Shown here: positions 1-64,000 of the stretch, piece after piece
How positions within the stretch are numbered: position 1 is the first letter of the stretch
How the letters are laid out: every line of letters starts with the position of its first letter
NCBI GenBank assembly: GCA_041649715.1
Contig: JBAZMP010000001.1
Span: 210,741-274,740 of the forward strand
DNA: 64,000 nt
Source of the DNA: Patescibacteria group bacterium
GTDB lineage: Bacteria; Patescibacteriota; Patescibacteriia; JAXHNJ01
Reading direction: 5' to 3'
Notes under the pieces: generated by a model
Seen by the model: only the letters and a program-made list of their open reading frames with translations
Databases searched by the model: none
What the model was told of the DNA's origin: nothing
Made by a program: the position numbers and the translations under genes

Positions 1-9
1 CCGGAAGGC

Positions 10-1068
10 TTGGATGCCGTTTTGGTCAAAGATAAGACCGGCCGCCTGAAAATGTGGCAGAACGGCCAGTTGAAAGAAATGAATGTTTCTCCGGCCTTTT
101 CCCCTTTACCAGCCGTGCCGCCCGCCCCCCCTCGCCTCCCTCCCTCTTTTGAACCGGAAGATGAGGCCGAGATAAAAAATCACACGGATAATCTTTCGCA
201 GTACGGGCCGTCCCAAAACTACAACGTGGAGGAAATTATCTCAAAAATAGCCGCTCGATACAAATTGACTTTTAGCGAAGAAATTTTTTCCAAGCGTTTT
301 ATTTCCATTATCACGGCCCGTCTTAAGGAATTTCGAAACCGCGCGGATACGCTCGATCTTCTGACGCGCTCGGTAAAAATCGGCGGCTTGGAGTATCCGC
401 CGGAATTGGCGGAACAGATTCTAGAAGATTTAGACAAAGAGATACCAAGATTGCAGCAGGTCAAACCGCCGCAAAAATCAAAACCGGAAAATATTCCGGT
501 CACTCCCCAGGAAGCCCTGAAGAAGTCCTTGATCCAGGCCAATGTCTTCCGCTCCCCGACTCCGGAGGTCGTGCCTCCCAAAAAGGTTCCTGTCAATCCC
601 GTTCCCTTAGAATCTGTCCCCCCAAAACCACCGATACCGGAATTAGAGCCGGAAAGGAAAGAAGTCGTTTCCCGTCCGATGATGCACCGGCCGCCCGCCT
701 CTTCCGCCAAACCGAGGATGGATGATATTAAAAGCCGGGCCAAGATTTTCGGCCCCATCGAAGAATTAAAAGCTATGACAGTCAATGATTTCCGGCGTTT
801 AGGCACGGCAAAAGCCACGGCGGCGCAAAGGGTCGCTGACAAGATCAATCTTTTAAGGGAGGATTCTTTTCATAAGTTTGCCGAAGGCCTGAAGGCTTGG
901 CGGGCGGGCGAAGTATATCAGCTTTATCTAAATATGGGCATGGAGAGCATGGAAAAAGGCAAGTCGATCCGGGAAACGATTGAAAGAATGACCAATGCCG
1001 GTTTGCCCACTCTTTCCGAGCAGGAATTCAATTCCATCGTTGACCTGAACCGCAAATTAAGATATTAA
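10..1068 (+). CDS. Hypothetical Pro-rich protein; possibly 5'-partial, since the frame is open to the window edge and the start is TTG
   Basis: 352-aa ORF. Pro-rich N-terminal half. No recognisable catalytic motif. Same strand as, and immediately upstream of, the T4SS-like genes. Confidence 0.45.
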   Translation: MDAVLVKDKTGRLKMWQNGQLKEMNVSPAFSPLPAVPPAPPRLPPSFEPEDEAEIKNHTDNLSQYGPSQNYNVEEIISKIAARYKLTFSEEIFSKRFISIITARLKEFRNRADTLDLLTRSVKIGGLEYPPELAEQILEDLDKEIPRLQQVKPPQKSKPENIPVTPQEALKKSLIQANVFRSPTPEVVPPKKVPVNPVPLESVPPKPPIPELEPERKEVVSRPMMHRPPASSAKPRMDDIKSRAKIFGPIEELKAMTVNDFRRLGTAKATAAQRVADKINLLREDSFHKFAEGLKAWRAGEVYQLYLNMGMESMEKGKSIRETIERMTNAGLPTLSEQEFNSIVDLNRKLRY

Positions 1069-1077
1069 CCTTAATAT

Positions 1078-1581
1078 ATGCAGTTTATTGTGCCCCAATT
1101 CATTGATGTCGAAAATAAGATAATTGGTCCGATTTCCGTCCGCCAATTTATCACTTTGCTCGTCGGCGGCCTTTTTATTTATGTCGATTATGAAATCTTT
1201 TTTCCTATCAGTTTTTGGCTATTCGCCATCATCGGCGTCGTGCTCCTGGGCGTGTCGGGCACTTTCGCTTTCCTCCGGATCAGCGGCCGGCCCTTCCATT
1301 ATTTCATCCTTAATCTTTTTAACACTTTCAAGGAGCCGCGCCTAAGAGTCTGGAACAAACAAACAAGTCAGAATGACCTTAAATACAAGGAGGAAAAAAT
1401 TATTCCGCCCGTCGTCATCCCGCAAAAAAAGCCGCTTTCGGCCACGCGGTTGGCTGAACTTTCCTTGCTCGTGGATACGGGCGGCGTCTACCATGACGAG
1501 GAGGCTTTGGAAGAATTAGAAGATAGGCCGGAAAAGATGGCCGTTAATACTCTAATTAAACAAAAAAACCATGCCCGCTAA
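1078..1581 (+). CDS. Small membrane protein, PrgI/VirB3-like (T4SS-associated)
   Basis: 167 aa. Two adjacent hydrophobic helices near the N-terminus (LLVGGLFIYV...FWLFAIIGVVLLGVSGTFAFL). Overlaps the next gene by 11 nt. Directly upstream of the VirB4 ATPase. Confidence 0.45.
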   Translation: MQFIVPQFIDVENKIIGPISVRQFITLLVGGLFIYVDYEIFFPISFWLFAIIGVVLLGVSGTFAFLRISGRPFHYFILNLFNTFKEPRLRVWNKQTSQNDLKYKEEKIIPPVVIPQKKPLSATRLAELSLLVDTGGVYHDEEALEELEDRPEKMAVNTLIKQKNHAR

Positions 1582-2251
1582 AATTACCGGAAAAAATCGA
1601 GCGGTCTCCACTCAGCGGTATCTCGATATCACGGAGATAAAAGACAACTGCGTTGTTTTGAAGGACGGCACTCTTCGGGCGGTTTTGATGGTCTCTTCGG
1701 TCAATTTTTCGCTGAAAGGCGAAGAAGAGCAATCGGCCATTATCCAGGGGTACGTCCAGTTTTTAAACGCTCTGGATTTTAATCTTCAGATCGTCATTCA
1801 GTCCCGGAAGCTAAACATCGATAATTATCTGGAGAGAATAAAAAAAGTGGAAAAAGAGCAGACCAATGAACTGCTGCGGCTGCAGACGGTCGAATACCGC
1901 CAGTACATTTCGGAGCTGGTGCAAATGGCCGATATCATGAGCAAAAGGTTTTACGTGGCGGTCCCTTATTCCGGAAAAAAGGACAAGCAAAAAAATTTCA
2001 TCGCCCACTTTCTCGAGTCTATTTCGCCGACCACCGCTATTCATCTTAAAAAGCAGAAGTTTGAAAAATATCAGCTGGAACTGTTTAAGCGCGTGGATTA
2101 CGTGCGCGACGGCCTTTCTTCCTTGGGTTTGAGGGCGGAACCCCTGGATACCCAGAGCCTGATCGAGCTTTTTTATAATACCTATAATCCCGTGACCTAC
2201 AGTCAGGAAAAATTAGCCGACATCAAAAAAATAAACGTGGAGACCCAATAG
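1571..2251 (+). CDS. Hypothetical protein in the T4SS-like operon (possibly a separately encoded VirB4 N-terminal-like domain)
   Basis: 226 aa, soluble. Start codon overlaps the stop of the upstream gene and it ends 8 nt before virB4. No Walker motifs. Confidence 0.35.
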   Translation: MPAKITGKNRAVSTQRYLDITEIKDNCVVLKDGTLRAVLMVSSVNFSLKGEEEQSAIIQGYVQFLNALDFNLQIVIQSRKLNIDNYLERIKKVEKEQTNELLRLQTVEYRQYISELVQMADIMSKRFYVAVPYSGKKDKQKNFIAHFLESISPTTAIHLKKQKFEKYQLELFKRVDYVRDGLSSLGLRAEPLDTQSLIELFYNTYNPVTYSQEKLADIKKINVETQ

Positions 2252-2259
2252 GGTATTTT

Positions 2260-4200
2260 ATGACTGAAATAAATCTATCAAAAGTAAAATTTTCCTCTCA
2301 GAAGATGGCCGCCGGCAGCCAGCCCGCCAAAAAGGTCACTTTACCCCAGGAAGCAAGAGAGATGATCGAGGCGGAAAGGATCTACCGGCGGGGCGTGATT
2401 TCCGTGCGTGATCTGGTGGCCCCAGCGGCCATGAAAGTAGAGAAGGATTATCTCCATCTGGGCGGCAAGTATGTCCGGACGGTTTTTGTCGTCACTTATC
2501 CCCGCTATATCTCGGTCGGCTGGTTTGCGCCGGTCATCAATCTGAATTTGACCCTTGATATCGCCATGTTTTATTATCCCGTTGAGTCAAAAATAATCTT
2601 AAAGCAGCTGAAAAATAAAGTCGGAAATCTTGAGGCGCAGATTCTTTCTGACGCGGAAAAGGGGGCTCCCCGTGACCCGATGAGGGAAACAGCCTTGCGC
2701 GACATTGAAAAGTTAAGAGATGATCTGACCCAGGGGACGGAAAAATTCTTCCAGTTCGCCCTGTACATCACTCTTTACGCCGATAAGGTGGAAGAGCTTA
2801 ATAATATCACCGAAAAGATCGAATCGATGTTCGGCGCCGTTCTGGTCTACAGCAAAAGGGCCCTTTTCCAGGCGGAGCAGGGATTTAATTCCACCTTGCC
2901 CTTGGGTCTGGATGAGCTGATGGTCACCTTTAACATGAATTCCTCCCCCTGCGCTTCGTCTTTCCCGTTTATTTCCGCGGACCTGACCTCGGATAACGGG
3001 ATTCTTTACGGCATTAACCGGCACAATAACAGCTTGATCCTGTTTGACCGTTTTTCCCTGGAAAACGCGAATTTAAATGTTTTTGCCGTTTCCGGCTCGG
3101 GAAAAAGTTACGCCGTCAAGCTGGAGGTCCTGCGCAGCCTGATGATGGGCACGGATATCATTATTGTTGATCCGGAAATGGAGTACAAATATCTTTCTGA
3201 CGCGGTCGGCGGCACCTATGTCAATATTTCTTTGAATTCCGAGAGCAAGATCAATCCTTTTGACCTGCCTAGGGCCATTCACGGCGAAGAGAAAACCGCC
3301 GATATTATCCGTTCCGCCGTCATCACCTTAAAATCCTTGGTGCGGCTGATGCTCGGGGAGCTGACCCACGAAGAGGATTCCATTGTTGACCGGGCGCTTT
3401 TGGAAACTTACGCCAAAAAAGACATCACGGCTGAATCAGATCTTTCAAGCATTGAACCGCCCTTGATGAAGGATTTTCAGGAAGTCCTGGAAGGGATGGT
3501 CGGGGCGGAAGAGCTGGTCCAGCGCCTGAAAAAATACACCGAAGGGACGTTCGCCGGCCTTTTTAACAGCCCGACCAACGTGGAAATAAACAATCAGCTG
3601 GTCGTTTTTTCCGTCCGTGACCTGGAAGATGAGCTCCGGCCGATCGGCATTTCCACGATTGTTTCCTTTATCTGGAACGTCGTCCGTTCCGAGCTTAAAA
3701 AAAGAATTTTGGTCATTGATGAGGCGTGGTGGCTGATGCAGAACGAAGACTCGGCCAAATTCATCTACGCCTTGGTCAAGCGCTGCCGCAAATATTATTT
3801 GGGGGTGACCACCATCACCCAGGATGTCAATGATTTTCTGCACTCACCTTACGGCCAGGCGATCGTCAACAACTCCGCTTTGCAGCTTTTGATGAAACAG
3901 TCGCCGGCGGGGGTGGACATTGTGGCCAAAACCTTTCTTCTTACCCAGGGCGAACGGTATTTGCTGCTGGAATGCGGGGTCGGCGAAGGGATATTTTTTG
4001 CCGGTACCAGACACGCGGCCATTAAAGTGGTCGCTTCCTACACCGAAGACCAGATTATCACTTCCGATCCTCGCCAGTTGCTGGAGATAGAAGCCGCAAA
4101 GAAAGAATTTGAAAAGACGGTGGCGGCGGAAGAAGGCGAAGAAAAAAATTATAAATCTTCCAAGGCCAGGGAGGCCGAAGAGGAGGAGGGGTTAGGCTAG
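2260..4200 (+). CDS. virB4: VirB4/TrbE/TraC-family type IV secretion ATPase
   Basis: 646 aa. Walker A FAVSGSGKSYAV. Walker B ILVIDEAWWLM (the DEAW motif typical of VirB4). Size and motif order fit VirB4. Confidence 0.8.
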   Translation: MTEINLSKVKFSSQKMAAGSQPAKKVTLPQEAREMIEAERIYRRGVISVRDLVAPAAMKVEKDYLHLGGKYVRTVFVVTYPRYISVGWFAPVINLNLTLDIAMFYYPVESKIILKQLKNKVGNLEAQILSDAEKGAPRDPMRETALRDIEKLRDDLTQGTEKFFQFALYITLYADKVEELNNITEKIESMFGAVLVYSKRALFQAEQGFNSTLPLGLDELMVTFNMNSSPCASSFPFISADLTSDNGILYGINRHNNSLILFDRFSLENANLNVFAVSGSGKSYAVKLEVLRSLMMGTDIIIVDPEMEYKYLSDAVGGTYVNISLNSESKINPFDLPRAIHGEEKTADIIRSAVITLKSLVRLMLGELTHEEDSIVDRALLETYAKKDITAESDLSSIEPPLMKDFQEVLEGMVGAEELVQRLKKYTEGTFAGLFNSPTNVEINNQLVVFSVRDLEDELRPIGISTIVSFIWNVVRSELKKRILVIDEAWWLMQNEDSAKFIYALVKRCRKYYLGVTTITQDVNDFLHSPYGQAIVNNSALQLLMKQSPAGVDIVAKTFLLTQGERYLLLECGVGEGIFFAGTRHAAIKVVASYTEDQIITSDPRQLLEIEAAKKEFEKTVAAEEGEEKNYKSSKAREAEEEEGLG

Positions 4201-4226
4201 AACAATCTTAATAATTCTTAAAATAT

Positions 4227-4829
4227 ATGAAAAGAATAATATTGATCGTCGGCGCACTCCTCGTTTTAATTTTAGCGGGCCTGGCGCTTTACTGGTTTTA
4301 TTTTAGACCGTCGCCCGCCAACCAAAATACGGCGCCCGAAAACAATAATGTCAATCAGGCCATAAACAGTCATCAAAACGATAACGGGAACGAGAATACG
4401 AATACGGCGGTCAATGATAACACGAACCAGACCGCCTCGCTTGGCTCAGAAAAGATCAGGCAGGTCAGCCGGATTTTCGCCGAACGTTACGGCAGTTACT
4501 CGAATGAAAATGATTTTGAGAATCTTGTCGCCCTGAAGACCTATATGACCGATAAGTTTCAGAAAGAAACCGACAATTATATCACGAGCGAAAAAAGCAA
4601 GCTGACGGGCAATGAAGCTTACTTCGGGGTGATATCCGAAATGCTCTCGGTCAATGTCATTTCTTTGACGGAAAATAGCGCCCAAGCGGCGGTCACTTTG
4701 AGGCGGACGGAAAGGAATGAGACCAGCCCGACCGGTACTTATTTTCAAAATCTTTCTTTAAAATTTGTTAAATCCGGAAACGATTGGCTGGTGAGCAGTG
4801 CTGCTTGGCAAGAAAAAATTACCCAATAA
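4227..4829 (+). CDS. Membrane-anchored secreted protein, Asn-rich low-complexity N-terminal region
   Basis: 200 aa. N-terminal TM (ILIVGALLVLILAGLALYWF) followed by an N/Q-rich stretch. Confidence 0.5.
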   Translation: MKRIILIVGALLVLILAGLALYWFYFRPSPANQNTAPENNNVNQAINSHQNDNGNENTNTAVNDNTNQTASLGSEKIRQVSRIFAERYGSYSNENDFENLVALKTYMTDKFQKETDNYITSEKSKLTGNEAYFGVISEMLSVNVISLTENSAQAAVTLRRTERNETSPTGTYFQNLSLKFVKSGNDWLVSSAAWQEKITQ

Positions 4830-4846
4830 AATAAGCAAGTATTTTT

Positions 4847-5365
4847 ATGCGGTTGGAAGAAGAAGGTGACAATCAGGAAGAATTGCAGGAGGAAGACGAT
4901 ATTCGGCGTGAGCAGGAGGAAAACGGTATACGGCGCGAAATGGAGAGCCAGCAACTGCAAGAAAGACGGAACGAAGAACAGGCGCGGCCGAATGTCGGAC
5001 AAGAAGAGTCAAACGGCCAAGAGGGGGGCAATAGCCGGGCCGGCGACGAAAAGTCAGATGCGCGGTCATTTTCCGAGACGATAAGGCAGGCCAAACAAGC
5101 GGCGGATAAGGTAAAAAAAGTGGCGGAAACAGCGAAAAAAGTCCACCGATTCGTGCGGGTAATGCAGATAATCTGGGGGGCGATAACTTTTGTCATAGGT
5201 ACCTGGTGGTTTTGGCTGATTGTGATCGCCTTATTGTTTCTTGCCATTATAATAGGTTTTTGTAAACAGGATCCCTGCCAGTGCACGGGAGCCGGCAATA
5301 TTTTCCCCACTTTTGGACAATTCATTTATGATTTATTGAATTTATATTGTAAGACGACTGGTTGA
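4847..5365 (+). CDS. Acidic low-complexity protein with C-terminal transmembrane hairpin
   Basis: 172 aa. E/Q/R-rich N-terminal half, then two hydrophobic helices (WGAITFVIGTWWFWLIVIALLFLAIIIGF). An overlapping minus-strand ORF (4873..5325) is taken as spurious because all neighbours are on +. Confidence 0.4.
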   Translation: MRLEEEGDNQEELQEEDDIRREQEENGIRREMESQQLQERRNEEQARPNVGQEESNGQEGGNSRAGDEKSDARSFSETIRQAKQAADKVKKVAETAKKVHRFVRVMQIIWGAITFVIGTWWFWLIVIALLFLAIIIGFCKQDPCQCTGAGNIFPTFGQFIYDLLNLYCKTTG

Positions 5366-5387
5366 AAGCAATTAAATATTCTTCATA

Positions 5388-6662
5388 ATGCCTAAAACAA
5401 AGATAATAATAATACTGACGGTCTTGGCCGGCTTTCTGCTGGCTCCCGCTTTGTTATGGGCGCAGACGGAAACGGCGAATCCGGAGATACCCCTGCAAAT
5501 AAAAATCCCTATTTTTTCCTCGCCTTGCGTCGATCAGGTAAAATACCCCGGCCGCAACTGCGTCAGTGATTTCGGCGATTACATCGGCCGGTTTTACAAA
5601 TATTTTTCCGGCGTCATCGGCATCCTGGCGGCGGCGATGATCGTTTTCGGCGGTTTCCAGTGGGTGACGGCTTCAGGCAACGCGAGCAGAATCCAAAACG
5701 CCAAAACGACGATCACCGGGGCGTTGGTAGGCGTGGTTTTAACCCTATGCGCTTATGTTTTTTTGAATACCATCAATCCGGACCTGGTCTCCTTGAGGTT
5801 CCCTAATTTATCCAATATAACGCGGCAGGTTTTGGGCACTAATTTCTGCGTGGATTTACCCACGCAGTCAGGCTTGCCGCTCGTGACCGATCCAGAACAT
5901 ATACCCTGTGGCCAATATAGGGGCTTTGATCAGTCTAAATCTACCACCACCTATACTCAAGATTATTGCTGCGGGAATTGGTGCGGCCCGGATGAAGACG
6001 GAAATTCGCAAGTCTGTGCGATAGCGTCAGGCGCAAGCGTTGACAAAAAATGTCCGGAAACTTGCCAAAGTCCCAAAAAAATCTGCGAGGATGCAGACGT
6101 CAGCCAATGTAAACAAGTTGACTCCAGTTTTGCCAGTCAGGGTATAAATAGTGTTTGTCGTCAGCTAGATAGAACATCATTTGTTCGCACGGGGGTAAGT
6201 GATACTTGTCGTTATGGCGAAATAGCAAAGAGTCCTTGCAGCACGGATGGGTCGTTAAAGAAGGTCGCCTGTAACTATTCCGGTATCAATAAAGATTTTG
6301 ATACGCCTTGCTGGAATGCTAGCGGGGCCCGCTATTTGGCAATAGGTGTCGCAAAAACGGTAGGTACTGTCACTTACCGTTATTGGTGCAATTCAACAGA
6401 TAGGATCGGGGTGGATACTGATTCATTTTGTTGTGCGCAAATAAGAAAGCAGGATATTAAATGTTTGAGTGAAAGTGAAGGCGCGGCGCAAAAAGATTAT
6501 GTCGAGGTCAGCTGTACGACCGCGATGGCTGACCTGGGGTATAGTCTCAGTTTTAATAGCATGCCCGGTAATTACGCCGACTCCTCCGTTTCTACTTGTG
6601 ATGGCGGCAGAAGGTGTTATATGCAGCTTAGTTTAAGGTACTCTACTTATACTTATAAATAA
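5388..6662 (+). CDS. Secreted protein with VirB2/TrbC-type T4SS pilin-like module and Cys-rich C-terminal domain
   Basis: 424 aa. Signal peptide. 70-aa module FYKYFSGVIGILAAAMIVFGGFQWVTASGNASRIQNAKTTITGALVGVVLTLCAYVFLNTINP (two hydrophobic helices around GN..AK, as in TrbC/VirB2 pilins). Then about 260 aa with more than 25 Cys. Confidence 0.6.
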   Translation: MPKTKIIIILTVLAGFLLAPALLWAQTETANPEIPLQIKIPIFSSPCVDQVKYPGRNCVSDFGDYIGRFYKYFSGVIGILAAAMIVFGGFQWVTASGNASRIQNAKTTITGALVGVVLTLCAYVFLNTINPDLVSLRFPNLSNITRQVLGTNFCVDLPTQSGLPLVTDPEHIPCGQYRGFDQSKSTTTYTQDYCCGNWCGPDEDGNSQVCAIASGASVDKKCPETCQSPKKICEDADVSQCKQVDSSFASQGINSVCRQLDRTSFVRTGVSDTCRYGEIAKSPCSTDGSLKKVACNYSGINKDFDTPCWNASGARYLAIGVAKTVGTVTYRYWCNSTDRIGVDTDSFCCAQIRKQDIKCLSESEGAAQKDYVEVSCTTAMADLGYSLSFNSMPGNYADSSVSTCDGGRRCYMQLSLRYSTYTYK

Positions 6663-6681
6663 TTCATTTTAATATAATCTT

Positions 6682-7938
6682 ATGTCTCTTTGGAAAAAAA
6701 TACTATTAATGGCGGGTTTTGTCGCGGTCGCGGTCGGTTTCGGCTATTTTATTTTCCGCGTCTTCTTCGGCCCGGCCAACGGCAATATCAACGGTAATAT
6801 CAACGGCAATGTTAACGGTGCTTTGCCGAACGCCAATTTGGTTAACCGGCCGCCGACCAATGAGAATGTTAATGGTGTCTTGCCGAATATAAATGTCGGC
6901 GGCAATGTCAATGCCGGCATTGTTCCCGTTTCGCCGGTCGCCGCCGGCGGCGCGACCGTCGTCAAAGAAATCACCGATAACCAGACGCAGGACGCGGTTA
7001 TGGACAGTAATAGCCGCGATTTTGTCTATTACGACAGGGCCAGCGGCGAATTCCGGAAAGTCTCGGCGGACGGTTCGCAGAAAAGCCTGCTTACCTCCGA
7101 TACCTTTCCCGCGGCCGACCAAGTCTATTGGTCGCCCAGCCGCGACAAAGCGGTCGTCGCTTTTCCCGATGACTCCAAGATCGTCTATGATTTCAACCAG
7201 AAAAAACAATACAGCCTGCCGGAAGAGACGACGGAATTTTCCTTTTCTCAAGATGGCCGCCAGATGGTCTACAAATATGAAGGATATAATGCCGAGGAAC
7301 GCTGGCTGGCGGTTTCAAACCCCGACGGTTCAGGATCAAAAATCGTGGAATCGATCGGAGACAAATCGGATTTTGTCAGTGTCGACTGGGCGCCTAACAA
7401 CCAGATCGTCGCCACCTACGCCCGTTCAATGGGCCTTGACCGCCAGGAAATAGTTTTTTTAGGGCAAAACAACGAGAATTTTCCTTCCGTGGAGGTGAAC
7501 GGCCGTAATTTCCAGTCTGCTTGGTCGCCAGCCGGTGATCGCATCATTTACAGCGTTTCCAGCAATGAGACCGATTATAATCCTACCTTGTGGGTCATGA
7601 ACGGCGCCATTGAGAATTTGGGCCAATACCCGCAGGAATTGGGAGTCGCCACCTGGCCGGACAAATGCGCTTTTGGCCTTAAAAATATCATTTATTGTGC
7701 CGTCCCCAAATACTTGCCTTCGGGCAGTGACATTTATCCGGAGCTGGCGGGCAACATCAGTGATGATTTTTATCGGATCGATCTTACCACGGGTGCCAAA
7801 ACCCTTCTTGCCACGCCCGTCAATTCTTCCGGTTACGGCAGTTACACCGCCGAAAAGGTCTTTCTTTCCGCTAATGAGGAATTTCTTTCCTTTACCGACA
7901 AAAGCACCGGCCGGCTTTATCAGATCCGTTTAAAATAG
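6682..7938 (+). CDS. Membrane-anchored TolB-like (PD40) beta-propeller protein with NGNINGN repeats
   Basis: 418 aa. N-terminal TM. (NGNI/V)x repeats. Repeated motifs with W/D/G spacing typical of PD40 blades: WSPSRDKAVVAF, FSQDGRQMVY, VDWAPNNQIVA, WSPAGDRIIY. Confidence 0.55.
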   Translation: MSLWKKILLMAGFVAVAVGFGYFIFRVFFGPANGNINGNINGNVNGALPNANLVNRPPTNENVNGVLPNINVGGNVNAGIVPVSPVAAGGATVVKEITDNQTQDAVMDSNSRDFVYYDRASGEFRKVSADGSQKSLLTSDTFPAADQVYWSPSRDKAVVAFPDDSKIVYDFNQKKQYSLPEETTEFSFSQDGRQMVYKYEGYNAEERWLAVSNPDGSGSKIVESIGDKSDFVSVDWAPNNQIVATYARSMGLDRQEIVFLGQNNENFPSVEVNGRNFQSAWSPAGDRIIYSVSSNETDYNPTLWVMNGAIENLGQYPQELGVATWPDKCAFGLKNIIYCAVPKYLPSGSDIYPELAGNISDDFYRIDLTTGAKTLLATPVNSSGYGSYTAEKVFLSANEEFLSFTDKSTGRLYQIRLK

Positions 7939-7940
7939 TT

Positions 7941-8576
7941 ATGGCCGCCATGGAAAAAAAGAAATTTTTTCTTAACGCGCTGATATATTTCGCTCTTTTT
8001 ACCCTGATTATATTTGCTGTTTCTGTCTTTAGGGGCTGCCAGAAAAATGATACTGTTATCCGGCCCGAGGTTTCAGGAAAAGACCCCCGGCTGGGAGAAA
8101 AAAACGCTAAGGTCACGATCATTGAATTCGGGGATTTTCAGTGTCCGTACTGCGATGAGCTAGCTCCCATCTTCAAAAAATTAAAGGACGAATATAAGGA
8201 GCAGCTGACCATTGTTTGGAAGGACTTCCCCTTGACGACCGTTCACGAAGAAGCTTTGTCAGCCGCCCAGGCCGCTCGTTGCAGCCAAAAACAGGGCAAA
8301 TTTTGGGAAATGCATGACGAATTATTTGCCAATCAGAGCCTATTATCAGCCGAACTTTATCCTAAATTATCCGCCAAGATAGGACTTAATACCGATCAGT
8401 TCATCGATTGTCTGAACAACGGCGAAACCCTAAGCTTGATTCAGAAGAATGTCAATGAAGGGGTGGCTCTCGGCGTGGACGGCACGCCTTATTTTTATCT
8501 TAATAATTACGTTATTACCGAGCTGATGAGCGAAGAAAGCCTGAAGGCTTTAATAACAACCGAATTAGCCAAATAA
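7941..8576 (+). CDS. dsbA: DsbA-family thiol:disulfide oxidoreductase
   Basis: 211 aa. N-terminal TM anchor. Thioredoxin CxxC active site FQCPYC. DsbA-like length. Confidence 0.7.
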   Translation: MAAMEKKKFFLNALIYFALFTLIIFAVSVFRGCQKNDTVIRPEVSGKDPRLGEKNAKVTIIEFGDFQCPYCDELAPIFKKLKDEYKEQLTIVWKDFPLTTVHEEALSAAQAARCSQKQGKFWEMHDELFANQSLLSAELYPKLSAKIGLNTDQFIDCLNNGETLSLIQKNVNEGVALGVDGTPYFYLNNYVITELMSEESLKALITTELAK

Positions 8577-8582
8577 TTAATA

Positions 8583-9797
8583 ATGAAAAATATCCGCCGA
8601 CTGAAAAAATCATCAATAATTTACGTCTTGTTGCTGTTGGCGCTGATTTTAATTATAAGAGAGGCAAGACCCGTTTATGCCGAAAAAGACCGCTGCGGCC
8701 AATTTTCTTATACCGCGAAAAATGGCCGACATGAAGTTACCTGCCAGAACGATCTTTGCTCGGTCGAGGGCGCTTCACCGAAAAATTGCGAATGCGACAA
8801 TAATTATTGCTGTGTGGAATACGAGACTGGCCGGCTTGTTTCCTTAGAATGTGTGTCTAGCGCCGGCGCCAGTACGGGGACCGAAAACGGGCAGGGCAGC
8901 GAAGTGGTTTTTGAACCGCAGATTCCCTTGCCTGATTTTGCCGGCGGTACGGTTTCCGGCAGCCAATTTGGCGAATACCTAAAAGCTTTTTACCGGTATT
9001 TTTCCGGCGTGGTCGGGATTCTGGCGGCCGCCATGATAGTTTTTGGCGGGTATCAGTGGATTACGGCCGCCGGCAACGCAAGCCGGATCCAAAACGCCAA
9101 GACAACGATCAGCGGAGCGCTGGTCGGCCTGGTTTTGACCCTGACCGCCTATATTTTTCTTAATACGATCAACCCGGAACTGGTGCAGTTCAAATCTATC
9201 GAGCCCGGCGAGATCGCTCGCAACGCGCTAGAAAGCACGCAAACTCAAGAATGCCCCACCGACACGGAACTGGTGGAATTAAAGGCTTATTTTCCCAATA
9301 ATGATTTGCTGCGCGTCGCGGCCAGCGTCTCGGATCCTCGGGTCAGAAACGTGATGATACCCAAACTTGAAAAAGCCGCCAAAGAATTAAAACAAAATGA
9401 TATGAAATTGGTGATCACCGGCGCTCATCGGACTTTTGCCACTCAACAAAGATTATTCGCCTGTTATCAGGAATACAATAATACATATAGTTGCGATCTT
9501 ACCAAGTGTCCGGAAAAATGCAACGAAGCGGCGGCGCCTTCTTGTGACGCCCCGCATCTTACCGGGATGGCCATTGATGCCTGCGTGGAGGTCGGCACCG
9601 ACACCACTTTATGCACCATGATGTCCACCAAGCCCATTAATAATAATCATCCCACTGACACGAATTTAAAAAATTCACAGATCAAGTTCCAGGAGATCAT
9701 GCAGTACAACGGTTTTTACCGCTACTGCGGTGAGTGGTGGCATTTTGAGGCAGCCGAGATGTCTGCCTCTTGTGATCCGGGCGAATATTCATATTAA
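8583..9797 (+). CDS. Fusion protein: VirB2/TrbC pilin-like module plus C-terminal M15 (VanY-like) peptidase
   Basis: 404 aa. Signal/TM. Module FYRYFSGVVGILAAAMIVFGGYQWITAAGNASRIQNAKTTISGALVGLVLTLTAYIFLNTINP is about 80% identical to that of 5388..6662. C-terminal domain carries HLTGMAIDA (the HxxGxAxD zinc site) and EWWHFE (the ExxH site), typical of LAS/M15 peptidases. Confidence 0.6.
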   Translation: MKNIRRLKKSSIIYVLLLLALILIIREARPVYAEKDRCGQFSYTAKNGRHEVTCQNDLCSVEGASPKNCECDNNYCCVEYETGRLVSLECVSSAGASTGTENGQGSEVVFEPQIPLPDFAGGTVSGSQFGEYLKAFYRYFSGVVGILAAAMIVFGGYQWITAAGNASRIQNAKTTISGALVGLVLTLTAYIFLNTINPELVQFKSIEPGEIARNALESTQTQECPTDTELVELKAYFPNNDLLRVAASVSDPRVRNVMIPKLEKAAKELKQNDMKLVITGAHRTFATQQRLFACYQEYNNTYSCDLTKCPEKCNEAAAPSCDAPHLTGMAIDACVEVGTDTTLCTMMSTKPINNNHPTDTNLKNSQIKFQEIMQYNGFYRYCGEWWHFEAAEMSASCDPGEYSY

Positions 9798-9803
9798 CGA
9801 AAA

Positions 9804-11153
9804 ATGTCTTTAAAGGGGAAAAACAAAACCATATACGTCTGTTCGCACTGCGGCTCCCAGTTTCCCAAATGGCTGGGCCGCTGTTCCGAGTGCGGCGCCT
9901 GGGGCACTTTGGCTCCAGAAATTGCGTTGCCGCCTGACCGGAAGCAGCAGATCACCGGTCGCGTCGGGGAGTTGACTGATTTTTCGCGGGTCGTGGGCCG
10001 GGATTTTTCCCGCCTAAGAACAAATTTAACGGAATTAGACCGGGTGATGGGCGGCGGACTGGTGCCTGGTTCTTTGGTGTTGCTGACCGGCGAGCCCGGG
10101 ATCGGCAAATCCACCCTGGTTTTACAGATGATAAATCTATTGAATGAGGAAACGGTCTATGTCTCCGGCGAAGAATCACCCGAGCAAATAAAATTGCGGG
10201 CGGACCGGATCGGCCTGAAATCCGCAAAATTAAAATTCCTTTCCGAAACAAATATCGATAATATTATCGCCACGCTGGCTTCCGCCCGGCCAAAAGTGGC
10301 GGTTGTCGATTCTATTCAGACGATTTTTTGGGAAGATCTGCCTTCTGAATCCGGCAGCCCGGCGCAAATCAAGGTCTGCACGGTAAAATTGATGGAGCTG
10401 GCCAAGAAAAGCGATATTGTCATAATAATTATCGGCCATGTGACAAAAGAAGGAATCCTGGCCGGGCCAAAAACCATGGAGCATTTAGTGGATACGGTTT
10501 TATACCTGGAAGGCGACCGTTACCATGCTTTTCGGCTTTTGCGGGCCACCAAGAATCGTTTCGGCGCCACTTCCGAAGTGGGCGTTTTTGACATGCAAGC
10601 CGGCGGTCTGGTGGAAGTTAATAATCCTTCGGCGGTTTTTTTGGCGGAAAGGCAAAAGTCGCCCGGATCGAGCGTCGTCGCCATCATCGAAGGCTCACGG
10701 GCTTTTTTGGTTGAGATCCAGGCTTTAGTCAATACGACCGTTTTCGGGCTGCCCAGAAGAACGGCCAATGGGGTGGATTTTAACCGTCTGCAGATGATAA
10801 TCGCTGTGCTGGCCAAGCGTTGCGGCTTCCGTTTAGGCAATCAGGATATTTACGTGAATGTGGTCGGCGGTTTTAAAGTGACTGAGCCAGCCGTGGATCT
10901 GGCCATTGCCCTGGCAATCGCCTCGGCCTTTAAGAATAAATTTATCCCGGAAAAAACGGTTGTTTTAGGCGAGATCGGTCTAGGCGGAGAGATCCGCACG
11001 GTTTCGCAAGGGGAAAAGAGATTGAATGAGATCGAAAAAATGGGTTTTAAGGATGTGATCTTGAGCGCCAATGATAAAATCAGCCGGCCAAAACTGAATC
11101 TTCTCCGCGTAAAAAATCTGGCGGAGGTAATAAAGGAAGTGATTGGATATTAA
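9804..11153 (+). CDS. radA: DNA repair protein RadA/Sms
   Basis: 449 aa. N-terminal C4 zinc finger CSHCGSQFPKWLGRCSECGAWG. Walker A GEPGIGKSTL. KNRFG motif. Lon-like C-terminal domain. Confidence 0.9.
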   Translation: MSLKGKNKTIYVCSHCGSQFPKWLGRCSECGAWGTLAPEIALPPDRKQQITGRVGELTDFSRVVGRDFSRLRTNLTELDRVMGGGLVPGSLVLLTGEPGIGKSTLVLQMINLLNEETVYVSGEESPEQIKLRADRIGLKSAKLKFLSETNIDNIIATLASARPKVAVVDSIQTIFWEDLPSESGSPAQIKVCTVKLMELAKKSDIVIIIIGHVTKEGILAGPKTMEHLVDTVLYLEGDRYHAFRLLRATKNRFGATSEVGVFDMQAGGLVEVNNPSAVFLAERQKSPGSSVVAIIEGSRAFLVEIQALVNTTVFGLPRRTANGVDFNRLQMIIAVLAKRCGFRLGNQDIYVNVVGGFKVTEPAVDLAIALAIASAFKNKFIPEKTVVLGEIGLGGEIRTVSQGEKRLNEIEKMGFKDVILSANDKISRPKLNLLRVKNLAEVIKEVIGY

Positions 11154-11169
11154 TTAAATAAAGAAATTA

Positions 11170-11195
11170 AATCAGGTTCGGCCTGATTTTTTTGG
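11170..11195 (+). terminator. Rho-independent terminator after radA
   Basis: AATCAGG-TTCGG-CCTGATT hairpin followed by TTTTTTTGG. Confidence 0.5.
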
Positions 11196-11247
11196 CGAAA
11201 AAAAGAAGCCCCCATTCTAGTGGCTTCAAGATGTTAGTTGGGGGCTT
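11195..11247 (-). terminator. Putative terminator after the TraR/DksA-like gene
   Basis: On the minus strand, a 9-bp stem AAGCCCCCA/TGGGGGCTT with a long loop, followed by CTTTTTTT. Confidence 0.35.
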
Positions 11248-11261
11248 GTAGGAACAAATTA

Positions 11262-11501
11262 TTACCTTCCTCTCTCCTTTGTTTTTTTGCAGCCGGCACA
11301 GCCGCAGCATTTATCGGTATCGGGGAGGGCTTCGAGTCTATCGGGCTCGATCTGTTTTCTGCACACGATGCATGTGCCCGGTTTGATACCGAGTTCTCTG
11401 CGCTTGGCAATAACGGCGATTTTTTCCCGCCGCAATTGTTCATTGCGGGCCTCAAGGGCCAGATCTGCCGGCAACTGTCGGATCGTGTCTATCGTATCCA
11501 T
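11262..11501 (-). CDS. TraR/DksA-family C4 zinc-finger protein
   Basis: 79 aa. C-terminal CIVCRKQIEPDRLEALPDTDKCCGCAGC, as in DksA/TraR. Confidence 0.55.
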   Translation of the reverse strand: MDTIDTIRQLPADLALEARNEQLRREKIAVIAKRRELGIKPGTCIVCRKQIEPDRLEALPDTDKCCGCAGCKKTKERGR

Positions 11502-11930
11502 TGAGAGTTCCTCCTGCCAGGGAACAACGGTAACTGTAAGGGTTTGGGTGACCCTTCCTTAGAACAACAAAACGAAGCGTAAAACCTCACCTCCTTAACG
11601 CGTGAAAAGGTTTCAGGGACATTTCTTTTTTTGCAAAGAAATGATTTAAGATAAATGGAAATGGGGGTCAGGACAGACTTTGAGTGACAATGGTCAAAAC
11701 GCCGGCCGCAGAAAAGTTGTGGCAGAAGGAACTCCCGAAAGCCGAGAGCAACTAATCCGCAACCGCGTGACCTTGTTCCTACTCAAGACCTGGGTCTTGA
11801 GGCAGGGACCTCCCATATTGTCGGAGTCTGGCCGTTTTCCCCCCATTTTGCGAAGGTAATAGGATTGGGAATGAGCAAAAGTACTTTTTATTCTAAAGTA
11901 TATTTTAAACTATGTCAAGTCTTTGGCTTT

Positions 11931-14003
11931 TTATTCCCCGTGTATTTCTTTTTGCCACTCGCCAATTTTTTGTAAAAGGAGGGGAAATTTGGCTAGGGAC
12001 GGGTCATTTTCCATTAAAGATTTGGCCGCGGTTCGGGCTTGGGAAATTAGAGCAACGTCGGCGAGAGTTGCCATCCGGAAATCTGGCAATCCGGATTGCC
12101 TTGCCCCTATAAAATCGCCCGGGCCGCGCATTTTCAGATCGAATTCCGCCAGGCGAAAGCCGTCGCTGGTTTTTTCCAAAGCGGCCAGACGGTCGGCTGT
12201 TTTTAGGCTATCGCTTTCCGTGAAAAGAAAACAATATGATTGATGATGGCTTCTGCCGACCCGGCCCCGGAATTGATGAAGCTGGGCCAGACCGAATCTT
12301 TCCGCCCCTTCGATCATCATGACTGTGGCATTGGCAATATCAATACCCACCTCAATGACGGAAGTAGAAACGAGGATATTGATTTTATTGTTTTTAAAAT
12401 CAGCCATCACTTTTTCTTTCTCCTCCGTTTTTAGCTTGCCGTGAAGCAGGCCTATTTTCAGATCGGGAAAAACCTCATTGTTTAATTTCTCATATTCCTG
12501 TTTTACCGATTTAACCCCCAGTTTATCGGAAGATTCGATCAGGGGACAGATCACAAAGGTTTGCCGGCCGGCTTTGATTTGATTACGGATGAAATCATAG
12601 GCCTTAAAACGTTTGTCCGGGCTGACCACTTTGGTCAGGATTTTTCTTCGGCCGGCCGGCATTTCCGAGATTAAAGATAAATCCAGGTCGCCATAAACAG
12701 TTAGGGCGAGACTTCTGGGGATAGGAGTGGCGGTCATGGAGAGAAGATGGGGCATTAATTTATGGCCGGAAGAGGATTTTTCCCGCAAGGTTTTTCTTTG
12801 GGCCACGCCGAAACGGTGCTGTTCATCAACGACGACCAAAGAAAGATTTTTAAAGGTCACTTCTTCTTGGATCAAGGCGTGGGTGCCGATAACTAACTCG
12901 ATCTCACCGCTTTTTATCTTTTTTATGACGCCGGCGTGGTTTATTTTTCGGCCGCCGCTTTCTGTAAAATTACGGGTCAGCAAGGCGGTTTTTATCCGGA
13001 ACGGTTTTAAGAATTTTTTTATTTTTTCAAAATGCTGGTGGGCGAGTATTTCCGTTGGCGCCATGAAGGCGGTCTGAAAGCCGTTTCTGGCCGTATTCAG
13101 AATCGCCATAACCGCCACGATCGTCTTGCCGGAGCCGACATCCCCTTCCAATAACCTGTTCATAGGAGAGGATTTTTCCAGGTCCTTTAGAATTTCCCAG
13201 GCCGCTTTTTTCTGGCTTAGAGTCAGGGTAAAGGGGAGGGATTTAACAAATTCCCGGGTAACATTTTCCAGGAATTTAATGACCGGGGCCCGGGCTTTTT
13301 TCAGATAAATTTTATTCTGCCAGACTTGTGTTTGGATAAGAAAAAGCTCCTCAAATTTCAGGCGATTTTCCGCTTTTACCAATAAATCTTTGTTTTCCGG
13401 GAAATGGATCTGTTCTAATGCCTGGGCCAGCGGGATTAGCCGATAATTTTTTTGGATTTCGGCGGGCAGGAAATCCGGGATATTTTTTGCCGCATAGAGG
13501 ATCGATTTGATGAAAAACCGCATCTGCCTTTGGGTGATCCCGGCGGTCAGTGAATAGACGGGAACGATCCGGCCGGTATGCGTCTGCTCTTTTTTCACTT
13601 TTTCAAAAGAGGGGGAGATAAACTCGGGGGTGAGGTAATCCATCTCGACTTTGCCGGAAAGAATGATTTCGTCTCCGGGTTTCAATATTTTGGATAAGTA
13701 CGGCTGGTTGAACCAGACGATCTTGATTGAGCCGGTGTCGTCAGCGACCAGGCTTTCCGTGATGAACATTCTTCTCCGCCGGAAACTGCGGCGGCCGGTG
13801 ATCAGTTGCACCTTGCCTTTTATCGTGCAGATTTCGTGGGGTTTGACCTGATTGACTTTGACGATATGCGAAAAATCCTCGTAGCGGTAAGGAAAATAAA
13901 AAAGTAAGTCGTGGACAGTCTCGAGGTCTAAACTTTTAAGCTTGGCCGCAATCGCCGGTCCGACGCGCGGTATTTCCGAAATAGGAGAAAGATGGGTCAG
14001 CAT
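11931..14003 (-). CDS. recG: ATP-dependent DNA helicase RecG
   Basis: 690 aa. Wedge/OB N-terminal region. Helicase motifs GDVGSGKT, VVDEQHRFG, QFRGRVGR. RecG domain order. Confidence 0.9.
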   Translation of the reverse strand: MLTHLSPISEIPRVGPAIAAKLKSLDLETVHDLLFYFPYRYEDFSHIVKVNQVKPHEICTIKGKVQLITGRRSFRRRRMFITESLVADDTGSIKIVWFNQPYLSKILKPGDEIILSGKVEMDYLTPEFISPSFEKVKKEQTHTGRIVPVYSLTAGITQRQMRFFIKSILYAAKNIPDFLPAEIQKNYRLIPLAQALEQIHFPENKDLLVKAENRLKFEELFLIQTQVWQNKIYLKKARAPVIKFLENVTREFVKSLPFTLTLSQKKAAWEILKDLEKSSPMNRLLEGDVGSGKTIVAVMAILNTARNGFQTAFMAPTEILAHQHFEKIKKFLKPFRIKTALLTRNFTESGGRKINHAGVIKKIKSGEIELVIGTHALIQEEVTFKNLSLVVVDEQHRFGVAQRKTLREKSSSGHKLMPHLLSMTATPIPRSLALTVYGDLDLSLISEMPAGRRKILTKVVSPDKRFKAYDFIRNQIKAGRQTFVICPLIESSDKLGVKSVKQEYEKLNNEVFPDLKIGLLHGKLKTEEKEKVMADFKNNKINILVSTSVIEVGIDIANATVMMIEGAERFGLAQLHQFRGRVGRSHHQSYCFLFTESDSLKTADRLAALEKTSDGFRLAEFDLKMRGPGDFIGARQSGLPDFRMATLADVALISQARTAAKSLMENDPSLAKFPLLLQKIGEWQKEIHGE

Positions 14004-14035
14004 GCCTTAATTTTAGCACAAAAAATCAATAAAAT

Positions 14036-14065
14036 AGAGGGTGCTTCCCGAAAGAAGCACCCTCT
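14036..14065 (-). terminator. Rho-independent terminator (perfect 12-bp hairpin)
   Basis: AGAGGGTGCTTC-CCGAAA-GAAGCACCCTCT. On the minus strand it is followed by ATTTTATTGATTTTTT. Confidence 0.5.
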
Positions 14066-14114
14066 TCAACTTGACGCGCTTTTCAGCGTTTTGACCCTAG
14101 ATCATCCGTGATTT

Positions 14115-14237
14115 TCAGGTCGAGCTGTCCTCGGTATCCTTCTTGATGAGGAACGCGCCGTTCATCTCCTGGGTCTGGTTCGCCTTGGGCCTGCTTGCGT
14201 TGCCCTCACTGATCGCCTTGGAATTGAGTACAATCAT
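14115..14237 (-). CDS. Candidate small ORF (40 aa) with strong Shine-Dalgarno; below the ORF-track cut-off
   Basis: Minus strand reads GGGGAGGAttgcccatATG, then MIVLNSKAISEGNASRPKANQTQEMNGAFLIKKDTEDSST, then TGA. Sits in a GC-rich unit bounded by two terminators and preceded by an extended -10. Confidence 0.3.
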   Translation of the reverse strand: MIVLNSKAISEGNASRPKANQTQEMNGAFLIKKDTEDSST

Positions 14238-14411
14238 ATGGGCAATCCTCCCCGGGTTTCTGGTTGATGATTGCGGTCTCCCCACTGGTTCCTAAGATTA
14301 TCCCTAGTTCCAACCCTGGCTGGTATTTCACCCCCTTCCTTAGCGAGATTTCTCCTTTCCGGAATAATCTTAAGAAAAAAGCTGCTCAAGCAAAGGTGCA
14401 TAACTGATATA

Positions 14412-14420
14412 ATTATAACA
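14412..14420 (-). promoter_or_regulatory. Extended -10 promoter element TGTTATAAT
   Basis: Minus strand TGnTATAAT, immediately downstream of the tRNA-Arg terminator and about 165 nt upstream of the small ORF. Confidence 0.3.
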
Positions 14421-14440
14421 AATTTTGAAAATAAAAAAAA

Positions 14441-14461
14441 CTGGGGGCGATGGCCCCCCGG
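14441..14461 (-). terminator. Rho-independent terminator downstream of tRNA-Arg
   Basis: Minus strand GC hairpin GGGGGC/GCCCCC with a 4-nt loop, followed by TTTTTTTTATTTT. Confidence 0.5.
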
Positions 14462-14504
14462 TCTTTAAGAGTTTCCGCTTTAAAGCTTTATCTGCCGTCG
14501 CCTA

Positions 14505-14577
14505 TGCCCTCGAGGGGAATCGAACCCTTATTGCAGGATCCGCAATCCTGCGTCCTATCCATTGAACGACGAGGGCA
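14505..14577 (-). tRNA. tRNA-Arg (anticodon GCG as read)
   Basis: Minus strand GCCCTCG-TC-GTTCAATGGATAGGAC-G-CAGGA-TTGCGGA-TCCTG-CAAT-AAGGG-TTCGATT-CCCCT-CGAGGGC-A. 7-bp acceptor stem, TTCGATT T-loop, one A-C mismatch in the T-stem, no encoded CCA. Confidence 0.7.
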
Positions 14578-14669
14578 AAGGTAACAGCGGATAGATTTTT
14601 TTTAATTTCCCGGGTTATCTTTACGCTTATTTTACTAAAAAAATTTTGGCAATTTCAAAAAGCCTAAAC

Positions 14670-15173
14670 TTATATCTTCAGCACGCGGCTTAAGGCATCG
14701 GAAGTGGGCTCATCTTCTTTTTCCAGATCTTCATCCAGGTACTTTTTCAGGATCTCCCGGATTTTCAGGGGATTTTCTTTCTCTAAAGGGATGGGCAGGG
14801 TCGGCCGGACAGCGCTTTTGAAGTCAAAATAGATGTTTTTTACTAAAGGCGGCTGGTAGATAATGTAGAATTTTTTAAGATCGTGAAAAGGGTAAAAATT
14901 CCGGCTTAGTTCGATCCCGTCTTCCTTGATCCGGCATTCGATTAACGGGGGTGATTGTCGGTTTTGGAGGATAAAAATAATGCCGATAATGACGATAATG
15001 AGGATAAAAAGATAATTTTTCGCGAAGATCGACCAGATCAAGACCGCCGCGGTGAGGATAAGAGCGGTAAGATACCAGGCCTTTCCTCTTTTATGAACGA
15101 TAAATTCCGGGAAGATCCAGGCGGCCAAAGTTTTACCATGGTCGATTTTTTCTTTTTGATTGTTATCCGGCAT
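14670..15173 (-). CDS. Hypothetical membrane protein (two TM helices)
   Basis: 167 aa. RBS GGGAG. Hydrophobic segments LTALILTAAVLIWSIF and LFILIIVIIGIIFIL. Confidence 0.5.
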   Translation of the reverse strand: MPDNNQKEKIDHGKTLAAWIFPEFIVHKRGKAWYLTALILTAAVLIWSIFAKNYLFILIIVIIGIIFILQNRQSPPLIECRIKEDGIELSRNFYPFHDLKKFYIIYQPPLVKNIYFDFKSAVRPTLPIPLEKENPLKIREILKKYLDEDLEKEDEPTSDALSRVLKI

Positions 15174-15290
15174 AGATTTTTTCTCCCATGATTTATTTTA
15201 ATTTTTGAGTTGATGGCGGAGGCGGCAGCCCCGCCATGCGGCGGGGTCTTCGCTTACGCTTCTAAATTCTCACTATGATCGGCGTCAGAA

Positions 15291-15379
15291 CGGAGGGGGT
15301 GAGATTCGAACTCACGGAACCTTTTTACGGGCTCAACGGTTTTCAAGACCGTCCCATTCAACCGCTCTGGCACCCCTCC
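15291..15379 (-). tRNA. tRNA-Ser (anticodon TGA), type II with long variable arm
   Basis: Minus strand GGAGGGG-TG-CCA-GAGCGGTTGAA-TGG-G-ACGGT-CTTGAAA-ACCGT-long arm-GTGAG-TTCGAAT-CTCAC-CCCCTCC-G. Same pattern as E. coli tRNA-Ser(UGA). Confidence 0.85.
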
Positions 15380-15424
15380 GTTCTGACGCGGAAAACTCAA
15401 CGCAATTAATAAATTATTAAAGTT

Positions 15425-15520
15425 TTTCTTCCTTCGGAAGATCACCCGTAGGGTGACAAGACTGTCCGACTTGTCCCGTCGAATGACGGGATTAAACCGC
15501 TCTCGCACGCCTCCATGAAA
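15425..15520 (-). other. tRNA-like fragment / multi-hairpin element between the two tRNA-Ser genes
   Basis: Minus strand begins GGAGGCGTGCGAGAGCGGTTTAAT (cf. tRNA-Ser 5' half GGAGGGGTGCCAGAGCGGTTGAAT) but has no matching 3' acceptor strand. It continues with four perfect hairpins: CCCGTC/GACGGG, GACAAG/CTTGTC, CACCC/GGGTG, TCTTCC/GGAAGA. Confidence 0.3.
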
Positions 15521-15609
15521 CGGAGAGTACAGGATTCGAACCTGTGCGGGACTTTTTAGATCCCCGCGGTTTAGCAAACCGCTGCCTTAAGCCACTCGGC
15601 CAACTCTCC
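15521..15609 (-). tRNA. tRNA-Ser (anticodon GCT), type II
   Basis: Minus strand GGAGAGT-TG-GCC-GAGTGGCTTAA-GGC-A-GCGGT-TTGCTAA-ACCGC-long arm-ACAGG-TTCGAAT-CCTGT-ACTCTCC-G. Confidence 0.85.
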
Positions 15610-15636
15610 AGAAATTATATGAATTGATTGAGTTAT

Positions 15637-16026
15637 TTATCTTTTTAATTCCTTGATTTCAGGATGAAAATCAACTTGATATTCCGGTATGCCTAAAGAA
15701 ATACCATACTGTCTAGCGTCGTCGTACTGCTGTTTTTTTTGCTTATCAATGAAGAAAAATTTGTCCCGGAAAATAATATAATGATGTGTATCGTTTTTAA
15801 AATCGGCGTACCAATTATGCTCCGAATCTAATGCCTTACTAATTTTCTCTGCAAAATTATGTGCCTGATTTTCTGGAATTTCTACAGTATGAAGAGTCCA
15901 TTGTTTTATCCAGGGCGTTTTGTGCTTTTCCGTTACTTTTTCAACTTTCGTTTTTAAAATTTTAATATTATTTAAGATAGCGTTATTTTCTAAACTTTCT
16001 TCAATAATTACCCCCTTATAATTCAT
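15637..16026 (-). CDS. Hypothetical protein (AT-rich gene)
   Basis: 129 aa. No recognisable motif. Markedly lower GC than its neighbours. Confidence 0.45.
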   Translation of the reverse strand: MNYKGVIIEESLENNAILNNIKILKTKVEKVTEKHKTPWIKQWTLHTVEIPENQAHNFAEKISKALDSEHNWYADFKNDTHHYIIFRDKFFFIDKQKKQQYDDARQYGISLGIPEYQVDFHPEIKELKR

Positions 16027-16051
16027 AAGTTAACCCTATTTTTTTGATTTA

Positions 16052-16714
16052 TTATCCACGGGCGATAACGAAGCCGGTTACTTCTTTCGCCCCGGCTTTT
16101 TTAAGAACTTTAGTTGCTTCCTTCATGGTACTGCCGGTGGTATAAACGTCATCTATAAGAATAACAGATTTGCCTGAAATTTCAAGAGGCTTAAGGAGAA
16201 AAAACGCGTCTTTTACGTTATTTTTCCTCGCGGCGGCGGATAATTCCACTTGCGGATGAGTATACCTTACTCTTTGTAGATTATCAACCCGTATGTTTAA
16301 ACAAAAAATTTTCGCCAGTTCTTCGCCGATGATCTGGGCCTGATTGAATCCTCGCCATCGCAAACGCCTTTTATGCAGAGGAACGGGGATCACCAGGGTT
16401 TCGGCGGGAAAACTCACCCTATATATTTTTGTGTAATAAGCCAATAGGCTTGCCAGGGCTGATCTTATGTCTTGGGCAAAATTGTATTTTAAGAGATGGA
16501 TCAGCTGTTTAACAATTTCGTTTTTATAATCGGCCATAACGACCAGACCGTCCAGACCGGGGCCTTTTTCCCGTTTGGCATCCGGTTTTTTAAATTCGAT
16601 TTTTTTAAGGCAGTTTTCGCAAAGCCACTGACCTTCTTTATTGCAACTCAAACAAAAGACCGGGAAAATAAGATCCAGAATGAATTTTTTTATTTGGCGG
16701 TATTTGAAATGCAT
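16052..16714 (-). CDS. comF: ComF-family competence protein (double zinc ribbon plus phosphoribosyltransferase domain)
   Basis: 220 aa. N-terminal CLSCNKEGQWLCENC. C-terminal PRTase motif VILIDDVYTTGSTM. Confidence 0.75.
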   Translation of the reverse strand: MHFKYRQIKKFILDLIFPVFCLSCNKEGQWLCENCLKKIEFKKPDAKREKGPGLDGLVVMADYKNEIVKQLIHLLKYNFAQDIRSALASLLAYYTKIYRVSFPAETLVIPVPLHKRRLRWRGFNQAQIIGEELAKIFCLNIRVDNLQRVRYTHPQVELSAAARKNNVKDAFFLLKPLEISGKSVILIDDVYTTGSTMKEATKVLKKAGAKEVTGFVIARG

Positions 16715-16768
16715 AAAAACGGGTCTTTATAAGGGAAAGACATTCATATATTTTTTACCACCAAAAAT

Positions 16769-19273
16769 CTATTTTGTTTTGACTAGCTTAATATTATCTT
16801 TTTCCGCGGTAATGTCAAGATCGTCGCCATCCTTAACTTCGCCTGACAGCAGTTTTTCAGCCAAAGGGTTTTCAATCAGTTCCTGGATTAATTTGCGGAC
16901 GGCGCGCGCCCCTGAATCCGGGGAGAAAGCCTTTTTCGCCAAGATGGCGCGCGCCCTGTTTTTCAGGGAAAAGGTGATATTCTTATCTTTCAATCTTTCT
17001 TCAAGTTCCTTAATCTGCCGCTCCACGATTTTTTCTACCGCTTTCTCGTCCAGGGGTTTGAAGACGATGATTTTGTCCACCCGGTTTAAAAATTCAGGGC
17101 GAAACTTATCGCGCAGATCCTTTAGTACCTGGTTTTTTATTGCCTCATATTTTTCCGCCCATTGCTTTTTTTTATCCTCATTTTCCGTTTCAAAGCCCAT
17201 GGCGGCCATCTGGTTCAAATTTTTCAGGCCGACATTGGAAGTCATGATGACAATGGTGTTTTTAAAATTTACTTTTTTGCCCACGGCGTCGGTCAGATGC
17301 CCCTCATCCATGATCTGCAGCAAAAGGTTAAAGACGTCGGGATGGGCTTTTTCCATTTCATCAAAAAGAACCACGGCGTAAGGTTTTCTTTTTACCTGGT
17401 CGGATAATTTTGTCCCTTCTTTGTAGCCGACATAGCCGGCGGGGGCGCCGATGAGCTTGGAGATATTGAAGCTTTCCGTAAATTCCGACATATCGAGGCG
17501 GATGAGAGCGTTCTCGTCTTCAAAAACCACCCGGGCCAATACTTTGGCCATTTCTGTTTTGCCCACGCCCGAAGGCCCCAGAAAAATAAATGAGCCCAAA
17601 GGCCGGCTGGGGTTGGCCAGGCCGACGCGCGAGCGGCGGATGAAGTCAGCGATCGCCTTGGTCGCTTCGTTTTGGCCGACGATGTATTCTTCAAGCACTT
17701 TTTCCAGATTTATCAATCTTTCCTTTTCGGATTTAACGAGTTCGGCCAGGGGAACGCCGGTAATCTTGGCGATGATTTCCGCGATGTCTCTTTCTGAAAT
17801 TTCGCCCACAAACCCGGAGGTGGTCTGGGCGTATTTTTCCCGTAATTTGCCCAGGTCAATTTTAAGCTGGCCTTCTTTTTGTTTAAGACCCAAGGCTTCG
17901 TCAAAGCTTTCCTTTAAAACAGCCTCTTCCTTCTCTTTTTGGATTTTTTCCCTCTCTTTTTCTTTCTCCTTTATTTTTTGAAAGAAGGGACTCGGTTTGG
18001 CGTTGACCTTGATTTTGGCCGCCGCTTCATCTATCAAATCAATGGCTTTGTCCGGCAGAAATTTATCCTGAATATAGCGGGAAGAGAGCTTGACCGCGGC
18101 CGCCAAAGCATTTTCGTTTATTTTTACGTGATGGTAAGTCTCAAAATTATCCTTTATTCCGGCTAAGATTTCCAGGGTTTCTTCCGGGCTGGATTCTTTG
18201 ATGATGATGGGCTGAAATCGTCTCTCTAGAGCGGGATCGGACTCGATGTTTTTTTTGAATTCCTCCAAAGTGGTCGCGCCGATGCAGTGGATCTGCCCTT
18301 TTGATAGGGCCGGTTTTAAAATATTGGCCGCGTCCATGGAGCCGGTGGCCGAGCCGGTGCCGATGATATTGTGGATCTCATCTATGAAGAGGATGATGTT
18401 TTCATCGGCCTTTATTTCTTCGATTACCTGCTTGAGCCGGCTTTCAAATTCGCCGCGGTAAATGGTCCCGGCCACCACCATTCCTAAATCAAGGGACAGG
18501 AGTTTTTTCTTGGCCAGGATGTCCGGCACTTCGCCTTTCAGGATCTTTTTTGCCAAGCCTTCGACGATGGCCGTTTTACCGACCCCGGGATCGCCGAGCA
18601 AGATCGGATTATTTTTCGTCCGGCGCGATAAAATATGGATCAATCTTTCTATTTCTTTCTTCCGACCGATTACCGGATCAATGGATTTCTGCAAATTCGG
18701 ATCAGTTAGATCGTTGGAAAAGAAATCCAAAGCCGGGGTTTTGGAAGGGCGGCGGCCCGTGAATTCTTTTTCCATTTCTTTTTCCTCGGCGAAAAATCCC
18801 GACAGATCGGGAAATTTGGAGGTGTTTTTTAATATCATGGTAAGATTTTTTTTGAGGCTTTCAAGGTCGATACGGTGTTCTTTGAAGATCTTTTCCAGAG
18901 TCGCATCGCCGATTTCCAGGAGCGAAAAAAGCAGATGCTCCGTGCCGACGTATTTGTGTTTGTAGCGGCTGGCGGTTAAAACCGCTTTTTCCAGGGCTTT
19001 TTTGGCCGGGAGGGAAAATTTTAATTGGGCGATATCCATCATGTCGCCTGAAACCGGTTCATTAGTTTGGCGGACGCTGATCTTCAAGTCTTCCGTCTTT
19101 AATTTGGTTTTGCCCAGGATGTCGTGCGAAATGCCGCCGCGGGCGCTTAACAGTCCATAGAGAAAATGTTCCGGATTGATATACTTGTTTTTCAATTCCA
19201 AAGCCAGCTTGGCGGCCGCGTCAAGCGCGTTTTTAAGATGCTGGGTGAATTTTTTTAAGACCGGTATATCCAT
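16769..19273 (-). CDS. clpC: Clp/Hsp100 AAA+ chaperone, ClpC-like (two AAA modules, short M-domain, ClpP-loop-like MGF)
   Basis: 834 aa. Clp_N repeats. Walker A GDPGVGKTAIV and GPSGVGKTE. Walker B ILFIDEIH and VVLFDEMEKA. MGF tripeptide after TSNVG, as in ClpC/ClpA. Confidence 0.8.
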   Translation of the reverse strand: MDIPVLKKFTQHLKNALDAAAKLALELKNKYINPEHFLYGLLSARGGISHDILGKTKLKTEDLKISVRQTNEPVSGDMMDIAQLKFSLPAKKALEKAVLTASRYKHKYVGTEHLLFSLLEIGDATLEKIFKEHRIDLESLKKNLTMILKNTSKFPDLSGFFAEEKEMEKEFTGRRPSKTPALDFFSNDLTDPNLQKSIDPVIGRKKEIERLIHILSRRTKNNPILLGDPGVGKTAIVEGLAKKILKGEVPDILAKKKLLSLDLGMVVAGTIYRGEFESRLKQVIEEIKADENIILFIDEIHNIIGTGSATGSMDAANILKPALSKGQIHCIGATTLEEFKKNIESDPALERRFQPIIIKESSPEETLEILAGIKDNFETYHHVKINENALAAAVKLSSRYIQDKFLPDKAIDLIDEAAAKIKVNAKPSPFFQKIKEKEKEREKIQKEKEEAVLKESFDEALGLKQKEGQLKIDLGKLREKYAQTTSGFVGEISERDIAEIIAKITGVPLAELVKSEKERLINLEKVLEEYIVGQNEATKAIADFIRRSRVGLANPSRPLGSFIFLGPSGVGKTEMAKVLARVVFEDENALIRLDMSEFTESFNISKLIGAPAGYVGYKEGTKLSDQVKRKPYAVVLFDEMEKAHPDVFNLLLQIMDEGHLTDAVGKKVNFKNTIVIMTSNVGLKNLNQMAAMGFETENEDKKKQWAEKYEAIKNQVLKDLRDKFRPEFLNRVDKIIVFKPLDEKAVEKIVERQIKELEERLKDKNITFSLKNRARAILAKKAFSPDSGARAVRKLIQELIENPLAEKLLSGEVKDGDDLDITAEKDNIKLVKTK

Positions 19274-19330
19274 ATTCTGTTATAGTATTATAGCTTTTTT
19301 CCCGGCGTAAATCAAGATGATCGTAGGATA

Positions 19331-19420
19331 TTTTCGATATTAAGAAATTGAGATATCGGGTGATTAAGTCGCATATAAAACTTTGCCTTATTAAGCTCTC
19401 AATATCTCAATATCTTGATT
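19331..19420. repeat. AT-rich intergenic repeat element (GATATTAAG / AAATTGAGATAT / GATATTGAGATATTGAG family), copy A
   Basis: Shares the blocks GATATTAAG, AAATTGAGATAT, GATTAAG and (reverse-complemented) GATATTGAGATATTGAG with 38031..38110. Confidence 0.45.
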
Positions 19421-19489
19421 TCTAAAACAAAACAGCTCCGGTTAAATAATAATGAAGCGATAATGCCGCCACCTGAAATAACTATGATA

Positions 19490-20401
19490 TTATTCCTTAA
19501 CGTCTGCCATCCTTCTTAAGGCGGCCACCCGTTCATCAATGGGAGGATGGGTGGAAAATAATCGATTAAAGCCCTTAGCCGCTTTTTCGCCGAAAGGGCT
19601 GGCAATATACAGATGCGCCGTCGCTTGATTGGCGCGTTGAAGAGGCTGTTTATACTGGGAAATCTTTTCTAAGGCGGTCGCCAAGCCTTCTGGATACCGG
19701 GTAAGAAGAGCGCCGGAAGCATCGGCTAAGTATTCTCTTTTTCGGGAAATGGCGAATTGAAGAAGTTTAGCAAAAATCGGAGAAAGTATCAGAAAGACCA
19801 AGCCGATAATTAAAAGGATGAGGCCGATTTGTCCGCCCAAAGAACTGCGGTTGCGCCGGCCGCCGAACAATCTAAAACGGAAAAACCATTGGCCGATTAG
19901 AGTAACTGTTCCGACCAGGACAATGACGATCATCATGAGCCTAATGTCATAATTTTTGATGTGGGATAATTCATGGGCGATCACGCCTTCCAGCTCCTCG
20001 TTTTTCAGCTTTTCGATAATCCCAGAGGTCAGGGCGATAGAAGCGTGTTTGGGGTCGCGGCCGGTGGCAAAGGCATTAGGCGTGGGATCGCTAATGATAT
20101 ATATTTTCGGCAGGTCCAGGCCGGCGGTAATGCAGAGATTCTCCACTAAGCGATAAACATAGGCGTTATCTTGTTTTTCAATTGGTTTAGCGCCGGCGGT
20201 CCAGAGGGCGATCTTATCACCTGAATACCAGCTTATTAAAGTCATCATTCCGGAAATAACCAGGGCGATAACTAATCCGGTATAGCCGGCGTCCGAGAAT
20301 TGACCGATAAAGTAGCCCAAAACTAATAATAAAGCGATAAAAACAAACATAAGTAAAAAGCTGCGGCGTTTATTTGAATTTATGAAGTCGTAGGTTGTCA
20401 T
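19490..20401 (-). CDS. htpX: HtpX-like M48 zinc metalloprotease
   Basis: 303 aa. Four TM segments. HELSHIKNYD (HExxH). Downstream E..AD motif. Confidence 0.85.
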   Translation of the reverse strand: MTTYDFINSNKRRSFLLMFVFIALLLVLGYFIGQFSDAGYTGLVIALVISGMMTLISWYSGDKIALWTAGAKPIEKQDNAYVYRLVENLCITAGLDLPKIYIISDPTPNAFATGRDPKHASIALTSGIIEKLKNEELEGVIAHELSHIKNYDIRLMMIVIVLVGTVTLIGQWFFRFRLFGGRRNRSSLGGQIGLILLIIGLVFLILSPIFAKLLQFAISRKREYLADASGALLTRYPEGLATALEKISQYKQPLQRANQATAHLYIASPFGEKAAKGFNRLFSTHPPIDERVAALRRMADVKE

Positions 20402-20407
20402 GTTTTT

Positions 20408-20440
20408 ACTCGGAACTTTGAACTTTGAACCTGGAACTTA
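20408..20440. repeat. Left flank repeats of the four-helix-bundle cassette: ACTCGGAAC plus tandem GAACTTT GAACTTT GAACCTG GAACTTA
   Basis: ACTCGGAACT is the reverse complement of the AGTTCCGAGT repeats on the right flank. Four tandem 7-mers follow. Confidence 0.5.
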
Positions 20441-20464
20441 TGTTTAAAGTCCAGTGTTCATAAT

Positions 20465-20821
20465 TCAAGCTCTTAGTTTCTTAATAAATCCTGAAAGTTG
20501 TTTGCCTAAATTTTCTGCTTCTCCGAGTAATTTTTCGTATTCATTCTTTGTTACGTATTTTTCACCTAAGGCAATATCAATGCAAGCAATAATTTCCTCT
20601 AAAGACGCCAAAGAAATATTCAAAAATCGGGCAAAATCAGTATCACTATGTTTATTTGATCCTTCCGCGATATTTAACAGGATAGAATTAACCGCTCGGC
20701 GGACTTGTGAAGTCAAAACAAACAGCTCATCTTTAGGGAATTTTCTTGATAATACATAAATTTCTCGCCTAAAAGCTTGCGCGTCTTTATAAACAGGAAA
20801 ATTTCTGAATCTAAATAGCAT
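20465..20821 (-). CDS. Four-helix-bundle protein (the family formerly called 23S rRNA intervening-sequence protein)
   Basis: 118 aa. NFPVYKDAQAFRREIYVLSRKFPKDELFVLTSQVRRAVNSILLNIAEGSNKHSDTDFARFLNISLASLEEIIACIDIAL matches the conserved pattern of this family. Confidence 0.8.
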   Translation of the reverse strand: MLFRFRNFPVYKDAQAFRREIYVLSRKFPKDELFVLTSQVRRAVNSILLNIAEGSNKHSDTDFARFLNISLASLEEIIACIDIALGEKYVTKNEYEKLLGEAENLGKQLSGFIKKLRA

Positions 20822-20884
20822 ATTGTTAATTAAACTTCGGACAATGTACTATGAACATTAAACTTATTTACCTATCACAAAAAT

Positions 20885-20908
20885 GTTCCGAGTTCTTAGT
20901 TCCGAGTT
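20885..20908. repeat. Right flank direct repeats GTTCCGAGTT x2
   Basis: GTTCCGAGTT-CTTA-GTTCCGAGTT, inverted relative to ACTCGGAAC at 20408. Confidence 0.5.
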
Positions 20909-20911
20909 AGA

Positions 20912-21466
20912 CTAAAAGTTGACCTTTGGCGCTTCTTTCGCTTCTTCTTGCTCCAGTTCAAAGAATTCTCTGGCCTTGAAACCTAGGCGTTGGGCGAACA
21001 TGTTATTGGGGAAGGTCTGGATCTTGGTGTTGAAGTCGCGGACATTGCCGTTGTAAAAGCGGCGCGAGGCCTGGATCTTGTTTTCCGTGTCGGAGAGCTC
21101 GTCCTGCAGTTTAGCGAAGTTCTCCGAAGCCCGCAATTGCGGATAATTTTCCGCCACCGCGAACAGGCTTTTCAAGGCGCCGGAAAGCATATTTTCCGCT
21201 TTGCCTTTTTCCTCCGGATTCTGGGCGCCCATCGCTTTGGCCCGGGCGTTGGTCACGTTTTCAAAGACCTGTTTTTCGTGGGTGGCATAACCCTTGACTG
21301 TTTCGATCAAATTCGGGATCAGGTCATATCTCCTTTTTAACTGGACATCAATATCCGACCAGGCTTCGTCGGTCTGATTTTTCAGGCGGATCAAGCCGTT
21401 ATAAATGGCGACCAGCCAGAAGATGAAAACGAGGATCAGGCCGAGTAAGATGTATACAATATACAT
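20912..21466 (-). CDS. lemA: LemA-family membrane protein
   Basis: 184 aa. N-terminal TM. LemA pattern IPNLIETVKGYATHE...ENYPQLRASENF. Confidence 0.85.
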   Translation of the reverse strand: MYIVYILLGLILVFIFWLVAIYNGLIRLKNQTDEAWSDIDVQLKRRYDLIPNLIETVKGYATHEKQVFENVTNARAKAMGAQNPEEKGKAENMLSGALKSLFAVAENYPQLRASENFAKLQDELSDTENKIQASRRFYNGNVRDFNTKIQTFPNNMFAQRLGFKAREFFELEQEEAKEAPKVNF

Positions 21467-21502
21467 TACTTAATTCCTTTCTTTATTGATTAATATTAAT
21501 AT

Positions 21503-22039
21503 TTAAATTTTATCTGAAGAATATCTTTTTTCCACTTTTTTTACGGAAAATTCCGCTTTGTCTTTTATGTTGCTGGCGGAATAAACGGTCACGGTGTCGC
21601 CCTTTCGGATATCTTTAAGATTAATGAGGGTGGTGCCTGTCGTTTCGGTCGCTTTTGGCCCCTGTTTGGACAGTTCATCGATATCCCTTTTAATTATGGC
21701 GGCGTCCGGATTTATTTCGGCTTTAAAAACCGCTTTCATGATTTTATCGCCCTGGGAGTAGACGGATTCTAAGTAAAGAGTTTGGTCTTCCAGGGCAACC
21801 ACTTTTCCGGTGCGGGTAAAGATGGCGGTTCTTTCCGGCCTATTTAGTAAATTATCCGCCACTGTAATCTCGCCGATAACCTGTGGGGTCAAAGAAATAT
21901 TTAGTTCGCTTTTATTTATGTTCAGGCCAAAATAAAGTATAGCGCCGAAAGAAATGACAAAAATCAGTCCGCTAAAGATGATGAGGGGCCAGTAATAAAT
22001 ATTTAATCCACTTTTAGATCGGGGGATTGGTTTTTTCAT
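21503..22039 (-). CDS. Hypothetical membrane-anchored protein
   Basis: 178 aa. One N-terminal TM. No motif recognised. Confidence 0.45.
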   Translation of the reverse strand: MKKPIPRSKSGLNIYYWPLIIFSGLIFVISFGAILYFGLNINKSELNISLTPQVIGEITVADNLLNRPERTAIFTRTGKVVALEDQTLYLESVYSQGDKIMKAVFKAEINPDAAIIKRDIDELSKQGPKATETTGTTLINLKDIRKGDTVTVYSASNIKDKAEFSVKKVEKRYSSDKI

Positions 22040-22186
22040 TTGACAATATCGGTATAATATGTTTTAATAATACAGTGTTATTTATTAGACAAATACCCTT
22101 TTCTTATGTTATTATATGATCAGACAGAAGAACTGTCAAAACAGGATTTTGCCATATTTTTCAAAAATATTAATCTTTGTAAATCT

Positions 22187-23422
22187 ATGCTAAATATCAA
22201 GAGCAAAAACAAAAATCCGATCGGTTTTCTAGCCATCCTTGTTATTCTGGGATGGTTTTTTGTGGCGGGAAGAGAAAGTTTGGCTTGGACCGAACCTATG
22301 GCCGCCCCGCCCGGCGGCAATGTGCAGGCGCCGATAAATGTCTCGGCCACGGCGCAGGCAAAGATCGGCTCTTTGACTTTGGGGGTTGACAACGCTAACC
22401 CCGGTCTTTTAAGGCTTTACCCGGCCGGGCAATTATCTGGCAGTTGCTCGGAAGGGCAGTTGGCTTATTGGAGCGGCTCTGGTCTTTATTATTGCGCCAT
22501 CAGCGGCGCCAGCACCGTCTGGCGAGGTTTAAAAACGGCCAGCGGTTTTGTACTTGAAGATGACACCCAATTGGGCTGGGGTTATTTAAAAAATGATGAT
22601 AATCCGGAAGTAGAATATGCCCTTAAGGCGGTTGGTTATAGCCAAGACGGTGGTTTGCCGTACTATACTGGCATTGAGGGAGCGGCCGGCGATAATAGTG
22701 AAAAAAATTACGGCATTTATGGCACAGATGCTGGGTTCAATAATGCCTATGCCGGTTATTTCCAGGGCAATGTGGGGGTTTCTAAAAGCACGGGCGGAGA
22801 GACAAGATTACAAGTGGGAACGAATAATAGCGATGATCAAGTTAGTCTTTGCTTGAATGATAGCGGTTGTCTCACCAGCTGGCCGTTAGGCGGGGGCAGT
22901 TACTGGACGCAAAATGATTATGACACTTATTTGACCAAAACGGATAAGAATTTGGCGCTAGGCGGCAGTGAAGCAAATGAGTCGGCTTTTTACGTGAATG
23001 TGGCCAATAATATTGATAATAACGTTAAAACAATAATTGGCCAGCCGGAAGATTTGCTCCAGGAGGATCTTTCGGCCGTGACGAGCTATTTTTGCGGAGA
23101 CGGCGCCTGTATGGCGACTGAGAATAATACCAATTGTTCCGCTGATTGCCCGCCTGTTTTTGCCGCTAATAACCCGTTCTACAACAATACCAATAAAATA
23201 ATGATCTGGTCGGCTGATGAAGCTAATTACGGGACAGTTTGTTATGGCGTTAATTCATATGACGAACATTGCGGTGACAATTCTTTAGGACAACCATCAG
23301 CGGGTAATGCGGCGTATATCACCGGCTACACCCTGGGTACTTCTTATCACGCTCAAGTCAAGATTTGGGATCAATATGGTAATGTGACGTATAGCATAGA
23401 TATTCCTTTTACCCCCTCCTAG
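22187..23422 (+). CDS. Secreted surface protein, paralog family 1 (shared N-terminal motif, YAGYF motif, FN3-like C-terminus)
   Basis: The track ORF starts at 22106, but the likely start is the internal Met at 22187 (MLNIKSKNKNPIGFLAILVILGWFFVAG signal/TM). Motif WTEPMAAPPGGNVQAPINVSATAQAKIGSLTLG is shared with 23443..25650. Also AYAGYFQGNVGV. Confidence 0.5.
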   Translation: MLNIKSKNKNPIGFLAILVILGWFFVAGRESLAWTEPMAAPPGGNVQAPINVSATAQAKIGSLTLGVDNANPGLLRLYPAGQLSGSCSEGQLAYWSGSGLYYCAISGASTVWRGLKTASGFVLEDDTQLGWGYLKNDDNPEVEYALKAVGYSQDGGLPYYTGIEGAAGDNSEKNYGIYGTDAGFNNAYAGYFQGNVGVSKSTGGETRLQVGTNNSDDQVSLCLNDSGCLTSWPLGGGSYWTQNDYDTYLTKTDKNLALGGSEANESAFYVNVANNIDNNVKTIIGQPEDLLQEDLSAVTSYFCGDGACMATENNTNCSADCPPVFAANNPFYNNTNKIMIWSADEANYGTVCYGVNSYDEHCGDNSLGQPSAGNAAYITGYTLGTSYHAQVKIWDQYGNVTYSIDIPFTPS

Positions 23423-23442
23423 TTAAAACCGTTTTTTTATTT

Positions 23443-25650
23443 ATGTTTTTGCGAAAAAATCGTTTGAGCCGATTATTTGCCTTGTCAATTTTAATATTCG
23501 CCGGATTTTTTCTGATAAGCGAGGAAAGCCGAGCCTATTGGACCGATCCGACCGTCGCTCCGACCAGCGGCAATCTGGCGGTGCCGCTCAATTTTTCGTC
23601 TGTGGCGCAAACAAAAATCGGCCCCCTGACCTTAGGCGGCAGCGGCAATGCCGGCATCCTTGGTTTATATCCCAGCACCTTTGATCCGATTAATGATACT
23701 TGCACAGTCGGTCAGATCGCTTATAACGGCGGCAAGCAGATGTATTATTATTGCGACGACAGTAACCATTGGCAAAGTTTTGCCAACGCAGGAAAAATTT
23801 TTCAATTATTGGATGATAGCCAGGGAGGGTGGGGTTTTATCAAAGTGGCTGATCCGTACGAAAGTTCCTATGGTTTGAGAGGCGAATATTCGTATATACC
23901 TTATGGAAGAGGCATAGTCGGGGAAGCCGGTTTTAACCCGACCGATGAGACAAAAAGCATCGGGATTTACGGCCAGGACAGCGGTTTTGCCGACGCCTAC
24001 GCCGGCTTTTTTGAAGGAAACATAGAAATTCAAAAAAGTGATAATAGCACGGCAGAAAATCCGACAAAGCTGAGCATCGGCACCAGCGCCGAACAGGTAA
24101 AGTTATGTTTAAATAATAGCGGCTGCTTGTCGGATTGGTGGACAAGTGGAGAAGGCGATCCCTTTTGGCTGGACAACGGCCCGCAAGTTTATCTCGATGA
24201 AGCTTCACCTAACCGGGTGCTTTTAGGCGGCACCACCGCGACCGAGGCGAGATTTATCGTGCGGACCGGCGAACACAAAAGCGTGGTCATCGGCCGGCCG
24301 ACAAGCGTCGTCCCCTATACCTGCGGTGACGGCATTTGCCAGACCTGGGAAGGCAATATCATAGATTTGACAAGAGTACCGCCGGCGGAGGTCGCTTGTC
24401 CCCAAGATTGCGTGCCGGTCATAAAGGATGTGAATGTGACGCCATCCGGAGTGACAGCCAGGGTTTGTTATACGGTGGATGAATTAGTATCTGATACGCA
24501 CGTTGAATACCGTCTGCCGGCCGCGCCCGCCTATTTAACTTATCCCATTCCCCCAAGGACGAATGTCAGCGGTAATATCTGTATTGATCTGATCAATTTA
24601 GCGGCGAACACCGAATATGAATTCCGCGTATACGCCAAGGATAACTATGATAACGAGACTTATACCAATCCTTCAAATTTTCTCACAACGGGTTGCGGGG
24701 ACGGCATCTGCGCCGCGGGAGAAACCTGCATGGGCTGTAATGAAGACTGCTTGGGTAAAAAAGGCGGGGGCGGCTGTCTGGCCAGTCAGTATTGTTGTGA
24801 AGAGGGGTGTACGGAATGTTGTGTTGGCAGTGAAGGCCAGTGCCCGGTCGGCCAGGCGTGCGTCCTTCCGGGTATTTGCCAGCCTACCTGTGCTAATGAT
24901 GGTCAGTGCGGGGCGGGCCAGGTCTGCTGTTCTGGTTTCTGCAAGTTCGGCCAATGTTGCGTCAATCCTGACCCCGCGCACTGCGATATCGTCCCCTTTA
25001 CCAAATGTTACAGCAGCACATGCATGCAATGCATAGTGGCCGCGGATTGTAGCGTCTATGGTCTGAATAAATGTTGCACTTCTCCCAGTGGCATGAAGTT
25101 CTGCGGCAACTGCTGCTCAAACAAGGATTGTACAAACCCTCTTTATCCTGAGTGTTGTGCTTCTGGTTCTTACTTGAAGTGTCAAAAATCAAGCGCTTGC
25201 GTCGGCGGCGGCGGCTGCTTCCTAGCCAAGACTAATATTCTTATGGCTGATAATTCCCAAAAACCGATAGAAGAAGTAAAAATTGGAGATCTGGTCTACG
25301 GGTATCAAGACGGCCGGCTGATGTCAGCCAGAGTCGTCCAGACCTTCAAGCATTCCGACGTCAGTCGGTACTACTTATTAACGCTAGAAAACAGCCAGCG
25401 TCTTAAAGTGACCGGCATCCATCCTATCTTTGACGGCAAGGAATATATTAAGGTGGAAGATTTGGCTATCGGCGACACGGTGTATATCCGCGATAATGAT
25501 GTTTTAGAACCGATAAAGATAACGAACATCAGAATTATCGATCAAAGCATTGAGGTCTATAATCTGGAAGTTGACCAGACGAATAATTATTTTGCCGAAG
25601 GGGTGCTGGTGCATAATAAAACTTGGCCGGGTACCCCGGGCACAAATTAA
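23443..25650 (+). CDS. Large secreted protein: shared N-terminal motif, FN3-like domain, Cys-rich region, C-terminal Hint (intein-like) domain
   Basis: 735 aa. YWTDPTVAPTSGNLAVPLNFSSVAQTKIGPLTLGG. AYAGFFEGNIEI. FN3 signature NTEYEFRVYAKDNYDNETYTNP. About 170 aa with roughly 40 Cys. Hint domain at 25216..25611. Confidence 0.7.
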   Translation: MFLRKNRLSRLFALSILIFAGFFLISEESRAYWTDPTVAPTSGNLAVPLNFSSVAQTKIGPLTLGGSGNAGILGLYPSTFDPINDTCTVGQIAYNGGKQMYYYCDDSNHWQSFANAGKIFQLLDDSQGGWGFIKVADPYESSYGLRGEYSYIPYGRGIVGEAGFNPTDETKSIGIYGQDSGFADAYAGFFEGNIEIQKSDNSTAENPTKLSIGTSAEQVKLCLNNSGCLSDWWTSGEGDPFWLDNGPQVYLDEASPNRVLLGGTTATEARFIVRTGEHKSVVIGRPTSVVPYTCGDGICQTWEGNIIDLTRVPPAEVACPQDCVPVIKDVNVTPSGVTARVCYTVDELVSDTHVEYRLPAAPAYLTYPIPPRTNVSGNICIDLINLAANTEYEFRVYAKDNYDNETYTNPSNFLTTGCGDGICAAGETCMGCNEDCLGKKGGGGCLASQYCCEEGCTECCVGSEGQCPVGQACVLPGICQPTCANDGQCGAGQVCCSGFCKFGQCCVNPDPAHCDIVPFTKCYSSTCMQCIVAADCSVYGLNKCCTSPSGMKFCGNCCSNKDCTNPLYPECCASGSYLKCQKSSACVGGGGCFLAKTNILMADNSQKPIEEVKIGDLVYGYQDGRLMSARVVQTFKHSDVSRYYLLTLENSQRLKVTGIHPIFDGKEYIKVEDLAIGDTVYIRDNDVLEPIKITNIRIIDQSIEVYNLEVDQTNNYFAEGVLVHNKTWPGTPGTN
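25216..25611 (+). other. Hint / bacterial intein-like autoprocessing domain (C-terminal, non-splicing type)
   Basis: Begins CFLAKTNILMADNSQKPIEEVKIGDLVYG (Hint block A with Cys1). KVTGIHPIF (TxxH block B). Ends EVYNLEVDQTNNYFAEGVLVHN, followed by K rather than C/S/T and only 13 more residues. Confidence 0.75.
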
Positions 25651-25710
25651 CGGCTATTAGTTTTGACAATAATTTTCGACCGATATTAATCAAAATTTTA
25701 TAAAATTAAT

Positions 25711-27693
25711 ATGAATAATATGAACTTAAGGAACCGTTTAATTAAATTATCTCTCGTTTTTGTCCTGATGGCGGCCGGATTTATAATTATCGGCCGGGGC
25801 AAAGCCGTCCCGGCGGATCCGGGCCAGACTTTTCTCTCGCCGCAGCTGGCCACCCTGCTTGACCCGGCCGATCTTAATCTGGAAAGTGCAAAAAAAACCA
25901 GCTGGTTTGATAACATTATCCCGACCGCCCAGGCGGCTCCGCCTTTTAGCAATGATGGCTCTAATCCGAGAAAGCTGACCATTTACGGCGGGGTGCTGAC
26001 GATTGTCAACGGTACTTCAAACGTGACGCACGCCCTGGAAATCGGACAGGAACGCCTGGGGGCGCAATCCCTCGAAGGCAAGGGATTGGCTTTGGCGACC
26101 ACTGGTAATCTGTATCTTGTCCCCAATGCCTCACAGGATCTTTACGTCAGTCCGGAAAATCCTCCTCGCGATTTCGCCACCACCACCCTGAATTCCTTGT
26201 ATATCGGCGAAAGGCCCAATGAATCAAATCTAACCGTTGACCGAAGGGACTGGGAGGCGAAAGTCAATGCCAATAATAAAGTCGGCATTTACGCCAACAA
26301 CCCAGGCGCTGATTACGCCCTTTACGTCGAACAGCACTGGGCCAATAACCGCGGCGGCGGTGTGAACATTTACGCCGACAACAGCCCTTTAGCTACTTTA
26401 AGGGCGGTCAACCGCTACGGCAGCGGCTACAGCGGTTATTTTTTAGGGAAAACATATATCAGTAAACCATATAATAAAAGCGGATTGACCCCGCCGGAAC
26501 ATGAAGCCCTGACTGATTTCAACACCAATGCCACTTTGGTAGTGAGGAATAAAGAGGGTGGCAATATCGCCAATGATGATTTAAGTAAAGGCAGTCTCGG
26601 CGACGCTATCTATGCGATCGCTAACAGCGCCAATGCGGCTATCTCCGCCAGTCAGATCGGCACCGGCTACGCCGGGTATTTTTCCGGCCGGGTTTACGCA
26701 ACTCCGAAGCTGGTAGTTAATCGGGATGGGATTTTTGACCTCGGCACGGATAATGACGCGGTATATATTCGGGCGAATAACAACACTAGCGGCGTTACCG
26801 GGGCAGCTTTGCGAGTGGTTCAGGATTTTGCCGGGAGTCGAGCTGCTTGGTTTTCTGGCAACGTGTACATGTATAAAGGTTCAACGCTAGCCGGTCGGAC
26901 GGAATTAGAAGCCCGCAACGTAATGCTAAAAGTAAATACGTCAGAGGGCCGGGCGAATCTAGTTGGTATAACCAGCCTTGAATCAAAAGTTGGTGACGGC
27001 GGCACTGCGATAAAAGGTACTCTTGACACAGTTGCCGATGGCAAAGCCATCTCCGGAGAAGTGACATCCACTGTTCAAGATTCATCCAATCCTGGCATTT
27101 ATGCCGGTTATTTTAAATGTCCTTCAGGATTATTTACTTATACCAAGCGTTGCCAGGCGGGTTATTTTGAGGGCCCCGTTGGAGTATTTATACCCCCTTC
27201 TTACTCATTGGGAGCGACGACAACTGGTCTGAATATTCTTAATGCAGAATACCGCAGGCCCATAGGCCTTAACGTGGAAGTAGGCACTTCTTCCTGGACT
27301 TCTGACGGTCCTTTATATGGCATCCGCGTGGTGACTGGAAATCATGATAACAGCGGCGGCACTAATTTATATAATTACGGCATATGGTCTGAAGTCGGCA
27401 GCGCGGGCACGTCCGGCACTCGCGCCAGCTACGCTCTATACGCGAAAGCAACCGGGCTTTCTCATGTTGCCTATGCCGGTTATTTTGAGGGCGATGTCAA
27501 CGTGACCGGTAATTTAACCCACGCCGGTAATAAGGTATTGGACAGAAGTTGTTTTCTGACGAGTAATGAATATGGCGCAGGTATACAAAATCCCTGCCCA
27601 ATAGATTGCGGTGCTGGCAATACCGCTGTGAGCCGAGTCAATGTGTCTAGTTTTGATAATTATACCTGTGTCGCCATTTGTTGCCCGACTTAA
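25711..27693 (+). CDS. Large secreted protein with repeated YAGYF(E/S/L)G motifs and Cys-containing C-terminus
   Basis: 660 aa. N-terminal TM. At least five copies of G(Y)AGYFxG(x)V-like motifs. Confidence 0.55.
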   Translation: MNNMNLRNRLIKLSLVFVLMAAGFIIIGRGKAVPADPGQTFLSPQLATLLDPADLNLESAKKTSWFDNIIPTAQAAPPFSNDGSNPRKLTIYGGVLTIVNGTSNVTHALEIGQERLGAQSLEGKGLALATTGNLYLVPNASQDLYVSPENPPRDFATTTLNSLYIGERPNESNLTVDRRDWEAKVNANNKVGIYANNPGADYALYVEQHWANNRGGGVNIYADNSPLATLRAVNRYGSGYSGYFLGKTYISKPYNKSGLTPPEHEALTDFNTNATLVVRNKEGGNIANDDLSKGSLGDAIYAIANSANAAISASQIGTGYAGYFSGRVYATPKLVVNRDGIFDLGTDNDAVYIRANNNTSGVTGAALRVVQDFAGSRAAWFSGNVYMYKGSTLAGRTELEARNVMLKVNTSEGRANLVGITSLESKVGDGGTAIKGTLDTVADGKAISGEVTSTVQDSSNPGIYAGYFKCPSGLFTYTKRCQAGYFEGPVGVFIPPSYSLGATTTGLNILNAEYRRPIGLNVEVGTSSWTSDGPLYGIRVVTGNHDNSGGTNLYNYGIWSEVGSAGTSGTRASYALYAKATGLSHVAYAGYFEGDVNVTGNLTHAGNKVLDRSCFLTSNEYGAGIQNPCPIDCGAGNTAVSRVNVSSFDNYTCVAICCPT

Positions 27694-27731
27694 ATTTTGT
27701 CTTTGATTTATAAATAAGAAACAAATAGTAT

Positions 27732-30700
27732 TTGATGCCTAAGCTAATCCGCGAAAATCCCGCTTATTTCATCGTTCCGATTTTTGTCCTGATCATCGGC
27801 GCCGTGTTTTTTTTCGCGGAAAAAGGCGGCCAGGCCAAGGAGTGGGAGCGCCTGGCCTCGCCGGCCGGTTTCACCCAGGGTCGGCTTAGCGGTATTACCG
27901 CCTACTATGACACTTCTAGCAACCGTTTAATGCTTTGGGCGATGGGTGGCGGTTATATCGGGGGGGTATCCCACCCCTCTGGTATGCCGGACGTCGCAGC
28001 CATTCTTTCTTATGATAGCCTAAGTGGGGACTGGAAGGGCCTGCAAGCGAATAATTCCGGTTTGATAAACGCTGTTTCTAATTATGACCCTTTAAGCAAA
28101 TATACCTATGCGGTGGGAGACCAGGGAACAATCCTTATGAAAGTCAGTCTTACGAGTGAGTGGCAGATATATCACGAATATAACAATGGTTCAGGCTGGT
28201 TTCTTGACCCGTTGAATGGAGACATGTCTTACGCGACACCAATTCCCGTTGAGAATGATAACCTGACCGATGTCAGTTTTTATAGCTCTGGTGACAGCAG
28301 TAATTTTAGTGTTAATGCCTGGGCGACTGGCTATAACTATCAAACTAAAAAGGGAAATATCTTTAAAACAACCAGTTCTCTAGGGATAAAATGGGTAAAT
28401 GACCTAAGTAATGTTGGCTTTCCTTTGCTCGGCCTCCAAATGATTAAAGAGGGCACTAGTTGGGCGGTGGGGGCGAACCACACTATTTATAAGTATTCGG
28501 GGGGCGCTTGGACGGAATACACCGCGACTGATCTGTCTTCCTTAAACTTCGACTCTTGCACAGAAAGCGGCAATAATGACTTTTGCTCCGGAAATCCCTC
28601 ATGGTCGTGCGTCGCCGGTTCAGCTTTAGCCACCGAAGACTGCATCATCGATTTTGAGGATGTCTATTTTACCGATAATAGCCACGGCTGGATCCCGATC
28701 TCTAGCAAAAAATACCTTTATTATAATGGAGCCAGCTGGCAAATAAGGTCAACTCTCCGGCCAGGAAGCGAGCCGGAAGTAAAAATGCACGCGGTGGCCG
28801 GCGGTCTGGACAATAATGTCCCTTATATTTGGTTTTCCGGCCAGGCGGGCATGACTATTTTCGCTCCCAACGCCACGGAGGCTGTTGATCACTGGTTGCG
28901 GCAGTCAACGCCGAATCTAGACACCGGCCGTTTGAACAATCTTTTTGTCCTTGATTCAACCCATGCCTGGTCAGCCGGTTATTTTAATACGGCCGGTCAG
29001 CTGCTCAGCGATAATATAGTCCTGAAGCTTTCTTCGGGCAATACGGCCGGCTACGCATATATCGGGGCGGATAACTGCGAAAATACCTGTATTGATAGCG
29101 TTGCCGGCGGCGCCTGCCAAACTGATCCTTCCGCCATAAATTGTCCATCTTCCGGCCTGCCCCGTCAGGCGCCTTTGGGCTGGGTGAGTTTTAACTGCGT
29201 CAATAATGGATCCTGCGAAAGCAATCCCTTTATTTACGGCGTGGATTTGAAGAAAGAGACAGAAACGACGGATCCAAATGATTCCTGCGTTAACAAGGAT
29301 CCCGACCCCAGTTTTCAGGATAAAGACGTTGGCGCTCTTTCCGGTCAGGCCTGGCTCGGGGTGACCGATCCCGACGAACGCAGTGACGACACCTGCGCTT
29401 TAGACGTTTGTTCAAACAATAATCAGAAGTCTTGTGATGATGACGATGACTGCGCTTTGTGCGGGAATAACCCGGCGAGTTGTTTTTCCCCGGGCTGGCT
29501 TTCTTTCGACCGGAATGAAACCAGTAATCCACCCAGTTCGCCATATATAGCAACTATGTCGCCTTTTTATACGCCTTGCGGAAAACCTATCACTGTCTTT
29601 GATTACGAAAAATACGCCATGGCCTTTTTTAGTTATGAGGATTACGCCGTGAGAGGGTGGGGGAAGTTCAAGCTCGGGCAATGTTCTGGTAATTTAAGCA
29701 AGTCTTGTTATAAAGACGGGGATTGCGAGTCGGGCGATACCTGCAGATTTGATTTTAACGGTATTCATTACTGCAGTTTGGATAGCAGCCTAAGATGTTC
29801 GACTAGCGCTGAATGCGCGGCACAGGGCAAGGGCATTTGTGATCAAACCGCCCAAGGCTGGCTTAAATTAAGGGGCGGAAAAAATTACAGCCTCGACAGT
29901 CCCAATGGCGAGCCGCCTCCAATTACGGCGCCGACCAACCGGTATATTTACCATAATTGTAATGCCTGCACCTTAGTTGATCCCAATCTCGTCACGGCTT
30001 ACATGACCTGTAAAATCTGCGATGGCTTGAATATTGATGGCACGGCCGCAAATTACGCCTGTAATAAATGCGGTGAAGGCTCAAACAGGTGCGGCGACGG
30101 CCGTTGCGATAATAATACTTTAAAAGTCTGCGTTCAAAATTCAAATTCCAGCCTAGACTCTTGTAAGCCAGGAGGCACCTGCCAGCCAAGCGGTTATTGT
30201 TCCGCCGGCTCGGGAGCCCTGGCCTATAAACCTTGCGCCGCCAAAAATGGCCATTGCGGCACCGACGGCATTTGCCAGCGGGGTTATTGCTCGGCTGGAT
30301 CAAGCAACAGATATAATCCCTGTTATAATGATGAAGATTGTCCGAGTGGTTCGTCATCCGGCTACTGCGAAATTAAGAATCCGGTCACCTGCAATCAGTG
30401 CGCTTCCTGCGATGCTTACGGCGTTTCCGTGGATATCAATGCCGGTAATTTTTACGGCTACGCTTGGTCGGAGGATTTCGGCTGGGTGGATATGTCGCGC
30501 GTCACTTTGGGCGGGGCGGCCTGGTTGCAGACGCTCTTCGGCGATATTTACGGCCAGCAAGGGGTGGGTTCGACGAAGACGGCGAAAGCGCCGTGCGCGG
30601 CAAACACCTATAACGCCACTTATTTGATTTTAGCCGGTGAGGCCGGCAAGATTGTTAACTTCTGTACCGAGTCTATTTCTTCTTCGGCTGAAGGGGAAAG

Positions 30701-31427
30701 CAACAGATTGGTTCCTTCCGTCGGTCAGCCGCAGTCTACGGCAAACCCTTGGCTGGTGGAGCAATATCGTAAATTTACCCTGCCGAATGCCAGCTTGCCC
30801 AATAGTATCCTTGGCCGGGTGGATTATAATAATATGAAAAAAGATTGCGGCGCGCTCGGCACATATTATGACGGAGATCTGACTTTGATCGGGGGCACGT
30901 ATTTTGATATTGCCAACGGATTAGCCGGCAAGACTTATTGTGTTCGTAAAGCGGAGGGTCACAACGGTGATTTTACTATCTCTATTCCCCTGACCTTTAA
31001 TAATGCCAAAAATACGGTTACCGACGGTTCGGGACTTTTTGTCGTTGACGGCAATTTAAATATCCAAAACAATATAAAATATATGGATAATGAAGCGGCC
31101 ATAACCAATCTGAAAAAATTAGCTTCGGTCGCCTTTTACGTCAAAGGAGATATCTATATCAGCCCGACGGTTGACACCCTTGTCGGCACCTATTATGCGG
31201 AAGGAAAAATAATCACCCAAAGCATGGGTTCCGCCGATAAAAAACTGACGGTTTACGGGACAATGATTGCCCGCGAGTTTGATCTTGGCAGGCGGTATAA
31301 AGGTACGATCTCCAATCCTCAGCCCTCAGAGCTCTTTATTTATGACGGACGCGTGCAACTGAATCCGCCGCCGGGTTTCCGGGATTTAAGTCAGTCTTTG
31401 CCGAAAATAACAGATGTTTCTCTTTAG
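27732..31427 (+). CDS. Giant secreted Cys-rich surface protein
   Basis: 1231 aa. N-terminal TM. More than 70 Cys in CxxC/CxDxxC-like spacings. No enzymatic motif recognised. Confidence 0.55.
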   Translation: MMPKLIRENPAYFIVPIFVLIIGAVFFFAEKGGQAKEWERLASPAGFTQGRLSGITAYYDTSSNRLMLWAMGGGYIGGVSHPSGMPDVAAILSYDSLSGDWKGLQANNSGLINAVSNYDPLSKYTYAVGDQGTILMKVSLTSEWQIYHEYNNGSGWFLDPLNGDMSYATPIPVENDNLTDVSFYSSGDSSNFSVNAWATGYNYQTKKGNIFKTTSSLGIKWVNDLSNVGFPLLGLQMIKEGTSWAVGANHTIYKYSGGAWTEYTATDLSSLNFDSCTESGNNDFCSGNPSWSCVAGSALATEDCIIDFEDVYFTDNSHGWIPISSKKYLYYNGASWQIRSTLRPGSEPEVKMHAVAGGLDNNVPYIWFSGQAGMTIFAPNATEAVDHWLRQSTPNLDTGRLNNLFVLDSTHAWSAGYFNTAGQLLSDNIVLKLSSGNTAGYAYIGADNCENTCIDSVAGGACQTDPSAINCPSSGLPRQAPLGWVSFNCVNNGSCESNPFIYGVDLKKETETTDPNDSCVNKDPDPSFQDKDVGALSGQAWLGVTDPDERSDDTCALDVCSNNNQKSCDDDDDCALCGNNPASCFSPGWLSFDRNETSNPPSSPYIATMSPFYTPCGKPITVFDYEKYAMAFFSYEDYAVRGWGKFKLGQCSGNLSKSCYKDGDCESGDTCRFDFNGIHYCSLDSSLRCSTSAECAAQGKGICDQTAQGWLKLRGGKNYSLDSPNGEPPPITAPTNRYIYHNCNACTLVDPNLVTAYMTCKICDGLNIDGTAANYACNKCGEGSNRCGDGRCDNNTLKVCVQNSNSSLDSCKPGGTCQPSGYCSAGSGALAYKPCAAKNGHCGTDGICQRGYCSAGSSNRYNPCYNDEDCPSGSSSGYCEIKNPVTCNQCASCDAYGVSVDINAGNFYGYAWSEDFGWVDMSRVTLGGAAWLQTLFGDIYGQQGVGSTKTAKAPCAANTYNATYLILAGEAGKIVNFCTESISSSAEGESNRLVPSVGQPQSTANPWLVEQYRKFTLPNASLPNSILGRVDYNNMKKDCGALGTYYDGDLTLIGGTYFDIANGLAGKTYCVRKAEGHNGDFTISIPLTFNNAKNTVTDGSGLFVVDGNLNIQNNIKYMDNEAAITNLKKLASVAFYVKGDIYISPTVDTLVGTYYAEGKIITQSMGSADKKLTVYGTMIAREFDLGRRYKGTISNPQPSELFIYDGRVQLNPPPGFRDLSQSLPKITDVSL

Positions 31428-31432
31428 GCCCC

Positions 31433-31461
31433 TTGTAAAAGTCAAAAAAATCTGTTATAAT
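31433..31461 (+). promoter_or_regulatory. Sigma70-like promoter upstream of pilM
   Basis: TTGTAA, 17-nt spacer, TATAAT. About 45 nt upstream of the pilM start. Confidence 0.4.
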
Positions 31462-31508
31462 ATAGGAGTACCTGTGATAAATAACAAAAATATAAACTAA
31501 ATCACCAT

Positions 31509-32594
31509 ATGGCCCTTTTTGGGGGTAAGAAAAGTTATCTTGGTCTGGATTTAGGCACTTCTTCCATAAAATTAGTGGAATTGGCCGCTTTTGGCACCGA
31601 GCCGCGGCTTTTGACCTATGGATTTATTGAAGAGCCGACGGACATGGTAAAAAGCGACTCGGAGCTGGCTCGGGGTCGTCTGGTCAGTTTTTTGAAACAA
31701 TTGATCAAAAAAACCAAGGTTGGGTCCAATAAAGTGGTGGCCGCTTTGCCCTCCTTTACCGTATTTTCCTCCATTATCTCCCTGCCGGCCATGTCTAAGA
31801 AAGATTTGAACGCGGCCGTGCGCTGGGAAGCGAAAAAATTCGTGCCCATGCCTCTGGAAGAAATGGTTTTGGACTGGCGGCTTCTCAAGGAGACGACAGG
31901 CGAAAAGGGCGGAGCGATGGCGGCCATGTCCATGAGATCAAGGGAAATGATCAAGAATTACCGTATCTTGCTGACCGCCGCCCCGAAAAATCTGGTCAAG
32001 CGCTATATTGAGTTATTCAAAGCCTTAAATCTGACCATCGTTAGTCTGGAAACCGAGGCTTTTGCCCTGGAAAGATCGCTGATCGGTTCCGATCCCTCGC
32101 CGATGATGATCGTGGATATCGGAGCGCTGGCCAGCGATATCAGCGTTATCTACGAAGGCGTGCCGATTTTAAACCGCGGCATTGATATCGGCGGAGAAAC
32201 GATTACCCGGGCGGTGGCGAATGCCCTGAATATTGATCTGGAAAGAGCCGAACAATTCAAGCGCGATTTTGGCTTGTCCGCCGGTTCCGGCGCGCAGGGT
32301 CAAATTCCCAAGACCATTGAATTTGTCCTTTCCTCTCTGATCAACGAGATCAGGCACGTTTTCACCCTCTACCGCAACGTGGAGGAAGCGCCGATTGAAA
32401 AAATCGTCTTGTCCGGCGGCTCGGCCTTTCTGCCCCAATTGCCGGAATATTTATCCCGTCTTTTCAACATTAAAGTGATTATCGGTGATCCCTGGTCAAG
32501 GATCGCTTACCCGGCGGAACTAAAGCCGGCCCTGGAAGAAATAGGGCCCCGATTTTCCGTGGCCGCCGGTCTGGCCATGCGGGAAATAATTTAA
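31509..32594 (+). CDS. pilM: Type IV pilus assembly protein PilM
   Basis: 361 aa. Actin-like ATPase fold signature LGLDLGTSSIKLVEL. PilM length. Confidence 0.85.
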   Translation: MALFGGKKSYLGLDLGTSSIKLVELAAFGTEPRLLTYGFIEEPTDMVKSDSELARGRLVSFLKQLIKKTKVGSNKVVAALPSFTVFSSIISLPAMSKKDLNAAVRWEAKKFVPMPLEEMVLDWRLLKETTGEKGGAMAAMSMRSREMIKNYRILLTAAPKNLVKRYIELFKALNLTIVSLETEAFALERSLIGSDPSPMMIVDIGALASDISVIYEGVPILNRGIDIGGETITRAVANALNIDLERAEQFKRDFGLSAGSGAQGQIPKTIEFVLSSLINEIRHVFTLYRNVEEAPIEKIVLSGGSAFLPQLPEYLSRLFNIKVIIGDPWSRIAYPAELKPALEEIGPRFSVAAGLAMREII

Positions 32595-32609
32595 ACCCAA
32601 CGATTTTTT

Positions 32610-33752
32610 ATGCCAGATATTAATTTACTAAAAGACACTCTCGCTTCGCAAGAAGAAAGAAGGAAAAAGGAGGTTTTCTCTTCCCCGGCTTTTAAAAGAC
32701 CCGAAGCCCCTCCCGAGCCTCCCGAGAACCAGCCAAAAAGTTCTTCGTTTTTTTCTTCTATTAAAAAGATTTTCTCCGGTAAGCGGCGAGATGAGGATGA
32801 AGTGACCGTGGCGCCCCTGATCAAGGCTTCAACCTACCAGCGGGAAGAATTTATGAGGACCAAAGCGACCGGTAAAGCCAAGGAGGGAAACGGCAGCCCC
32901 GAGGATATTTTTGCCGAAAAAATAACAGAGGGGGGAAATAAGCCGTTTGTTCCGCTGGCCGAGATAGTTCCGCCCGAAGAAAATATTCCGCTAAAGGCAG
33001 ATAAGAAAACGAAAAAAGAAGAAATAGAAGAGGGAAGCGGTTCATTCCTCGTCAATCTCCTGCCGGAAGAACTTATTGGCCAGGAAGCGCCGCGACAGAA
33101 ATTGATAGTTATGAGCGTTTCTTTTTTGGCCGCCGTTATGCTGATCGCGCTGGTCTATTATGTTTTATTGTTCTATCAATCAAGCATAGAAACTAAGACC
33201 GCCGAGGTGAAAACGCAAAAAATCGAGGTGACCGGTGAAATCAGTAAATATGAGAATCTCCAGAAAGAATCCATCGCTTTTAAGGGGAAAATTGACGCCG
33301 TAAGCGATCTTTTAGATACTCACATATACTGGACAAAATTTTTCGAAAAATTGGAAAACAATACCCTGCCGGACGTTTATTACAGCGGAGTTTTTAACGC
33401 CTCCAACTCCACGGTTTTATCCCTTAAAGCGGTGGCACCGGATTTTGAAACGGTGGCGAAACAGCTTTTAGTTTTTCAGAACGCGACGGATTTTGCGACG
33501 GCGGCGGAAATTACCTCGGCTCGGCGGGTGGCGGCCACTTCTTCTTCAAGTGTTTTAGCCCCGGGCGTGGTTATCGCCAGTCAGGTGGAATTTGACATTG
33601 ACCTGGTCTTAAATCCGGCAATTTTCTATAGAACCGAAAATGAGCCAGGCGAAAACACCAATACTAACAGTAATCCCCTGAATAACGCTAACGCGAATAT
33701 TAACGTCAATACTAACGTAAATTCAGCCTCTAATACTAATACTGTAAAATAG
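32610..33752 (+). CDS. pilN: PilN-like fimbrial assembly protein with low-complexity extensions
   Basis: 380 aa. N-terminal INLLK motif. Single TM (LIVMSVSFLAAVMLIALVYYVLLFY). Asn-rich C-terminal tail. Confidence 0.55.
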   Translation: MPDINLLKDTLASQEERRKKEVFSSPAFKRPEAPPEPPENQPKSSSFFSSIKKIFSGKRRDEDEVTVAPLIKASTYQREEFMRTKATGKAKEGNGSPEDIFAEKITEGGNKPFVPLAEIVPPEENIPLKADKKTKKEEIEEGSGSFLVNLLPEELIGQEAPRQKLIVMSVSFLAAVMLIALVYYVLLFYQSSIETKTAEVKTQKIEVTGEISKYENLQKESIAFKGKIDAVSDLLDTHIYWTKFFEKLENNTLPDVYYSGVFNASNSTVLSLKAVAPDFETVAKQLLVFQNATDFATAAEITSARRVAATSSSSVLAPGVVIASQVEFDIDLVLNPAIFYRTENEPGENTNTNSNPLNNANANINVNTNVNSASNTNTVK

Positions 33753-33765
33753 TTCTCTTTAGGTT

Positions 33766-34431
33766 ATGACATTTAATTTTTCCGCAATAACTTCAAAATT
33801 GAAAAACCTGGTAAGCAAGTATTTTCGTTTTATACTTGTGATAATTATCGCTATTGTCTTGATTATCGGCTACACTTCAGTGATAAAGCCGAAGTGGTCC
33901 GAGATACAGCAAGCCGGTATTTTCGACTACAATAAGGAGAAAAAAAGTTTGGAGGAAAACAATCAGTACCTTGATCGCCTTAAAGCCTCTTTGGAAAAAT
34001 ATAATGGCATCAATAAAGCGGAAGTGGACAAGATCAGCCGGATTATCCCTTCAAGTGATTCCGTGTCCGATCTGTTCGTCCTTTTTGAAGAATTGGCCAA
34101 GACCAGCGATCTAAATTTGGACAGTATCAACATCTCATCGGCAAAAAGCCTTACCGGGGAGTCAAGCACGCCGACCGGAACTTCGCCGACCACGGAGGTG
34201 AAGGCAGTCACCCCCGCTTCAAAGAATATTTACGTTCAGGATATTGCTCTTCATCTTTCCGGGGCGAAAAATTACGAGAATCTAAAAGAATTCCTGGAGA
34301 TTTTAGAAAAGGAAATGAGACTTATTGACGTTACTTCTTTGAGCTTTGACTCCAAAAATTTTGAAAACAATGAATCTGAAAGCGATATCAGTCTGAATTT
34401 AAAGACCTATAACTATCAGGAAAAAGAATAA
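33766..34431 (+). CDS. pilO: PilO-like pilus assembly protein
   Basis: 221 aa. TM followed by a coiled-coil region. Sits at the PilO position in the locus. Confidence 0.45.
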   Translation: MTFNFSAITSKLKNLVSKYFRFILVIIIAIVLIIGYTSVIKPKWSEIQQAGIFDYNKEKKSLEENNQYLDRLKASLEKYNGINKAEVDKISRIIPSSDSVSDLFVLFEELAKTSDLNLDSINISSAKSLTGESSTPTGTSPTTEVKAVTPASKNIYVQDIALHLSGAKNYENLKEFLEILEKEMRLIDVTSLSFDSKNFENNESESDISLNLKTYNYQEKE

Positions 34432-34437
34432 TTTTAT

Positions 34438-34725
34438 ATGGCTTTAGTCAGGAAAAAAAACTATAAGAAAATGGTCGTCTATGCGGTGATATTGGTTATC
34501 ATGATTATTGTCGGCGTTTATTTTCTTATTAATTCTACGGCTAACCCGGCTAATACGAATACCGGTGTCGGAAGCATTCCTACCGGTTACTTGCCCATCG
34601 TCAGCGATTATGGGCAGGATTTGTTCACGGACCGGGATTATCAAGATTTGGAAGATTTCGCCGGCAGTAAATTACCGCTTGATCCTGACAGTATTCAAAA
34701 AGGAAGAGAAAATCCTTTTAAATAA
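34438..34725 (+). CDS. Small membrane-anchored protein (PilP position)
   Basis: 95 aa. Single N-terminal TM. Confidence 0.35.
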   Translation: MALVRKKNYKKMVVYAVILVIMIIVGVYFLINSTANPANTNTGVGSIPTGYLPIVSDYGQDLFTDRDYQDLEDFAGSKLPLDPDSIQKGRENPFK

Positions 34726-34742
34726 TTTTTTTATAGCTTAAA

Positions 34743-36509
34743 ATGTCGGTTAATTATAAAAATTCGGGCAATTCGGCTCCGGAAGACGAACTTCTGGAGT
34801 TTTTACTGCAGGGAAAGTTGATCAACCGGACGCAGTATGAAGAGATAAAAAACGAGATGGCAAAAAGCAACCGGCCGTCAGATAAGATCATTGAAGAAAA
34901 AAAATTGGTCCGCGAGGATGATCTTTATCAGATCAAGTCAAAGATTTATAATTTGCCCTATCTGGATCTCTTCGGCCGGATCGTACGGGCCGAGGTTCTG
35001 AACATAATTCCTAAAGAACTGGCGGAAAATTATCGAATGGTCGCTTTCAATAAGTCTGACCAGGAATTAAGCGTGGCTATGGTGGAACCGACCAATTTCC
35101 GGGCCCTGGAAGCAATCGAGTTTATCGCCCGCAAAAACCACTTTAAGATCAAATATTACATCACTTCGCCCTCTTCTCTTAAATATATCCTTCGGCAGTA
35201 TGAAACGCTTTCCGCCGAAGTCGAAGAAGCCCTGCAGGGGGCCGAAACGGAAGCCATGGAGGTTAAGGAGATATCTTTGGCGGAAGAGGGTCTGGAGGAA
35301 GTGGTCAAAACCGCGCCGGTTTCCAAGATGGTTTCCGTCATATTAAGGCACGCGGTCGAGGGCAAGGCCTCGGATGTTCACATCGAGCCATTCGGGGCGG
35401 AGACACGGGTGCGCTATCGTATTGACGGTATTCTGCACACTTCGTTGATTTTACCCCGTCACGTTCATTCCGCCATTGTCGCCCGCATAAAAGTATTATC
35501 CAACCTGAAAATTGATGAAACGCGCGTGCCGCAGGACGGCCGCTTTAAGATGACTTACGAGGGCCGAGATGTCGATTACCGTATTTCCACCCTGCCTTTG
35601 ATCAATAACGAAAAAGTGGTGATGCGTATCTTGGATACCACGTCGAGCATGAGCAATCTGGCCGATCTTGGTTTCTGGGGCAAGTCGATGGAGATTATGA
35701 AAGCGAATATCGATAAATCACACGGCATGTTCCTTATCACTGGTCCCACCGGTAGCGGAAAATCCACCACTCTTTACGCCTTGATGAGCATATTAAATCA
35801 GGAAGAGGTCAATATCATCACTCTTGAAGATCCCGTGGAATACTATATGAAAGGCGTTAATCAAAGCCAGGTGAATCCGGAAGTGGGGCTGACTTTTGCC
35901 GCCGGCTTGCGGTCTATCTTGCGCCAGGATCCGGATATCATCATGGTCGGTGAGGTCCGGGACAATGAAACAGCCGAACTCGGCGTGCACGCCGCTTTGA
36001 CCGGGCATATTGTCCTTTCCACCCTGCACACCAATGACGCCATGGGGGCGGTTCCCCGGATGATCGATATGAAAGTGGAGCCCTTTTTGCTCACGTCTTC
36101 CGTGAACCTGATCATGGCCCAGCGTCTGGTGCGCCGCATCTGCCCCCATTGCAAAAAAGAAATTACCCTGGCTTCAACCCTGGAAGATGAGGTTATGGAG
36201 GAATTAAAAGTTATTCCCAAGGAGCATCAACCCACTGATATTAAATTGGTCAGACCATTTAAGATGTTCATGGGGCAAGGCTGCGTCCGGTGCGACAATA
36301 CCGGATATAAAGGCAGAATCGCCATTTGTGAGGTTTTGGAAATCAACGAACGGATGAAGAAGATAATTCTTGAGGGAGGCGACATGGTCCTTAAGATAAG
36401 GGAAGAATTCTTGAAACAGGGCAATTATTTTATGAGACAAGACGGTATTGTTAAGGCTTTCCGGGGATTGACCACCATTGAAGAAGTTTGGGACGCGACC
36501 CGATCTTAG
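34743..36509 (+). CDS. pilB: Type IV pilus assembly ATPase PilB (GspE family)
   Basis: 588 aa. N-terminal GspII-like domain. Walker A ITGPTGSGKSTTLYA. Asp box DIIMVGEVRDNETA. His box GHIVLSTLHTND. Tetracysteine CPHC...CVRC. Confidence 0.9.
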   Translation: MSVNYKNSGNSAPEDELLEFLLQGKLINRTQYEEIKNEMAKSNRPSDKIIEEKKLVREDDLYQIKSKIYNLPYLDLFGRIVRAEVLNIIPKELAENYRMVAFNKSDQELSVAMVEPTNFRALEAIEFIARKNHFKIKYYITSPSSLKYILRQYETLSAEVEEALQGAETEAMEVKEISLAEEGLEEVVKTAPVSKMVSVILRHAVEGKASDVHIEPFGAETRVRYRIDGILHTSLILPRHVHSAIVARIKVLSNLKIDETRVPQDGRFKMTYEGRDVDYRISTLPLINNEKVVMRILDTTSSMSNLADLGFWGKSMEIMKANIDKSHGMFLITGPTGSGKSTTLYALMSILNQEEVNIITLEDPVEYYMKGVNQSQVNPEVGLTFAAGLRSILRQDPDIIMVGEVRDNETAELGVHAALTGHIVLSTLHTNDAMGAVPRMIDMKVEPFLLTSSVNLIMAQRLVRRICPHCKKEITLASTLEDEVMEELKVIPKEHQPTDIKLVRPFKMFMGQGCVRCDNTGYKGRIAICEVLEINERMKKIILEGGDMVLKIREEFLKQGNYFMRQDGIVKAFRGLTTIEEVWDATRS

Positions 36510-36539
36510 TCTCCCCAAAAAGTTAAAAAATTAATTTTT

Positions 36540-36959
36540 ATGCATATGAGCGAAGAAAAAGCGAAAAAACAGGGCAAGCCAAAAGTATTGCTGGTGGAGG
36601 ACGATACCTTCCTTTCCGGCATGTACGTGACAAAATTGGGTCTGGAAAATTTCGCCGTCAGTTTGGCCTCCGACGGGAAACAGGGTCTGAAAATGATAAA
36701 GGACGAACTGCCGGATTTGATCCTTCTAGACCTGGTTTTGCCGAAAATCAGTGGTTTTGACATTCTTAAGGAAATAAAAAAGGATAAAAAAACAAAGGAT
36801 ATTCCGGTTATTCTGCTGACTAATTTAGGCCAAAAAAAGGACGTGGAAAAGGGTTTTGCCTTGGGCGCCAACGATTATCTTATCAAGGCTCATTTCATGC
36901 CTTCCGAGGTGGTGGACAAGGTCAAGAATATGATGAACAAAAAATATGCAGGCGAGTGA
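36540..36959 (+). CDS. Stand-alone CheY-like response regulator receiver (PilH/PilG-like)
   Basis: 139 aa. EDD acidic pocket. Phospho-acceptor D in LILLDLVLP. Conserved T (LLTNLG) and K (YLIKA). Confidence 0.8.
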   Translation: MHMSEEKAKKQGKPKVLLVEDDTFLSGMYVTKLGLENFAVSLASDGKQGLKMIKDELPDLILLDLVLPKISGFDILKEIKKDKKTKDIPVILLTNLGQKKDVEKGFALGANDYLIKAHFMPSEVVDKVKNMMNKKYAGE

Positions 36960-38019
36960 AAAAATATTTATCGACAAGATCCTTGCTATCGGCGCAGAAT
37001 ACCGCGCCTCGGATTTTCATTTGTCAGTCGGCAACCCGCCGATCTTGAGAGTGGACGGCAAGCTTATCCCTTTGGTCAGCGAACCCTTGCTGACGGTTGA
37101 TTTTATGAAGAATTTTGTCAGTTCTATCCTGGACAAAGATCAGCAAGCGATCTTGGAAAAAGAAAAGGAAATCGTCTTTGCCTACACCATGGAAAATAAA
37201 GCGCGTTTTAAGATCGGCATTTTTTACCAAAAAGGAAATCTTGCCGCCTCCTTGCGTCTGATTGCCAACCAGATCAAATCATTGAAAGAACTGGGTCTGC
37301 CCGCCATTGTGGAAAAATTCGCGGAATTAGAAAAAGGCCTGGTCATTCTGTCCGGCCCTTTCGGTTCCGGCCGGACCGCCACTTTAGGGGCGCTGCTTAA
37401 TACAATCAACAGAAACCGGGCCGAGCACATCATTACTATTGAAAAACCGATTGAATATGTTTACCTGAATAATAAAAGCATTATTGAGCAGAGAGAAGTG
37501 GGCAAGGACACGATGTCTTTTGAGCAGGCTTTAGTTACCGCGGCCCATGAAGATTTCGATGTCATTTACGTTTCCGAAGTGGAAAGTCTGCCCGTGGCCG
37601 AGAACGTCCTCAACGCCGCCGAATCTTCCCGCCTGGTGCTGACCACCATGAACACGGATTCCGTCCTGCGCACCCTGGAAAAGATTATTTCTTTTTTTCC
37701 CGACCAGAGACAGGCTGAAGCGAGGGACCAATTAGCCAGCGTGATAGAGGGTGTCGTTTCCCAGCGGTTGTTGCCGCGGGTGGGGGGCGGCCGGATCGCC
37801 GTGGCGGAGGTCCTGATCCCTAATGATGCCGTGCGGTCAGTAATCCGCGAAGGGGCCATTTACCAAATAAATAATATTTTGCAGACTTCCCGCGAGGAAG
37901 GGATGATTTCTCTGGACCGTTCTCTGGCGGAATTATTGCGAACGGGAGAAATACTGGCTGACGATGCGCTGGCCAATGCCGTGGATAAACAGAGTTTGAG
38001 ATTAATGATGCGGCGGTAG
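36946..38019 (+). CDS. pilT: PilT-like retraction ATPase paralog with degenerate catalytic motifs
   Basis: 357 aa. PilT-like N-terminus (ASDFHLSVGNPPILRVDGKL). Walker A is GPFGSGRTATL (Lys to Arg). Asp box is DVIYVSEVES (GEMRD lost). His box is LVLTTMNTDS (His to Asn). Confidence 0.7.
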   Translation: MQASEKIFIDKILAIGAEYRASDFHLSVGNPPILRVDGKLIPLVSEPLLTVDFMKNFVSSILDKDQQAILEKEKEIVFAYTMENKARFKIGIFYQKGNLAASLRLIANQIKSLKELGLPAIVEKFAELEKGLVILSGPFGSGRTATLGALLNTINRNRAEHIITIEKPIEYVYLNNKSIIEQREVGKDTMSFEQALVTAAHEDFDVIYVSEVESLPVAENVLNAAESSRLVLTTMNTDSVLRTLEKIISFFPDQRQAEARDQLASVIEGVVSQRLLPRVGGGRIAVAEVLIPNDAVRSVIREGAIYQINNILQTSREEGMISLDRSLAELLRTGEILADDALANAVDKQSLRLMMRR

Positions 38020-38030
38020 GCGGGAGATTT

Positions 38031-38110
38031 TAAGATATTAAGTTGTTAGGTTGTTGAGAAATTGAGATATTCAGATATTGAGCGATTAAGATATAAAGTT
38101 ATTAAGATTC
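38031..38110. repeat. AT-rich intergenic repeat element, copy B, followed by nested palindromes (GATTCGAATC, TCGCGA) at 38104..38140
   Basis: GATATTAAG...GAGAAATTGAGATATTCAGATATTGAGCGATTAAG, related to 19331..19420. Confidence 0.45.
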
Positions 38111-38177
38111 GTAATTCGTGATTCGAATCGCGAATCCCTAGTTTCGAAATACATTATTAATAATAAATTAAAACATC

Positions 38178-39386
38178 GTGCCACTCTTCGAATATAAGGC
38201 CAAAAATAAATACGGCGGTTCCGTGACCGGTCGGATCGACGCTCCGAGCGAAAATGTCGCTCACGATATTTTGCGGGAAAAAGAGTTGATAATTCTTACT
38301 CTATCGGAAAAGCGGACCGTCACTTTGTTGCAGTCGACCTTTGGCTTCCTGAAAAGAGTGCCGCGCAAACAAGTGGTGCTGTTCTCCCGCCAGTTGGCCG
38401 TTTTGATTTCCGCGACGGTGCCCATCGTCCAGGCCTTGCGGATTTTGGTCAAGCAGCAGAAAAATATCAATTTCAAGATAATCCTTTCTGAGATCGCCGA
38501 CGAAGTGGACGGCGGCGCCCGGCTCTCCCAGACGCTGGGTCGCTACCCGCAGGTTTTCTCCGATTTTTTTGTCCATATGGTCCGTTCCGGAGAAACGACC
38601 GGCAAACTGGACGAGACCCTGAATTACCTGGCCGACCAGCAGGAGAAAGATTATGACCTGATGAGCAAAATAAAAGGGGCCATGATTTACCCCATTTTCA
38701 TTATTGGCGTGATCGGGGTGGTCGGAGTTTTGATGATGGTATTTGTCCTACCCAAGCTGACTGAAGTGCTAAAGGAGGGCGGAGCGCAACTCCCTCTTTC
38801 CACCCGGATCGTCATGGGCGCGAGCACTTTTATGCAGAAACAATGGTGGCTTTTGGTGATTATAGTCATCGGCATCGTTTTCGCCTATAACGCGATTAAT
38901 CGCAGTCAGGCTGGTCACCTGAAGATCGATATGTTAAAAATGCGGCTGCCGATTTTTGGCAGCATTTTCCAGAATATTTATATGGTCAGATTTTCCCGAA
39001 GCTTGGCCACCTTGCTGGTTTCCGGCGTCCCCCTCACCCGGTCTTTAGAGATCACCTCGGATATCATCGGCAACCGGGTTTATAAAAATCTGATCGAGGA
39101 AACGATCAAAGAAGTGGAGGCCGGTAAATCCATCGCCACGGTTTTCTTAAAAAGCAAAGCTATCCCCATTATGTTGCCGCACATGATGGCGATCGGCGAG
39201 CAGACCGGCAAACTGGACCTCATCTTGGATAAGATCTCCGGTTTTTACGCCCGCGAGCTGGAAACGACGGTGGAAAACCTGGTCAGCCTTATCCAGCCTT
39301 TGATCTTGGTCTTAATGGGTATCGCCGTGGCGGTAATAGTAATGGCGGTTTTATTGCCCATGTATAATCTTTCACAGGCTATTTAG
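38178..39386 (+). CDS. pilC: Type IV pilus inner-membrane platform protein PilC (GspF family)
   Basis: 402 aa. Two GspF repeats. Three TM blocks. Confidence 0.85.
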   Translation: MPLFEYKAKNKYGGSVTGRIDAPSENVAHDILREKELIILTLSEKRTVTLLQSTFGFLKRVPRKQVVLFSRQLAVLISATVPIVQALRILVKQQKNINFKIILSEIADEVDGGARLSQTLGRYPQVFSDFFVHMVRSGETTGKLDETLNYLADQQEKDYDLMSKIKGAMIYPIFIIGVIGVVGVLMMVFVLPKLTEVLKEGGAQLPLSTRIVMGASTFMQKQWWLLVIIVIGIVFAYNAINRSQAGHLKIDMLKMRLPIFGSIFQNIYMVRFSRSLATLLVSGVPLTRSLEITSDIIGNRVYKNLIEETIKEVEAGKSIATVFLKSKAIPIMLPHMMAIGEQTGKLDLILDKISGFYARELETTVENLVSLIQPLILVLMGIAVAVIVMAVLLPMYNLSQAI

Positions 39387-39431
39387 TCCTTTTCTTTTCC
39401 TTGATTTTATGCTATAATTATAATAAGAAGT

Positions 39432-39460
39432 TTGACAATAGATCTTTTTAATGTTAAAAT
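39432..39460 (+). promoter_or_regulatory. Sigma70-like promoter upstream of pilA
   Basis: TTGACA, 17-nt spacer, TAAAAT. About 105-nt leader. RBS AAGGAGGTG before pilA. Confidence 0.45.
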
Positions 39461-39567
39461 AATATCAAAATAACATTTAAAATTAGCCATTATTATGGTT
39501 ATCAGCCCAGTCGATTGCTGGTAACTCTCGTAAATGGCGCAAAGAACTTAAGGAAGGAGGTGAAAAA

Positions 39568-40095
39568 ATGAAAAATAAAAAAAGAGGCTTCACTTTGATT
39601 GAACTATTGGTCGTTATCGCCATTATCGGTATTTTGTCAGCCATCGGCTTGGTCGCCTTAAACGGCGCCCGGGAAAAGGCCAGAGACGCCCAGAGGCGGT
39701 CAGATATCGCCCAAACGAGGACCGCTCTGACTTTGTATTTTGACGACAATAGTTCAAAATATCCTGTTACCGTAGCTGGCTCCGGCACTCCCGATGTATC
39801 AGCTTATGGTACTACGGCGGCAACAGCCCTTGGAGTATGGGCATCAGGAGGTGCTTTAGTGACTGGTTATCTGGCTCAAGAGTTAAAAGCCCCCGGCTCT
39901 GAATTAGACCATGCCTATAAGTATGACAGTGCTTCTACTGCTCGGCTTGAATATTATTTATATACCGATTTGGAGGCAGGGGTTGGTACCCATGTTTATG
40001 CCATAAATGAGGACGGAACCGTCACGGATTACGCGGACAACATGACGACTGAACCTAATTGCGCGGTTGGCGCCTGCACCGCACCGGCGGCGTAA
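39568..40095 (+). CDS. pilA: Type IV major pilin PilA
   Basis: 175 aa. Class III signal [23 protein letters not shown]. Strong SD. Confidence 0.8.
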
Positions 40096-40154
40096 ATTTA
40101 ATCGTCAGCAAATTATTATAAAACAAGAGAGTTCTTATTTAACATAGGACTCTT

Positions 40155-40793
40155 TTGTTTGTGTCTAACAAATGCTATAATTATCTTATGTGGCTGAAAA
40201 CTTTCTATTTTTTTGATGCGCGTTTTTTACTGGTCGTTTTTTGCCTGCTCGGTCTTTGGTTTTTTTGGCAGTACGTAAAATATAAGGAAATAAAAAGACA
40301 GGCCGTCATTTTCGCTTTTTTGATTTTTTTGGTTCTTTTTACTCTGTCGATTTTTTTGCCCGCCTGGCAAACCTACAAAAGTTTTGCGGCCAGCGACTTA
40401 AACCGGTATTACCTGCCTCCTTATTCAAATTATTATTATCAGATTCTGCAGCGCCAGCTGACCAATTATTTTTCCCATATCCTGGCCGCCCTGATCGCAG
40501 GCTTAATTTTTTGGCTGGTCAAGCGTTTGACCCATGGCCTGGTCATTGATCAGTCGGATGTCGGCCTGCTGGCCTTCGGCGCGCTAGTCGCCGGCTGGCC
40601 GAATCTGCTCATTTTTTTCGGCTTGGTGTTTCTTTTGGTCATTATCACCGGCCTTGTCCAGCTGGCTGTGATCAAAGAAAGATCTAACGCGCGTTTCATC
40701 ATCACCCCCTATCTGCCCGTCGCTTTGATTCTTACTTTATTTGTCGGCAACCATCTTTCTCTCTTGATCCATCTGGAAAAAATTCGATTTTAA
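40155..40793 (+). CDS. Hypothetical polytopic membrane protein
   Basis: 212 aa. At least five hydrophobic helices. Confidence 0.45.
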   Translation: MFVSNKCYNYLMWLKTFYFFDARFLLVVFCLLGLWFFWQYVKYKEIKRQAVIFAFLIFLVLFTLSIFLPAWQTYKSFAASDLNRYYLPPYSNYYYQILQRQLTNYFSHILAALIAGLIFWLVKRLTHGLVIDQSDVGLLAFGALVAGWPNLLIFFGLVFLLVIITGLVQLAVIKERSNARFIITPYLPVALILTLFVGNHLSLLIHLEKIRF

Positions 40794-40818
40794 GCCGTGT
40801 TTATGCTACAATTAATTT

Positions 40819-41229
40819 ATGGATCAAAAAGGCTTTAGTCTAAAAGAACTGCTTATCGTTATTTCCCTGGTTTTAGTGCTGATCGTTTTTGGGGTGGCCC
40901 TGATAAGCAGTGAAAGAGCCAAGGTGCGAGACGCCCGCCGGATGGCTGACCTGACCCAGGTGCGCTTCGGTTTTGAGGTCCTTTTTCAGGAGAAAAATTC
41001 ATACGCCGAGGCGGCGGCCGGCTGCAGCCAAGTGGGCAACCTGGTTTCTGCCTGTAGTTTAGGTGCCTATCTGGCCGATATCGCCTCCATCAAGGATCCC
41101 GGCCGGAGCCGCTATCAGGTGACCGTGGTGCCTAACGAGGAAAATTACGAAGTGACTTTCTTTCTGGAAAAGGGCTACGATAGCCTTAAGAAGGGCAAGC
41201 ATACCTTATCGGCGGTCGGCATCAGATAA
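40819..41229 (+). CDS. Pilin-like protein (degenerate prepilin signal)
   Basis: 136 aa. KGFSLKELLIVISLVLVLIVFGV. Confidence 0.55.
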   Translation: MDQKGFSLKELLIVISLVLVLIVFGVALISSERAKVRDARRMADLTQVRFGFEVLFQEKNSYAEAAAGCSQVGNLVSACSLGAYLADIASIKDPGRSRYQVTVVPNEENYEVTFFLEKGYDSLKKGKHTLSAVGIR

Positions 41230-41378
41230 ATTGCTTTCTCCTATTGGTTTTTTGTTCTTGTCTTTGCCTGGAATATCATTAAACAAGGCTGTTTTTTGGC
41301 AAAACCGGCTTTAAAAAGCCTATTTTTCGTTAACCAGACCTTAAGCCATAATCCGCTAATTCCTCCCTTTAATTTGGG

Positions 41379-42182
41379 GTGAGAATTTGTTATAATAAAC
41401 TCATCATGGAAACCATTTTTTCTTATATTCTAGTGGCTGTATTTGGCCTTATTATCGCCAGTTTCCTTAATGTCGTGATCTACCGCCTGCATGAGAAGAA
41501 ATCATTTATTAAGGGCCATTCTTATTGCCCCAAATGCCAGCACGCCCTGAAAGCGGCTGATCTGGTTCCCATTTTCAGCTTTATCCGGCTTAAGGGGCGC
41601 TGTCGCTATTGCCGTCAAAAAATCTCCTGGCAGTATCCACTGGGCGAAGCGCTGTTGGCCCTGGCCTTTTGCCTCTTGTTTTTTTACTTTAACTGGTCGT
41701 GGTCGTTCGTATTTTATCTGATCGATACCTGCTTTTTATTCATGATTTTCCTCTATGATCTTAAATACTTTCTTATCTTGGACCAGGTTAGCCTGCCGGC
41801 CATCGTTTGCGCTCTGATTTTCAGCATTATTATGGAAATGCCCCTCTTGGATCTTTTGCTTGGCGGTCTGATCGGCGGCGTTTTTTTCCTCGCCCAATAC
41901 GTGATTTCCCGCGGCCACTGGATCGGCGGGGGCGATATCCGTTTAGGCGTGCTGATGGGTTTTATTTTGGGCTGGGAGAAATTTTTAGTCGCTTTGTTCC
42001 TCGCCTATATCGCCGGTTCCCTTGTTTCACTTATTTTGATTATCGTGAAAAGAAGAAGCCTAAAAAGCCAGCTGGCCTTCGCGCCTTTTTTAGTGGCCAG
42101 TACCTTTATCACCCTTCTTTACGGCCAGCGGATTTTAGACTGGTATCTGGCGGGCAATTTAGTTAATTGGCTTCTTTATTAA
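41379..42182 (+). CDS. pilD: Prepilin peptidase PilD (A24 family)
   Basis: 267 aa. Tetracysteine CPKC...CRYC. Polytopic. Catalytic Asp-containing motifs. Confidence 0.85.
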   Translation: MRICYNKLIMETIFSYILVAVFGLIIASFLNVVIYRLHEKKSFIKGHSYCPKCQHALKAADLVPIFSFIRLKGRCRYCRQKISWQYPLGEALLALAFCLLFFYFNWSWSFVFYLIDTCFLFMIFLYDLKYFLILDQVSLPAIVCALIFSIIMEMPLLDLLLGGLIGGVFFLAQYVISRGHWIGGGDIRLGVLMGFILGWEKFLVALFLAYIAGSLVSLILIIVKRRSLKSQLAFAPFLVASTFITLLYGQRILDWYLAGNLVNWLLY

Positions 42183-42183
42183 T

Positions 42184-42789
42184 ATGAGAAACAAGGGTCT
42201 AAAAAACGGTTTTACGCTCATCGAAATATTGATTTCACTCGGCATATTTGCTTTGCTTTTGGGCATCATCGTGAACGGTTTTATGAGCACGAAAAAAATT
42301 GAGAACATAAAACAAGGGGCCTTGGAGCTCGTCACTAATATCCAGAAAGCTCAGAATTTGGCCCTGACCGGCATTTCCCACAATAATGCCGTGCCGGTCG
42401 GCGGATACGGGGTTCATCTTAATAATCTTGCCAGTCAATATAATATTTTCGCAGATTTTTATTCCTCAGACGCTAACTGTAATGCCTCACAGCTGGATGG
42501 AAAATCGGACGAGAAGTATAATTGCGCTAAGGAAGATTACGCTATTATTAACTTGCCGGCAGGCGTTAGCATCTGCAAAATCGGCTCGGGCGCCTCAAGC
42601 GCCCCCAGCCTCGACCTGGCTTTTAAGGCGCCGGAATACCGGCCGTATATCAACGGACTGCTGGGCGGAACAACGCAGATCATATTGAAAATGAACGACG
42701 CGAATGTTTGCCGGAAGGTGACCGTGCAGGACATTGCCGGCCGCGCCAGCGAGCAAGTTATTAAATGCACTGATGCGGGCTGCCCATAA
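42184..42789 (+). CDS. Minor pilin / pseudopilin
   Basis: 201 aa. KNGFTLIEILISLGIFALLLGII. Confidence 0.6.
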   Translation: MRNKGLKNGFTLIEILISLGIFALLLGIIVNGFMSTKKIENIKQGALELVTNIQKAQNLALTGISHNNAVPVGGYGVHLNNLASQYNIFADFYSSDANCNASQLDGKSDEKYNCAKEDYAIINLPAGVSICKIGSGASSAPSLDLAFKAPEYRPYINGLLGGTTQIILKMNDANVCRKVTVQDIAGRASEQVIKCTDAGCP

Positions 42790-42801
42790 TTTATTATTCT
42801 T

Positions 42802-43464
42802 ATGCTTGATTTTGGAAAAAACAATAAATTATCCGGCCAGTCTCTGATAGAGACTATTATTGCCATTGGCCTGGTGATGACGGTTGTTATCAGTTCGATA
42901 ACCATGGGTGTTTATGTTACCCGGCTAGGCCGCGGCAGCCAGAACAACCTGGTGGCCGTAAATCTGGCCCGCGAGGGGCTGGAAGTGGTCCGCAATATCC
43001 GTGACGGAAACTGGCTGAAAAAAAGCCAAGGGGTGGAATATCAAGCCGGGCCGCCGATAGTATATTATCAATGGGACACGGGTTTAGATGGCTGCAGTGG
43101 CGCTAATTATTGTCTTGTGCGACCGGAGTTTACCACCGTTGGCGGTTTTCTCGTTTTTGATAAATGGGCGTTGCATAAAATAGAAAGCCCCTATTGTTTA
43201 CCTCCAGATATACAAAATAATGCCTGCCGTTTAAAAAGAGCGGTAGGAGTCAACACTTTTACAATCGATGATTTTCACCTATATAATCACAGGGCCACTG
43301 TTGTTAATAGAAATATTGCCACTGATTTTTATCGTAGCATCGGCATTTCCGAGCGGGATTTAAGCGGCGGCCGCACGGTTAAAGCCACGGTTAAATGGAG
43401 GGAAAATAATATTGATAAAAAAATCATCCTGGAAGAATATTTAACTGATTGGCGCTATGAATAA
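42802..43464 (+). CDS. Minor pilin-like protein
   Basis: 220 aa. SGQSLIETIIAIGLVMTVVI prepilin-like N-terminus. Confidence 0.5.
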   Translation: MLDFGKNNKLSGQSLIETIIAIGLVMTVVISSITMGVYVTRLGRGSQNNLVAVNLAREGLEVVRNIRDGNWLKKSQGVEYQAGPPIVYYQWDTGLDGCSGANYCLVRPEFTTVGGFLVFDKWALHKIESPYCLPPDIQNNACRLKRAVGVNTFTIDDFHLYNHRATVVNRNIATDFYRSIGISERDLSGGRTVKATVKWRENNIDKKIILEEYLTDWRYE

Positions 43465-44170
43465 TATTTATCCCCTAAATAAAAAAGGCTTTACTCTGCT
43501 GGAATTGCTTGTTTCCGCCGCGATTTTTTCCATAGTCTTGGTGGTCGGGGTAGACTTGTTTTTTACCATCGTGAAAATCCAGAAAAGGACGAGTTACGTG
43601 CAGACGATCCAGGTAGACGCGAGAAATATCTTGGAAAATATGGCCCGAGTGACCAGGAACGGGGTCATTGACTACACGTATTACGCCGACCCCAAGGGTG
43701 ATGGTACTGATTCTACTCATAATAATGACAAGATAGAATTTAGCCAGCTTTACGATAAGACAAATAACAATAAAAAATTGGTGGTTCGCGACCAGGATAA
43801 TAACCAGTATTTTTTTCAAAGAGTGACGGTGACAGAGTCGGGCAAGGCGCGCGACGTGATCAAGGCTTGCACTTTTATGGTCAATGACGCCACTCAAGCA
43901 GCCGGCCGGTGCACAAACCCCGCTGATCCCAACTTAAACACGGCTTGGGAAATAGTTACGCCGAATAACGTGAAAGTGACTAATTTCCTGATTTTTGTCC
44001 AGCCGGGAGCAAACCCTTTTATTTTGGATAATAACAGCCTTACTTATTTGTCCAATGAACAGCCGCTGGTCACTATTGTCCTGCATACCGCTTCCACGGC
44101 CTCAGAAAAAAGCTATCAATTTAATTCATATCTGCAAACAACGGTTTCTTCACGCCTTTATTTAAGATAA
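43457..44170 (+). CDS. Minor pilin / pseudopilin
   Basis: 237 aa. KKGFTLLELLVSAAIFSIVLVVG. Start overlaps the previous gene by 8 nt. Confidence 0.6.
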   Translation: MNNIYPLNKKGFTLLELLVSAAIFSIVLVVGVDLFFTIVKIQKRTSYVQTIQVDARNILENMARVTRNGVIDYTYYADPKGDGTDSTHNNDKIEFSQLYDKTNNNKKLVVRDQDNNQYFFQRVTVTESGKARDVIKACTFMVNDATQAAGRCTNPADPNLNTAWEIVTPNNVKVTNFLIFVQPGANPFILDNNSLTYLSNEQPLVTIVLHTASTASEKSYQFNSYLQTTVSSRLYLR

Positions 44171-44175
44171 AATCT

Positions 44176-47054
<2,879 letters not shown>

Positions 47055-47057
47055 TAT

Positions 47058-47345
47058 ATGATTATTTCAAAGAAAGAAGTGGCGCATACCGCCGCCTTGT
47101 CTCGCCTGAAGTTAAGCGAAAAGGAAATAGAGAAATTTTCCCGGGAATTAACGGCTATTTTGGGTTATATCGGGAAGCTTAAGGAATTGGATACCGATAA
47201 AGTTGAGGCTGGCCTCAAGGCGTCAGGTTGGGAAAACAAGGTGCGGCCGGACAAAGTTCTGGCTTTTAAAGATGAAAAAAAAATACTCAAAAATGCCCCC
47301 AAGACCTCCACTAATTTTATCGAGGTAAAAGGAGTTTTTAAATAA
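47058..47345 (+). CDS. gatC: Glu/Asp-tRNA amidotransferase subunit C
   Basis: 95 aa. GatC-like sequence. Positioned before gatA. Confidence 0.8.
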   Translation: MIISKKEVAHTAALSRLKLSEKEIEKFSRELTAILGYIGKLKELDTDKVEAGLKASGWENKVRPDKVLAFKDEKKILKNAPKTSTNFIEVKGVFK

Positions 47346-47349
47346 AAAT

Positions 47350-48792
47350 ATGGATTTTGCCAAGCTTACCCTAAAAAAAGCCCACGCGGCCCTTAAAACC
47401 AGGGAGTTCTCCAGCGAGGAGTTAACGCGTTATTTTTTAGATATTATCGGAAAGTCGGACCCGAAAATACACGCCTACATCAGTCTTAATCAGGAAGCGG
47501 CCTTAAAAGAGGCGAAAGAGGCGGATAAAAAGATCAGAAAAAGCGGGAAAATAAATGTCTTAACAGGGTTGCCTTGCGCGATCAAGGATAATATCATGGT
47601 CGAGGGTTTGAAAACGACGGCCGGCTCGAGAATACTGGAAAATTATGTCGCTCCCTATGACGCGACCGTGATAAAAAAACTGAAAGACAAGGAGGCGGTA
47701 ATTTTAGGCAAGACAAATTTAGATGAATTTGCCATGGGTTCGTCTTGTGAAAATTCCGCTTTTTTCCCGACTAGAAATCCTCTGGATAAGACTCTGGTGC
47801 CCGGCGGTTCTTCCGGCGGCTCGGCGGCGGCCGTGGCTTCCGGAATGGCCCTATATGCCCTGGGTTCTGATACCGGCGGTTCTGTCCGTCAGCCAGCCGC
47901 CTTCTGCGGCTTAGTGGGCTTAAAGCCCACTTACGGCCGCGTCAGCCGCTACGGCTTAATCGCCTTGACTTCCTCTACGGATGTCATCGGCACCCTGACT
48001 AGGACCGTAGAAGACGCCGCTCTTGTCTTAGAGACTATCGCCGGAGACGACGCCTGTGATGCCACGACAAAAAAGATAAAGGCAGAAAATTACTCGGCTT
48101 TTATCGGTAAAGATTTAGGCCAGTTAAAAATCGGCCTGCCAAAGGAATGTTTTTCCGCGTCCGCCAGCAAAAATATCAAACAGGCGATAGAAAAAGTGGT
48201 GAAAAAAATGGCGGGCCGAAACATTGAAATAGTGGAGATTTCTTTGCCGCACACGGAATACGCGGTGGCCGACTATTATATCATTACTCCCTGCGAAGCT
48301 TCTTCTAATCTGGCCCGCTACGACGGAATAAAATACGGTTTGGCGGAAAATAAAAGCGATGATCTGCTTGAGACATACCTTAACACAAGGGAGCGGGGAT
48401 TCGGGGCGGAGCCGAAAAGGAGAATTATGCTCGGAAATTTTTCTCTTTCCGCCGGTTATTATGAGGCTTATTACCTTAAAGCGTCGAAGGTCCGCCGCCT
48501 GATTGCCCAGGATTTTAGTGAGGCTTTCAGAAAAGTTGATTATATTTTGACTCCGACCGCCCCCACTTTGCCTTTTAAATTAGGGGAAAAATTAAGCCCG
48601 CTTGCGATGTATCTATCCGATATATATCTTGTTGCCCCAAGCTTGGCCGGTCTGCCCGCCATAAGCCTGCCTTTTTATAACGAGGATAAATTGCCGCATT
48701 CTTTACAGCTGATCGGCAATTATTTCACGGAAAGCGGACTTTTGACGGCTGCCAATTTTCTGGAAAAAGAAATTCTTGCGGTCCGTTTTTAA
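47350..48792 (+). CDS. gatA: Glu/Asp-tRNA amidotransferase subunit A (amidase signature)
   Basis: 480 aa. GGSSGGSAAAVA amidase signature. Confidence 0.9.
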   Translation: MDFAKLTLKKAHAALKTREFSSEELTRYFLDIIGKSDPKIHAYISLNQEAALKEAKEADKKIRKSGKINVLTGLPCAIKDNIMVEGLKTTAGSRILENYVAPYDATVIKKLKDKEAVILGKTNLDEFAMGSSCENSAFFPTRNPLDKTLVPGGSSGGSAAAVASGMALYALGSDTGGSVRQPAAFCGLVGLKPTYGRVSRYGLIALTSSTDVIGTLTRTVEDAALVLETIAGDDACDATTKKIKAENYSAFIGKDLGQLKIGLPKECFSASASKNIKQAIEKVVKKMAGRNIEIVEISLPHTEYAVADYYIITPCEASSNLARYDGIKYGLAENKSDDLLETYLNTRERGFGAEPKRRIMLGNFSLSAGYYEAYYLKASKVRRLIAQDFSEAFRKVDYILTPTAPTLPFKLGEKLSPLAMYLSDIYLVAPSLAGLPAISLPFYNEDKLPHSLQLIGNYFTESGLLTAANFLEKEILAVRF

Positions 48793-48841
48793 TTATGATA
48801 TAATACAGGATGTTGAAATAATAAATATAACGGCATAAATT

Positions 48842-49222
48842 ATGGTTACGAAAAAAACGAAAGTTCTCATCATCGAAGACGAAAAAATGCTTTCCGAGAT
48901 GTACCGGACAAAATTTGAGATGGAGGGTTTTGAGGTGGCCCAGTCTTTTGACGGCAAGCAAGGATTGGATAAAGCCAGACAAATAAGCCCCGATATTATT
49001 TTGCTTGATATTATCTTGCCCAAGCTTGACGGTTTTCTCGTCCTTAAAGAGCTGAAACAGGATGCGCTCATGAAAAAAATACCGGTCTTGCTCTTAACTA
49101 ATCTCGGTCAGGATGATGATATCAAAAAAGGCAAGGCGCTGGGGGCCGACGGCTATTTTATAAAAGCGGATCACAGCCCGGCTGAGATCGTGGAAAAAGT
49201 AAGAGGGGAATTAAAAAAATAA
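48842..49222 (+). CDS. Stand-alone CheY-like response regulator receiver
   Basis: 126 aa. Paralog of 36540..36959. D in DIILLDIILP, T in LLTNLG, K in YFIKA. Confidence 0.8.
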   Translation: MVTKKTKVLIIEDEKMLSEMYRTKFEMEGFEVAQSFDGKQGLDKARQISPDIILLDIILPKLDGFLVLKELKQDALMKKIPVLLLTNLGQDDDIKKGKALGADGYFIKADHSPAEIVEKVRGELKK

Positions 49223-49225
49223 ATC

Positions 49226-49816
49226 ATGAAGAATTTACTGGAAAAGACCGTAGTTTTGGTCAAGCCAGACGGCGTGAAAAGAGGCCTGGTAGGGGAGATT
49301 TTGTCCCGTTTTGAACGCGCCGGCTTGAAAATCATCGCTTTAAAAATGGTCTGGATCAGCCGGAATATGGCCGCCAGGCATTATCCCAATTCACGGACGG
49401 AACTGCTCCGCGGCATGGGGTCCAAGACCCTGGAGACCTATAAAAAATACGGTTTAGATGCCGGAGAATCCTTAGGCACCATGGATCCCCTGAAAATCGG
49501 AAAAATGGTCAATGGCTGGAACATGGATTTTTTGACCTCCGGGCCGGTCGTGGCCATCCTTCTTAAGGGTTTGCACGCCATTGATAATGTCCGGATGATG
49601 GCGGGAAACACCTTGCCGACTTTTGCGCAGCCAGGCACTATCCGCGGCGATTATTCCGTGGACTCGCCGGCTTTGGCCAATAACCGCAAGCGGGCGGTGC
49701 ATAATATCATTCATGCTTCCGGCAACCCCGATGAGGCAAAATACGAAGAGCAGCTCTGGTTCAAAAAGCATGATATCCAGGATTATAAGCGGGCCGAAGA
49801 AGACGTGATGTTCTAA
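49226..49816 (+). CDS. ndk: Nucleoside diphosphate kinase (long form)
   Basis: 196 aa. EKTVVLVKPDGV. Active-site His in NIIHASGN. Confidence 0.8.
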   Translation: MKNLLEKTVVLVKPDGVKRGLVGEILSRFERAGLKIIALKMVWISRNMAARHYPNSRTELLRGMGSKTLETYKKYGLDAGESLGTMDPLKIGKMVNGWNMDFLTSGPVVAILLKGLHAIDNVRMMAGNTLPTFAQPGTIRGDYSVDSPALANNRKRAVHNIIHASGNPDEAKYEEQLWFKKHDIQDYKRAEEDVMF

Positions 49817-49833
49817 TGACACGTATTTAAAAC

Positions 49834-49865
49834 CGCCGGTAAAGGCCGGCGATTTTTTATTTTTG
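49834..49865 (+). terminator. Rho-independent terminator after ndk (bidirectional position)
   Basis: CGCCGG-TAAAGG-CCGGCG followed by ATTTTTTATTTTTG. Confidence 0.55.
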
Positions 49866-50189
49866 AAAACAAGGACAGGGTTTATTTTTCAGCAAGCGCC
49901 TCTGGTTTTTTAGGCTAGTCAGATAATAATTTTGTCTGGCCCGGCCGCGGGCTAATTTTTTGCGCAGCGGCGATTGATGTCGATAGCCGCGTCTATTGAA
50001 TTCCCTGACTTGGTGTGTGTGTCTTGAATACAGCGCTTTTAATTTGCCCTGCCAGCGTAAAGTTTCCGGATGTTTTGAGTAGCCTTTTTTATGTTTCGTT
50101 AAGATACTCCAAATGGCATGAAGCTCCCGGTGTTCGCCCAAGAGGTGCAACCGGCAGAGGCTTTTGGGGTTAAGATCCCAGATGCGCAT
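49857..50189 (-). CDS. Pyrimidine dimer DNA glycosylase family (T4 endonuclease V / DenV-like)
   Basis: 110 aa. MRIWDLNPKSLCRLHLLGEHRELHAIW matches the LxxxHLxxEhREL N-terminal pattern of this family. Confidence 0.5.
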   Translation of the reverse strand: MRIWDLNPKSLCRLHLLGEHRELHAIWSILTKHKKGYSKHPETLRWQGKLKALYSRHTHQVREFNRRGYRHQSPLRKKLARGRARQNYYLTSLKNQRRLLKNKPCPCFQK

Positions 50190-50303
50190 AAATTACCCAT
50201 AGTTTATTCATCAGTCTATGTCATTTAATTTTCTTACCCTATTTTCGCTGGAAAGCCATAATATTATTTCAGTTGAGGGAAAAAATTTAGCGGGTTTTTT
50301 TTA

Positions 50304-51509
50304 TTAATTCCGCCCCCAGATGGCGTCCAAAATCTTCATCCGCGTGATCATGAAAGCCGGAATAAGTCCGGCGGCGATCGCCACCCACATGATAGTTTCC
50401 ATCCGCACGATATAATCAGCCGGATTGACGACCAGGACGGCGTCGCCAATCGGCAAGACAAAAGGAAAACGCTGGAAATAGGGGACTAAAATCGCGAAGA
50501 AGATGAGGGAGCCGAGCAGAACGCCGGACACCGAATAAATTGAGGTTTGGATGATGTAGGTCACGCGGATGATATAGGGTTTTATGCCGATGGCCCGTAA
50601 GATGCCGATCTGGCGTTTTTTATTGGTAATATCGATGTAGATAACGATGAAGATGGTGATGGCGGCGATCAACGTACCGACGAAAGTCAGTAAAACGTTG
50701 ATGCTTAAAAAACTGCCAGTGACCGTATCCATCAGACCAGAGACATCCTCCCAGGTGACGAATGTTTCATCAACACCGGCCGCTTTTATGCTTTCTATGG
50801 CCTGCTCGCCGTCTCTTTTTGCTAGGCGGACGATAATGGCCGTCGCCTTGTCGTCGGCTTGAGGGTTTATTTCTTGCCAGGCTTTATCCGTGATAAAAGC
50901 CCTTTGATCGGTATCGATAAATTTCGTGTAGAAGATACCCTTAATCGTAAATTCTTTAGTTGTCTGGCCCAGGTTAAGTGTTACCCTATCTCCCACTCGG
51001 GCATTTTTAAAAGAAAAAGCGTCCATTTCTACGTCTTGGCCGCCGGCAATCTGGCGGCCGATGATTATTTTATCCGTGTCGTCCGAGTCCAAATATTCTC
51101 CGCTGGTCATTTTTTCTGAAACGTTAGTCACTGTTTTTTCGGCCGTTGGGTCGATGGCTAAAATCGGCCAGCTGCCTTTAATGCCGTTGTATTCTAGGTT
51201 GCCTGAAACATAGGTTTGGGCGCTGACACCGCTCACGTTCTCCAATTTTTTGATTTTTTCCGTCACCGCCGAAGCGTCGGAAATAAAATCGTGCCCGGTC
51301 AGCGGCGTGATCATGATGTGGCCGGTATAGGTATCGATGATCTGGTCTTCGGCGGCTTTTATTATGCCGTTAAAAAGAGAGGTGATAAAGACGAGATTTA
51401 TGAAAGCAATGGCCATTAAAAATATTATAAGAAAGAGGGTCCATTTATTGCCTCTTCTCAAATATTTCCACATCAGGAAAAAGGGTATTCTTGTTTCGTA
51501 AATGGTCAT
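50304..51509 (-). CDS. ABC transporter permease (FtsX/MacB-like)
   Basis: 401 aa. N-terminal TM, large periplasmic domain, C-terminal 3-TM FtsX module. Confidence 0.8.
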   Translation of the reverse strand: MTIYETRIPFFLMWKYLRRGNKWTLFLIIFLMAIAFINLVFITSLFNGIIKAAEDQIIDTYTGHIMITPLTGHDFISDASAVTEKIKKLENVSGVSAQTYVSGNLEYNGIKGSWPILAIDPTAEKTVTNVSEKMTSGEYLDSDDTDKIIIGRQIAGGQDVEMDAFSFKNARVGDRVTLNLGQTTKEFTIKGIFYTKFIDTDQRAFITDKAWQEINPQADDKATAIIVRLAKRDGEQAIESIKAAGVDETFVTWEDVSGLMDTVTGSFLSINVLLTFVGTLIAAITIFIVIYIDITNKKRQIGILRAIGIKPYIIRVTYIIQTSIYSVSGVLLGSLIFFAILVPYFQRFPFVLPIGDAVLVVNPADYIVRMETIMWVAIAAGLIPAFMITRMKILDAIWGRN

Positions 51510-52234
51510 ATTATTTTGCCGTCTGCCAGTTTAATTAGACGATTCGCGTAAACTTCTTCTTCAGTTTCATGCGTGACCATAATAATGGTGTGTTTGTCGT
51601 GTTCATTCAGGTGTTTAAAAATTCCCAAAACTTCTTTTGCCGCCACGGTGTCCAGGTTGGCCGTTGGCTCATCGGCAAAAAGCACCTCCGGGTCGTTTAC
51701 GAGGGCCCGGGCGATCGCCACTTTTTGCTGTTCGCCGCCGGAAAGCTGGGAGGGGAGATTGTCAAATCTGTGCCCTAAGCCGACTTTATCCAGCAGCTCT
51801 TTGGCTCGGCCGCGGCATTCTTTGGAACTTTGAAGCATCATGGCGGGGATCATTACGTTTTCCAGAGCCGTTAATTCCGGGATCAGGGCATATTCCTGAA
51901 AAATATAGCCCAATTTATTTAAGCGCATGGCCCGCCTTTCCTTCGTGGACATCTTAGCAACCTCTTTGCCGCCAATATAAATTTCTCCCTCATTTGGTCG
52001 GTCGACCAAGGCGAGTTGCCGCAACAAAGTGGATTTTCCCGAGCCGTTGCGGCCGGTAATAATCAAAAAATCCCCTTCATTTATTTCCAAAGAGACGCCG
52101 CTTAAAGCCGGCACTCTGACTTCGCCTAATTTGTAGGTCTTGAAGAGATTTTTGACTTTTATAATGGGATCGCTCATAGAATTTATTTTATTATAAGGGA
52201 AATAAAGCTGATTGTCAAAGCTAAAAAAAGCCAT
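51506..52234 (-). CDS. ABC transporter ATP-binding protein (MacB/LolD-like)
   Basis: 242 aa. Walker [10 protein letters not shown]. Signature LSGGEQQ. Walker B LFADEPT. Confidence 0.85.
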
Positions 52235-52380
52235 CCGATTTGACTCAGATGACTTTTGTTGACTGGTTAGGGTGTTTTAGGCACCGCAACCGCCGCACGG
52301 AGGTTTTTGCATATATTTGTCCTTGTTATTAATAAGTACTCTTTGGCTACTACAATATATTCTTATCGGACTAATTTGTC

Positions 52381-52414
52381 AAAATAAAAAAACCGCTCCT
52401 TTTTTAGGGAGCGG
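52381..52414 (-). terminator. Rho-independent terminator after the GC-rich two-gene block
   Basis: Minus strand CCGCTCC-loop-GGAGCGG followed by TTTTTTTATTTT. Confidence 0.5.
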
Positions 52415-52440
52415 TTCAAGGTTCGTGGTTCAAAGAAATT

Positions 52441-53076
52441 TCAGTCCCTCTTGGCGAAGGGACGCATGAATTTACCGCAATCCGGGTGTCCACACTCAAC
52501 GAGCATTTTCGCGCCCTCGTCGGTTTCCGCCCTGCTGATATGATTCGGTTCGAACCCGCAGAAATAGCACCCCTGCTTGTGGGTTACGGCGCGGACGAGC
52601 TTGGAGAAAACTATACCTTTGGATTTCTTCGGCTTGGCGGTTTTCTTTTGCGCCGGCTTCTTTTTTTCCGGCAGGGAAGGAAGGAGCGCTTCATCCGAAA
52701 GGATGCGTTCTGCTATTTCTTCCGCGGGTTCCGGTGTTTGGCTGGGCTGGTGCAGAGTGCCGCACAAGCGGCACTTGGCGACTGACATCATGCCTCTGTC
52801 CGCGGTAAGGATTCGGACGATCGGATTGTTGCCTTCCAAGCAGCGATAACAGGCTTGGGAGCTACTCACGGCTTTGGGAAGTTCCGCATAGACGACGTTC
52901 GGGATCGTCGTTTTCCGAACCACGGGTTTGGCCGGAACGAACAGGGCGCAGGCTTGAGCGCGAGTCAGGCAGTTACTCGTTCCCCAGGGAAAAAAAAGGT
53001 CGCCGACCAGATAGCCATAGCGCTTGCCGCCTTCCGCCGGCGGTTTTCCATTGTGGGTGATAACCCGAATGGACAT
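52441..53076 (-). CDS. GC-rich zinc-ribbon protein (start adjusted to the internal Met with strong RBS)
   Basis: The track ORF 52441..53205 overlaps the upstream gene. CCAAAGGAGGaatacgATG gives MSIRVITHNG... at 53076. Two CxxC...CxxC pairs (CYRC...CRLC; CYFC...CGHPDC). Confidence 0.45.
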   Translation of the reverse strand: MSIRVITHNGKPPAEGGKRYGYLVGDLFFPWGTSNCLTRAQACALFVPAKPVVRKTTIPNVVYAELPKAVSSSQACYRCLEGNNPIVRILTADRGMMSVAKCRLCGTLHQPSQTPEPAEEIAERILSDEALLPSLPEKKKPAQKKTAKPKKSKGIVFSKLVRAVTHKQGCYFCGFEPNHISRAETDEGAKMLVECGHPDCGKFMRPFAKRD

Positions 53077-53092
53077 CGTATTCCTCCTTTGG

Positions 53093-53449
53093 TTAGAGCT
53101 CTTTCTTTGACTCTCTTTTCCAGACAACCGCCAGATCGTCGCTGCCGTTCCTGACCAAAAGGCAGAATGGGCAGCCTTTTTTCCAGAGGCGTTCGATCGG
53201 ACCATCCAGAGCGTTGAAATCCCGTATTGTCTCGCCGGTCAGCCGGACGTCTATTTTATCCGGCTTGGCCACTTTCTCGGCGACAAAGACACTGTTGCCC
53301 GTTTCTCGGGTTACTCGGAGAAGAACACGATCCGTGCTGGCATAGGAGGAGCGGTCAGCCGCTATTTCCGACAGGTCAAAAGCCTTCCAGACGTTTTTGA
53401 GTATGGCCATCAATTCCCCCCCCTCTCTCGTTACAGGTGAAAAGAGCAA
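53093..53449 (-). CDS. GC-rich hypothetical protein, first gene of the two-gene block
   Basis: 118 aa. No motif recognised. Ends 17 nt before the adjusted start of the next gene. Confidence 0.4.
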   Translation of the reverse strand: MLFSPVTREGGELMAILKNVWKAFDLSEIAADRSSYASTDRVLLRVTRETGNSVFVAEKVAKPDKIDVRLTGETIRDFNALDGPIERLWKKGCPFCLLVRNGSDDLAVVWKRESKKEL

Positions 53450-53577
53450 AAAAAATTAACAAACCAACTATTTGTTAACATAACTTAACATATTAAATAA
53501 AAATGTCAAGGCTGAACAAGCGGAGATTGTTCTAAGTTATTGCTTTTTCAATATTAAAATGGTTATCGGATTTTCTT

Positions 53578-54012
53578 TTACGTTTTGATTTTCTTTGCTA
53601 TCTGGAGCAGTTTTTTATCCTGCGGCCAGCGGCATTTTTTTATCGCTTCCGAGGCCGTGAAAAAATGCGGGGAATATTTTCTGTCAAAAGACGTTTTGCT
53701 TTTCATTTTTTTCAAATCTTGGAGTCGGGCCAGAAAAACATGGACGGTTTTATAGGTTTTTACATTATTTCTTAAAAAGTTATATCTATATTGACCGATT
53801 TTCCGGATGATTTCTATATTCTTAAAACCGGTTTCTTCGCGTGCTTCCCGCCAAGCGGTTTGCCGGTAAGATTCGCTTTTGCGCGTGTGTCCATACGACT
53901 GGACGTAATGCTTATAATGGCCGTCATAGAGCAATAAAAACTTGCCGCGGTAGGTGATGACCAGGCCGGCGGTAATGACACGAATTCGATGAACACCGGA
54001 TTTCATATACAA
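53578..54012 (-). CDS. NUDIX hydrolase
   Basis: 144 aa. Nudix box REAREETGF. Confidence 0.7.
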   Translation of the reverse strand: MYMKSGVHRIRVITAGLVITYRGKFLLLYDGHYKHYVQSYGHTRKSESYRQTAWREAREETGFKNIEIIRKIGQYRYNFLRNNVKTYKTVHVFLARLQDLKKMKSKTSFDRKYSPHFFTASEAIKKCRWPQDKKLLQIAKKIKT

Positions 54013-54070
54013 TTATAAGTCGCAATTTATAAATTTTGCGGACAAGCAGGCACCTCTAGTAATATTGATT

Positions 54071-54241
54071 AAATACCCGGGTCGGGGTAGTGGGATTTGA
54101 ACCCACGACCTCATGCACCCCATGCATGCGCGCTAGCCAACTGCGCTATACCCCGCTAGAAATTCTTGGAATTTTTGGAGCCCCGTTATGAAAATGATTT
54201 CTAACGGGGATACCCCTTAAAGCCCCGACCCGGGTATTTAA
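54071..54241. repeat. 19-bp perfect inverted repeat bracketing tRNA-Pro, plus an internal 8-bp hairpin
   Basis: AAATACCCGGGTCGGGG (54071..54087, overlapping the tRNA 3' end) and CCCCGACCCGGGTATTTAA (54223..54241). Hairpin CCCCGTTA/TAACGGGG at 54181..54209. Confidence 0.6.
54082..54155 (-). tRNA. tRNA-Pro (anticodon GGG)
   Basis: Minus strand CGGGGTA-TA-GCGC-AGTTGGCTA-GCGC-G-CATGC-ATGGGGT-GCATG-AGGTC-GTGGG-TTCAAAT-CCCAC-TACCCCG-A. C1:G72 pair typical of tRNA-Pro. Confidence 0.8.
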
Positions 54242-54258
54242 AGTCTCAGACCGACGTT

Positions 54259-54432
54259 TTATTTCTGTTTGGCCGCCGTCTTGATGCAGGAGGTGCAGAC
54301 ACGGAGTTTTTTGCCGTTTTTTATCAAAGTCTGAAAATTTACTTTTTGTAATCTTTTTGAGGCTATGTTAGAATGACTGCGGGAATTGCTTTTTTTTGCG
54401 GTTCTGCCGCAGATTTCACAAGATTTCGCCAT
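54259..54432 (-). CDS. rpmB: 50S ribosomal protein bL28 (below the ORF-track size cut-off)
   Basis: 57 aa. MAKSCEICGRTAKKSNSRSHSNIASKRLQKVNFQTLIKNGKKLRVCTSCIKTAAKQK, the L28 pattern (CEICGK...SHSN...). Confidence 0.8.
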   Translation of the reverse strand: MAKSCEICGRTAKKSNSRSHSNIASKRLQKVNFQTLIKNGKKLRVCTSCIKTAAKQK

Positions 54433-54514
54433 AACGTTTTTTCTTTCCTAATTTTTAAATAAGTAATCTTTTACCAGCATAGCACTTCCCCGGATATTTT
54501 AAAAGGGTCATTCC

Positions 54515-55141
54515 ATGATTATAAACTATCTTTTTACCGAGCCGTTTTTTTTCCTGATCTGGTTGCTGGCCATTTTCGTCGGCATTACCATTCATGAATT
54601 TGCCCACGCCTTGGTCGCTAACTTGTCGGGCGATCCGACCGCCAAAAATATGGGCCGTCTTACCCTGAATCCTTTGGCGCATATCGATTTGATGGGTCTT
54701 TTATTATTGCTTTTGGCCGGTTTCGGCTACGGCAAACCGGTGCCGATTAATCCCTACAATTTCCGGAATCAGAAATGGGGGACGATCTTCGTTTCGGTCG
54801 CCGGCCCCTTGTCCAATCTTTTGCAAATTGCCGTTTTCGGCCTGGCCTTAAAATATTTGTCATTTTTGGGGCCGACCAATTTTTTGGTGAATTTCCTCTT
54901 TTCGCTGGTCTATGTGAATATTATTTTAATGGTTTTTAATATTCTGCCTATTCCTCCCCTGGATGGGTCAAAGATCTTCTTAAAGCTGCTGCCGGGCTCC
55001 TTGGACAGTTTTAAGCTTAAGTTGGAGCAATTTGGCCCCGTAATTCTGCTCTTGCTTATTATTTTTGACCGTTTATTTAACCTTAATATTTTTGCGACCA
55101 TCTTTACCTATATTTCCAGTCTGATTTTTAGCCTTTTTTGA
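54515..55141 (+). CDS. Site-2 protease family (M50) membrane metalloprotease
   Basis: 208 aa. HEFAHAL within a TM helix. NILPIPPLDGSKI (the LDG motif). Confidence 0.75.
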   Translation: MIINYLFTEPFFFLIWLLAIFVGITIHEFAHALVANLSGDPTAKNMGRLTLNPLAHIDLMGLLLLLLAGFGYGKPVPINPYNFRNQKWGTIFVSVAGPLSNLLQIAVFGLALKYLSFLGPTNFLVNFLFSLVYVNIILMVFNILPIPPLDGSKIFLKLLPGSLDSFKLKLEQFGPVILLLLIIFDRLFNLNIFATIFTYISSLIFSLF

Positions 55142-55147
55142 ACGTAT

Positions 55148-55177
55148 TTGACAAGTAAAGCCCACCTCTGCTATATT
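55148..55177 (+). promoter_or_regulatory. Sigma70-like promoter upstream of rpsL
   Basis: TTGACA, 18-nt spacer, TATATT. Confidence 0.4.
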
Positions 55178-55259
55178 TTAGCCAAGGAATCCTCGCTCGC
55201 TTATATGAGGTTTTTTTATTGAAATAATCGATAATTTCTGTTAAAATTAAAGCAATCAT

Positions 55260-55685
<426 letters not shown>

Positions 55686-55686
55686 T

Positions 55687-56157
55687 ATGAGAGGAAAAGG
55701 AGAATATAAAAGAAAAACAAGTCCGGACCCCAAATTTTTTAGCGGGACGCTGGCCAAGTTTATAAACCAGGTTATGCGTTGCGGAAAAAAATCGACCGCC
55801 CAGCGGGTTGTCTACGGTAGTTTTGAAATCATCAAGGAAAAAACCAAGAAAGACCCTCTGGAAATTTTTGACACTGCCTTAAAGAATATCATGCCGGTAG
55901 TGGAGGTAAAATCGCGCCGGATCGGCGGCGCCAATTACCAGATTCCCGTGGAAGTGCGAGGCGACCGGAGACTGGCCTTGGCCAGGCGCTGGCTAATCGG
56001 GGCGGCCAGAGAAAAGAAAGGCAAGCCCATGGCGGTGAAATTGGCCGATGAAGTGATCGCCGCGTCGCAAAAACAGGGAGCGGCCATCGCCAAGCGCGAG
56101 GATATGCACCGGATGGCGGAAGCCAACCGCGCTTTTGCTCATTTCGGTCGCAGTTAA
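55687..56157 (+). CDS. rpsG: 30S ribosomal protein uS7
   Basis: Start taken at the ATG at 55687 (MRGKGEYKRKTSPDPKF...); the track ORF extends upstream out of context. ANYQIPVEVR motif. Confidence 0.9.
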   Translation: MRGKGEYKRKTSPDPKFFSGTLAKFINQVMRCGKKSTAQRVVYGSFEIIKEKTKKDPLEIFDTALKNIMPVVEVKSRRIGGANYQIPVEVRGDRRLALARRWLIGAAREKKGKPMAVKLADEVIAASQKQGAAIAKREDMHRMAEANRAFAHFGRS

Positions 56158-56184
56158 AAACCCGTCTCTTAACATATAAAATAT

Positions 56185-56430
56185 ATGGAAGAAGAAAAGA
56201 AACTAGAAAATCAAGAGTTTGCCCTAAAGGGCCTTTTGGAAGAATCTGAACGGTTAGTGGCCGCCTATAATGAGACACTGCAAGGAGGGAGGGATTTTCC
56301 TGAAGTGCAGGCGACAATCAAAGAAAATTTAGCCATGATTATCGGAGAGATCGAGAAGATCGATCCGGACAAAGTGCCGGTTGCGGCAAGGGACATTCTT
56401 GAGGGTCAGGAAACAAGTGCCAAGCCGTAA
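56185..56430 (+). CDS. Small acidic hypothetical protein inserted between rpsG and fusA
   Basis: 81 aa. No motif recognised. Confidence 0.4.
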
Positions 56431-56495
56431 ATAAGCGGAGAAGAAAGAGCGCCTCGCTTTCACTTATTTTAACCATAAATTATATATTTTTCATT

Positions 56496-58571
56496 ATGCC
56501 CCGAGAGATTAGTTTAGAAAAAACGAGGAACATCGGCATCATCGCCCATATCGACGCCGGAAAAACCACGGTTTCCGAGCGCATTTTGTATTACACCGGG
56601 AAAAAGCACAAAATCGGCGAAGTGCACGACGGCGCGGCGGAGATGGACTGGATGGAGCAGGAAAAAGAACGGGGCATCACTATCACTTCGGCCGCCACCA
56701 CTTGTTCTTGGAAAGATCACCGCATAAATATTATAGATACGCCTGGCCATATTGATTTTACGGCGGAAGTGCAGCGTTCTTTGCGGGTCTTGGACGGCGG
56801 AGTGGTGGTTTTTGACGGCGTGGCCGGGGTGGAGCCGCAGTCGGAAACCGTCTGGCATCAGGCGGAAAAATTCAAGGTGCCCCTGATCTGTTTTGTCAAT
56901 AAGATGGACCGGATGGGCGCTAATTTTTATTTTGACTTGGATTCCATTCACGAAAGGTTGAGCAAAAATGCCGTGCCGATTCAGCTGCCCATCGGCGCCG
57001 AAAGCAATTTTGCCGGCATTGTTGATTTATTCGAAAGAACAGCGAGAATTTATAAAGATGATATGGGCAAGGAATGGGAGGATACGGAGGTGCCGGCCGA
57101 AATGAAAGAAAAGGTGGAAGAATATCGTCATCAAATGGTCGAGCTGATCTGCGAACAAGATGATAAGCTGCTTCACCAATATCTAGAGGGCAAGGAACCG
57201 ACTGTGGCAGAGATGAAAAAAGTATTGCGCCAGGCGACTATCGCCCATAAGCTTTTTCCCGTATTATGCGGCACGGCCTTAAAAAACAAGGGCGTGCAAT
57301 TTATGCTGGATGCAGTCAATGATTATCTGCCATCGCCCCTGGACGTCCCGGCCGTGGAGGGGTTTGAACCCCGGACGGAAAATAAGATTACCCGTCAGGC
57401 GAGCGACACGGCCCCTTTTGCCGCTCTGGCCTTTAAAGTAGCCACTGATCCGTACGTCGGAACGCTGACTTTTTTTCGGGTTTATTCAGGAATTTTAACC
57501 ACCGGCTCCTATGTTTTGAACGCCCGGACCGAGAAAAAGGAAAGAATCGGACGAGTCGTCCGGCTTCACGCCAATCACCGGGAGGAAGTGAAAGAAGTAT
57601 ACGCCGGCGATATCGCCGCCGCCGTCGGCCTGAAGAATACGACGACCGGCGATACGCTTTGCGATGAAAATGAGCCCATTGTTTTGGAATCAATTAATTT
57701 CCCTGAGCCGGTTATTTCCGTGGCCATTGAGCCGAAGACCAAAGCCGATCAGGAAAAAATGGGCTTTGCCTTGGCCAAATTGATGCAAGAAGACCCGACC
57801 TTTAAGGTCAAATCTGACGAAGAGGTCAGCCAGACGATTATTTCCGGGATGGGCGAGCTGCATCTGGACATATTAGTCGACCGCATGAAACGGGAATTCG
57901 GAGTGGCCGCCAATGTCGGCCAGCCGCAAGTGGCGTATAAAGAGACGATCACCCAAACCGCGGAAGCGGAAGGTAAATATATCAAACAATCCGGCGGCCG
58001 CGGCCAGTACGGCCACTGTTTTCTGCGGGTGGAAAAACAGGAAAGCGGCAAGGGTTTTGAATTTGTTGACGAAGTGAAGGGCGGGGTGATACCCAAGGAG
58101 TACATATTGCCGATTCATAAGGGTGTGAAAGAGGCCATGGATAACGGGGTTTTGGCCGGCTACCCCCTGGTGGATATAAAAGTGACGGTCTATGACGGTA
58201 CTTACCACGAGGTTGATTCAAGCGAGGCGGCTTTTAAGATCGCCGGCTCGATGGCGCTGCAGGCGGCGGTAAAAAGAGCGAAGCCTATCTTGCTTGAACC
58301 GATCATGAAGATTGAGGTGGTGACGCCGGAAAAATTCATGGGCGATGTTATCGGCGACTTGAATTCCAAACGGGCCCATATCAAGAATATGCGCGATCGC
58401 GCCGCCTCGAAGATAATAGACGCGGACGTGCCGTTGGCCGCGATGTTCGGCTATACCACCACTCTGCGTTCAATGACTCAAGGAAGGGCTTCGTCATCCA
58501 TGGAATTTTCTCATTACGCCGGCGTACCGCCCCATATCGCGGAAAGTATAAAGGAGGGAAAGAAAAAATAA
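56496..58571 (+). CDS. fusA: Elongation factor G
   Basis: 691 aa. G1 [10 protein letters not shown]3 DTPGH, G4 NKMD. Confidence 0.95.
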
Positions 58572-59914
58572 TGCCGTATCCGGCTGGTAAAAAAAACACA
58601 AATTTTCTGGCGGGAGTGATCGTTCTAGTTTTCGGCCTGGCGGTTATTATCGTCGGGGGTTTTTTATATTTTAAATTTCACGGGGCTAAAACTCGCGCCG
58701 ACAATGCGCTTCAACCAGCCATTTCATTTTTTGAAAGCGCGGGCAGGGAAGTGACCAGCCAGGCTGAGATAACTTCGCCGATTAAATTGATTTATGCCGA
58801 GCGGATCGTGACCGAAGTGGGGCAGACGGGTGACAATAAATACACCACCAATTATTATCTCACCGATCTTAAGGGCGAAAATAAATATCGGTTTTATCAG
58901 GCCGGTGATTTAACCCTGGAAAGCGCTTATCCTTATATTGACAATTCCCTGATAATCTTAAAAGAGTTTGGTCAAGCGGAGAACCGGGCTCTCGGTTTAG
59001 ACGGTTTGCCTAAGGATGTTTTTTTACCGCCGGTTTATTTCGGCACGGACTTTATTTTATCCGATGATCACAAGAATATCGCTTATTTGGAGAGTAAAAA
59101 GGCGGACAAGGAAGATGTTGCCAGCACAGATTTCAAATACTTGATAAAAATAAAAAATTTAACCGATAATACGGTAAAAGAGTTTGATCCCCTGAAGATA
59201 AAAAATAACGACCAGAGTTTTTCCCAGTATTTTCCGCTGGCTTTCTCGGCGGATCAAAAAATATTATATATTTACGGAACGGACGAAATTTCGGACAACA
59301 TGTGGCAAAATACAACCGGTCTTTACGCCCTTAATATATCTTCCATGGAAAGCGAGGAGGTCTATTATTTTTCGCCGGAAGAAAGCGAAGAAAAGGATCG
59401 TTTTATGCTCCTGGCGGTTTATCCGATCCTTGATCTTGCCCTGGTCAGCCGGGCGCCGCAGATGATCAAAAACGACGAACTGGTTTTTCGCACCCAATTA
59501 CAGACTCTTAATCTTCAAACAAAGAAATTTTCCGATCTCTATATTGATGAAACAGCGGACCATGTGGGTATGGGGGGCAAAATATTGTCTCCCGACGGTC
59601 AAAAACTGATTTTGCTGAAAGACGCTTTTTATGATCAAGGTTTAAGTTATTACGATATCAGCGCCAGAAAAACCTATAAACTGACCGATCAGGGCGAGTT
59701 TATCGCCTGGCTTTCAGATAACGAGACTGTAATATATCAAAAATTATTGAGCAATCAAGAAAATGAGACCATTCTTAGCGAAAAAATCGAATTGCATGCC
59801 CTAAATATCCGTACTAAAGAGGATTACAAGATTTATACCCAGAATGTTCTTTATGAGGGCGCCAGCCTGAACCGAGCGGGCGACACTTATTATTCATGGA
59901 TAGGCAGTCTGTAG
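58571..59914 (+). CDS. Hypothetical membrane-anchored protein inserted between fusA and tuf
   Basis: 447 aa. N-terminal TM. Start overlaps the fusA stop. Confidence 0.5.
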   Translation: MPYPAGKKNTNFLAGVIVLVFGLAVIIVGGFLYFKFHGAKTRADNALQPAISFFESAGREVTSQAEITSPIKLIYAERIVTEVGQTGDNKYTTNYYLTDLKGENKYRFYQAGDLTLESAYPYIDNSLIILKEFGQAENRALGLDGLPKDVFLPPVYFGTDFILSDDHKNIAYLESKKADKEDVASTDFKYLIKIKNLTDNTVKEFDPLKIKNNDQSFSQYFPLAFSADQKILYIYGTDEISDNMWQNTTGLYALNISSMESEEVYYFSPEESEEKDRFMLLAVYPILDLALVSRAPQMIKNDELVFRTQLQTLNLQTKKFSDLYIDETADHVGMGGKILSPDGQKLILLKDAFYDQGLSYYDISARKTYKLTDQGEFIAWLSDNETVIYQKLLSNQENETILSEKIELHALNIRTKEDYKIYTQNVLYEGASLNRAGDTYYSWIGSL

Positions 59915-60035
59915 GGGTAAAATTCTCCGCGCCGCCAAGAGATCTTAGCGCAAAAAACTCTTGATTTATGAAAATGATTTTTGGCTAAAAATAGCCATTT
60001 TATTTAGAAAATGATAACCTTGTTGCTCTTTTCCC

Positions 60036-60064
60036 TTGTCAAAAAATATGTTTATTGCTATAAT
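60036..60064 (+). promoter_or_regulatory. Sigma70-like promoter upstream of tuf
   Basis: TTGTCA, 17-nt spacer, TATAAT. Confidence 0.45.
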
Positions 60065-60170
60065 CAGAGTTGCCTATTTAATTATTTTTTATTAATATTG
60101 TAGGATAAGGATAATTAAAATATCGGCATTTTTTAAAAATTAGCTTACTTTTTAGAAAGGAATAAACAAA

Positions 60171-61355
60171 ATGACGGAAAAATTTGAACGGACTAAACCT
60201 CACGTGAATGTGGGCACCATCGGTCACGTCGACCATGGTAAAACCACCTTAACGGCGGCCATCTTAAAAACCCTGAAAGCCAGAGGTTTTAAGGCCCAGG
60301 ATAAGAGCGTGGATGACATCGATAATGCTCCGGAAGAGAAAGAAAGAGGCTTGACTATCGCCACTTCTCACGAAGAGTACGAGAGCGAAAAAAGGCACTA
60401 TGCGCATATTGATTGTCCGGGTCATGCCGATTATGTCAAGAACATGATCACCGGCGCGGCTCAGATGGACGGGGCAATTTTAGTCGTTAGCGCGGCGGAC
60501 GGTCCGATGCCTCAGACGCGCGAACATATTGTGCTCGCCCGTCAGGTCGGCGTACCGGCCATTGTCGTCTTTTTGAATAAAATAGATCAGGTTGAGGATA
60601 AAGAGCTGATCGATCTGGTGGAAGAGGAAGTGAAAGACCTGCTTAATAAATATGAATTTCCCGGCGACAAAACGCCTTTCATCAAAGGCTCGGCCCTAAA
60701 AGCCCTGGAAGGCGACAAGGCCGCCCAGGATACTATTATGGAACTGGTTAAGACTTTGGATGAATATATTCCCGAACCGAAGCGCGAAGTGGATAAGCCG
60801 TTCTTGATGCCGGTGGAAGATATTTTTTCCATTGAAGGCCGCGGCACTGTGGTCACCGGCAGAATAGAAAGAGGCGTGGTTAAATTAAACGACGAAGTGG
60901 AAATTGTCGGCATGGGACAGACGAAGAAGACAGTTGTGACTGGCATTGAAATGTTCAATAAATCATTGGACGAAGGGATGGCGGGTGATAATGCCGGTGT
61001 TTTGCTGCGGGGGATAAAAAAAGAAGAAGTGCAAAGAGGCCAGGTGGTGGTGAAGCCTGGTTCGGTCACGCCCCATACGGAATTTGATGGCGAGATCTAT
61101 GTTTTGACCAAAGAAGAAGGCGGTCGCCACACCCCGTTTTTCAAGGGTTACAAGCCTCAATTTTACATCCGGACGACCGATGTGACGGGTGAAGTAGAAT
61201 TGCCGGAAAAAACCGAAATGGTCATGCCGGGCGATACCATTAAATTAAAAGTTAAACTGGTGCAGCCGGTCGCGCTGGAAGAAAAACAGCGTTTTGCCAT
61301 CCGTGAAGGCGGTCATACCGTCGGTTCGGGTGTTGTCACTAAGATAATTAAGTAA
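60171..61355 (+). CDS. tuf: Elongation factor Tu
   Basis: 394 aa. [18 protein letters not shown]. Confidence 0.95.
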
Positions 61356-61391
61356 TAACTAAAATATTATAAATTAAATTTCGATCTTTCC

Positions 61392-61754
61392 ATGCCCGTT
61401 AAAAACAATGAAGAAAATGCGCCGGACAAGGGTGGCCATGATGAGGAAGTTCATCAGCGTATCCGTCTGAAAATTCGCGCCTATGACCATAAAATCATTG
61501 ATCAGTCGACCCGTAAGATAATTGACACGGTTTTTCGGTCGGGAGCGAAAGTTCGCGGACCGGTGCCTCTGCCGACCGAAAAGAGCCGCTATACGGTTAA
61601 TCGTTCATCTTTTGTCCACAAGGATTCGCGCGACCAGTATGAAATGCGCATTCATAAGCGTTTGATCGATATTATCGATCCGACGCCGAAAACGGTGGAC
61701 AGTCTGATGAATCTGAATTTGCCGGCGGGAGTGGATGTCGAAATAAAAATGTAA
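61392..61754 (+). CDS. rpsJ: 30S ribosomal protein uS10 (about 17-aa N-terminal extension)
   Basis: [17 protein letters not shown]...VRGPVPLPT. Confidence 0.9.
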
Positions 61755-61767
61755 TTTACAAGCAAAT

Positions 61768-61779
61768 ATTTACGTAAAT
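61768..61779. repeat. Palindrome ATTTACGTAAAT (copy 1), just after the rpsJ stop
   Basis: A perfect 12-nt palindrome in the context AATATTTACGTAAATA. Same motif at 63875..63886. Confidence 0.5.
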
Positions 61780-61928
61780 AGGTTCTGGGGATGATAATAA
61801 AGATTTTGGCCGTTAATCCCCGGATAACGATTTGCGAGACAAGATAAAAAACCGAGAAATCTATGCGGAGTTTATTTTGCTGGCAGTCTCGGTTTTTTGA
61901 TTAATTTATTGGCAAGCATCCAAAAAAG

Positions 61929-62627
61929 ATGAAATTCATACTCGGAAAAAAATTAGCCATGCGTAACTTTTTCAGCCCGACCGGCGAAATGACGGGCGTG
62001 ACCAAGATTCAGGCCGGTCCCTGCTTCGTTACGCAAGTTAAAACAGGCGAGGTGGACGGCTATCAAGCTGTTCAGCTGGGCTTTGAAGAAAAAAAGAGGA
62101 AGGAAAAAAATCCGGTCAAAGGCGATGCCAGGGATCGTAAAACTTGGCGGGCCCTAAGGGAGTTTCGGGTGGAAAAAACGGCTGATTATAAAAAAGGTCA
62201 AACCATGGATGTTTCCCTCTTTTTGCCCCAGGAATTAGTGACTGTTGTTTCTTTTTCCAAGGGAAAGGGATTTCAGGGCGTGATGAGAAGACATCATTTT
62301 CACGGCGCGCCGGCGACCCACGGGACAAAAGATCAGCACCGGATGCCGGGTTCAGCCGGCCCCACTTTTCCCCAGCACGTGATTAAGGGCCGGCGCATGC
62401 CTGGACGGATGGGTTTTGACCAAGTGACGGTCAAAAACTTGGAGATTGTAAAGGTAGAGCCGGAAAAAAACGAGATGTGGGTGAAGGGAGCGGTGCCCGG
62501 GCCATATAAGAGCTTGTTGCTTATTTCGGGAACCGGCGAGAAGGCTAAGGTCAAGCACGTAATAGAGGAAGTCGCGGAAGAGAAAGAAAAGAAAGAAAAA
62601 GGCAAGAAACCGGCAGCCAAAAAATAA
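61929..62627 (+). CDS. rplC: 50S ribosomal protein uL3 (Lys/Glu-rich C-terminal tail)
   Basis: 232 aa. uL3 core. C-terminal EEVAEEKEKKEKGKKPAAKK. Confidence 0.9.
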   Translation: MKFILGKKLAMRNFFSPTGEMTGVTKIQAGPCFVTQVKTGEVDGYQAVQLGFEEKKRKEKNPVKGDARDRKTWRALREFRVEKTADYKKGQTMDVSLFLPQELVTVVSFSKGKGFQGVMRRHHFHGAPATHGTKDQHRMPGSAGPTFPQHVIKGRRMPGRMGFDQVTVKNLEIVKVEPEKNEMWVKGAVPGPYKSLLLISGTGEKAKVKHVIEEVAEEKEKKEKGKKPAAKK

Positions 62628-62648
62628 TGATAATATCCTAAATACTAT

Positions 62649-63278
62649 ATGTTAAAAATAGAGGTTCTAAATACAGAGGGAAAAAAGGTAGGCGAAGAGA
62701 ATCTTGAAGCGAGGATCTTCGGCGTTAAACCTGACCCGGCTCTGATCGCCCAGGCGGTGCTGACGCATCAGGCCAATGCCCGAAAGTCGCTTGCCCACAC
62801 CAAGACGCGCAGCGAAGTCCGGGGCGGCGGCAGGAAACCTTGGAAGCAAAAAGGGACCGGCCGGGCCAGACAGGGCTCTATTCGTTCTCCTCTCTGGAAG
62901 GGGGGCGGCGTCACTTTCGGCCCCCGGAGCAACCGGAACTATTCCCTGAAAATGAATAAAAAAGCGAAAAGAAAAGCCCTCTTTATGTGTCTGTCGGATA
63001 AGTATAACCAGAAAAGAATAGTGGTTTTGGAAAAATTAAAACTTGAAAAACCCAAGACTAAAGAATTCATCAATATCATTAAAAATCTTCCGCTAAAAAA
63101 TAAGTTTATCATAATTTTGCCGCAAACAGATTTTAATATAATCAGAGCGACTAATAATATCAAAGTAACGCGATGTCTAAGGGCCGACAGCCTCAATATT
63201 TACGATCTTCTCCGTTTTGACCAGGTTTTAATGCCAAAAGAGAGCCTATCGGTCATTAATAAAACTTACTTAAAATAA
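62649..63278 (+). CDS. rplD: 50S ribosomal protein uL4
   Basis: 209 aa. KPWKQKGTGRARQGS motif. Confidence 0.9.
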   Translation: MLKIEVLNTEGKKVGEENLEARIFGVKPDPALIAQAVLTHQANARKSLAHTKTRSEVRGGGRKPWKQKGTGRARQGSIRSPLWKGGGVTFGPRSNRNYSLKMNKKAKRKALFMCLSDKYNQKRIVVLEKLKLEKPKTKEFINIIKNLPLKNKFIIILPQTDFNIIRATNNIKVTRCLRADSLNIYDLLRFDQVLMPKESLSVINKTYLK

Positions 63279-63281
63279 GCT

Positions 63282-63860
63282 ATGGGACTATTTGATAGGT
63301 TTAAAAAAGAAAAAATAACGAGCGGCGCTAAAGTTACAGATGATAAAAAGGAGAAAAACAAGGAGCGGGTGAAAAAGATAAAAGAGCAGGAAAAAGAACG
63401 GAGGAAGAAAGAGGAGGAAGCCAAAAAAAGACAGTTCCAGGCGGTCGGTTCCGCGGCCACGGGAAAAGTAGAGAAAAAATCCGCCGATAACAAGTCTTTG
63501 CGGCCGGAAAGCGAAAAAGGCGCCGGTAAAAAGACGGAAAAGGGCGAAGGTAAAAAAACGGTCAGCAAACTTGACACCAAGCAGGCGCCGCGCATCCTGA
63601 TCAAACCAATAATTTCTGAAAAAGCCACCTCTTTGGGCGTTTACAATCAGTATGTTTTCGCCGTAAGCGCCGCCGCCAATAAAATTGAAGTGAAAAAAGC
63701 GATCAAGAACTTATACGGAATAACGCCTTTTAAGGTAAACATCATCAATATCGGCGGCAAGGCCGTCCGCTATGGCCGAAGTTCCGGCCGGACAAAAAAT
63801 TGGAAAAAGGCCGTGGTCACATTGACGGCCGGGCAGAAGATTGATGTTTACAGCAGCTAA
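63282..63860 (+). CDS. rplW: 50S ribosomal protein uL23 with an ~95-aa Lys/Glu-rich N-terminal extension
   Basis: 192 aa. The C-terminal ~95 aa ([11 protein letters not shown]...[18 protein letters not shown]...) form the uL23 core. Confidence 0.85.
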
Positions 63861-63874
63861 TTTTTAGACAATAT

Positions 63875-63886
63875 TTTTACGTAAAT
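63875..63886. repeat. Palindrome TTTTACGTAAAT (copy 2), just after the rplW stop
   Basis: AATATTTTTACGTAAATAAAA. Shares the perfect TTTACGTAAA core with copy 1. Confidence 0.5.
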
Positions 63887-63889
63887 AAA

Positions 63890-64000
63890 ATGGGGATAAA
63901 ATTATACAAACCAACAACCGCTGGCCGAAGAAAGGGTTCGGTCGTCGATTACAGCGAATTGACCGCCAAAAGGCCGGAAAAATCTTTAGTGAGGATTTGG
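63890..64000 (+). CDS. rplB: 50S ribosomal protein uL2 (3'-partial, runs off the window)
   Basis: [25 protein letters not shown]... Confidence 0.8.

Follow-up and report, generated by a model that had tools for sequence, protein, structure and literature searches.

A chromosomal, very probably non-conjugative T4SS locus adjoining radA in a Patescibacteria group bacterium

The system described here is already known in outline: a chromosomal, non-conjugative T4SS has been described as typical of the ultra-small Patescibacteria (CPR), the references for this clade being the Southlakia epibionticum locus SEML1_0006-0019 (Wang 2023, PMC10633639) and a survey of 3,035 genomes (Quinonero-Coronel 2025, PMC12102498). 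In Patescibacteria genomes VirD4 homologues are common and seldom lie near virB4, relaxases occur in only 103 of the 3,035 genomes, and, for class ABY1, linkage of the T4SS to the competence and DNA-repair genes comF, recG, and radA has been reported (PMC12102498). The T4SS is essential in S. epibionticum (PMC10633639), and a role in DNA uptake or in host-directed secretion has been inferred for patescibacterial T4SS (PMC10633639, PMC12102498, PMC11665869). The pGO1/pSK41 subclass has the gene order TrsC-TrsD-TrsE ... TrsL, and pSK41 itself is a plasmid with a coupling protein (TrsK), a relaxase (Nes), a topoisomerase, and an SSB. The archaeal Ced/Ted systems are minimal T4SS-derived apparatuses, comprising a VirB4-like ATPase, a polytopic membrane protein, and VirB2-like pilins, that import DNA for recombinational repair with neither a relaxase nor a coupling protein. 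The H. pylori ComB system, cited as a precedent in PMC11665869, is a chromosomal T4SS for DNA uptake that likewise lacks both proteins; ComEC, ComF, and recombination proteins act downstream of it, and its architecture is diderm, with a VirB7/VirB9/VirB10 outer-membrane core.

We analysed a 64-kb stretch of DNA from a Patescibacteria group bacterium (hereafter, the window) for which the original prediction was a T4SS-like block of tightly packed, same-strand genes. The block is real: all of the genes named are found, on the + strand, and window positions 1-9797 hold ten genes with intergenic gaps of -11 to +26 nt. The full locus extends beyond the block predicted: it opens, upstream of the window, with genes for a giant surface protein rich in Cys and for an extended VirB6-like channel protein of 1208 aa; ORF1, VirB3, TrsD, VirB4, and a VirB8-like protein come next, followed by a cassette that encodes pilin-domain proteins, a propeller, and DsbA, with radA as the last gene. 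Synteny comparison with T4SS-like loci of other Patescibacteria, which the original prediction had proposed, shows the core ORF1-PrgI-TrsD-VirB4-VirB8-like to be present in 77-80 of 80 related species. The window is housekeeping chromosome, encoding clpC, ligA, gatA, fusA, tuf, ribosomal protein genes, and a full type IV pilus gene set; GC content is uniform, and no integrase or replication gene is matched by Pfam.

Like the Patescibacteria-clade T4SS, the locus is chromosomal, encodes VirB4, TrsD, PrgI/VirB3, VirB6-like, and VirB2-like pilin proteins, lacks a relaxase and coupling protein nearby, and shows the ABY1 linkage to comF, recG, and radA. It differs from the S. epibionticum T4SS, whose experimental data pertain to a different class (Saccharimonadia), in having two pilin-domain genes, both with large Cys-rich ectodomains, rather than an array of six, in having as hydrolase a pilin-fused M15 peptidase, in carrying DsbA and the propeller inside the cassette, and in having a VirB8-like fold, none having been detected structurally in S. 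epibionticum (PMC12102498). The order VirB3-like, TrsD, VirB4 is that of the pGO1/pSK41 subclass; unlike pSK41, the present locus has a VirB6-like protein with a C-terminal extension of ~850 aa and ectodomain-bearing pilin-domain proteins, and no counterparts of TrsK, Nes, the topoisomerase, or SSB were found at it. In contrast to diderm ComB, the system found here is monoderm in type and includes TrsD, and VirB7, VirB9, and VirB10 components are not seen.

The first gene of the string that runs from ORF1 to radA enters the window as its 3' part (positions 1-1068, 356 codons). The start previously placed at position 10 is wrong: window bases 1-9 contain no stop codon, and the gene begins 410 nt before the window, the complete gene (L001 8513-9991, with a promoter-like site ahead of it at L001 8429-8457) encoding a conserved 492-aa cytoplasmic protein with a Pro-rich middle and a C-terminal domain of ~110 aa, the latter being the conserved part. 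ORF1 has no Pfam and no PDB match, and lies directly 5' of the PrgI gene in 79 of 80 related loci. The PrgI/VirB3-like small membrane protein that had been predicted (1078-1581) is present, with a Pfam PrgI match (E 3.1e-5) whose 24.8 bits fall just below the 27-bit cut-off and with a two-helix membrane hairpin (hydrophobic residues 15-70, by hydropathy); its gene occupies the same position in 79 of 80 related loci. Overlapping it by 11 nt (14 nt for the corresponding TrsC/TrsD genes of pSK41) is the gene for the predicted 226-aa protein (1571-2251), which we identify as TrsD-like, homologous to the N-terminal domain of VirB4 but encoded as a separate protein (NCBIfam TrsD, 2.3e-5; phmmer against pSK41 TrsD, 4.5e-5, with 74 matches among related loci); in the CD1110 VirB4 model it covers positions 6-167, and it also has a recorded Pfam TraC-like match.

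The VirB4 ATPase (2260-4200), predicted from its DEAW Walker B motif, is confirmed as a protein of Gram-positive (CD1110/MPF_FATA) type, scoring 357.8 bits with NF045971 against a curated cut-off of 325 bits, 1.1e-28 with Pfam P-loop_TraG, and 2.9e-48 against pSK41 TrsE, with Walker A (AVSGSGKS) at nt 3085-3108 and Walker B (DEAW) at nt 3718-3729. Identity to VirB4 of 80 other Patescibacteria species is 72-82%. Conservation of VirB4 exceeds that of its neighbours RadA and RecG (median identity in the same related loci of 76% vs. 49% and 53%, respectively), a feature not noted in the accounts of this T4SS cited here. Membership in the Ced family was considered and rejected: the CedB model gives 47.5 bits against a cut-off of 700, and the VirB4 belongs to the bacterial CD1110 type.

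Directly after virB4, here and in 77 of 80 related loci, lies a gene for a bitopic protein (4227-4829) with a transmembrane helix, a disordered Asn-rich linker, and an NTF2-like ectodomain (AlphaFold domain pLDDT >90). Foldseek PDB matches of the domain include VirB8 of Rickettsia and Agrobacterium, R388 TrwG, CagV, TcpC, DotI-like proteins, and PrgL, mixed with other NTF2 folds, and the sequence-level match to PrgL is not significant; the model suggests a protein that is VirB8-like at the level of fold only. The 'secreted Asn-rich proteins' of the original prediction are instead membrane-anchored, with Asn-rich disordered linkers. The next gene encodes a lineage-specific small membrane protein (4847-5365) whose N-terminus is charged and whose C-terminal part contains a hydrophobic hairpin (hydropathy); it has weak and mixed Pfam matches only, and a homologue in one of 80 related loci. 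The absence of a VirB6-like polytopic protein stated in the original prediction applies to the window only: the 1208-aa VirB6-like protein, polytopic by hydropathy, is encoded 2.3-5.9 kb upstream of window position 1. Its family matches pSK41 TrsL by hhalign (74.5% probability, E 2.7e-5), its top five Foldseek PDB matches are all R388 VirB6 (TM-scores 0.32-0.42), and its homologues give TrbL matches below threshold; we assign VirB6 identity with moderate confidence.

The two pilin-like proteins predicted downstream both exceed the Pfam T4SS_pilin cut-off of 26.6 bits and both bear Cys-rich ectodomains. The first (5388-6662; 36 bits) comprises a signal peptide, a VirB2-type pilin hairpin (residues 66-129), and a 295-aa ectodomain that holds 22 of its 25 Cys residues; its pilin domain is kept in 41 of 80 related loci, its ectodomain in 2. 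The second (8583-9797) is a VirB2-type pilin domain fused to an M15/VanY peptidoglycan peptidase, with T4SS_pilin, Peptidase_M15, and VanY matches all above cut-off (34.3, 31.9, and 27.8 bits) and intact metal-site motifs HLTGMAID and EWWH, and is a candidate functional equivalent of VirB1. Among 68 pilin proteins at the same position in relatives, SLT domains occur in 15, M15/VanY in 3, and M23 in 2; such pilin-peptidoglycan hydrolase fusions, in ~20 of 68 relatives, are not noted in the accounts of this T4SS cited here. Between the two pilin genes lie a gene (6682-7938) whose membrane-anchored product combines an Asn/Gly-rich linker with a probable PD40/TolB-like beta-propeller, and a gene for a membrane-anchored DsbA-like thiol-disulfide oxidoreductase (7941-8576). 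The gene predicted to encode a TolB-like propeller is present, and identity as a propeller is weakly supported (weak PD40, TolB, and THOC3-propeller matches, PD40 and TolB being below cut-off; best PDB match of the family profile, TolB 7mx5, E 0.0014); a homologue is present in 42 of 80 related loci, mostly between the two pilin genes. The DsbA assignment is confirmed (Pfam Thioredoxin_4 9e-28, DSBA 2.8e-16; active-site CPYC at nt 8142-8153), and the gene is found in 22 of 80 related loci. The DsbA/propeller cassette is likewise not noted in the cited accounts of Patescibacteria-clade T4SS.

The radA gene (9804-11153, + strand), whose product has a Zn-ribbon, a RecA-like ATPase domain, and a Lon-like ChlI domain, begins 6 nt beyond the final T4SS gene and is probably co-transcribed with the T4SS genes. 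recG (11931-14003, - strand; RecG wedge, helicase, and RecG C-terminal domains) is convergent with the T4SS-radA string and is linked to the T4SS in 49 of 80 related loci. A ComFC-type comF (16052-16714, - strand; Pfam Pribosyltran and DZR_2, that is, phosphoribosyltransferase and double zinc ribbon) follows; in 12 related loci comF is directly 3' of the VirB8-like gene. radA or comF adjoins the T4SS genes even across rearranged loci: of 25 loci lacking the pilin cassette, 20 have the start of radA or comF within -32 to +133 nt of the VirB8-like gene, and of 23 loci with the cassette, 13 have the radA start within -16 to +94 nt of the final pilin ORF.

These features suggest how the machine might work. 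VirB4 alone would power a membrane channel made up of the VirB6-like, VirB3, TrsD, VirB4, and VirB8-like proteins; the VirB2-type hairpins would serve as anchors for the disulfide-rich ectodomains or would polymerise these into a pilus; DsbA would oxidise the Cys-rich ectodomains of the pilin-domain proteins; and the M15/VanY ectodomain would be a cell-wall peptidase that opens peptidoglycan, the whole acting at host-cell contact. For class ABY1, import of host DNA (or other macromolecules), a hypothesis proposed for this T4SS in PMC11665869, appears the most likely function, the imported DNA being passed on to ComF, RadA, and RecG in a manner that would resemble the archaeal Ced system, whose use in repair recalls the radA/recG linkage here. 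We hold the DNA-import mechanism specifically as tentative, at somewhat less than an even chance. The linkage to radA, recG, and comF might reflect gene order that small genomes have inherited, not functional coupling, and the type IV pilus set in the window could provide an alternative route of DNA uptake. Unlike ComB, which depends on ComEC, the S. epibionticum T4SS is essential where comEC is dispensable, and its essential role is therefore not classical transformation.

The locus could be an ordinary conjugative system only if its coupling protein and relaxase were encoded elsewhere in the genome or were too divergent to recognise. About 73 kb of this genome was inspected, and a coupling protein may lie elsewhere in it, VirD4 homologues being mostly far from virB4 in Patescibacteria (PMC12102498). 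However, the absence of VirD4 and relaxase predicted for the window is confirmed, neither is encoded in the 8.9 kb directly upstream, the place where their discovery had been named as decisive, and in 80 related genomes (~1.6 Mb of related loci) neither is found less than 10 kb from virB4, in searches whose positive controls worked. The rarity of relaxases in the surveyed genomes, the conserved chromosomal synteny with housekeeping flanks across many species, the uniform GC content with no integrase or replication gene by Pfam, and the conservation of VirB4 above that of adjoining housekeeping genes also argue against conjugation, which we regard as very improbable. The predicted non-conjugative role is accordingly upheld, and we conclude with high confidence that the locus is a chromosomal, non-conjugative patescibacterial T4SS.

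The same machine might instead work outward, exporting effectors, hydrolases, and adhesive ectodomains to the host for nutrient extraction, with DNA not a substrate. Wang 2023, given the lack of both coupling protein and relaxase, prefers export of proteins or some alternative role (PMC10633639), a later perspective notes speculation on effector delivery (PMC11665869), and secretion systems lacking a T4CP are known, for example Bordetella Ptl and Brucella VirB (PMC12102498); the variable Cys-rich ectodomains, the peptidoglycan hydrolases fused to pilin domains, and the DsbA in the locus fit export as well. However, no candidate effectors bearing known T4SS signals were found, the recurrent operon-level adjacency of radA and comF is left unexplained, and the fused ectodomains carry Sec signal peptides and can leave the cell independently of a T4SS channel; we judge export somewhat less likely than DNA import. 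A surface fibre or attachment organelle of VirB2-like proteins, serving host adhesion and cell-wall remodelling and transporting nothing, would account for the pilin domains with large ectodomains, the propeller, and the hydrolase, and is in keeping with the essential pilin array of S. epibionticum and with the giant Cys-rich surface protein encoded upstream in 31 of 80 loci. Against a fibre, 39 of 80 related loci keep the VirB3-TrsD-VirB4-VirB8-like core with no detectable adjoining pilin cassette, so that the conserved part is the membrane ATPase/channel, not the fibre, and adhesion is already supplied by the separate type IV pilus system; this explanation seems improbable.

The T4SS is vertically inherited, is derived from Gram-positive (MPF_FATA, pGO1/pSK41-like) conjugation machinery, and has an arrangement typical of class ABY1. 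We conclude that the patescibacterial T4SS locus is real and biologically important.

The results establish that the gene block of the original prediction is real and that its components, VirB4, a PrgI-like protein, T4SS pilins and DsbA, all found by profile matches, had been described correctly. The block belongs to a string of eleven genes on one strand in window 1-11153, with spacings of -11 to +26 nt. The first of these, ORF1 (1-1068 in the window, +), encodes a conserved cytoplasmic protein and has no stop codon ahead of position 10 within the window. Comparison with L001, a contig that reaches 8.9 kb further upstream and shows 0 mismatches to the window over 11,581 nt, places the start of the gene 410 nt upstream of the window; what had been read as an ORF starting at position 10 is thus the 3' portion of a gene for a 492-aa protein. 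Among PDB sequences a profile of its C-terminal domain reached no more than an insignificant SAM-domain match (E 0.11), and ORF1 is assigned to no family. Downstream of ORF1 lie a PrgI/VirB3-like hairpin protein (1078-1581, +; Pfam PrgI, E 3.1e-5, at 24.8 bits just under the cut-off of 27 bits), a TrsD homologue (1571-2251, +) alignable to pSK41 TrsD and to the N-terminal stretch (170 positions) of VirB4 models, and VirB4 itself (2260-4200, +). VirB4 is of the Gram-positive CD1110/MPF_FATA type (NF045971, 357.8 bits, cut-off 325), matches pSK41 TrsE (2.9e-48) and pCF10 PrgJ (7.2e-39) in phmmer searches, and has both Walker A and DEAW Walker B motifs intact. The last gene of the string, radA (9804-11153, +), starts 6 nt past the last T4SS gene. 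A Shine-Dalgarno-like purine run was seen at 0/10 start codons inspected (20 nt upstream, window 1078-11153), the leaders being A/T-rich.

Immediately after virB4 lies a gene for a VirB8-like protein (4227-4829, +), in which a disordered Asn-rich linker joins a transmembrane helix to an NTF2-like domain modelled with confidence. In a PDB fold search the fold and topology of this protein fit VirB8, but other NTF2 proteins match equally well, many VirB8-family structures being mixed with other NTF2 folds among its neighbours; hhalign against PrgL gives a probability of 4%. The gene is kept beside virB4 in 77/80 related loci. It is followed by a lineage-specific small membrane protein (4847-5365, +).

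The remainder of the string ahead of radA is a pilin cassette comprising pilin-domain protein 1 (5388-6662, +; 25 Cys in the whole protein), a membrane-anchored, weakly TolB/PD40-like propeller protein (6682-7938, +), DsbA with a CPYC active site (7941-8576, +), and pilin-domain protein 2 (8583-9797, +; 18 Cys in the whole protein). The propeller protein searched by itself has no match in PDB, and its family profile matches TolB weakly. Both pilin-domain proteins score over the Pfam T4SS_pilin cut-off; in each, a signal peptide precedes a pilin hairpin of two helices and a large ectodomain rich in Cys. At the end of pilin-domain protein 2 is an M15/VanY peptidase whose metal-binding motifs are intact. 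All 68 pilin-domain ORFs from 41 related loci (L003-L069) carry a long Cys-rich C-terminal extension (median 225 aa), with the hairpin conserved and the extensions hypervariable, each of the two window ectodomains being found in only 2 loci. Since 15 of the 68 have an SLT domain by Pfam, 3 a VanY/M15 domain and 2 an M23 domain, about 30% of these proteins are, as judged from sequence, membrane- or pilus-anchored peptidoglycan hydrolases. One relative has 1006 aa, and there are single matches to Big_7 (Bacterial Ig) and beta-helix domains among the 68. In a survey of 3,035 genomes VirB1 was rarely found beside virB4 (Quinonero-Coronel et al., 2025; PMC12102498), and it is plausible that the pilin-hydrolase fusions replace VirB1; the text of that survey makes no mention of such fusions or of DsbA. 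The presence of DsbA within the cassette would suit the disulfide load of the ectodomains.

The original prediction noted the absence of a VirB6-like polytopic protein, which holds within the window but not for the locus. The genes read upstream in L001 encode, in order, a Cys-rich surface protein of 1304 aa or more, a 1208-aa protein, two unassigned products (453 and 108 aa) and ORF1. The 1208-aa protein (L001 2981-6607, lying 2.3-5.9 kb ahead of the window) is polytopic, with about seven (at least six) hydrophobic segments within its first ~350 residues, followed by a hydrophilic, charged, Lys/Glu-rich tail of ~850 aa. We regard it as VirB6-like because the family aligns to TrsL, the TrbL-family protein of pSK41 (hhalign, 74.5% probability, E 2.7e-5, 180 columns), because three homologues have sub-threshold Pfam TrbL matches, and because the five best PDB matches of an AlphaFold model of a homologue (Foldseek) are all R388 TrwI/VirB6. 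A Pfam scan assigned the protein itself to no family, the family profile found only low-complexity noise among PDB sequences, and pCF10 PrgH reached only 7.6% in hhalign, which is not significant. Four homologues have PF19590 on record, which we take to be a TrbL-like family; the current Pfam scan did not give that accession, and no paper on it turned up in the literature. The N-terminal domain is kept in 47/80 related loci, where the gene lies 6-10 kb upstream (a count limited by the length of flank retrieved), and the tail is kept in only 3. This evidence, moderate in strength, suggests that the VirB6 of the system, probably of an 'extended' type, is encoded just outside the window. The individual genes of the predicted block 10-9797 therefore stand and its boundaries do not, the locus extending upstream to the VirB6-like and surface-protein genes. 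The gene for the giant Cys-rich protein (L001 1-2977), immediately 5' of the VirB6-like gene, runs off the locus; 35 Cys occur among the 989 aa read, there are weak CBM_4_9 and Pur_ac_phosph_N matches, and the protein is kept in 31/80 related loci. It is possibly an adhesin of the system.

No ORF of at least 175 aa in the window matches a coupling protein, relaxase, integrase or replication protein, in agreement with the predicted lack of VirD4 and relaxase. Searches by phmmer for coupling proteins (queries TrsK and PcfC) and relaxases (queries Nes, MobV and PcfG) gave 0 matches in the 4,561 reading frames of the window, L001 and the 80 related loci, and the positive controls TrsE, PrgJ and TrsD matched 82, 82 and 74 frames. 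The absence of coupling protein and relaxase is defined by these searches, whose queries came from pSK41 and pCF10; a Pfam scan of neighbouring ORFs without assignment (111 representatives), read for the first 25 of 133 families, is insufficient by itself to exclude either. A relaxase and coupling protein immediately upstream of position 1, which by the original prediction would make this an ordinary conjugative element, are likewise absent from L001 (phmmer, 0 matches).

The remaining window is ordinary chromosome, with recG (11931-14003, -) beyond radA, three tRNA genes, comF (16052-16714, -) beyond recG, clpC, a type IV pilus cluster, ligA, gatA, ndk, fusA, tuf and ribosomal protein genes. 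GC content is uniform along the window; an origin as an ICE or prophage was rejected on this ground and on those of no integrase among the scanned ORFs, cross-species synteny and the position of the tRNA genes beyond recG. The type IV pilus cluster (31509-44170), 20 kb from the T4SS, is complete, with pilM, PilO-like, pilB, pilT-like, pilC and prepilin peptidase genes and at least three genes with an N-terminal methylation motif, and therefore provides a second candidate DNA-uptake route in the same region. Just upstream of it (22106-31427) are four large consecutive + strand genes, three of which (438, 660 and 1231 aa) have no Pfam match and the fourth of which (735 aa) has a C-terminal Hint/pretoxin-HINT domain at residues 582-725. 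Between radA and recG, a 79-aa ORF (11262-11501, -) has a CxxC...CxxC pattern recalling DksA/TraR zinc fingers and matches no Pfam family at E 0.001. In the S7 and L23 ORFs (55510-56157 and 63282-63860) the Pfam domain appears to be preceded by N-terminal extensions of ~60 and ~100 aa, which could be real CPR-type extensions or starts called too far upstream.

More than 514 relatives of VirB4 occur in species-representative genomes; we took the best 80 (72-82% identical), as a proxy for placement in the monophyletic Patescibacteria clade of the VirB4 tree. The lineage names on these records are the Patescibacteria groups Kerfeldbacteria, Falkowbacteria and Buchananbacteria, which we take to be members of the GTDB class ABY1. 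Exceptions are the many locus-bearing MAGs titled 'uncultured Gammaproteobacteria bacterium' (L005, L016, L024, L025, L037 and others), which are probably mislabelled bins. The synteny comparison (tblastn) shows a nearly invariant core, with ORF1, PrgI, TrsD, VirB4 and VirB8-like genes in 77-80/80 loci and TrsD and PrgI genes adjoining virB4 in 79/80. In 41 loci a pilin cassette (pilin, propeller, sometimes DsbA, second pilin) is inserted ahead of radA; in loci without the cassette the VirB8-like gene is followed directly by radA or comF. The radA or comF start lies -32 to +133 nt from the VirB8-like gene in 20/25 measurable cassette-free loci, and the radA start lies -16 to +94 nt from the last pilin ORF in 13/23 cassette-bearing loci. 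Linkage of the T4SS with comF, recG and radA, the published criterion for ABY1 (PMC12102498), recurs in the related loci. Median identity in the same loci is 76% for VirB4, a value biased upward because the loci were picked by VirB4 similarity, versus 49% for RadA and 53% for RecG, its housekeeping neighbours, a contrast that argues for strong purifying selection and vertical inheritance. The composition of the locus, its chromosomal context and its linkage to recombination and competence genes are shown, as is the lack of a conjugative DNA-processing gene in the DNA examined.

We conclude that the locus is a complete ABY1 example of the published Patescibacteria-clade T4SS. It shares with that system the VirB4 type, TrsD, PrgI, VirB2-like pilins, a VirB6-like protein and a chromosomal location. 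In the survey of 3,035 genomes the Patescibacteria VirB4 clade is nested in MPF_FATA, TrsD, PrgI, VirB6 and VirB2-like genes and few relaxases lie near virB4, VirB8 homologues are almost restricted to ABY1, and comF, recG and radA are common in ABY1 T4SS loci; its authors concluded that DNA or other macromolecules may be taken up through the system (PMC12102498). In Southlakia epibionticum the homologous cluster, noted for its pilin genes and for lacking coupling protein and relaxase, is essential, and this species is the only one for which the T4SS is known to be required for epibiotic growth (Wang et al., 2023; PMC10633639). A 2025 review counts the system as a new arrival in the T4SS superfamily, of unknown function, and our search of the 2026 literature on Patescibacteria T4SS found no functional study. 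The non-conjugative role proposed in the original prediction agrees with the standing hypotheses for the published system.

We propose that the VirB6-like protein, VirB3, TrsD and the VirB8-like protein would form a channel powered by VirB4, and that the pilin-hairpin proteins would display DsbA-oxidised ectodomains and wall hydrolase at host contact. Conjugation through such a channel, with remote or unrecognised partners, is very unlikely: conjugative MPF_FATA systems (pSK41/pGO1, pCF10) share its VirB4 type, but they have a VirD4/TcpA coupling protein, whereas none is found in the DNA examined here, and they have a relaxase and lie on a plasmid or ICE, whereas neither relaxase, integrase nor replication gene is present among the scanned ORFs. 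The reading that we favour, tentatively and at somewhat less than an even chance, is import of host DNA or other macromolecules, because radA or comF occurs repeatedly in the same gene string and because the minimal archaeal Ced system provides a precedent without a coupling protein. The likeness to Ced would be one of functional analogy only, scores against the Ced ATPase models being far below cut-off (NF041017, CedB, 47.5 bits vs. 700; CedD, 19.5 vs. 600). What speaks most against DNA import is that in S. epibionticum comEC is dispensable and the T4SS essential (2025 review), which excludes classical transformation as the essential role and leaves ComEC-independent import untouched. Protein export instead, by the same machine, is only somewhat less probable than import; a purely adhesive or structural role, with which the possible adhesin and the ectodomains are compatible, is improbable.

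A more specific form of the import reading, which we consider unlikely, is that the ABY1 T4SS is a host-directed DNA importer. Fast-evolving disulfide-rich ectodomains, including peptidoglycan hydrolases, borne on pilin hairpins would breach the host wall; DNA would be drawn by VirB4 alone through the extended VirB6 channel; and co-transcribed RadA, with ComF and RecG, would process the imported DNA. If true, the system would be a bacterial counterpart of archaeal Ced and would supply nucleotides without the need for ComEC.

The locus introduces no new principle, and both observation and interpretation stay within what has been published. Useful but incremental additions are the pilin-hydrolase fusions and the close juxtaposition with radA/comF, and the handles that the locus offers are the operon-level fusion to radA/comF, the pilin-anchored hydrolases with a dedicated DsbA, and the conserved VirB8-like protein. 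[quoted passage not shown]

Follow-up and report, generated by a model that had tools for sequence, protein, structure and literature searches.

Pilin-family proteins with large added domains, one of them an M15 peptidase, in a chromosomal type IV secretion locus of Patescibacteria

The 64,000-nucleotide stretch of Patescibacteria DNA analyzed here (the window) encodes, within a conserved chromosomal Patescibacteria type IV secretion system (T4SS) locus, two proteins of the family PF18895, ORF1 and ORF2, in which a shared hairpin module is followed by a Cys-rich domain and by an M15 zinc peptidase domain, respectively. On balance, we lean towards the view that both are Sec-exported, DsbA-oxidised proteins, anchored or assembled by the T4SS via the hairpin, and that they expose an adhesin-like domain and a peptidase that cuts the wall. 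This offers a testable idea of how an essential, unexplained machine of Patescibacteria handles cell walls; in Southlakia, epibiotic growth requires the T4SS and the associated pilin array (PMC10633639). The searched text and supplements of PMC10633639, PMC12102498 and PMC12857230 do not mention fusion of the pilin module to large domains or peptidoglycan hydrolases; the hydrolase fusions of the hairpin, the concerted evolution of the modules within a genome and the faster evolution of the fusions relative to VirB4 go beyond these papers. A sequence-only reading had pointed to the two genes; its observation was confirmed, and its interpretation is partly supported.

Gene content and conservation of the locus

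The locus comprises 11 genes on one strand with intergenic gaps of -11 to 26 bp. Those preceding RadA are:

10..1068, +, 3' part of a conserved gene, first in the locus, truncated by the window start (orthologues 561-569 aa)
1078..1581, +, PrgI/VirB3-like small membrane protein (PF12666 PrgI, E = 3.1e-5, 24.8 bits, slightly under the gathering score of 27)
1571..2251, +, TrsD/TraC-N-like protein (matches three NCBIfam models, VirB4_plasma, CD1110 and TrsD, in their N-terminal portions)
2260..4200, +, VirB4-type T4SS ATPase, monoderm CD1110 family (NCBIfam NF045971, 357.8 bits, cut-off 325)
4227..4829, +, conserved 200-aa membrane protein, p200 (N-terminal TM helix, Asn-rich linker)
4847..5365, +, 172-aa protein (charged N-terminal half, hydrophobic C-terminal stretch, Cys-containing tail)
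5388..6662, +, ORF1, pilin module and Cys-rich domain, 424 aa (PF18895, 36 bits; P0004, NCBI name 'pilin')
6682..7938, +, TolB/PD40-like beta-propeller protein with a membrane anchor (weak matches to PD40, beta-propeller and TolB models)
7941..8576, +, DsbA-type thiol:disulfide oxidoreductase with N-terminal TM anchor (PF13462, E = 9e-28; PF01323, E = 2.8e-16)
8583..9797, +, ORF2, 404 aa, with an N-terminal Cys-rich region, the pilin module and an M15 domain (NCBI name 'M15 family metallopeptidase')

Both ORFs were thus found on the + strand where the sequence-only reading had placed them, and so were the neighbours it had named: DsbA lies immediately upstream of ORF2, and VirB4 1.2 kb upstream of ORF1. 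After the truncated gene, the order PrgI, TrsD-like, VirB4, p200, the 172-aa protein, pilin-Cys, beta-propeller, DsbA, pilin-M15, RadA is repeated at L001/L004, L002 and L006 and partly at L003. The window VirB4 also matches PF19044 P-loop_TraG (E = 1e-28); its orthologues are 82-83% identical, and syntenic orthologues of the PrgI/VirB3-like gene 68-69%. The TrsD/TraC-N-like gene corresponds to the N-terminal part of VirB4 as a gene of its own, and PF26593 TraC-like is precomputed on its orthologue. Two further genes are conserved in position, p200 (43-45% identity) and the first gene (40-43%, at the equivalent position in L004 and L002); Pfam and NCBIfam searches gave no significant family match for p200 and zero matches for the first gene. 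The slot of the 172-aa protein is occupied in relatives by a gene of 191-235 aa with an unconserved sequence (BLAST match at E < 1e-5 absent). Between the two pilin genes, the beta-propeller gene has syntenic orthologues of 61% identity, and a homologue (E = 9e-31) lies 3' of the pilin-SLT gene in the unrelated locus L008. ORF1 orthologues are likewise syntenic, at 36% identity.

Searches with Pfam and NCBIfam of the locus and the L001 neighbourhood recovered no recognisable VirB6, coupling protein or relaxase, and a small pilin was found neither in the window (six-frame scan) nor within +-10 kb in L001. The locus is a chromosomal Patescibacteria T4SS of an already described kind, akin to the conjugation systems of monoderms (PrgI, TrsD, CD1110-family VirB4), contrary to the earlier suggestion of an apparatus that differs from described T4SSs. 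In such systems, known from Southlakia epibionticum ML1 (SEML1_0006-0019) and a 3,035-genome survey, VirB2-like pilins are encoded beside virB4 (PMC10633639, PMC12102498, PMC12857230). Phylum, chromosomal location, the core genes PrgI/VirB3, TrsD and FATA-type VirB4, and a locus without relaxase or coupling protein are shared. In contrast, the pilin-type proteins of the window measure 404-424 aa and carry large, putatively disulfide-rich outer domains, one a hydrolase, and DsbA and beta-propeller genes are fixed in its cluster.

The pilin hairpin module

ORF1 and ORF2 are 56% identical over 127 aa (BLASTP, E = 5e-42). The core module, announced as about 70 aa of about 80% identity, spans 77 aa (ORF1 aa 60-136, ORF2 aa 127-203) at 78% identity; these are the only two copies in the 64-kb window (six-frame phmmer), the next match having E = 0.14. 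The announced two-helix architecture is borne out by hydrophobic segments in both proteins, which in ORF1 coincide with the helices of the AF2 model (aa 62-94 and 99-129). Between the helices lies a basic loop with R and K (GNASRIQNAK).

By HMM, the module is a member of a T4SS pilin family: PF18895 T4SS_pilin matches ORF1 with 36.0 and ORF2 with 34.3 bits, above the gathering score of 26.6. The pilin part of the earlier VirB2/TrbC-like assignment is therefore upheld. However, a sequence link to VirB2/TrbC proper was not detectable: PF04956 (VirB2/TrbC) gave no match at E <= 0.1, a profile of the module from 35 sequences, compared by hhalign with VirB2 of A. tumefaciens, a probability of 1%, and the same profile zero pilins from the PDB. 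VirB2/TrbC/TraA pilins (PF04956 and relatives, diderm) resemble the window proteins in a cleavable signal peptide (predicted here), two hydrophobic helices, a short basic loop and a gene beside VirB3/VirB4, whereas characterised members are ~7 kDa when mature and domain-free, and the window proteins add 200-290-aa domains. The Mycoplasma ICE Mbov_0395 family pilin-like protein (NCBIfam NF045849) has its 80-position model matched nearly full-length (E = 7e-6 and 7e-5), and the window VirB4 matches the model of Mbov_0397, the VirB4 encoded with it, with 265 bits. Both are monoderm T4SSs, but those of Mycoplasma have nothing beyond the hairpin. All scores are under the curated cut-offs, and membership in the Mbov_0395/Mbov_0397 families was rejected.

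Domain layout of ORF1 and ORF2

5388..5462, +, ORF1 predicted Sec signal peptide, aa 1-25 (MPKTK, hydrophobic core, LWA|Q; hydropathy, n/h/c-region layout)
5565..5795, +, ORF1 pilin hairpin, aa 60-136: TM helix, GNASRIQNAK loop, TM helix, INP (PF18895 at aa 66-129)
5796..6659, +, ORF1 Cys-rich domain at the C-terminus, 288 aa with 22 Cys
8583..8681, +, ORF2 predicted Sec signal peptide, aa 1-33 (basic n-region, hydrophobic core, VYA|E; sequence, hydropathy)
8682..8882, +, ORF2 N-terminal Cys-rich region, 8 Cys, predicted extracytoplasmic (Cys positions)
8961..9191, +, ORF2 pilin hairpin module, aa 127-203 (PF18895 at aa 128-196)
9342..9758, +, ORF2 zinc peptidase domain of the M15 (LAS) type (over threshold with PF01427 and PF02557)
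9429-9431, 9555-9557, 9576-9578, 9732-9734, 9741-9743, ORF2 M15 key residues R283, H325, D332, E384 and H387

The Cys-rich domain of ORF1 is present as had been read from the sequence but is larger than the ~260 aa given, and neither a known family nor a fold match was found for it. A linker at aa 127-160 has low confidence in the AF2 model. Cysteines predicted to lie outside are even in number in each segment (2 + 22 in ORF1, 8 + 10 in ORF2, with none in the ORF2 hairpin). Nothing in Pfam matched the N-terminal Cys-rich region of ORF2, in which C54, C59, C69, C76, C77 and C90 are invariant in 4/4 pilin-M15 proteins.

The VanY/M15 domain proposed for ORF2 was recovered with PF01427 Peptidase_M15 (31.9 bits, threshold 27) and PF02557 VanY (27.8, threshold 25), and its HLTGMAID and EWWHFE motifs were found. 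The motifs align to LAS catalytic residues of VanX and LdcB. A PDB search with a profile of the 4 pilin-M15 fusions hit VanX 1R44 (E = 3.6e-4), in which H116/D123 and E181/H184 correspond to H325/D332 and E384/H387; the LdcB-type chains 4MPH and 4JID align SAFRT/GAHRT to SGFRS of ORF2 (conserved Arg), and 4OX5 was also matched. R283, H325, D332, E384 and H387 are invariant in 4/4 fusions. AF2 modelled ORF2 poorly (pLDDT 48); with this model, Foldseek ranked VanX second (probability 0.87). Assignment to the VanX/DdpX (PRK10178, E = 4.5e-6) rather than the VanY subfamily is not secure because the scores are low and close to the 27.8 bits of VanY. A Cys-rich insert separates the Arg from the first His. 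The nearest named M15 relatives are VanX/DdpX dipeptidases, whose substrate is a free dipeptide and not the wall. Like VanX/DdpX, VanY and LdcB (MEROPS M15, LAS zinc peptidases), ORF2 has the aligned Arg, H-x6-D and E-x-x-H and matches Pfam above threshold; unlike them, its enzyme is predicted to be extracytoplasmic, contains 10 Cys and lies behind a pilin hairpin.

Relatives and evolution of the module

The module matched 25,585 cluster representatives at E <= 1e-3, and we surveyed the 152 closest, so that the following fusion frequencies are valid for that subfamily only. Their lengths have a median of 388 aa, and of the 102 single-module proteins with a C-terminal extension of at least 100 aa, 99 carry at least 8 Cys in it. 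Long pilins are thus the norm in the closest relatives of the window module, and the statement that canonical pilins have ~100 aa and no extra domain fails among them. Tandem hairpins, 2-11 per polypeptide, occur in 44/152 (8 in P0011, 10 in P0035). C-terminal regions fell into SLT (9), 3D (6), M15_4 (3) and M15 (4-5) clusters, and L008 has NlpC/P60 fused to the hairpin, which brings the hydrolase families joined to it to five unrelated ones. In L001, L002, L003, L006, L007 and L009, a DsbA gene directly precedes the one for the pilin-hydrolase, and the fusions checked for DsbA directly before them were positive in 3/3 cases. The pilin-M15_4 gene of L007 and the pilin-3D gene of L009 each follow immediately 3' of a DsbA 44-48% identical to that of the window; therefore, differing hydrolase folds share one slot.

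Module identity is 78-87% between paralogues in one genome, compared to 62-69% between orthologues of the window and L004/L002 and < 51% with L006, and the paralogues are reciprocal nearest neighbours (bootstrap 93-100%). Hence, in every genome the evolution of the two modules is concerted, which fits the idea that both hairpins must suit a common partner or one another. The fusions diverge much faster than VirB4: compared with their L004 counterparts, pilin-Cys is 36% and pilin-M15 40% identical, whereas VirB4 reaches 82%, RadA 81%, the propeller 61% and DsbA 56%, a pattern expected for exposed, host-facing proteins.

Proposed working and alternative explanations

In the reading that we favor, ORF1 and ORF2 would each be synthesised as a Sec preprotein whose signal peptide is cleaved; each has a signal-like N-terminal segment and two hydrophobic helices. 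The hairpin would lie in the membrane with the GNASRIQNAK loop cytoplasmic and both flanks outside. This would make the Cys-rich flanks extracytoplasmic, among them the 288-aa ORF1 domain and the ORF2 M15 domain, and the DsbA encoded between the two genes could oxidise them there. A VirB4-driven machine would recognise the hairpin, with VirB4 possibly extracting or polymerising it, and the two proteins might assemble jointly as a short fibre or stalk on the surface, or be retained at the machine. ORF1 would present a fast-evolving, adhesin-like domain. ORF2 would be a tethered peptidoglycan peptidase that probably cleaves stem peptides locally, in the role that VirB1, PrgK or CwlT have elsewhere among T4SSs, acting on the wall of the cell itself, on that of a host bacterium where the two touch, or on both. 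This reading is supported by the family assignment, the intact catalytic residues, the hydropathy and helices of the hairpin, the even Cys numbers outside it, the conserved operon, the recurrent hydrolase fusions and the concerted evolution of the modules. Against it, we know of no Patescibacterium in which a pilus has been shown experimentally. The dipeptidase character of the nearest named M15 relatives, the poor AF2 model of ORF2 and the failure to recognise VirB6, a coupling protein or a relaxase in the locus also weigh against it. A fibre in particular has against it that both pilin-type proteins of the locus bear domains of at least 200 aa and that a small pilin was found neither in the window nor within +-10 kb in L001; going by the published F/T-pilus geometry, the subunits of a tight VirB2-like helix would not each have enough surface for a domain of 22-31 kDa, unless the low-confidence linker of ORF1 lets the domains stagger.

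PrgK (pCF10), TraG (pIP501), CwlT (ICEBs1) and VirB1 are likewise peptidoglycan hydrolases of T4SS operons with an N-terminal membrane tether and the enzyme outside, and relatives of the window proteins fuse the identical enzyme kinds, SLT and NlpC/P60. However, their tether is a single TM helix and not a pilin-family hairpin, and their enzymes are SLT or CHAP, whereas that of the window is a Cys-rich, DsbA-paired M15 zinc peptidase. Xanthomonas-type killing T4SS effectors also tie a T4SS to fast-evolving enzymes attacking another bacterium's wall, but they are soluble, with a C-terminal XVIPCD signal for VirD4 and adjacent immunity genes (PMC6536674). The window enzyme is membrane-tethered, and its locus has neither VirD4 nor a candidate immunity gene (neighbours DsbA and RadA).

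M15B enzymes, for example VanY and LdcB, are housekeeping carboxypeptidases with a membrane anchor. The hairpin could be a membrane anchor only, with neither a fibre nor the T4SS involved: ORF2 would be a VanY/LdcB-like housekeeping DD-/LD-carboxypeptidase trimming the cell's own stem peptides, ORF1 an unrelated surface protein and the T4SS genes mere neighbours. The match of 4MPH, 4JID and 4OX5 to the pilin-M15 profile, the continuation of the gene string into the housekeeping gene radA and the lack of a demonstrated pilus agree with this. We consider it unlikely, since the tether is a T4SS-pilin-family hairpin and more than a simple TM helix, is reused with five unrelated hydrolase folds and keeps its place after VirB4 and DsbA across genomes with VirB4 identity down to 73%. 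Moreover, concerted hairpin evolution is not required of a passive anchor, and for housekeeping wall enzymes, a rate of divergence double that of DsbA or the propeller would be unexpected.

Somewhat less probable again is that the hairpins stay in the membrane as a ring or stalk, a translocation channel replacing a VirB6-type subunit, with the outer domains accessory around its mouth. A VirB6-like polytopic protein is indeed absent from the locus and from L001 +-10 kb, the relatives with tandem hairpins resemble covalently pre-assembled membrane bundles, and concerted evolution is compatible with any hetero-oligomer. However, VirB6 may sit elsewhere in the 608-kb genome. Its homologues are reported to be widespread in the phylum and frequently distant from virB4 (PMC12102498); the data do not separate an in-membrane from an extruded oligomer.

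Finally, ORF2 as a surface VanX/DdpX-type D-Ala-D-Ala dipeptidase, which scavenges D-Ala from host-derived dipeptides or pentapeptide ends and opens no wall passage, seems improbable: its best Pfam, NCBIfam and PDB matches fall in that branch (PF01427, PRK10178, 1R44) and Patescibacteria rely on host-derived building blocks (PMC11665869), but the scores are all low and near that of VanY, and the equivalent slot elsewhere holds glycan-strand-cleaving or endopeptidase-type enzymes (3D, M15_4; also the SLT and NlpC/P60 fusions). The contents of the slot across genomes point to wall cleavage as the common function.

A conserved Patescibacteria T4SS locus

ORF1 and ORF2 belong to a run of eleven + strand genes that extends from the window start to radA, with gaps of -11 to 26 bp between the genes. 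In order, these are:

1. + strand, conserved gene of unknown function, truncated at the window start
2. + strand, PrgI/VirB3-like protein
3. 1571..2251, + strand, TrsD/TraC-N-like protein
4. 2260..4200, + strand, VirB4
5. + strand, 200-aa membrane protein
6. 4847..5365, + strand, 172-aa protein
7. 5388..6662, + strand, ORF1 (424 aa)
8. 6682..7938, + strand, TolB-like beta-propeller protein
9. 7941..8576, + strand, membrane-anchored DsbA between ORF1 and ORF2 (PF13462, E = 9e-28)
10. 8583..9797, + strand, ORF2 (404 aa)
11. + strand, RadA

The two genes adjoin the T4SS core genes VirB4 and VirB3/PrgI, a neighbourhood that is kept in other genomes: the gene order is identical in the Patescibacteria MAG contigs L001/L004 and L002 as well as in the more distant L006, and partial in L003. 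VirB4 scored 357.8 with the CD1110 family model NF045971 (cut-off 325), the preceding gene matched the N-terminal parts of TrsD and VirB4 (NCBIfam), and PrgI reached 24.8 bits, slightly under the gathering score. Classified by VirB4, PrgI and TrsD, the locus is a monoderm (FATA-type) T4SS. We found no coupling protein, relaxase or VirB6-like subunit in window positions 1..11153, the ten largest remaining ORFs or L001 ±10 kb. In these genomes, the housekeeping flanks PPDK, radA, recG and clpB indicate that the locus, here part of a 608-kb contig, is chromosomal. An origin from a mobile element or plasmid was rejected because these flanks are kept across genomes and relaxase and integrase genes are absent. 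Chance or artefact could likewise be dismissed, since the architecture was present in six independent assemblies with synteny kept.

Three genes of the cluster have features of their own. VirB4 is split, in the relatives as well as here, into the 226-aa TrsD/TraC-N-like protein (1571..2251) and a 646-aa ATPase (2260..4200) that passes the CD1110 cut-off alone. The membrane-anchored TolB/PD40-like beta-propeller protein (6682..7938), which has an Asn/Gly-rich repetitive linker (NGNINGNINGNVNG), is a constant member of the pilin cluster. The 172-aa protein (4847..5365) combines a charged, Glu/Arg/Gln-rich N-terminal half with a C-terminal hydrophobic segment and a Cys-containing tail; it has no detectable sequence similarity to the gene of 191-235 aa that the relatives carry in the equal slot.

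Patescibacteria T4SSs are widespread, often chromosomal, and were essential for growth on the host in the one species tested (PMC10633639), and a 2024 perspective calls their role "completely unknown" (PMC11665869). A 2025 survey of 3,035 genomes with PF18895 and PF04956 reported that VirB1 is missing in most genomes with pilin genes (PMC12102498), and a review of the same year describes the Patescibacteria systems as unique among monoderms in their potential to build pili (PMC12857230). The sequence-only reading had seen in the present locus an apparatus that differs from described T4SSs. As the published Patescibacteria systems with pilin genes cover it (PMC12102498, PMC12857230), the apparatus is not new.

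Two neighbouring proteins share a T4SS pilin hairpin

ORF1 and ORF2 are 56% identical over 127 aa (BLASTP, E = 5e-42). Over their core module of 77 aa (ORF1 aa 60-136, ORF2 aa 127-203), they agree at 78% of the protein and 75% of the DNA positions; searching all six frames of the 64-kb window with the module (phmmer) revealed no further copy. Both proteins scored above the gathering score (26.6 bits) of PF18895 (T4SS_pilin), ORF1 with 36.0 and ORF2 with 34.3 bits; the family is also matched by 108 of 108 single-module relatives. AF2 predicted two helices each (ORF1 aa 62-94 and 99-129, ORF2 aa 126-161 and 166-196), with hydropathy segments likewise present, and in both proteins the near-invariant loop GNASRIQNAK connects the two hydrophobic helices. 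The module proposed from sequence alone thus exists at the stated position and cannot be put down to chance, and its match to a T4SS pilin profile was confirmed.

Its proposed kinship with TrbC/VirB2 could not be shown, though a very remote one may exist. Neither ORF matched PF04956 (VirB2/TrbC) at E <= 0.1, and the 35-sequence module profile (A5) reached a probability of 1.1% when compared by hhalign with a single A. tumefaciens VirB2 sequence, itself at 99% identity to annotated virB2. A faint TrbC match (E = 0.23) in one relative on contig L008 was the sole VirB2/TrbC trace, and no pilin turned up among PDB sequences in an hmmsearch with profile A5. The module did align with nearly the entire NCBIfam model NF045849 (Mycoplasma ICE Mbov_0395 pilin-like conjugal transfer protein) at window 5565..5795 and 8961..9191, with E-values of 7e-6 and 7e-5, short of the cut-off for membership. 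By this comparison, the Mbov_0395 pilin-like proteins are the nearest named relatives of the module outside Pfam. The match suggests that pilin-like hairpins may exist in monoderm FATA-type T4SSs, against the statement of the 2025 survey. From the architecture and the gene neighbourhood, we hypothesize that the module works like a VirB2 pilin.

Unlike the hairpin-only mature VirB2/TrbC proteins of ~70-100 aa, ORF1 and ORF2 bear regions of 288 aa and 201 aa, respectively, after the hairpin. To our knowledge, no characterised VirB2/TraA-type T4SS pilin carries a globular enzyme. The NCBI product names are "pilin" for ORF1 and "M15 family metallopeptidase" for ORF2, and the domain combination is already visible in public precomputed annotation.

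Architecture of the closest relatives

At E <= 1e-3, an exhaustive HMMER search with the 77-aa module matched 25,585 cluster representatives. We analyzed the best 150 of these together with two others, a sample that is biased to close relatives and speaks for the subfamily only. The median length of these 152 proteins was 388 aa, and the contrast initially drawn with pilins of ~100 aa without an extra domain therefore disappears among the closest relatives. One module was present in 108 of the 152, followed by a C-terminal extension whose median length was 220 aa. Of the single-module proteins extended by 100 aa or more, nearly all (99/102) had at least 8 Cys in the extension. These counts make the layout of ORF1 the commonest in the subfamily. 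The other pattern, seen in 44/152, consists of 2-11 tandem modules per polypeptide with linkers of 30-60 aa ("poly-pilins"), for example P0011 with 8 modules in 820 aa, P0035 with 10 modules in 966 aa and P0008 with SLT behind 4 modules. In published surveys, pilins appear as arrays of separate genes, not as covalently joined modules.

A predicted peptidoglycan-hydrolase slot behind the hairpin

ORF2 matched PF01427 (Peptidase_M15) with 31.9 bits (threshold 27) and PF02557 (VanY) with 27.8 bits (threshold 25); no SLT or CHAP domain was matched in it by Pfam. When a profile of four fusions was aligned with VanX (1R44, E = 3.6e-4), the motifs SxH..G.AID and EWWH coincided, H325/D332 falling on VanX H116/D123 and E384/H387 on E181/H184 (VanX numbers from the alignment coordinates to 1R44). 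In VanX, we take H116, D123 and H184 to be the zinc ligands and E181 the catalytic Glu. The H-x6-D and ExxH motifs that had been read as those of an M15 peptidase hence match LAS catalytic residues. Additionally, the LdcB/VanY-type chains 4MPH and 4JID have SGFRSYDYQ opposite R283 (GAHRTFATQQ) in the alignment, within the S-x-x-R-x-x-x-Q motif of the substrate-binding Arg. R283, H325, D332, E384 and H387 are invariant in all four aligned pilin-M15 fusions. An AF2 model of ORF2 from the 4-sequence alignment had a mean pLDDT of 48, at which the LAS-fold test is suggestive at most; Foldseek ranked VanX 1R44 second (probability 0.87, E = 0.05), and ORF2 scored for VanX and VanY models alike, all low. 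ORF2 may at most be a functional analogue of VirB1-type wall hydrolases. Its full architecture was found in four database proteins (P0001, which is ORF2 itself, P0002, P0003 and P0028), and a genome scan added two pilin-M15 loci, L005 and L006. A profile search seeded with the four proteins gave no additional members, so the VanX/VanY-type fusion occurs only sparsely in that database, with 4 proteins there and 2 loci from the genome scan.

The M15 domain is one of several predicted hydrolases in this position. A Pfam scan of the 108 single-module relatives detected 3D in five, Peptidase_M15 in four, and SLT and Peptidase_M15_4 in three each. The groups below are based on clustering of all C-terminal regions and spot checks.

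Table. Hydrolase fusions behind the pilin hairpin
SLT fusion: 9 members; P0008, four modules + SLT, E = 1.5e-21
3D fusion: 6 members; P0054
M15_4 fusion: 3 members; P0040, E = 4.9e-17
M15 (VanX/VanY type) fusion: 4-5 members; P0001-P0003, P0028

On L008, an unrelated metagenome contig, a further type was found, a pilin module followed by NlpC/P60 (25.2 bits versus 23), in the gene preceding a pilin-SLT gene. Three genes are consecutive there:

L008:2-1345, pilin-NlpC/P60
L008:1361-3217, four pilin modules and SLT
L008:3368-4495, homologue of the beta-propeller protein in the window (E = 9e-31)

Gram-positive VirB1-like proteins have the same enzyme pair, a glycosidase and a cysteine peptidase; on L008, pilin hairpins tether each of the two. 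The genes rnpA, yidC and dnaA lie near, which agrees with a published remark that Patescibacteria T4SS loci are often near the origin. Overall, five unrelated folds predicted to be peptidoglycan hydrolases stand behind one hairpin type. DsbA lies directly upstream of the M15_4 fusion on L007 and of the 3D fusion on L009, both short contigs, and is 44-48% identical to the DsbA of the window; this is the arrangement of ORF2. We suggest that the post-DsbA hydrolase slot supplies the "missing VirB1". If wall enzymes sit within pilin-family proteins, the VirB1 puzzle of the 2025 survey would receive a concrete answer, and the "pilins" counted there would be mixed surface-display proteins instead of plain fibre subunits.

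Predicted topology and the Cys-rich domain of ORF1

Putative signal peptides could be read off both sequences: MPKTK, a hydrophobic core and LWA followed by Q in ORF1, and MKNIRRLKK, a hydrophobic core and VYA followed by E in ORF2. If these are cleaved and the basic loop lies inside, both hairpin flanks would be extracytoplasmic. The distribution of Cys fits an outside placement of the flanks, with 2 before, 1 inside and 22 after the hairpin in ORF1, and 8, 0 and 10 in ORF2.

Pfam matched nothing in ORF1 residues 137-424, even at E <= 1, and phmmer with the whole of ORF1 gave no match among PDB sequences. The AF2 model built with 14 homologues had a pLDDT of about 80-90 over most of the Cys-rich domain; the linker (aa 127-160) was of low confidence. 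Many Cys columns are invariant across the 14 aligned homologues, and BLAST linked the domain to 55/152 of the closest relatives. On these alignments, the Cys-rich domain is a real family. It is large and uncharacterised, and may set host specificity; the label "adhesin-like" reflects no more than its predicted exposure, its presumed disulfide locking and its fast evolution.

Concerted evolution of the hairpins

On either side of the module, sequences from different genomes pair up as orthologues. The Cys-rich domain corresponds to its Cys-rich counterpart, the M15 domain to M15, and the N-terminal Cys region of ORF2 to its equivalent in P0002. The modules themselves group by genome. Within a genome, identity between the paralogous modules is 78% for the window, 87% for both L004 and L002, and 84% for L006; orthologous modules share 62-69% between the window and L004/L002 and less than 51% against L006. 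Paralogous modules were reciprocal nearest neighbours in 93% of bootstraps for the window and in 100% for L006, and the four modules of L004 and L002 formed an exclusive group in 99.6%. The dS between paralogous modules was 1.0-1.8 in three genomes, which is near saturation, and 0.40 in L006. Gene conversion limited to the module, either old or repeated, is possible, as is co-evolution at the protein level. Under both, the two hairpins stay matched, as mutual binding or a shared binding partner would predict. Over whole proteins, identity to L004 was 36% for ORF1, 40% for ORF2, 56% for DsbA, 61% for the beta-propeller protein, 81% for RadA and 82% for VirB4.

Possible mechanism and alternatives

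We cautiously favour a model in which ORF1 and ORF2 would be exported by Sec, oxidised by DsbA, and anchored or co-assembled via the hairpin in a T4SS-dependent manner, with ORF2 acting as a tethered wall peptidase and ORF1 presenting an exposed binding domain. Several objections can be raised. For VirB4-dependent polymerisation into an extracellular pilus, the concerted evolution of the two modules is the sole hint, and an indirect one. A canonical pilus is tightly packed and offers little room for a 22-31 kDa domain per subunit, unless the linker of ORF1 lets the domains stagger. We also found no small pilin nearby (64-kb window; L001 ±10 kb), and VirB6, coupling protein and relaxase were absent from the locus as searched. 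Against a wall-peptidase role of ORF2 it can be held that its nearest M15 relatives are dipeptidases.

A bolder proposal, which we regard as doubtful, takes the PF18895 hairpin as a general "display handle". The VirB4 machine would extract hairpins from the membrane and stack them into a fibre, studded with interchangeable, disulfide-locked domains, both adhesins and peptidoglycan hydrolases of five or more kinds. Such an armed pilus would drill through the wall of the host bacterium and support an epibiotic, nutrient-extracting life. The concerted evolution of the hairpins would then reflect mutual packing in one filament, and poly-hairpin proteins would represent filament layers already joined covalently before assembly.

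The strongest argument for wall cleavage as the selected function is that different enzymes occupy one conserved slot; it appears unlikely that the hairpin is a passive anchor for housekeeping enzymes. The poly-hairpin proteins, for their part, suggest a ring of hairpins within the membrane in place of VirB6, which we consider quite improbable. Surface scavenging of D-Ala-D-Ala by ORF2 is the least convincing explanation and very improbable.

In the literature searched, supplements included and with a coverage of part of the journals, we found no mention of pilin modules fused to large domains or hydrolases. The pilin-tethered hydrolase slot with its five interchangeable enzyme families, the large Cys-rich domain family and the concerted evolution of the hairpins are not described in that literature, and they make the function of the T4SS machine testable.

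Other features of the window

The 64-kb window contains no rRNA. It carries four tRNA genes, two of them of 89 nt with a long variable arm:

14505..15609 and 54082..54155, - strand, four tRNA genes

A 735-aa protein (23443..25650) has a terminal Hint/pretoxin-HINT domain (PF07591, E = 2.4e-9), a feature shared with polymorphic toxin systems; the large ORFs of the block around it at 22106..23422, 25711..27693 and 27732..31427 (438, 660 and 1231 aa) had no Pfam match. Finally, a PilB/GspE-type ATPase with an MshEN domain (34743..36509; PF00437, E = 2e-128), the motor of a type IV pilus or T2SS, indicates that the genome additionally encodes the other kind of pilus system, whose importance for host attachment of Patescibacteria is known.

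Follow-up and report, generated by a model that had tools for sequence, protein, structure and literature searches.

Some bacterial small RNAs (sRNAs) double as messengers for small proteins, SgrS/SgrT and RNAIII/hld being examples. SR1/SR1P belongs to this known kind of dual-function sRNA (PMC3526287, PMC12310071), and its peptide, SR1P, is described as highly conserved in passages of PMC3526287 and PMC5013986. Other precedents concern the 5′ untranslated region (UTR) of mRNAs. In cry3A of Bacillus thuringiensis, STAB-SD is a 5′-UTR sequence that resembles a Shine–Dalgarno (SD) sequence and does not initiate translation; by binding to 16S rRNA, it keeps RNase J1 from acting (PMC4113751). The polypurine stabiliser is cited in PMC3997798, with reference to Hue et al. 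(1995) and Agaisse and Lereclus (1996). The hbs mRNA of B. subtilis, which encodes a small and abundant protein, possesses a structured 5′ UTR and a strong SD, its bound ribosomes shield it from 5′–3′ decay, and the structure of the UTR couples stability to translation (PMC5737220). The anti-SD is CCUCCUUUC, and its full complement is GAAAGGAGG (PMC10783764).

The locus described here is a self-contained transcription unit of approximately 375 nt on the minus strand of the window (the whole 64-kb stretch of Patescibacteria DNA that was analysed), and it resembles each of these systems in part. As in STAB-SD and the SP82 stabiliser of B. subtilis, purines complementary to the anti-SD lie far upstream of the real start and appear not to serve initiation. 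Motif 1 of the unit, GGAAAGGAG, comes close to the canonical GAAAGGAGG of STAB-SD; the SP82 polypurine stabiliser is associated with a double-stranded processing site. STAB-SD is, however, 5′-terminal, whereas the motif of the unit is located inside a loop closed by a 15–16-bp stem; in addition, the unit has two motifs and belongs to a CPR bacterium, and the comparison is solely one of how the leaders may work. With SR1/SR1P the unit shares the form of an independent, terminator-bounded RNA of a few hundred nucleotides combining conserved structure with an open reading frame (ORF) of 30–45 codons. The peptide of the unit nonetheless diverges almost neutrally, and there is no sequence or family relationship between the two. 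The hbs mRNA likewise brings a structured 5′ UTR together with an SD, but in hbs protection comes from the SD of the functional ribosome-binding site (RBS) itself, whereas the SD look-alikes of the unit are orphan and lie ~100 nt upstream of the SD of its ORF. To our knowledge, CPR/Patescibacteria are almost uncharted as regards regulatory RNAs and small proteins; a literature search on the subject returned nothing relevant.

Layout, context, and distribution of the unit

All of the elements listed in Table 1 were read at the coordinates given there. The original prediction—a compact, terminator-bounded unit with an extended −10 box just downstream of the tRNA-Arg terminator, followed by a strong SD and a 40-codon ORF—is borne out, and the promoter and terminator are kept in all six homologs (the window sequence included). 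Two details required correction. The terminator hairpin, previously counted as 12 bp, comprises 13 pairs, of which seven are G–C, and has a 4-nt loop; the leader, previously called GC-rich, has a GC content of ~48% compared with 46.6% for the window and is purine-rich instead.

Table 1. Features of the transcription unit, with coordinates in the window and the basis for each.
Feature	Coordinates	Strand	Basis or remark
Extended −10 promoter, TGTTATAAT	14420..14412	minus	Direct sequence reading
5′ tail, pyrimidine tract (CCUUU...CUUUUUU)	14377..14405	minus	CCUU(U) then U/C run in 6/6 homologs
Conserved 5′ domain (stem P1 and purine-rich loop)	14289..14376	minus	Conservation and folding
Motif 1, GGAAAGGAG, SD look-alike	14352..14360	minus	GGAAAGG invariant in 6/6
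Motif 2, AAGGGGGUGA, orphan SD look-alike, consensus AAGGRGGUGA	14328..14337	minus	5/6 homologs
Linker between 5′ domain and RBS, poorly conserved	14254..14288	minus	Identity 61% within / 50% between subgroups
SD of the small ORF, GGGGAGGA	14253..14246	minus	GGAGG core ends 9 nt before ATG at 14237
Small ORF, 40 codons plus TGA stop, MIVLNSKAISEGNASRPKANQTQEMNGAFLIKKDTEDSST	14237..14115	minus	Open in 6/6 homologs
Three-way-junction module, 3′, subgroup A only	14073..14159	minus	Single-sequence and alignment folds
Intrinsic terminator, hairpin 14065..14036 plus T-rich tail	14020..14065	minus	Predicted

No −35 element is recognisable for the TGTTATAAT promoter, an A/T-rich tract lying upstream instead. 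From spacing, transcription would start at ~14405, 7 nt after the −10 box, and the leader would then be ~168 nt long; the 5′ tails of the window and L121 carry an additional insertion of ~20 nt. Across the six lineages, the RNA predicted between the extended −10 promoter and the intrinsic terminator measures ~340–380 nt. TGnTATAAT is kept in every homolog (as TGTTATAAT, TGCTATAAT, or TGATATAAT), and a terminator is found in each, with stem sequences that differ.

In the window, the unit lies downstream of a tRNA-Arg(GCG) gene (14504–14577) that has its own terminator (14458..14443 followed by a T run); five lineages have tRNA-Arg as the upstream neighbour, and L001 has a protein gene in that place. 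Directly downstream in the window is recG (14003..11931), which has its own conserved TGTGCTAAAAT box a few nucleotides from the ATG. The unit precedes recG in four of six lineages, 110–160 nt of extra sequence separate the two in L001, L082, and L083, and in the L120-type genome the terminator of the unit faces a convergent cysK-like gene. Because the flanking genes vary while TGnTATAAT and an intrinsic terminator are kept in all copies, the unit appears to be autonomous and not a leader of recG. The same combination of a −10 box and terminator in 6/6 homologs with varying flanks predicts the independent transcript expected of a dual-function sRNA.

From promoter to terminator, the unit recurs in five further lineages, all within one narrow clade of Patescibacteria, with nhmmer E values of 2e-19 to 4e-11 for a single-sequence query and down to 1e-95 for a profile. 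RecG-anchored loci from 80 species yielded one homolog, L001 (RecG 80% identical; nhmmer E = 2e-19), and L082 and L083 were obtained from Logan assemblies via RecG relatives at 83% and 80% identity. A 167-aa membrane protein encoded upstream, used as query, led to L120 (with its near-identical copies L148–L151) and to L121/L122. The comparison set thus consists of six sequences forming two tight subgroups: subgroup A (the window, L120, and L001) and subgroup B (L121, L082, and L083). Beside RecG relatives at ≤67% identity, the unit is absent or there is no space for it.

Searches for further members were negative. The 92 sources searched with nhmmer profiles and the covariance model R1, comprising the window and 737 kb of CPR recG neighbourhoods, contained no additional copies or paralogs. 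A pattern of the 5′ domain (GGAAAGG..RGGRGGTGA..GGATAATC), scanned metagenome-wide, gave 27 matches, all by chance, mostly within coding sequence and lacking the 5′ strand of stem P1; a scan of viral contigs gave 25 chance matches without the 3′ strand of that stem, and a search with an N-terminal fragment of RecG for truncated contigs returned distant relatives only. As the profile, covariance-model, pattern, and viral searches added none, the family is taken to have six distinct members in one narrow clade.

Known families do not account for the locus. Rfam 15 at gathering thresholds recognised only four tRNAs in the whole window, and at E ≤ 10 the region 13950–14520 gave only terminator-like partial matches (e.g., BSnc120 with 29 bits, far under its threshold of 114). 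A confident Rfam match accounting for the whole region was named in the original prediction as evidence against it; no family there explains the region. ARAGORN did not find a tmRNA, and resemblances to RNase P, SRP, tmRNA, and 6S RNA were set aside, none having a covariance-model match. Compared with Pfam, NCBIfam, and PHROGs at E ≤ 10, the peptides gave no match save one to a PHROG (E = 0.11) for a single peptide, and among 1.84 billion protein representatives the window peptide matched itself only. The unit is new to Rfam, Pfam, NCBIfam, and PHROG, and its ORF is already annotated as hypothetical: GenBank lists it as MFA5069853.1, hypothetical protein WC528_01075 of a Patescibacteria MAG, and in two lineages the ORF has been called by the gene-finding pipelines of NCBI and JGI.

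The small ORF and its predicted peptide

Loss of the ORF or its SD from orthologous regions was named in the original prediction as evidence against it; both are present in every orthologous copy. All six homologs have an open reading frame of 32–40 codons at this position, UAUG is invariant, and an SD-like purine motif (GGAGG in subgroup A, AAAGGCGG in subgroup B) lies 8–11 nt upstream in each. Composition alone gives a probability of 0.16–0.33 per sequence that the frame is open, and the other two frames contain 0–3 stops. An ORF scan of the window lists a GTG-extended, 56-aa version of the same frame.

Base composition within the ORF follows the codon. GC by codon position in the window ORF is 0.44/0.41/0.85 (p = 8e-5), and over the six sequences third-position GC (GC3) is 0.74–0.85 against 0.36–0.55 at the first two positions, and the frame concerned is identical in subgroups A and B. 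The per-sequence p values of this period-3 composition range from 8e-5 to 0.05, and neither UTR is periodic; third-position A is ≤0.10 in five of six ORFs and 0.21 in L121. Gap runs with a length that is a multiple of three make up 13 of 18 inside the ORF versus 11 of 49 outside it (Fisher p = 3.5e-4). They were counted in a MAFFT alignment made without regard to codons, and the counts are not independent of one another, because some runs are common to several sequences. The frame open in 6/6, the period-3 composition, and the in-frame gaps are comparative signals in favour of translation.

Frame and composition thus appear to be maintained, whereas the amino-acid sequence seems barely constrained: dN/dS is 0.55–1.5 (about 1), substitutions are flat over codon positions, and conservation of the ORF does not exceed that of the UTRs. 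Its codon usage is atypical, with AAG outnumbering AAA 22 to 3 compared with 32% AAG in the genes of the window, and a GC3 of ~0.8 compared with 0.55 ± 0.05. The idea that the elevated GC3 signals strong expression was rejected, given that a pilin gene that is likely highly expressed has a GC3 of 0.47. The predicted accessibility of the RBS varies from 0.27 to 0.51 without pattern, such that the site is not especially open. An upstream 55-aa ORF, coupled via an AUGA overlap, was discarded, being confined to the window.

The peptides are hydrophilic, and no hydrophobic, signal-peptide-like segment is discernible by eye in any of the six sequences; the secreted product once envisaged for this ORF lacks support. 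Those of subgroup B end in ...ANARAA.

RNA structure and orphan SD look-alikes

The best-conserved part of the transcript is the 5′ domain rather than the ORF. Identity within and between subgroups is 0.70/0.70 for the 5′ domain, compared with 0.61/0.50 for the linker, 0.66/0.55 for the ORF, and 0.69/0.52 for the 3′ UTR; the 5′ domain is the sole segment with equal identity within and between subgroups. Judged without a random baseline, the identity of the linker seems little above chance.

The 5′ domain is organised around stem P1, which in the window is formed from a 5′ strand at 14376..14361 and a 3′ strand at 14304..14289 (16 bp) and closes a purine-rich loop of ~56 nt. Across the homologs, P1 has 15–16 bp and the loop roughly 55–65 nt. 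Pairing is preserved in 6/6 with 0–1 mismatches, the changes being limited to G–U/A–U exchanges and one paired indel. When the domain is folded in isolation, P1 appears in the minimum-energy structure of each of the six, with a pairing probability of 0.99–1.0 in five of the full-length RNAs and 0.55 in that of the window, and the covariance model R1 scores 68–98 bits. Within the loop, the predicted fold differs from homolog to homolog, P1 alone being formed consistently, and much of the interior is replaced in L121. By eye, compensatory changes can be seen in a 3-bp hairpin that follows GGAAAGG, six sequences being too few for statistics.

Two purine motifs in this loop resemble SD sequences. 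Motif 1 has a mean predicted unpaired probability of 0.59 versus a transcript mean of 0.40, and GAAAGGAG occurs once in the 64-kb window, at motif 1. Motif 2 is replaced by AAAGGACCAG in L121; AAGGRGGTGA occurs three times in the window against 0.15 expected, at the RBS of the pilin gene, in the unit, and in another long leader. Because GAAAGGAGG complements CCUCCUUUC, both motifs are complementary to the anti-SD: GGAAAGG(AG) in 6/6 homologs and AAGGRGGUGA in 5/6 match its complement, the anti-SD being taken from PMC10783764. Neither motif has a conserved start codon within 14 nt downstream across the six homologs, UUG or AUG occurring there only sporadically (in L120, L121, and L082). Motif 1 lies 25–26 nt from the predicted transcription start in four homologs and 45 nt in two, the start being placed from the −10 box. 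An SD-like motif precedes only 5 of the 44 long ORFs in the window, and many window ORFs have a TATAAT-like box immediately before the ATG.

All six RNAs fold better than their shuffles (z −1.4 to −4.4). In subgroup A, a three-way-junction module overlaps the last ~14 codons of the ORF. Its stem S1 pairs GGCGCG (14159..14154) with CGCGUC (14078..14073); S2, of 5 bp, pairs UCCUC (14152..14148) with GAGGA (14132..14128); and the stop codon lies in S3, a longer hairpin. Folded singly, the window, L120, and L001 all adopt this junction, as does their alignment. The outer pair of S2 is U–A, A–U, and C–G in the three sequences, and because the covarying bases are second codon positions, these exchanges change the peptide (F/N/P and D/V/G). 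The 3′ region of subgroup B is different and has, ahead of the terminator, a covarying hairpin (GAUCA...UGAUC).

Proposed role and alternatives

With a probability of approximately 0.5, the unit is read as an autonomous, clade-restricted gene for a structured RNA that would be the mRNA of a hydrophilic peptide of 32–40 residues and whose leader would act as a stabiliser or standby site. As regards the kind of RNA, the sequence features point most likely to a small-protein mRNA, which may possibly also be a dual-function sRNA. The leader may work in the manner of STAB-SD or the polypurine 5′ stabiliser; docking of the 30S subunit is proposed because these are the closest functional precedent. 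Stem P1 would present the purine-rich loop with its one or two SD look-alikes (GGAAAGGAG and AAGGRGGUGA) devoid of start codons, and these orphan motifs would dock the 3′ end of 16S rRNA, and hence the 30S subunit, close to where the transcript begins. Aided by the 3′ hairpins and the long 5′ stem, the docked subunit could then shield the transcript from decay that depends on the 5′ end, and/or the docked ribosome could be held on standby for the structured RBS downstream. Such docking would take place in an organism whose genes mostly lack an SD. Two observations stand against this mechanism: motif 2 is missing in L121, and motif 1 is 25–45 nt from the predicted start, in a loop closed by a stem.

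A trans-acting sRNA, purely regulatory or dual-function, is the main alternative, possible though less likely than the reading above. The structured RNA itself would then be the functional product; its 5′ pyrimidine tract or purine loop would pair with other RNAs, such as SD-bearing mRNAs like that of the pilin gene, and the ORF would be secondary or incidental. Such a role is consistent with the 5′ domain being the best-conserved part, with the three-way junction of subgroup A, whose covarying U–A/A–U/C–G pair alters residues, with the covarying hairpin before the terminator in subgroup B, with a dN/dS of about 1 in the ORF, and with the folding of all six RNAs beyond their shuffles; dual-function sRNAs of the SR1/SR1P type exist, moreover (PMC3526287, PMC12310071). 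Period-3 composition and in-frame gaps are, however, hard to explain without translation, and neither an RNA chaperone nor a partner is known. In the window, the 5′ CU tract is predicted to form a duplex of ~13 bp with the RBS of the type IV pilin-like gene (−17.3 kcal/mol), an RBS that also has a 17-nt match to the loop motif of L120. This pairing ranks 4 of 105 candidate starts, is undistinctive (~1.9 sd from the mean in a 64-kb sample), and uses in part the self-complementary CUUAAG, and the same strand forms P1; the pilin RBS was rejected as a predicted target, the rank not being significant. The loop sequence UAAGGAAGGRGGUGAAA is near-identical to the RBS of this gene (39544–39570), and pilin expression is central to the episymbiotic lifestyle. 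It is nevertheless quite improbable that the RNA is an RBS mimic or regulator that tunes pilin expression and encodes a disposable peptide, whether by the loop titrating the 30S subunit or an RBS-binding factor or by the CU tract pairing with the few SD-bearing mRNAs. That the leader might be a riboswitch, as had been suggested for it, or another ligand- or protein-sensing element controlling the small ORF, with the 5′ domain as aptamer, is improbable. A conserved domain of ~90 nt with a P1-like closing stem upstream of an SD and ORF would suit this idea, as would an alternative pairing of the 5′ strand of P1 with an internal purine motif in the minimum-energy fold of the window and in the subgroup-A consensus. 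Yet firm conservation extends to one long stem only. Predicted folds of the interior do not agree among the six homologs, and much of it is replaced in L121; subgroup B keeps neither the alternative pairing nor any SD-sequestering helix, and no switch that sequesters the SD is conserved across both subgroups. There is also no Rfam match even at E ≤ 10, and the downstream gene offers no clue to a ligand.

The remaining candidates are very improbable. A leader-peptide attenuator of transcriptional read-through into recG would account for a short ORF, hairpins, and a terminator situated directly upstream of recG in 4/6 lineages; it is largely refuted because the downstream gene changes between lineages, being convergent in the L120-type genome. 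Further arguments against it are the conserved TGTGCTAAAAT promoter that recG has next to its own ATG, the extra 110–160 nt in L001, L082, and L083, the complete absence of the unit beside RecG relatives at ≤67% identity, and the lack of regulatory-codon runs in the peptides as read by the author. Scarcely any probability is likewise left to a group of three further ideas: a type I toxin–antitoxin pair, a tmRNA-like RNA, and a CsrB-like sponge. A hydrophobic 50-aa ORF on the plus strand of the window, antisense to the unit, recalls a toxin; the reverse-strand ORFs are, however, not conserved in frame, length, or start, on which ground the pair was rejected, and the sense peptides are hydrophilic. 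The ...ANARAA ends in subgroup B are reminiscent of tmRNA, but neither ARAGORN nor Rfam finds one and the RNA has no tRNA-like end. As for CsrB, GGA triplets number 14 in the window RNA against 8.5 expected, but this enrichment is absent in 3/6 RNAs and no CsrA is encoded in the sequences examined; the sponge was rejected for this inconsistency and for the missing CsrA.

The small-protein mRNA with a stabiliser or standby leader is the preferred reading, and what follows from it depends on that leader. The general importance of the unit is limited because its distribution is narrow (six lineages of one clade), and if the stabiliser/standby mechanism is false, the locus would be one more lineage-specific hypothetical small gene. 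As it stands, the unit is a testable, structured small-ORF RNA with a strong promoter, and what it conserves best is a pair of orphan SD look-alikes, although initiation led by an SD is largely avoided elsewhere in the genome. If the mechanism is true, control of the STAB-SD type would reach beyond the Firmicutes, and the unit would offer a way into how ultra-small bacteria degrade mRNA and initiate translation.

Translation initiation signals in the window

Judged from sequence (e.g., at 6660-6681, 40165-40187, and 41383-41405), the genome looks SD-poor, with many short-leader or leaderless mRNAs: an SD-like motif lies at -20..-5 in 5/44 long ORFs of the window, and many of its ORFs carry a TATAAT-like hexamer 5-15 nt upstream of the ATG. 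A TGTGCTAAAAT box also lies a few nucleotides from the ATG of recG (start 14003), the gene downstream of the unit, and is kept in the window and in the homologous loci L001, L082, and L083.

Among the window's few strong ribosome-binding sites is that of a type IV pilin-like gene, CUUAAGGAAGGAGGUGAAAAAAUG. It has 17 nt, UAAGGAAGGAGGUGAAA, in common with the purine-rich loop, with its SD look-alikes, in the 5′ domain of L120, and differs by 1 nt from the corresponding loop of the window's own unit.

Features in the window and homologous loci
Feature	Location	Strand	Remarks
Upstream 55-aa ORF	window 14234-14401	-	begins very close to where the 5′ end is predicted; covers the entire 5′ domain
Non-coding stretch (~400 nt)	window 11510-11930	-	from recG stop to DksA/TraR-type zinc-finger ORF (ATG 11501)
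Type IV pilin-like gene (N_methyl motif)	window 39568-40095	+	ribosome-binding site within 39544-39570
Extra 110-150-nt segment	L001:3840-3985; L082:1240-1380; L083:2340-2480		between the unit's terminator and recG promoter

Small-ORF composition and the upstream ORF

The GC3 of the unit's small ORF (window 14115-14237, minus strand) and its homologs is unusually high, at 0.74-0.85 versus 0.55 ± 0.05 for window genes, and lysine is encoded by AAG nearly to the exclusion of AAA; this does not hold for the pilin gene. One possible explanation is an overlapping RNA-structure constraint.

The stop codon of the 55-aa ORF overlaps the start of the 40-aa ORF as AUGA in the window. The longer frame is probably fortuitous, because it is missing from all five other homologs of the unit.

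Flanking organisation and variation

Upstream, the gene order tRNA-Ser(GCU), tRNA-Ser(UGA), 167-aa membrane protein (weakly matching DUF5673 in relatives), and tRNA-Arg(GCG) is conserved in the window (14504-15610, minus strand), L001, L083, L086, and L121. This block precedes either the unit or recG, and the synteny reaches relatives that do not carry the unit.

The extra segment, absent from the window, can form two to three hairpins high in G+C, GGCGAAGCUUUCUAGCUUCGCC and GCCGAGACUAGAAAGUCUCGGC among them. Elsewhere, the L148 and L120 copies of the unit, which come from different samples, are identical apart from a 3-nt block (UAC to GGA; L148:620-640 versus L120:1385-1405). In the 3′ module (the three-way junction overlapping the last ~14 codons), this block falls within the inner hairpin and changes its predicted fold.

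The non-coding stretch downstream of recG is weakly conserved, occurring in L082 and L001, and had no Rfam match at E ≤ 1. It contains a TTGACA-17-TAGAAT promoter near 11915-11887 and a further orphan AAGGAGGTGA at 11596-11587, and is, on sequence grounds, a candidate second long leader or ncRNA.

Follow-up and report, generated by a model that had tools for sequence, protein, structure and literature searches.

Almost all Patescibacteria have type IV pili. In the Saccharibacteria that have been cultivated, the role of these pili in host attachment is essential or important; we know of no described source of host specificity for the patescibacterial pilus. Among the closest described counterparts of the locus presented here are the PilY1/PilC proteins of Pseudomonas, Neisseria, and Myxococcus and the PilX proteins of TM7x (Nanosynbacter lyticus). 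PilX2, a large protein from the pilus locus that has no PilD signal, contributes to host binding and is needed for it to be normal; PilX1 and PilX2, which are described as pilin-like "lollipops" with an N-terminal helix, bear a jelly roll and a seven-bladed propeller as large extra domains (PMC12206443).

The window analyzed in this study (the whole stretch of 64,000 nucleotides), from an ultrasmall bacterium of the Patescibacteria, contains four genes, A to D, upstream of a type IV pilus locus. Similar to PilY1/PilC, D is a large non-pilin encoded in the pilus locus, with a Sec signal and no prepilin leader; the N-terminal part is variable and the C-terminal domain conserved in the D-type proteins, and some of them, including D of the window, probably contain a propeller-like repeat. 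On the other hand, D has no match to Pfam PF05567 (scan at E ≤ 1) or in NCBIfam, its conserved domain is another module of 340 residues, its gene lies before pilM and not among the minor pilins, and the organism has no outer membrane. Compared by description, PilX1 and PilX2 resemble the proteins of the window in being encoded in a patescibacterial pilus locus, in their large extra domains, and in lacking a PilD-type signal, whereas A-D look like Sec-cleaved non-pilins. The reading that we favor, with about even confidence, is that A-D form a hypervariable, Sec-secreted, disulfide-stabilized fiber/adhesin cassette that works with the downstream type IV pilus.

Gene layout and the A/B family

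The ORF listing and translation of the window gave A, B, C, and D as four co-directional ORFs (Table 1), as the initial annotation had described, with the length that it had stated for D. The intergenic gaps are 20 nt (A-B), 60 nt (B-C), and 38 nt (C-D), and pilM follows D after 81 nt. The pilus locus that had been placed directly downstream was recovered by Pfam matches (pilM, pilO, pilB, pilT, pilC, pilin, and pilD), the families supporting the stretch from pilB to the pilin-like genes being T2SSE, T2SSF, N_methyl, and Peptidase_A24. The left border of the slot is transcribed divergently from A-D; its bAvd-like gene prompted the consideration of a DGR target, which was rejected because no direct repeat touches the region of 22 to 32 kb.

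Table 1. Coordinates of the cassette, its domains, and the flanking genes (nucleotide positions are those of the window)
Feature	Position (nt)	Length or residues	Strand	Remarks
Left border of slot	19490..22039		-	M48 peptidase, 23S_rRNA_IVP/bAvd-like gene, LemA (Pfam); 178-aa membrane protein, function unassigned
Gene A	22187-23422	411 aa	+	WC528_01135; identical NCBI protein P0001
A, predicted signal peptide		aa 1-33
A, N-motif	22286-22390	aa 34-68
A, YAGYF		aa 188
A, Cys motifs				LCLN..C..W and CGDGxC
A, FN3-like domain	23114-23419	aa 310-411		C-terminal
Gene B	23443-25650	735 aa	+	Paralogue of A
B, N-motif	23539-23640	aa 33-66
B, YAGFF		aa 186
B, FN3-like region		~aa 325-415
B, Cys-rich region	24694-25215	aa 418-591
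B, Hint/bacterial intein-like (BIL) domain	25216-25617	aa 592-725		Complete
Gene C	25711-27693	660 aa	+	Putative "C-type" fiber half
Gene D	27732-31427	1231 aa	+	NCBI start one codon later (1230 aa)
D, signal or anchor helix				N-terminal
D, W-A/S-x-G repeats	27849-29051	aa ~40-440		Seven repeats; possible β-propeller
D, G(W/Y)AW...GW(I/V)SF repeats	29052-30389	aa 441-886		Broken up by Cys-rich inserts
D, C-terminal domain	30390-31424	aa 887-1231		Conserved, ~340 aa
pilM	31509-32594		+	Pfam PilM_2, 3e-39
pilN-like	32610-33752		+	Between pilM and pilO
pilO	33766-34431		+	Pfam PilO, 5e-5
pilB	34743-36509		+
pilT	36946-38019		+
pilC	38178-39386		+
Pilin	39568-40095		+	N_methyl match
pilD	41379-42182		+
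Pilin-like genes	42184-42789, 43457-44170		+	N_methyl matches; unannotated ORFs in between
ligA	45030-47054			Closes the pilus locus

Each of the four proteins has a single N-terminal hydrophobic segment and no further TM-like window. All four had been annotated as Cys-rich proteins sharing an N-terminal motif. The cysteine content agrees with this for B (47 residues, 6.4%) and D (52 residues, 4.2%, where more than 70 had been claimed) but not for A (10 residues, 2.4%) or C (8 residues, 1.2%); the shared motif is real in A and B, while D has no motif in common with A-C. The YAGYF motif, assigned to three of the four proteins, was found in A and B in a single copy each (YAGFF in B) and in C in four or more copies. 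The cassette is not one family; A/B, C, and D differ in kind and represent three types of protein. No family was matched by A, C, or D in Pfam or NCBIfam (for D, Pfam matches up to E = 1 were considered), and no published description of the N-motif, C-type, or D-type families was found in the literature.

A and B align with 37% identity across 355 residues (E = 7e-56) and, as judged from this alignment, are paralogues over approximately 355 residues, which goes beyond the mere sharing of a motif. The consensus of the motif, W-T-E-P..PP.GN...P[IL]N.S...Q.K.G.L, is preceded by Ala and begins right after a signal-peptidase-I-like site. The N-motif family comprises 3603 cluster representatives with lengths of 88 to 3836 aa, and the motif is conserved in the homologues, a point that the initial annotation had proposed for checking. 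The median start of the motif is position 31, the -1 residue is Ala in 86 of 105 members, and the -3 residue is Val or Ala in 63 of 105. The signal sequences, called by a rule of thumb (-3/-1 pattern and hydrophobic N-terminus), and this family-wide pattern support an extracellular location of A-D, in line with the cell-surface role first suggested. Pilin-like N-termini were rejected for A-D, which have no G-F-T-L-I-E and no N_methyl match, unlike the pilins starting at 39568, 42184, and 43457.

The FN3-like modules reported for A and B were also recovered: the profile of the A/B family retrieved FN3 chains from the PDB (E = 1e-23 to 1e-6), and residues 310 to 411 of A were modeled by AF2 with a pLDDT of approximately 90, the top Foldseek matches of this part all being FN3 domains. 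B alone matches Pfam fn3 weakly (E = 0.15). The AF2 model of A, calculated with a 40-sequence alignment, is confident for the FN3 domain only and gives no usable model for residues 30 to 300; the first 300 residues of A/B had no match in the PDB sequence search. A word-indexed homologue search with A as the query returned four matches.

Linkage to the pilus locus and organization of D

In each of the 13 loci for which downstream sequence is available (the window, L001, L002, L005, L013, L014, L016 to L020, L027, and L028), the gene immediately before pilM encodes the D C-terminal domain; the relatives of this domain were detected by an HMM search with identities to D down to 27%. Wherever the region between LemA and the D-type gene is available, this slot is filled by N-motif proteins, with a copy number of one to five genes; the initial annotation had proposed copy-number variation across related genomes for checking. 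The slot upstream of pilM is kept in many genomes, and the link to the pilus is much stronger than the initial annotation could show. The left border of the window recurs in L001, L005, L013, L019, L024, L027, L028, and L029, and the orthologues of pilM, the pilN-like gene, and pilO are syntenic in all related loci. The Saccharibacteria contig L011 encodes an N-motif protein of 904 aa and a protein of 721 aa with D-type repeats inside its pilus locus; this pair is located between pilD and the minor pilins, unlike the position in the window.

The whole neighborhood from ClpB through M48 and LemA to the pil genes is syntenic among related loci, so part of the adjacency of D and pilM could be inherited gene order. 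A rather unlikely alternative, in which A-D are general envelope or S-layer-like fibers that adjoin the pilus genes and are functionally separate from them, draws on this conservative gene order, since the ClpB, M48, and LemA side is equally syntenic. It is also favored by the very large size of the N-motif family, some members of which sit away from pilus genes (P0073, beside RNase HII and rpmF), and by proteins with D-type repeats outside the pil loci (L007 and L009). However, the adjacency of the D C-terminal domain and pilM persists at the lowest identities found, despite wholly changed slot contents, and the Saccharibacteria pair lies elsewhere in the gene order yet within the pilus locus. 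The repeat unit of D is also present in a genuine prepilin (L008_324) with a GFTLIE leader, which likewise speaks against functionally separate envelope fibers.

With respect to L001, the closest relative, ClpB, M48, LemA, PilM, PilB, PilT, and PilC are 75 to 87% identical, whereas the identities are 31 to 37% for A, B, and C and 55% for D. The cassette evolves far faster than its neighbors, as would be expected of host-recognition proteins.

The D-type proteins are 528 to 1714 aa long and extremely variable in their N-terminal two thirds, which consist of a propeller, a Gly-rich β-helix, or Cys-rich repeats alone. The C-terminal domain is, from its sequence, probably β-solenoid-like. The region common to three D-type proteins scored 14.4, 15.0, and 16.4 bits against DUF7305 (E = 0.036 to 0.009; gathering cut-off, 27), and the C-terminal domain of D had no match in the PDB sequence search. 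Word-indexed homologue searches returned four matches for D and four for the D alignment, and the AF2 model of D (1199 aa, 5 sequences) had a mean pLDDT of 32.8 and was unusable.

The conservation of this C-terminal portion, together with the position of the gene beside pilMNO (the alignment subcomplex) and not beside the minor pilins, would also suit a D-type protein that belongs to the pilus machine as a structural component, e.g., a collar spanning the wall or S-layer or an alignment factor, and not an adhesin, with A-C as separate, co-regulated adhesins; the absence of PilQ from Patescibacteria points the same way (Meheust et al., bioRxiv 10.1101/335083). We consider this arrangement doubtful: the extreme N-terminal variability better suits an exposed binding module, and D, at 55% identity, falls below PilM, PilB, PilC, and PilT, which are 75 to 80% identical to their closest orthologues.

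Probable fiber architecture and the Hint domain of B

C carries its own predicted signal peptide, a conserved entry motif (WF.NIIP.A.AA.PF...RKLT.YGGV, aa ~64-100), YAGYF-type repeats at residues 240, 320, 464, and 588, and a small Cys cluster at its C-terminus. Its orthologue in L001 was found with an E value of 1.7e-65, and sequence searches of Pfam, NCBIfam, PHROG, and the PDB with C gave no match. In the fused proteins P0015 and L002_1022, the C module makes up the C-terminal half, so that A/B-type and C-type parts are joined in one polypeptide; because of these fusions in other genomes, the A/B-type and C-type proteins are read as two halves of one fiber, with C distal.

The slot relative L002_1022 contains YadA_head repeats (9e-13), and relatives of C contain faint UspA1 repeats; the likely architecture, a fibrous adhesin, recalls the YadA/UspA1 trimeric autotransporters. 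A, B, and C themselves have no YadA match, the trimeric-autotransporter anchor domain was found in no protein examined, the organism has no outer membrane, and the conserved end of the cassette is the N-terminus, i.e., the orientation is reversed. The cassette also resembles phage tail fibers and tailspikes with Peptidase_S74 in having a conserved N-terminal attachment end and a hypervariable distal end, but it is cellular, Sec-secreted, and chromosomally fixed. These relatives, together with sequence motifs, suggest fibers, and possibly trimers, for the cassette.

A Peptidase_S74 chaperone domain (3e-11) and strong tail-fiber PHROG matches (1e-17) were found in another slot relative, L019_883, which would suit an origin of A-D as remnants of a prophage tail-fiber module; this origin was rejected as highly improbable, since two scans of 2.9 million viral contigs, with A and with the N-motif, gave no confirmed relatives, A-D have no S74 or tail-fiber PHROG match (the PHROG matches among the four proteins are confined to the Hint domain of B), no phage genes occur in their neighborhood in the window, the GC content of the region is unremarkable, and the genes keep a fixed chromosomal position even in divergent genomes.

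The Hint domain of B exceeds the Pfam cut-offs for PT-HINT (38.0 bits; cut-off, 27.7), Intein_splicing (38.1; 35.8), and Hint (32.5; 29.7) and matches the Hint/BIL structures 6TMM and 2LWY in the PDB. As in the Hint/BIL domains of secreted variable proteins, it is complete with Cys1, T-x-x-H, and a terminal H-N; the corresponding residues Cys592, T-G-I-H, and His724-Asn725 align to 6TMM. It differs from them in lying at the very end of a putative surface fiber, with a C-terminal tail of 10 residues. The +1 residue is Lys726 with no Cys, Ser, or Thr nucleophile and no continuation of the host protein, which makes canonical splicing unlikely. Identity to the orthologue P0011 is 73% for the domain, as against 44 to 46% for the remaining sequence of B. 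NCBI names B a "polymorphic toxin-type HINT domain-containing protein"; together with the PT-HINT score, this would turn the cluster into a toxin-delivery locus, with B as a polymorphic toxin or an effector of contact-dependent competition. We rejected this as very improbable because neither a toxin domain nor an immunity gene follows the Hint domain, the next gene being C (likewise for the L012 orthologue), and P0011 ends with an equally short tail.

Proposed mode of action and its implications

AF2 gave no usable structure for the novel parts of the favored fiber/adhesin cassette, and its mechanism is therefore inferred. Cleavage by signal peptidase I would free the mature N-terminus of A and B (W-T-E-P...), which is invariant and may serve as a conserved docking end, while the distal host-binding end would consist of C and of the variable parts (FN3, Cys-rich, and YAGYF repeats), following the logic of phage tail fibers. 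The Hint domain of B may self-cleave through a thioester at Gly591-Cys592 and thereby either trim the tip of the fiber or ligate it to a nucleophile. D would have a PilY1-like role, its conserved C-terminal domain docking on the pilus or the pilus machinery and its variable N-terminal modules (the propeller-like repeat and the Cys-rich repeats) presenting binding surfaces.

A further-reaching proposal, which we regard as improbable, is that the N-motif would be an unrecognized docking signal of Patescibacteria that mounts swappable, tail-fiber-like receptor-binding proteins on a pilus-associated platform (the D-type protein or the pilus itself), with the thioester of the B Hint domain ligating the tip covalently. 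If so, these epibionts would have swappable host recognition similar to a phage baseplate, carried by a retractile pilus, and the tip of B could be ligated to C, to the cell envelope, or even to the surface of the host.

Three unannotated families, i.e., the N-motif fibers, their C-type partners, and the proteins with the D-type C-terminal domain, are linked with the pilus locus in divergent lineages, and the first of them comprises thousands of cluster representatives with no model in Pfam or NCBIfam. The variation in copy number and architecture and the evolution rate of the three families are typical of receptor-binding proteins. We infer an interaction with the host, and A-D are good candidates for the parts with which the cell recognizes and grips its host. 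The comparable pair in the pilus locus of Saccharibacteria makes this genetically testable in existing model epibionts.

Layout and neighbourhood of the four-gene block

Four co-directional ORFs in the order A-B-C-D occupy the block, with gaps of 20, 60, and 38 nt between A/B, B/C, and C/D, respectively, and 81 nt between the end of D and the next gene. The pil genes lie directly downstream, as the initial annotation had described, in the order pilM, pilN-like, pilO, pilB, pilT, pilC, pilin, pilD, and more N_methyl pilin-like genes, and ligA closes the locus. Each protein has a single N-terminal hydrophobic segment, and no second transmembrane-like window was found beyond it. The same annotation had called all four proteins Cys-rich, which holds for B (47 Cys) and D (52 Cys, not the claimed >70) and fails for A (10 Cys) and C (8 Cys). 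The GC content is not unusual, and no GGAGG-type Shine-Dalgarno sequence is present in the 25 nt upstream of any of the four genes. The start codon of D is TTG in the ORF list and the next codon (ATG) in NCBI.

Features of the window and of related loci (L008, L011, L029) by position
Sequence	Feature	Coordinates	Strand	Length
Window	ORF with one copy (5592-5788) of a 197-nt direct repeat, 80% identity between copies	5388-6662		
Window	ORF with the other copy (8988-9184), probably a paralogue of the former	8583-9797		
Window	23S_rRNA_IVP/bAvd-like four-helix-bundle gene between M48 peptidase and LemA	20465-20821	-	118 aa
Window	Membrane protein gene beside LemA	21503-22039	-	178 aa
Window	AT-rich upstream stretches	22160-22186, 23418-23442, 25686-25710, 27707-27731		
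Window	A, B, C, D	22187-31427		411, 735, 660, 1231 aa
Window	pilN-like gene	32610-33752		380 aa
L008	Prepilin with D's middle-region repeats	1930-2904		324 aa
L011	N-motif protein and adjoining protein with D's middle-region repeats	6436-11326		904, 721 aa
L029	C-type relatives with shared C-terminal domain	13501-19240		

Identities were computed against the orthologues in L001, the closest related locus. They are high for ClpB (86%), M48 (86%), LemA (87%), PilM (75%), PilB (79%), PilT (80%), and PilC (80%), whereas those of A (37%), B (31%), C (33%), and D (55%) are low; the cassette is thus an evolutionary hot spot within a conserved frame. PilN and PilO share 39% and 38% identity, respectively; the pilN-like protein, which has no Pfam match, ends in an Asn/Thr-rich low-complexity tail, and its orthologues span 306 to 580 aa.

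The variable slot is bounded by the divergently transcribed LemA/178-aa genes and by the D-type gene, i.e., one encoding D's conserved C-terminal domain. Proteins with the N-motif, a conserved W-T-E-P stretch after the signal peptide, occur in the slot of every locus with that region available, and a check of copy-number variation across related genomes found that their number and form differ: A, B, and C in the window; A, B (with Hint), and C in L012; one A/B-type protein and C in L001; an A/B-C fusion in L013 and L002; two small proteins in L005; a single fibre with a Peptidase_S74 chaperone domain in L019; a single giant of 2384 aa in L027; four genes in L028; and two A/B-type and two C-type proteins in L029.

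The 178-aa membrane protein keeps its place beside LemA in all related loci, matches no family, and has 33% identity to its closest orthologue, against 87% for LemA. The 118-aa gene, also found in L013, matches Pfam 23S_rRNA_IVP (1e-31) and, under the cut-off, bAvd (1e-6). bAvd proteins accompany diversity-generating retroelements; no template/variable repeat of such an element was found within the window. A 6.9-kb contig (JAZDFB010000124.1; L002/L004) with a fused fibre, a D-type gene, and pilM, all Patescibacteria-type, is deposited as a Planctomycetota MAG and is probably mis-binned.

D-type proteins and the pilus locus

The full-length close homologues of D share 55%, 35%, and 39% identity, and its C-terminal 340-aa domain, which includes WLQT..GDIY...NATYLILAGG.I.NF...DGSGL..VDGDL.I..NI.Y...YDGR...NPPPGF.DL., is much more widespread. 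D-type proteins are modular, with lengths of 528 to 1714 aa and mutually unrelated N-terminal parts: the window's D has a propeller-like repeat, a Kerfeldbacteria homologue a Gly-rich beta-helix, and the L019 protein Cys-rich and GWAWS repeats only. Several D-type proteins have predicted cleavable signal peptides of textbook form. D does not match the PilY1/PilC family in Pfam, three D-type proteins match DUF7305 consistently below threshold, and the AF2 model of D is unusable.

In 13 of the 13 distinct loci with downstream sequence, pilM directly follows the D-type gene. The repeat unit of D's middle region (GFAWSENxGWISFNC..C..S.YKV) is also borne by a genuine prepilin from another Patescibacteria MAG (L008), which has an NGFTLIETLIY leader and an N_methyl match, and by a Saccharibacteria protein adjoining an N-motif protein (L011). 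This pair sits inside a pilus locus that closes at ligA like that of the window; pilD flanks the pair on one side and four pilin genes on the other.

The best-supported reading is a Sec-secreted, fast-diversifying fibre/adhesin cassette with a functional link to the type IV pilus, in which D-type proteins would be pilus-associated non-pilins that dock through the conserved C-terminal domain and bind, possibly to a host, through the variable N-terminal part. They resemble PilY1 in logic and TM7x PilX2 (PMC12206443) in genomic context, although not by family membership. Linkage to the pil genes, signals for secretion, a modular build, and the differences in rate are established, whereas docking, a place at the pilus tip, binding to a host, and trimerisation are inferred. 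Four alternatives remain: an unrelated envelope fibre whose proximity to the pil genes is inherited synteny; D as a structural part of the pilus machine; and, both poorly supported, a toxin system and a prophage remnant.

N-motif, Hint, and fibre architectures

A and B are paralogous (37% identity across 355 residues, E 7e-56); the N-terminal motif noted in both is the beginning of this similarity and is kept in all their homologues. The A/B profile, searched with HMMER against 1.84 billion cluster representatives, gave 3603 matches at E<=1e-3 (87 at E<=1e-10), many of which are confined to profile positions ~10-68, the signal peptide and N-motif. Among the best 151 of the 3603 matches, 105 have the N-motif (xxA|WTEPTxAPPGGNVAAPINVSSxxQTKxGxLTLGG) inside the first 160 residues, with a median start at position 31; these proteins are 88 to 3836 aa long. 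Ala occupies position -1 in 86 of the 105 and Val or Ala position -3 in 63, as is typical of a signal-peptidase-I site; cleavage there would leave W-T-E-P at the start of the mature protein. The N-motif, for which no model exists in Pfam or NCBIfam, would be the conserved end by which the fibres attach.

FN3-like modules had been noted in two of the four proteins, and FN3 domains are indeed present at the C-terminus of A and in the middle of B: a search of the PDB with the family profile retrieves FN3 chains, and Foldseek on the AF2 model of A (pLDDT ~90 for residues 310-411) retrieves FN3 domains exclusively. AF2 gives no confidence for A residues 30-300.

Residues 592-725 of B pass the PT-HINT, Intein_splicing, and Hint thresholds of Pfam, align with the solved Hint/BIL domains 6TMM, 6Y75, and 2LWY, and contain Cys1, T-x-x-H, and H-N. 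With Lys at +1 and a tail of just 10 residues, B is not an intein of the canonical kind, nor a PT-HINT that releases a toxin, although NCBI names it a polymorphic toxin-type HINT domain-containing protein; a toxin system is poorly supported, as B has neither a toxin gene nor an immunity gene. The orthologue P0011 has the same architecture, with 73% identity in Hint and 44-46% in the remainder, which argues for maintained self-processing. The thioester predicted at Gly591 might be passed to water, to the short tail, or to a different nucleophile.

Only (Y)AGYFxG repeats are common to A, B, and C; such repeats had been reported in three of the four proteins. In other genomes, A/B-type and C-type architectures, the latter opening with WF.NIIP.A.AA.PF...RKLT.YGGV, are fused in one polypeptide (P0015, 1192 aa; L002_1022), which indicates that they would work as one fibre. 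YadA_head repeats, UspA1 repeats, and the Peptidase_S74 chaperone are hallmarks of trimeric fibres. Same-slot relatives have YadA_head (E 9e-13) and, faintly, UspA1 repeats, and L019_883 has a Peptidase_S74 domain (3e-11) and tail-fibre PHROG matches (1e-17), suggesting that such fibres may trimerise; these features are absent from the window's A-C in Pfam and PHROG searches. A prophage remnant is poorly supported, since no viral relatives were confirmed among 2.9 million viral contigs with A and the N-motif as queries, PHROG searches gave no match for A, C, or D, and phage genes are absent nearby.

Several C-type relatives (P0040, L002_1022, and those of L029) share a C-terminal domain, DIAE...GD.V....VGV.S...G...PVAL.G.V.VKV...G.I..GD...S...G..MKA...I.....V, which has no family match, is absent from the window's C, and may serve as a tip module or a chaperone.

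Relation to known surface fibres

No Pfam or NCBIfam model matches A, C, or D, and B is covered in the Hint region only. A search of the literature library at hand found no paper on these families or their pilM link; the pilus-linked families reported as enriched in this bacterial group are pilins and machine parts only (Meheust et al., bioRxiv 10.1101/335083). We regard the cassette as a variation on known kinds, namely pilus-associated adhesins and tail-fibre-like surface fibres, and the cassette reading is open to testing in cultivated Saccharibacteria.
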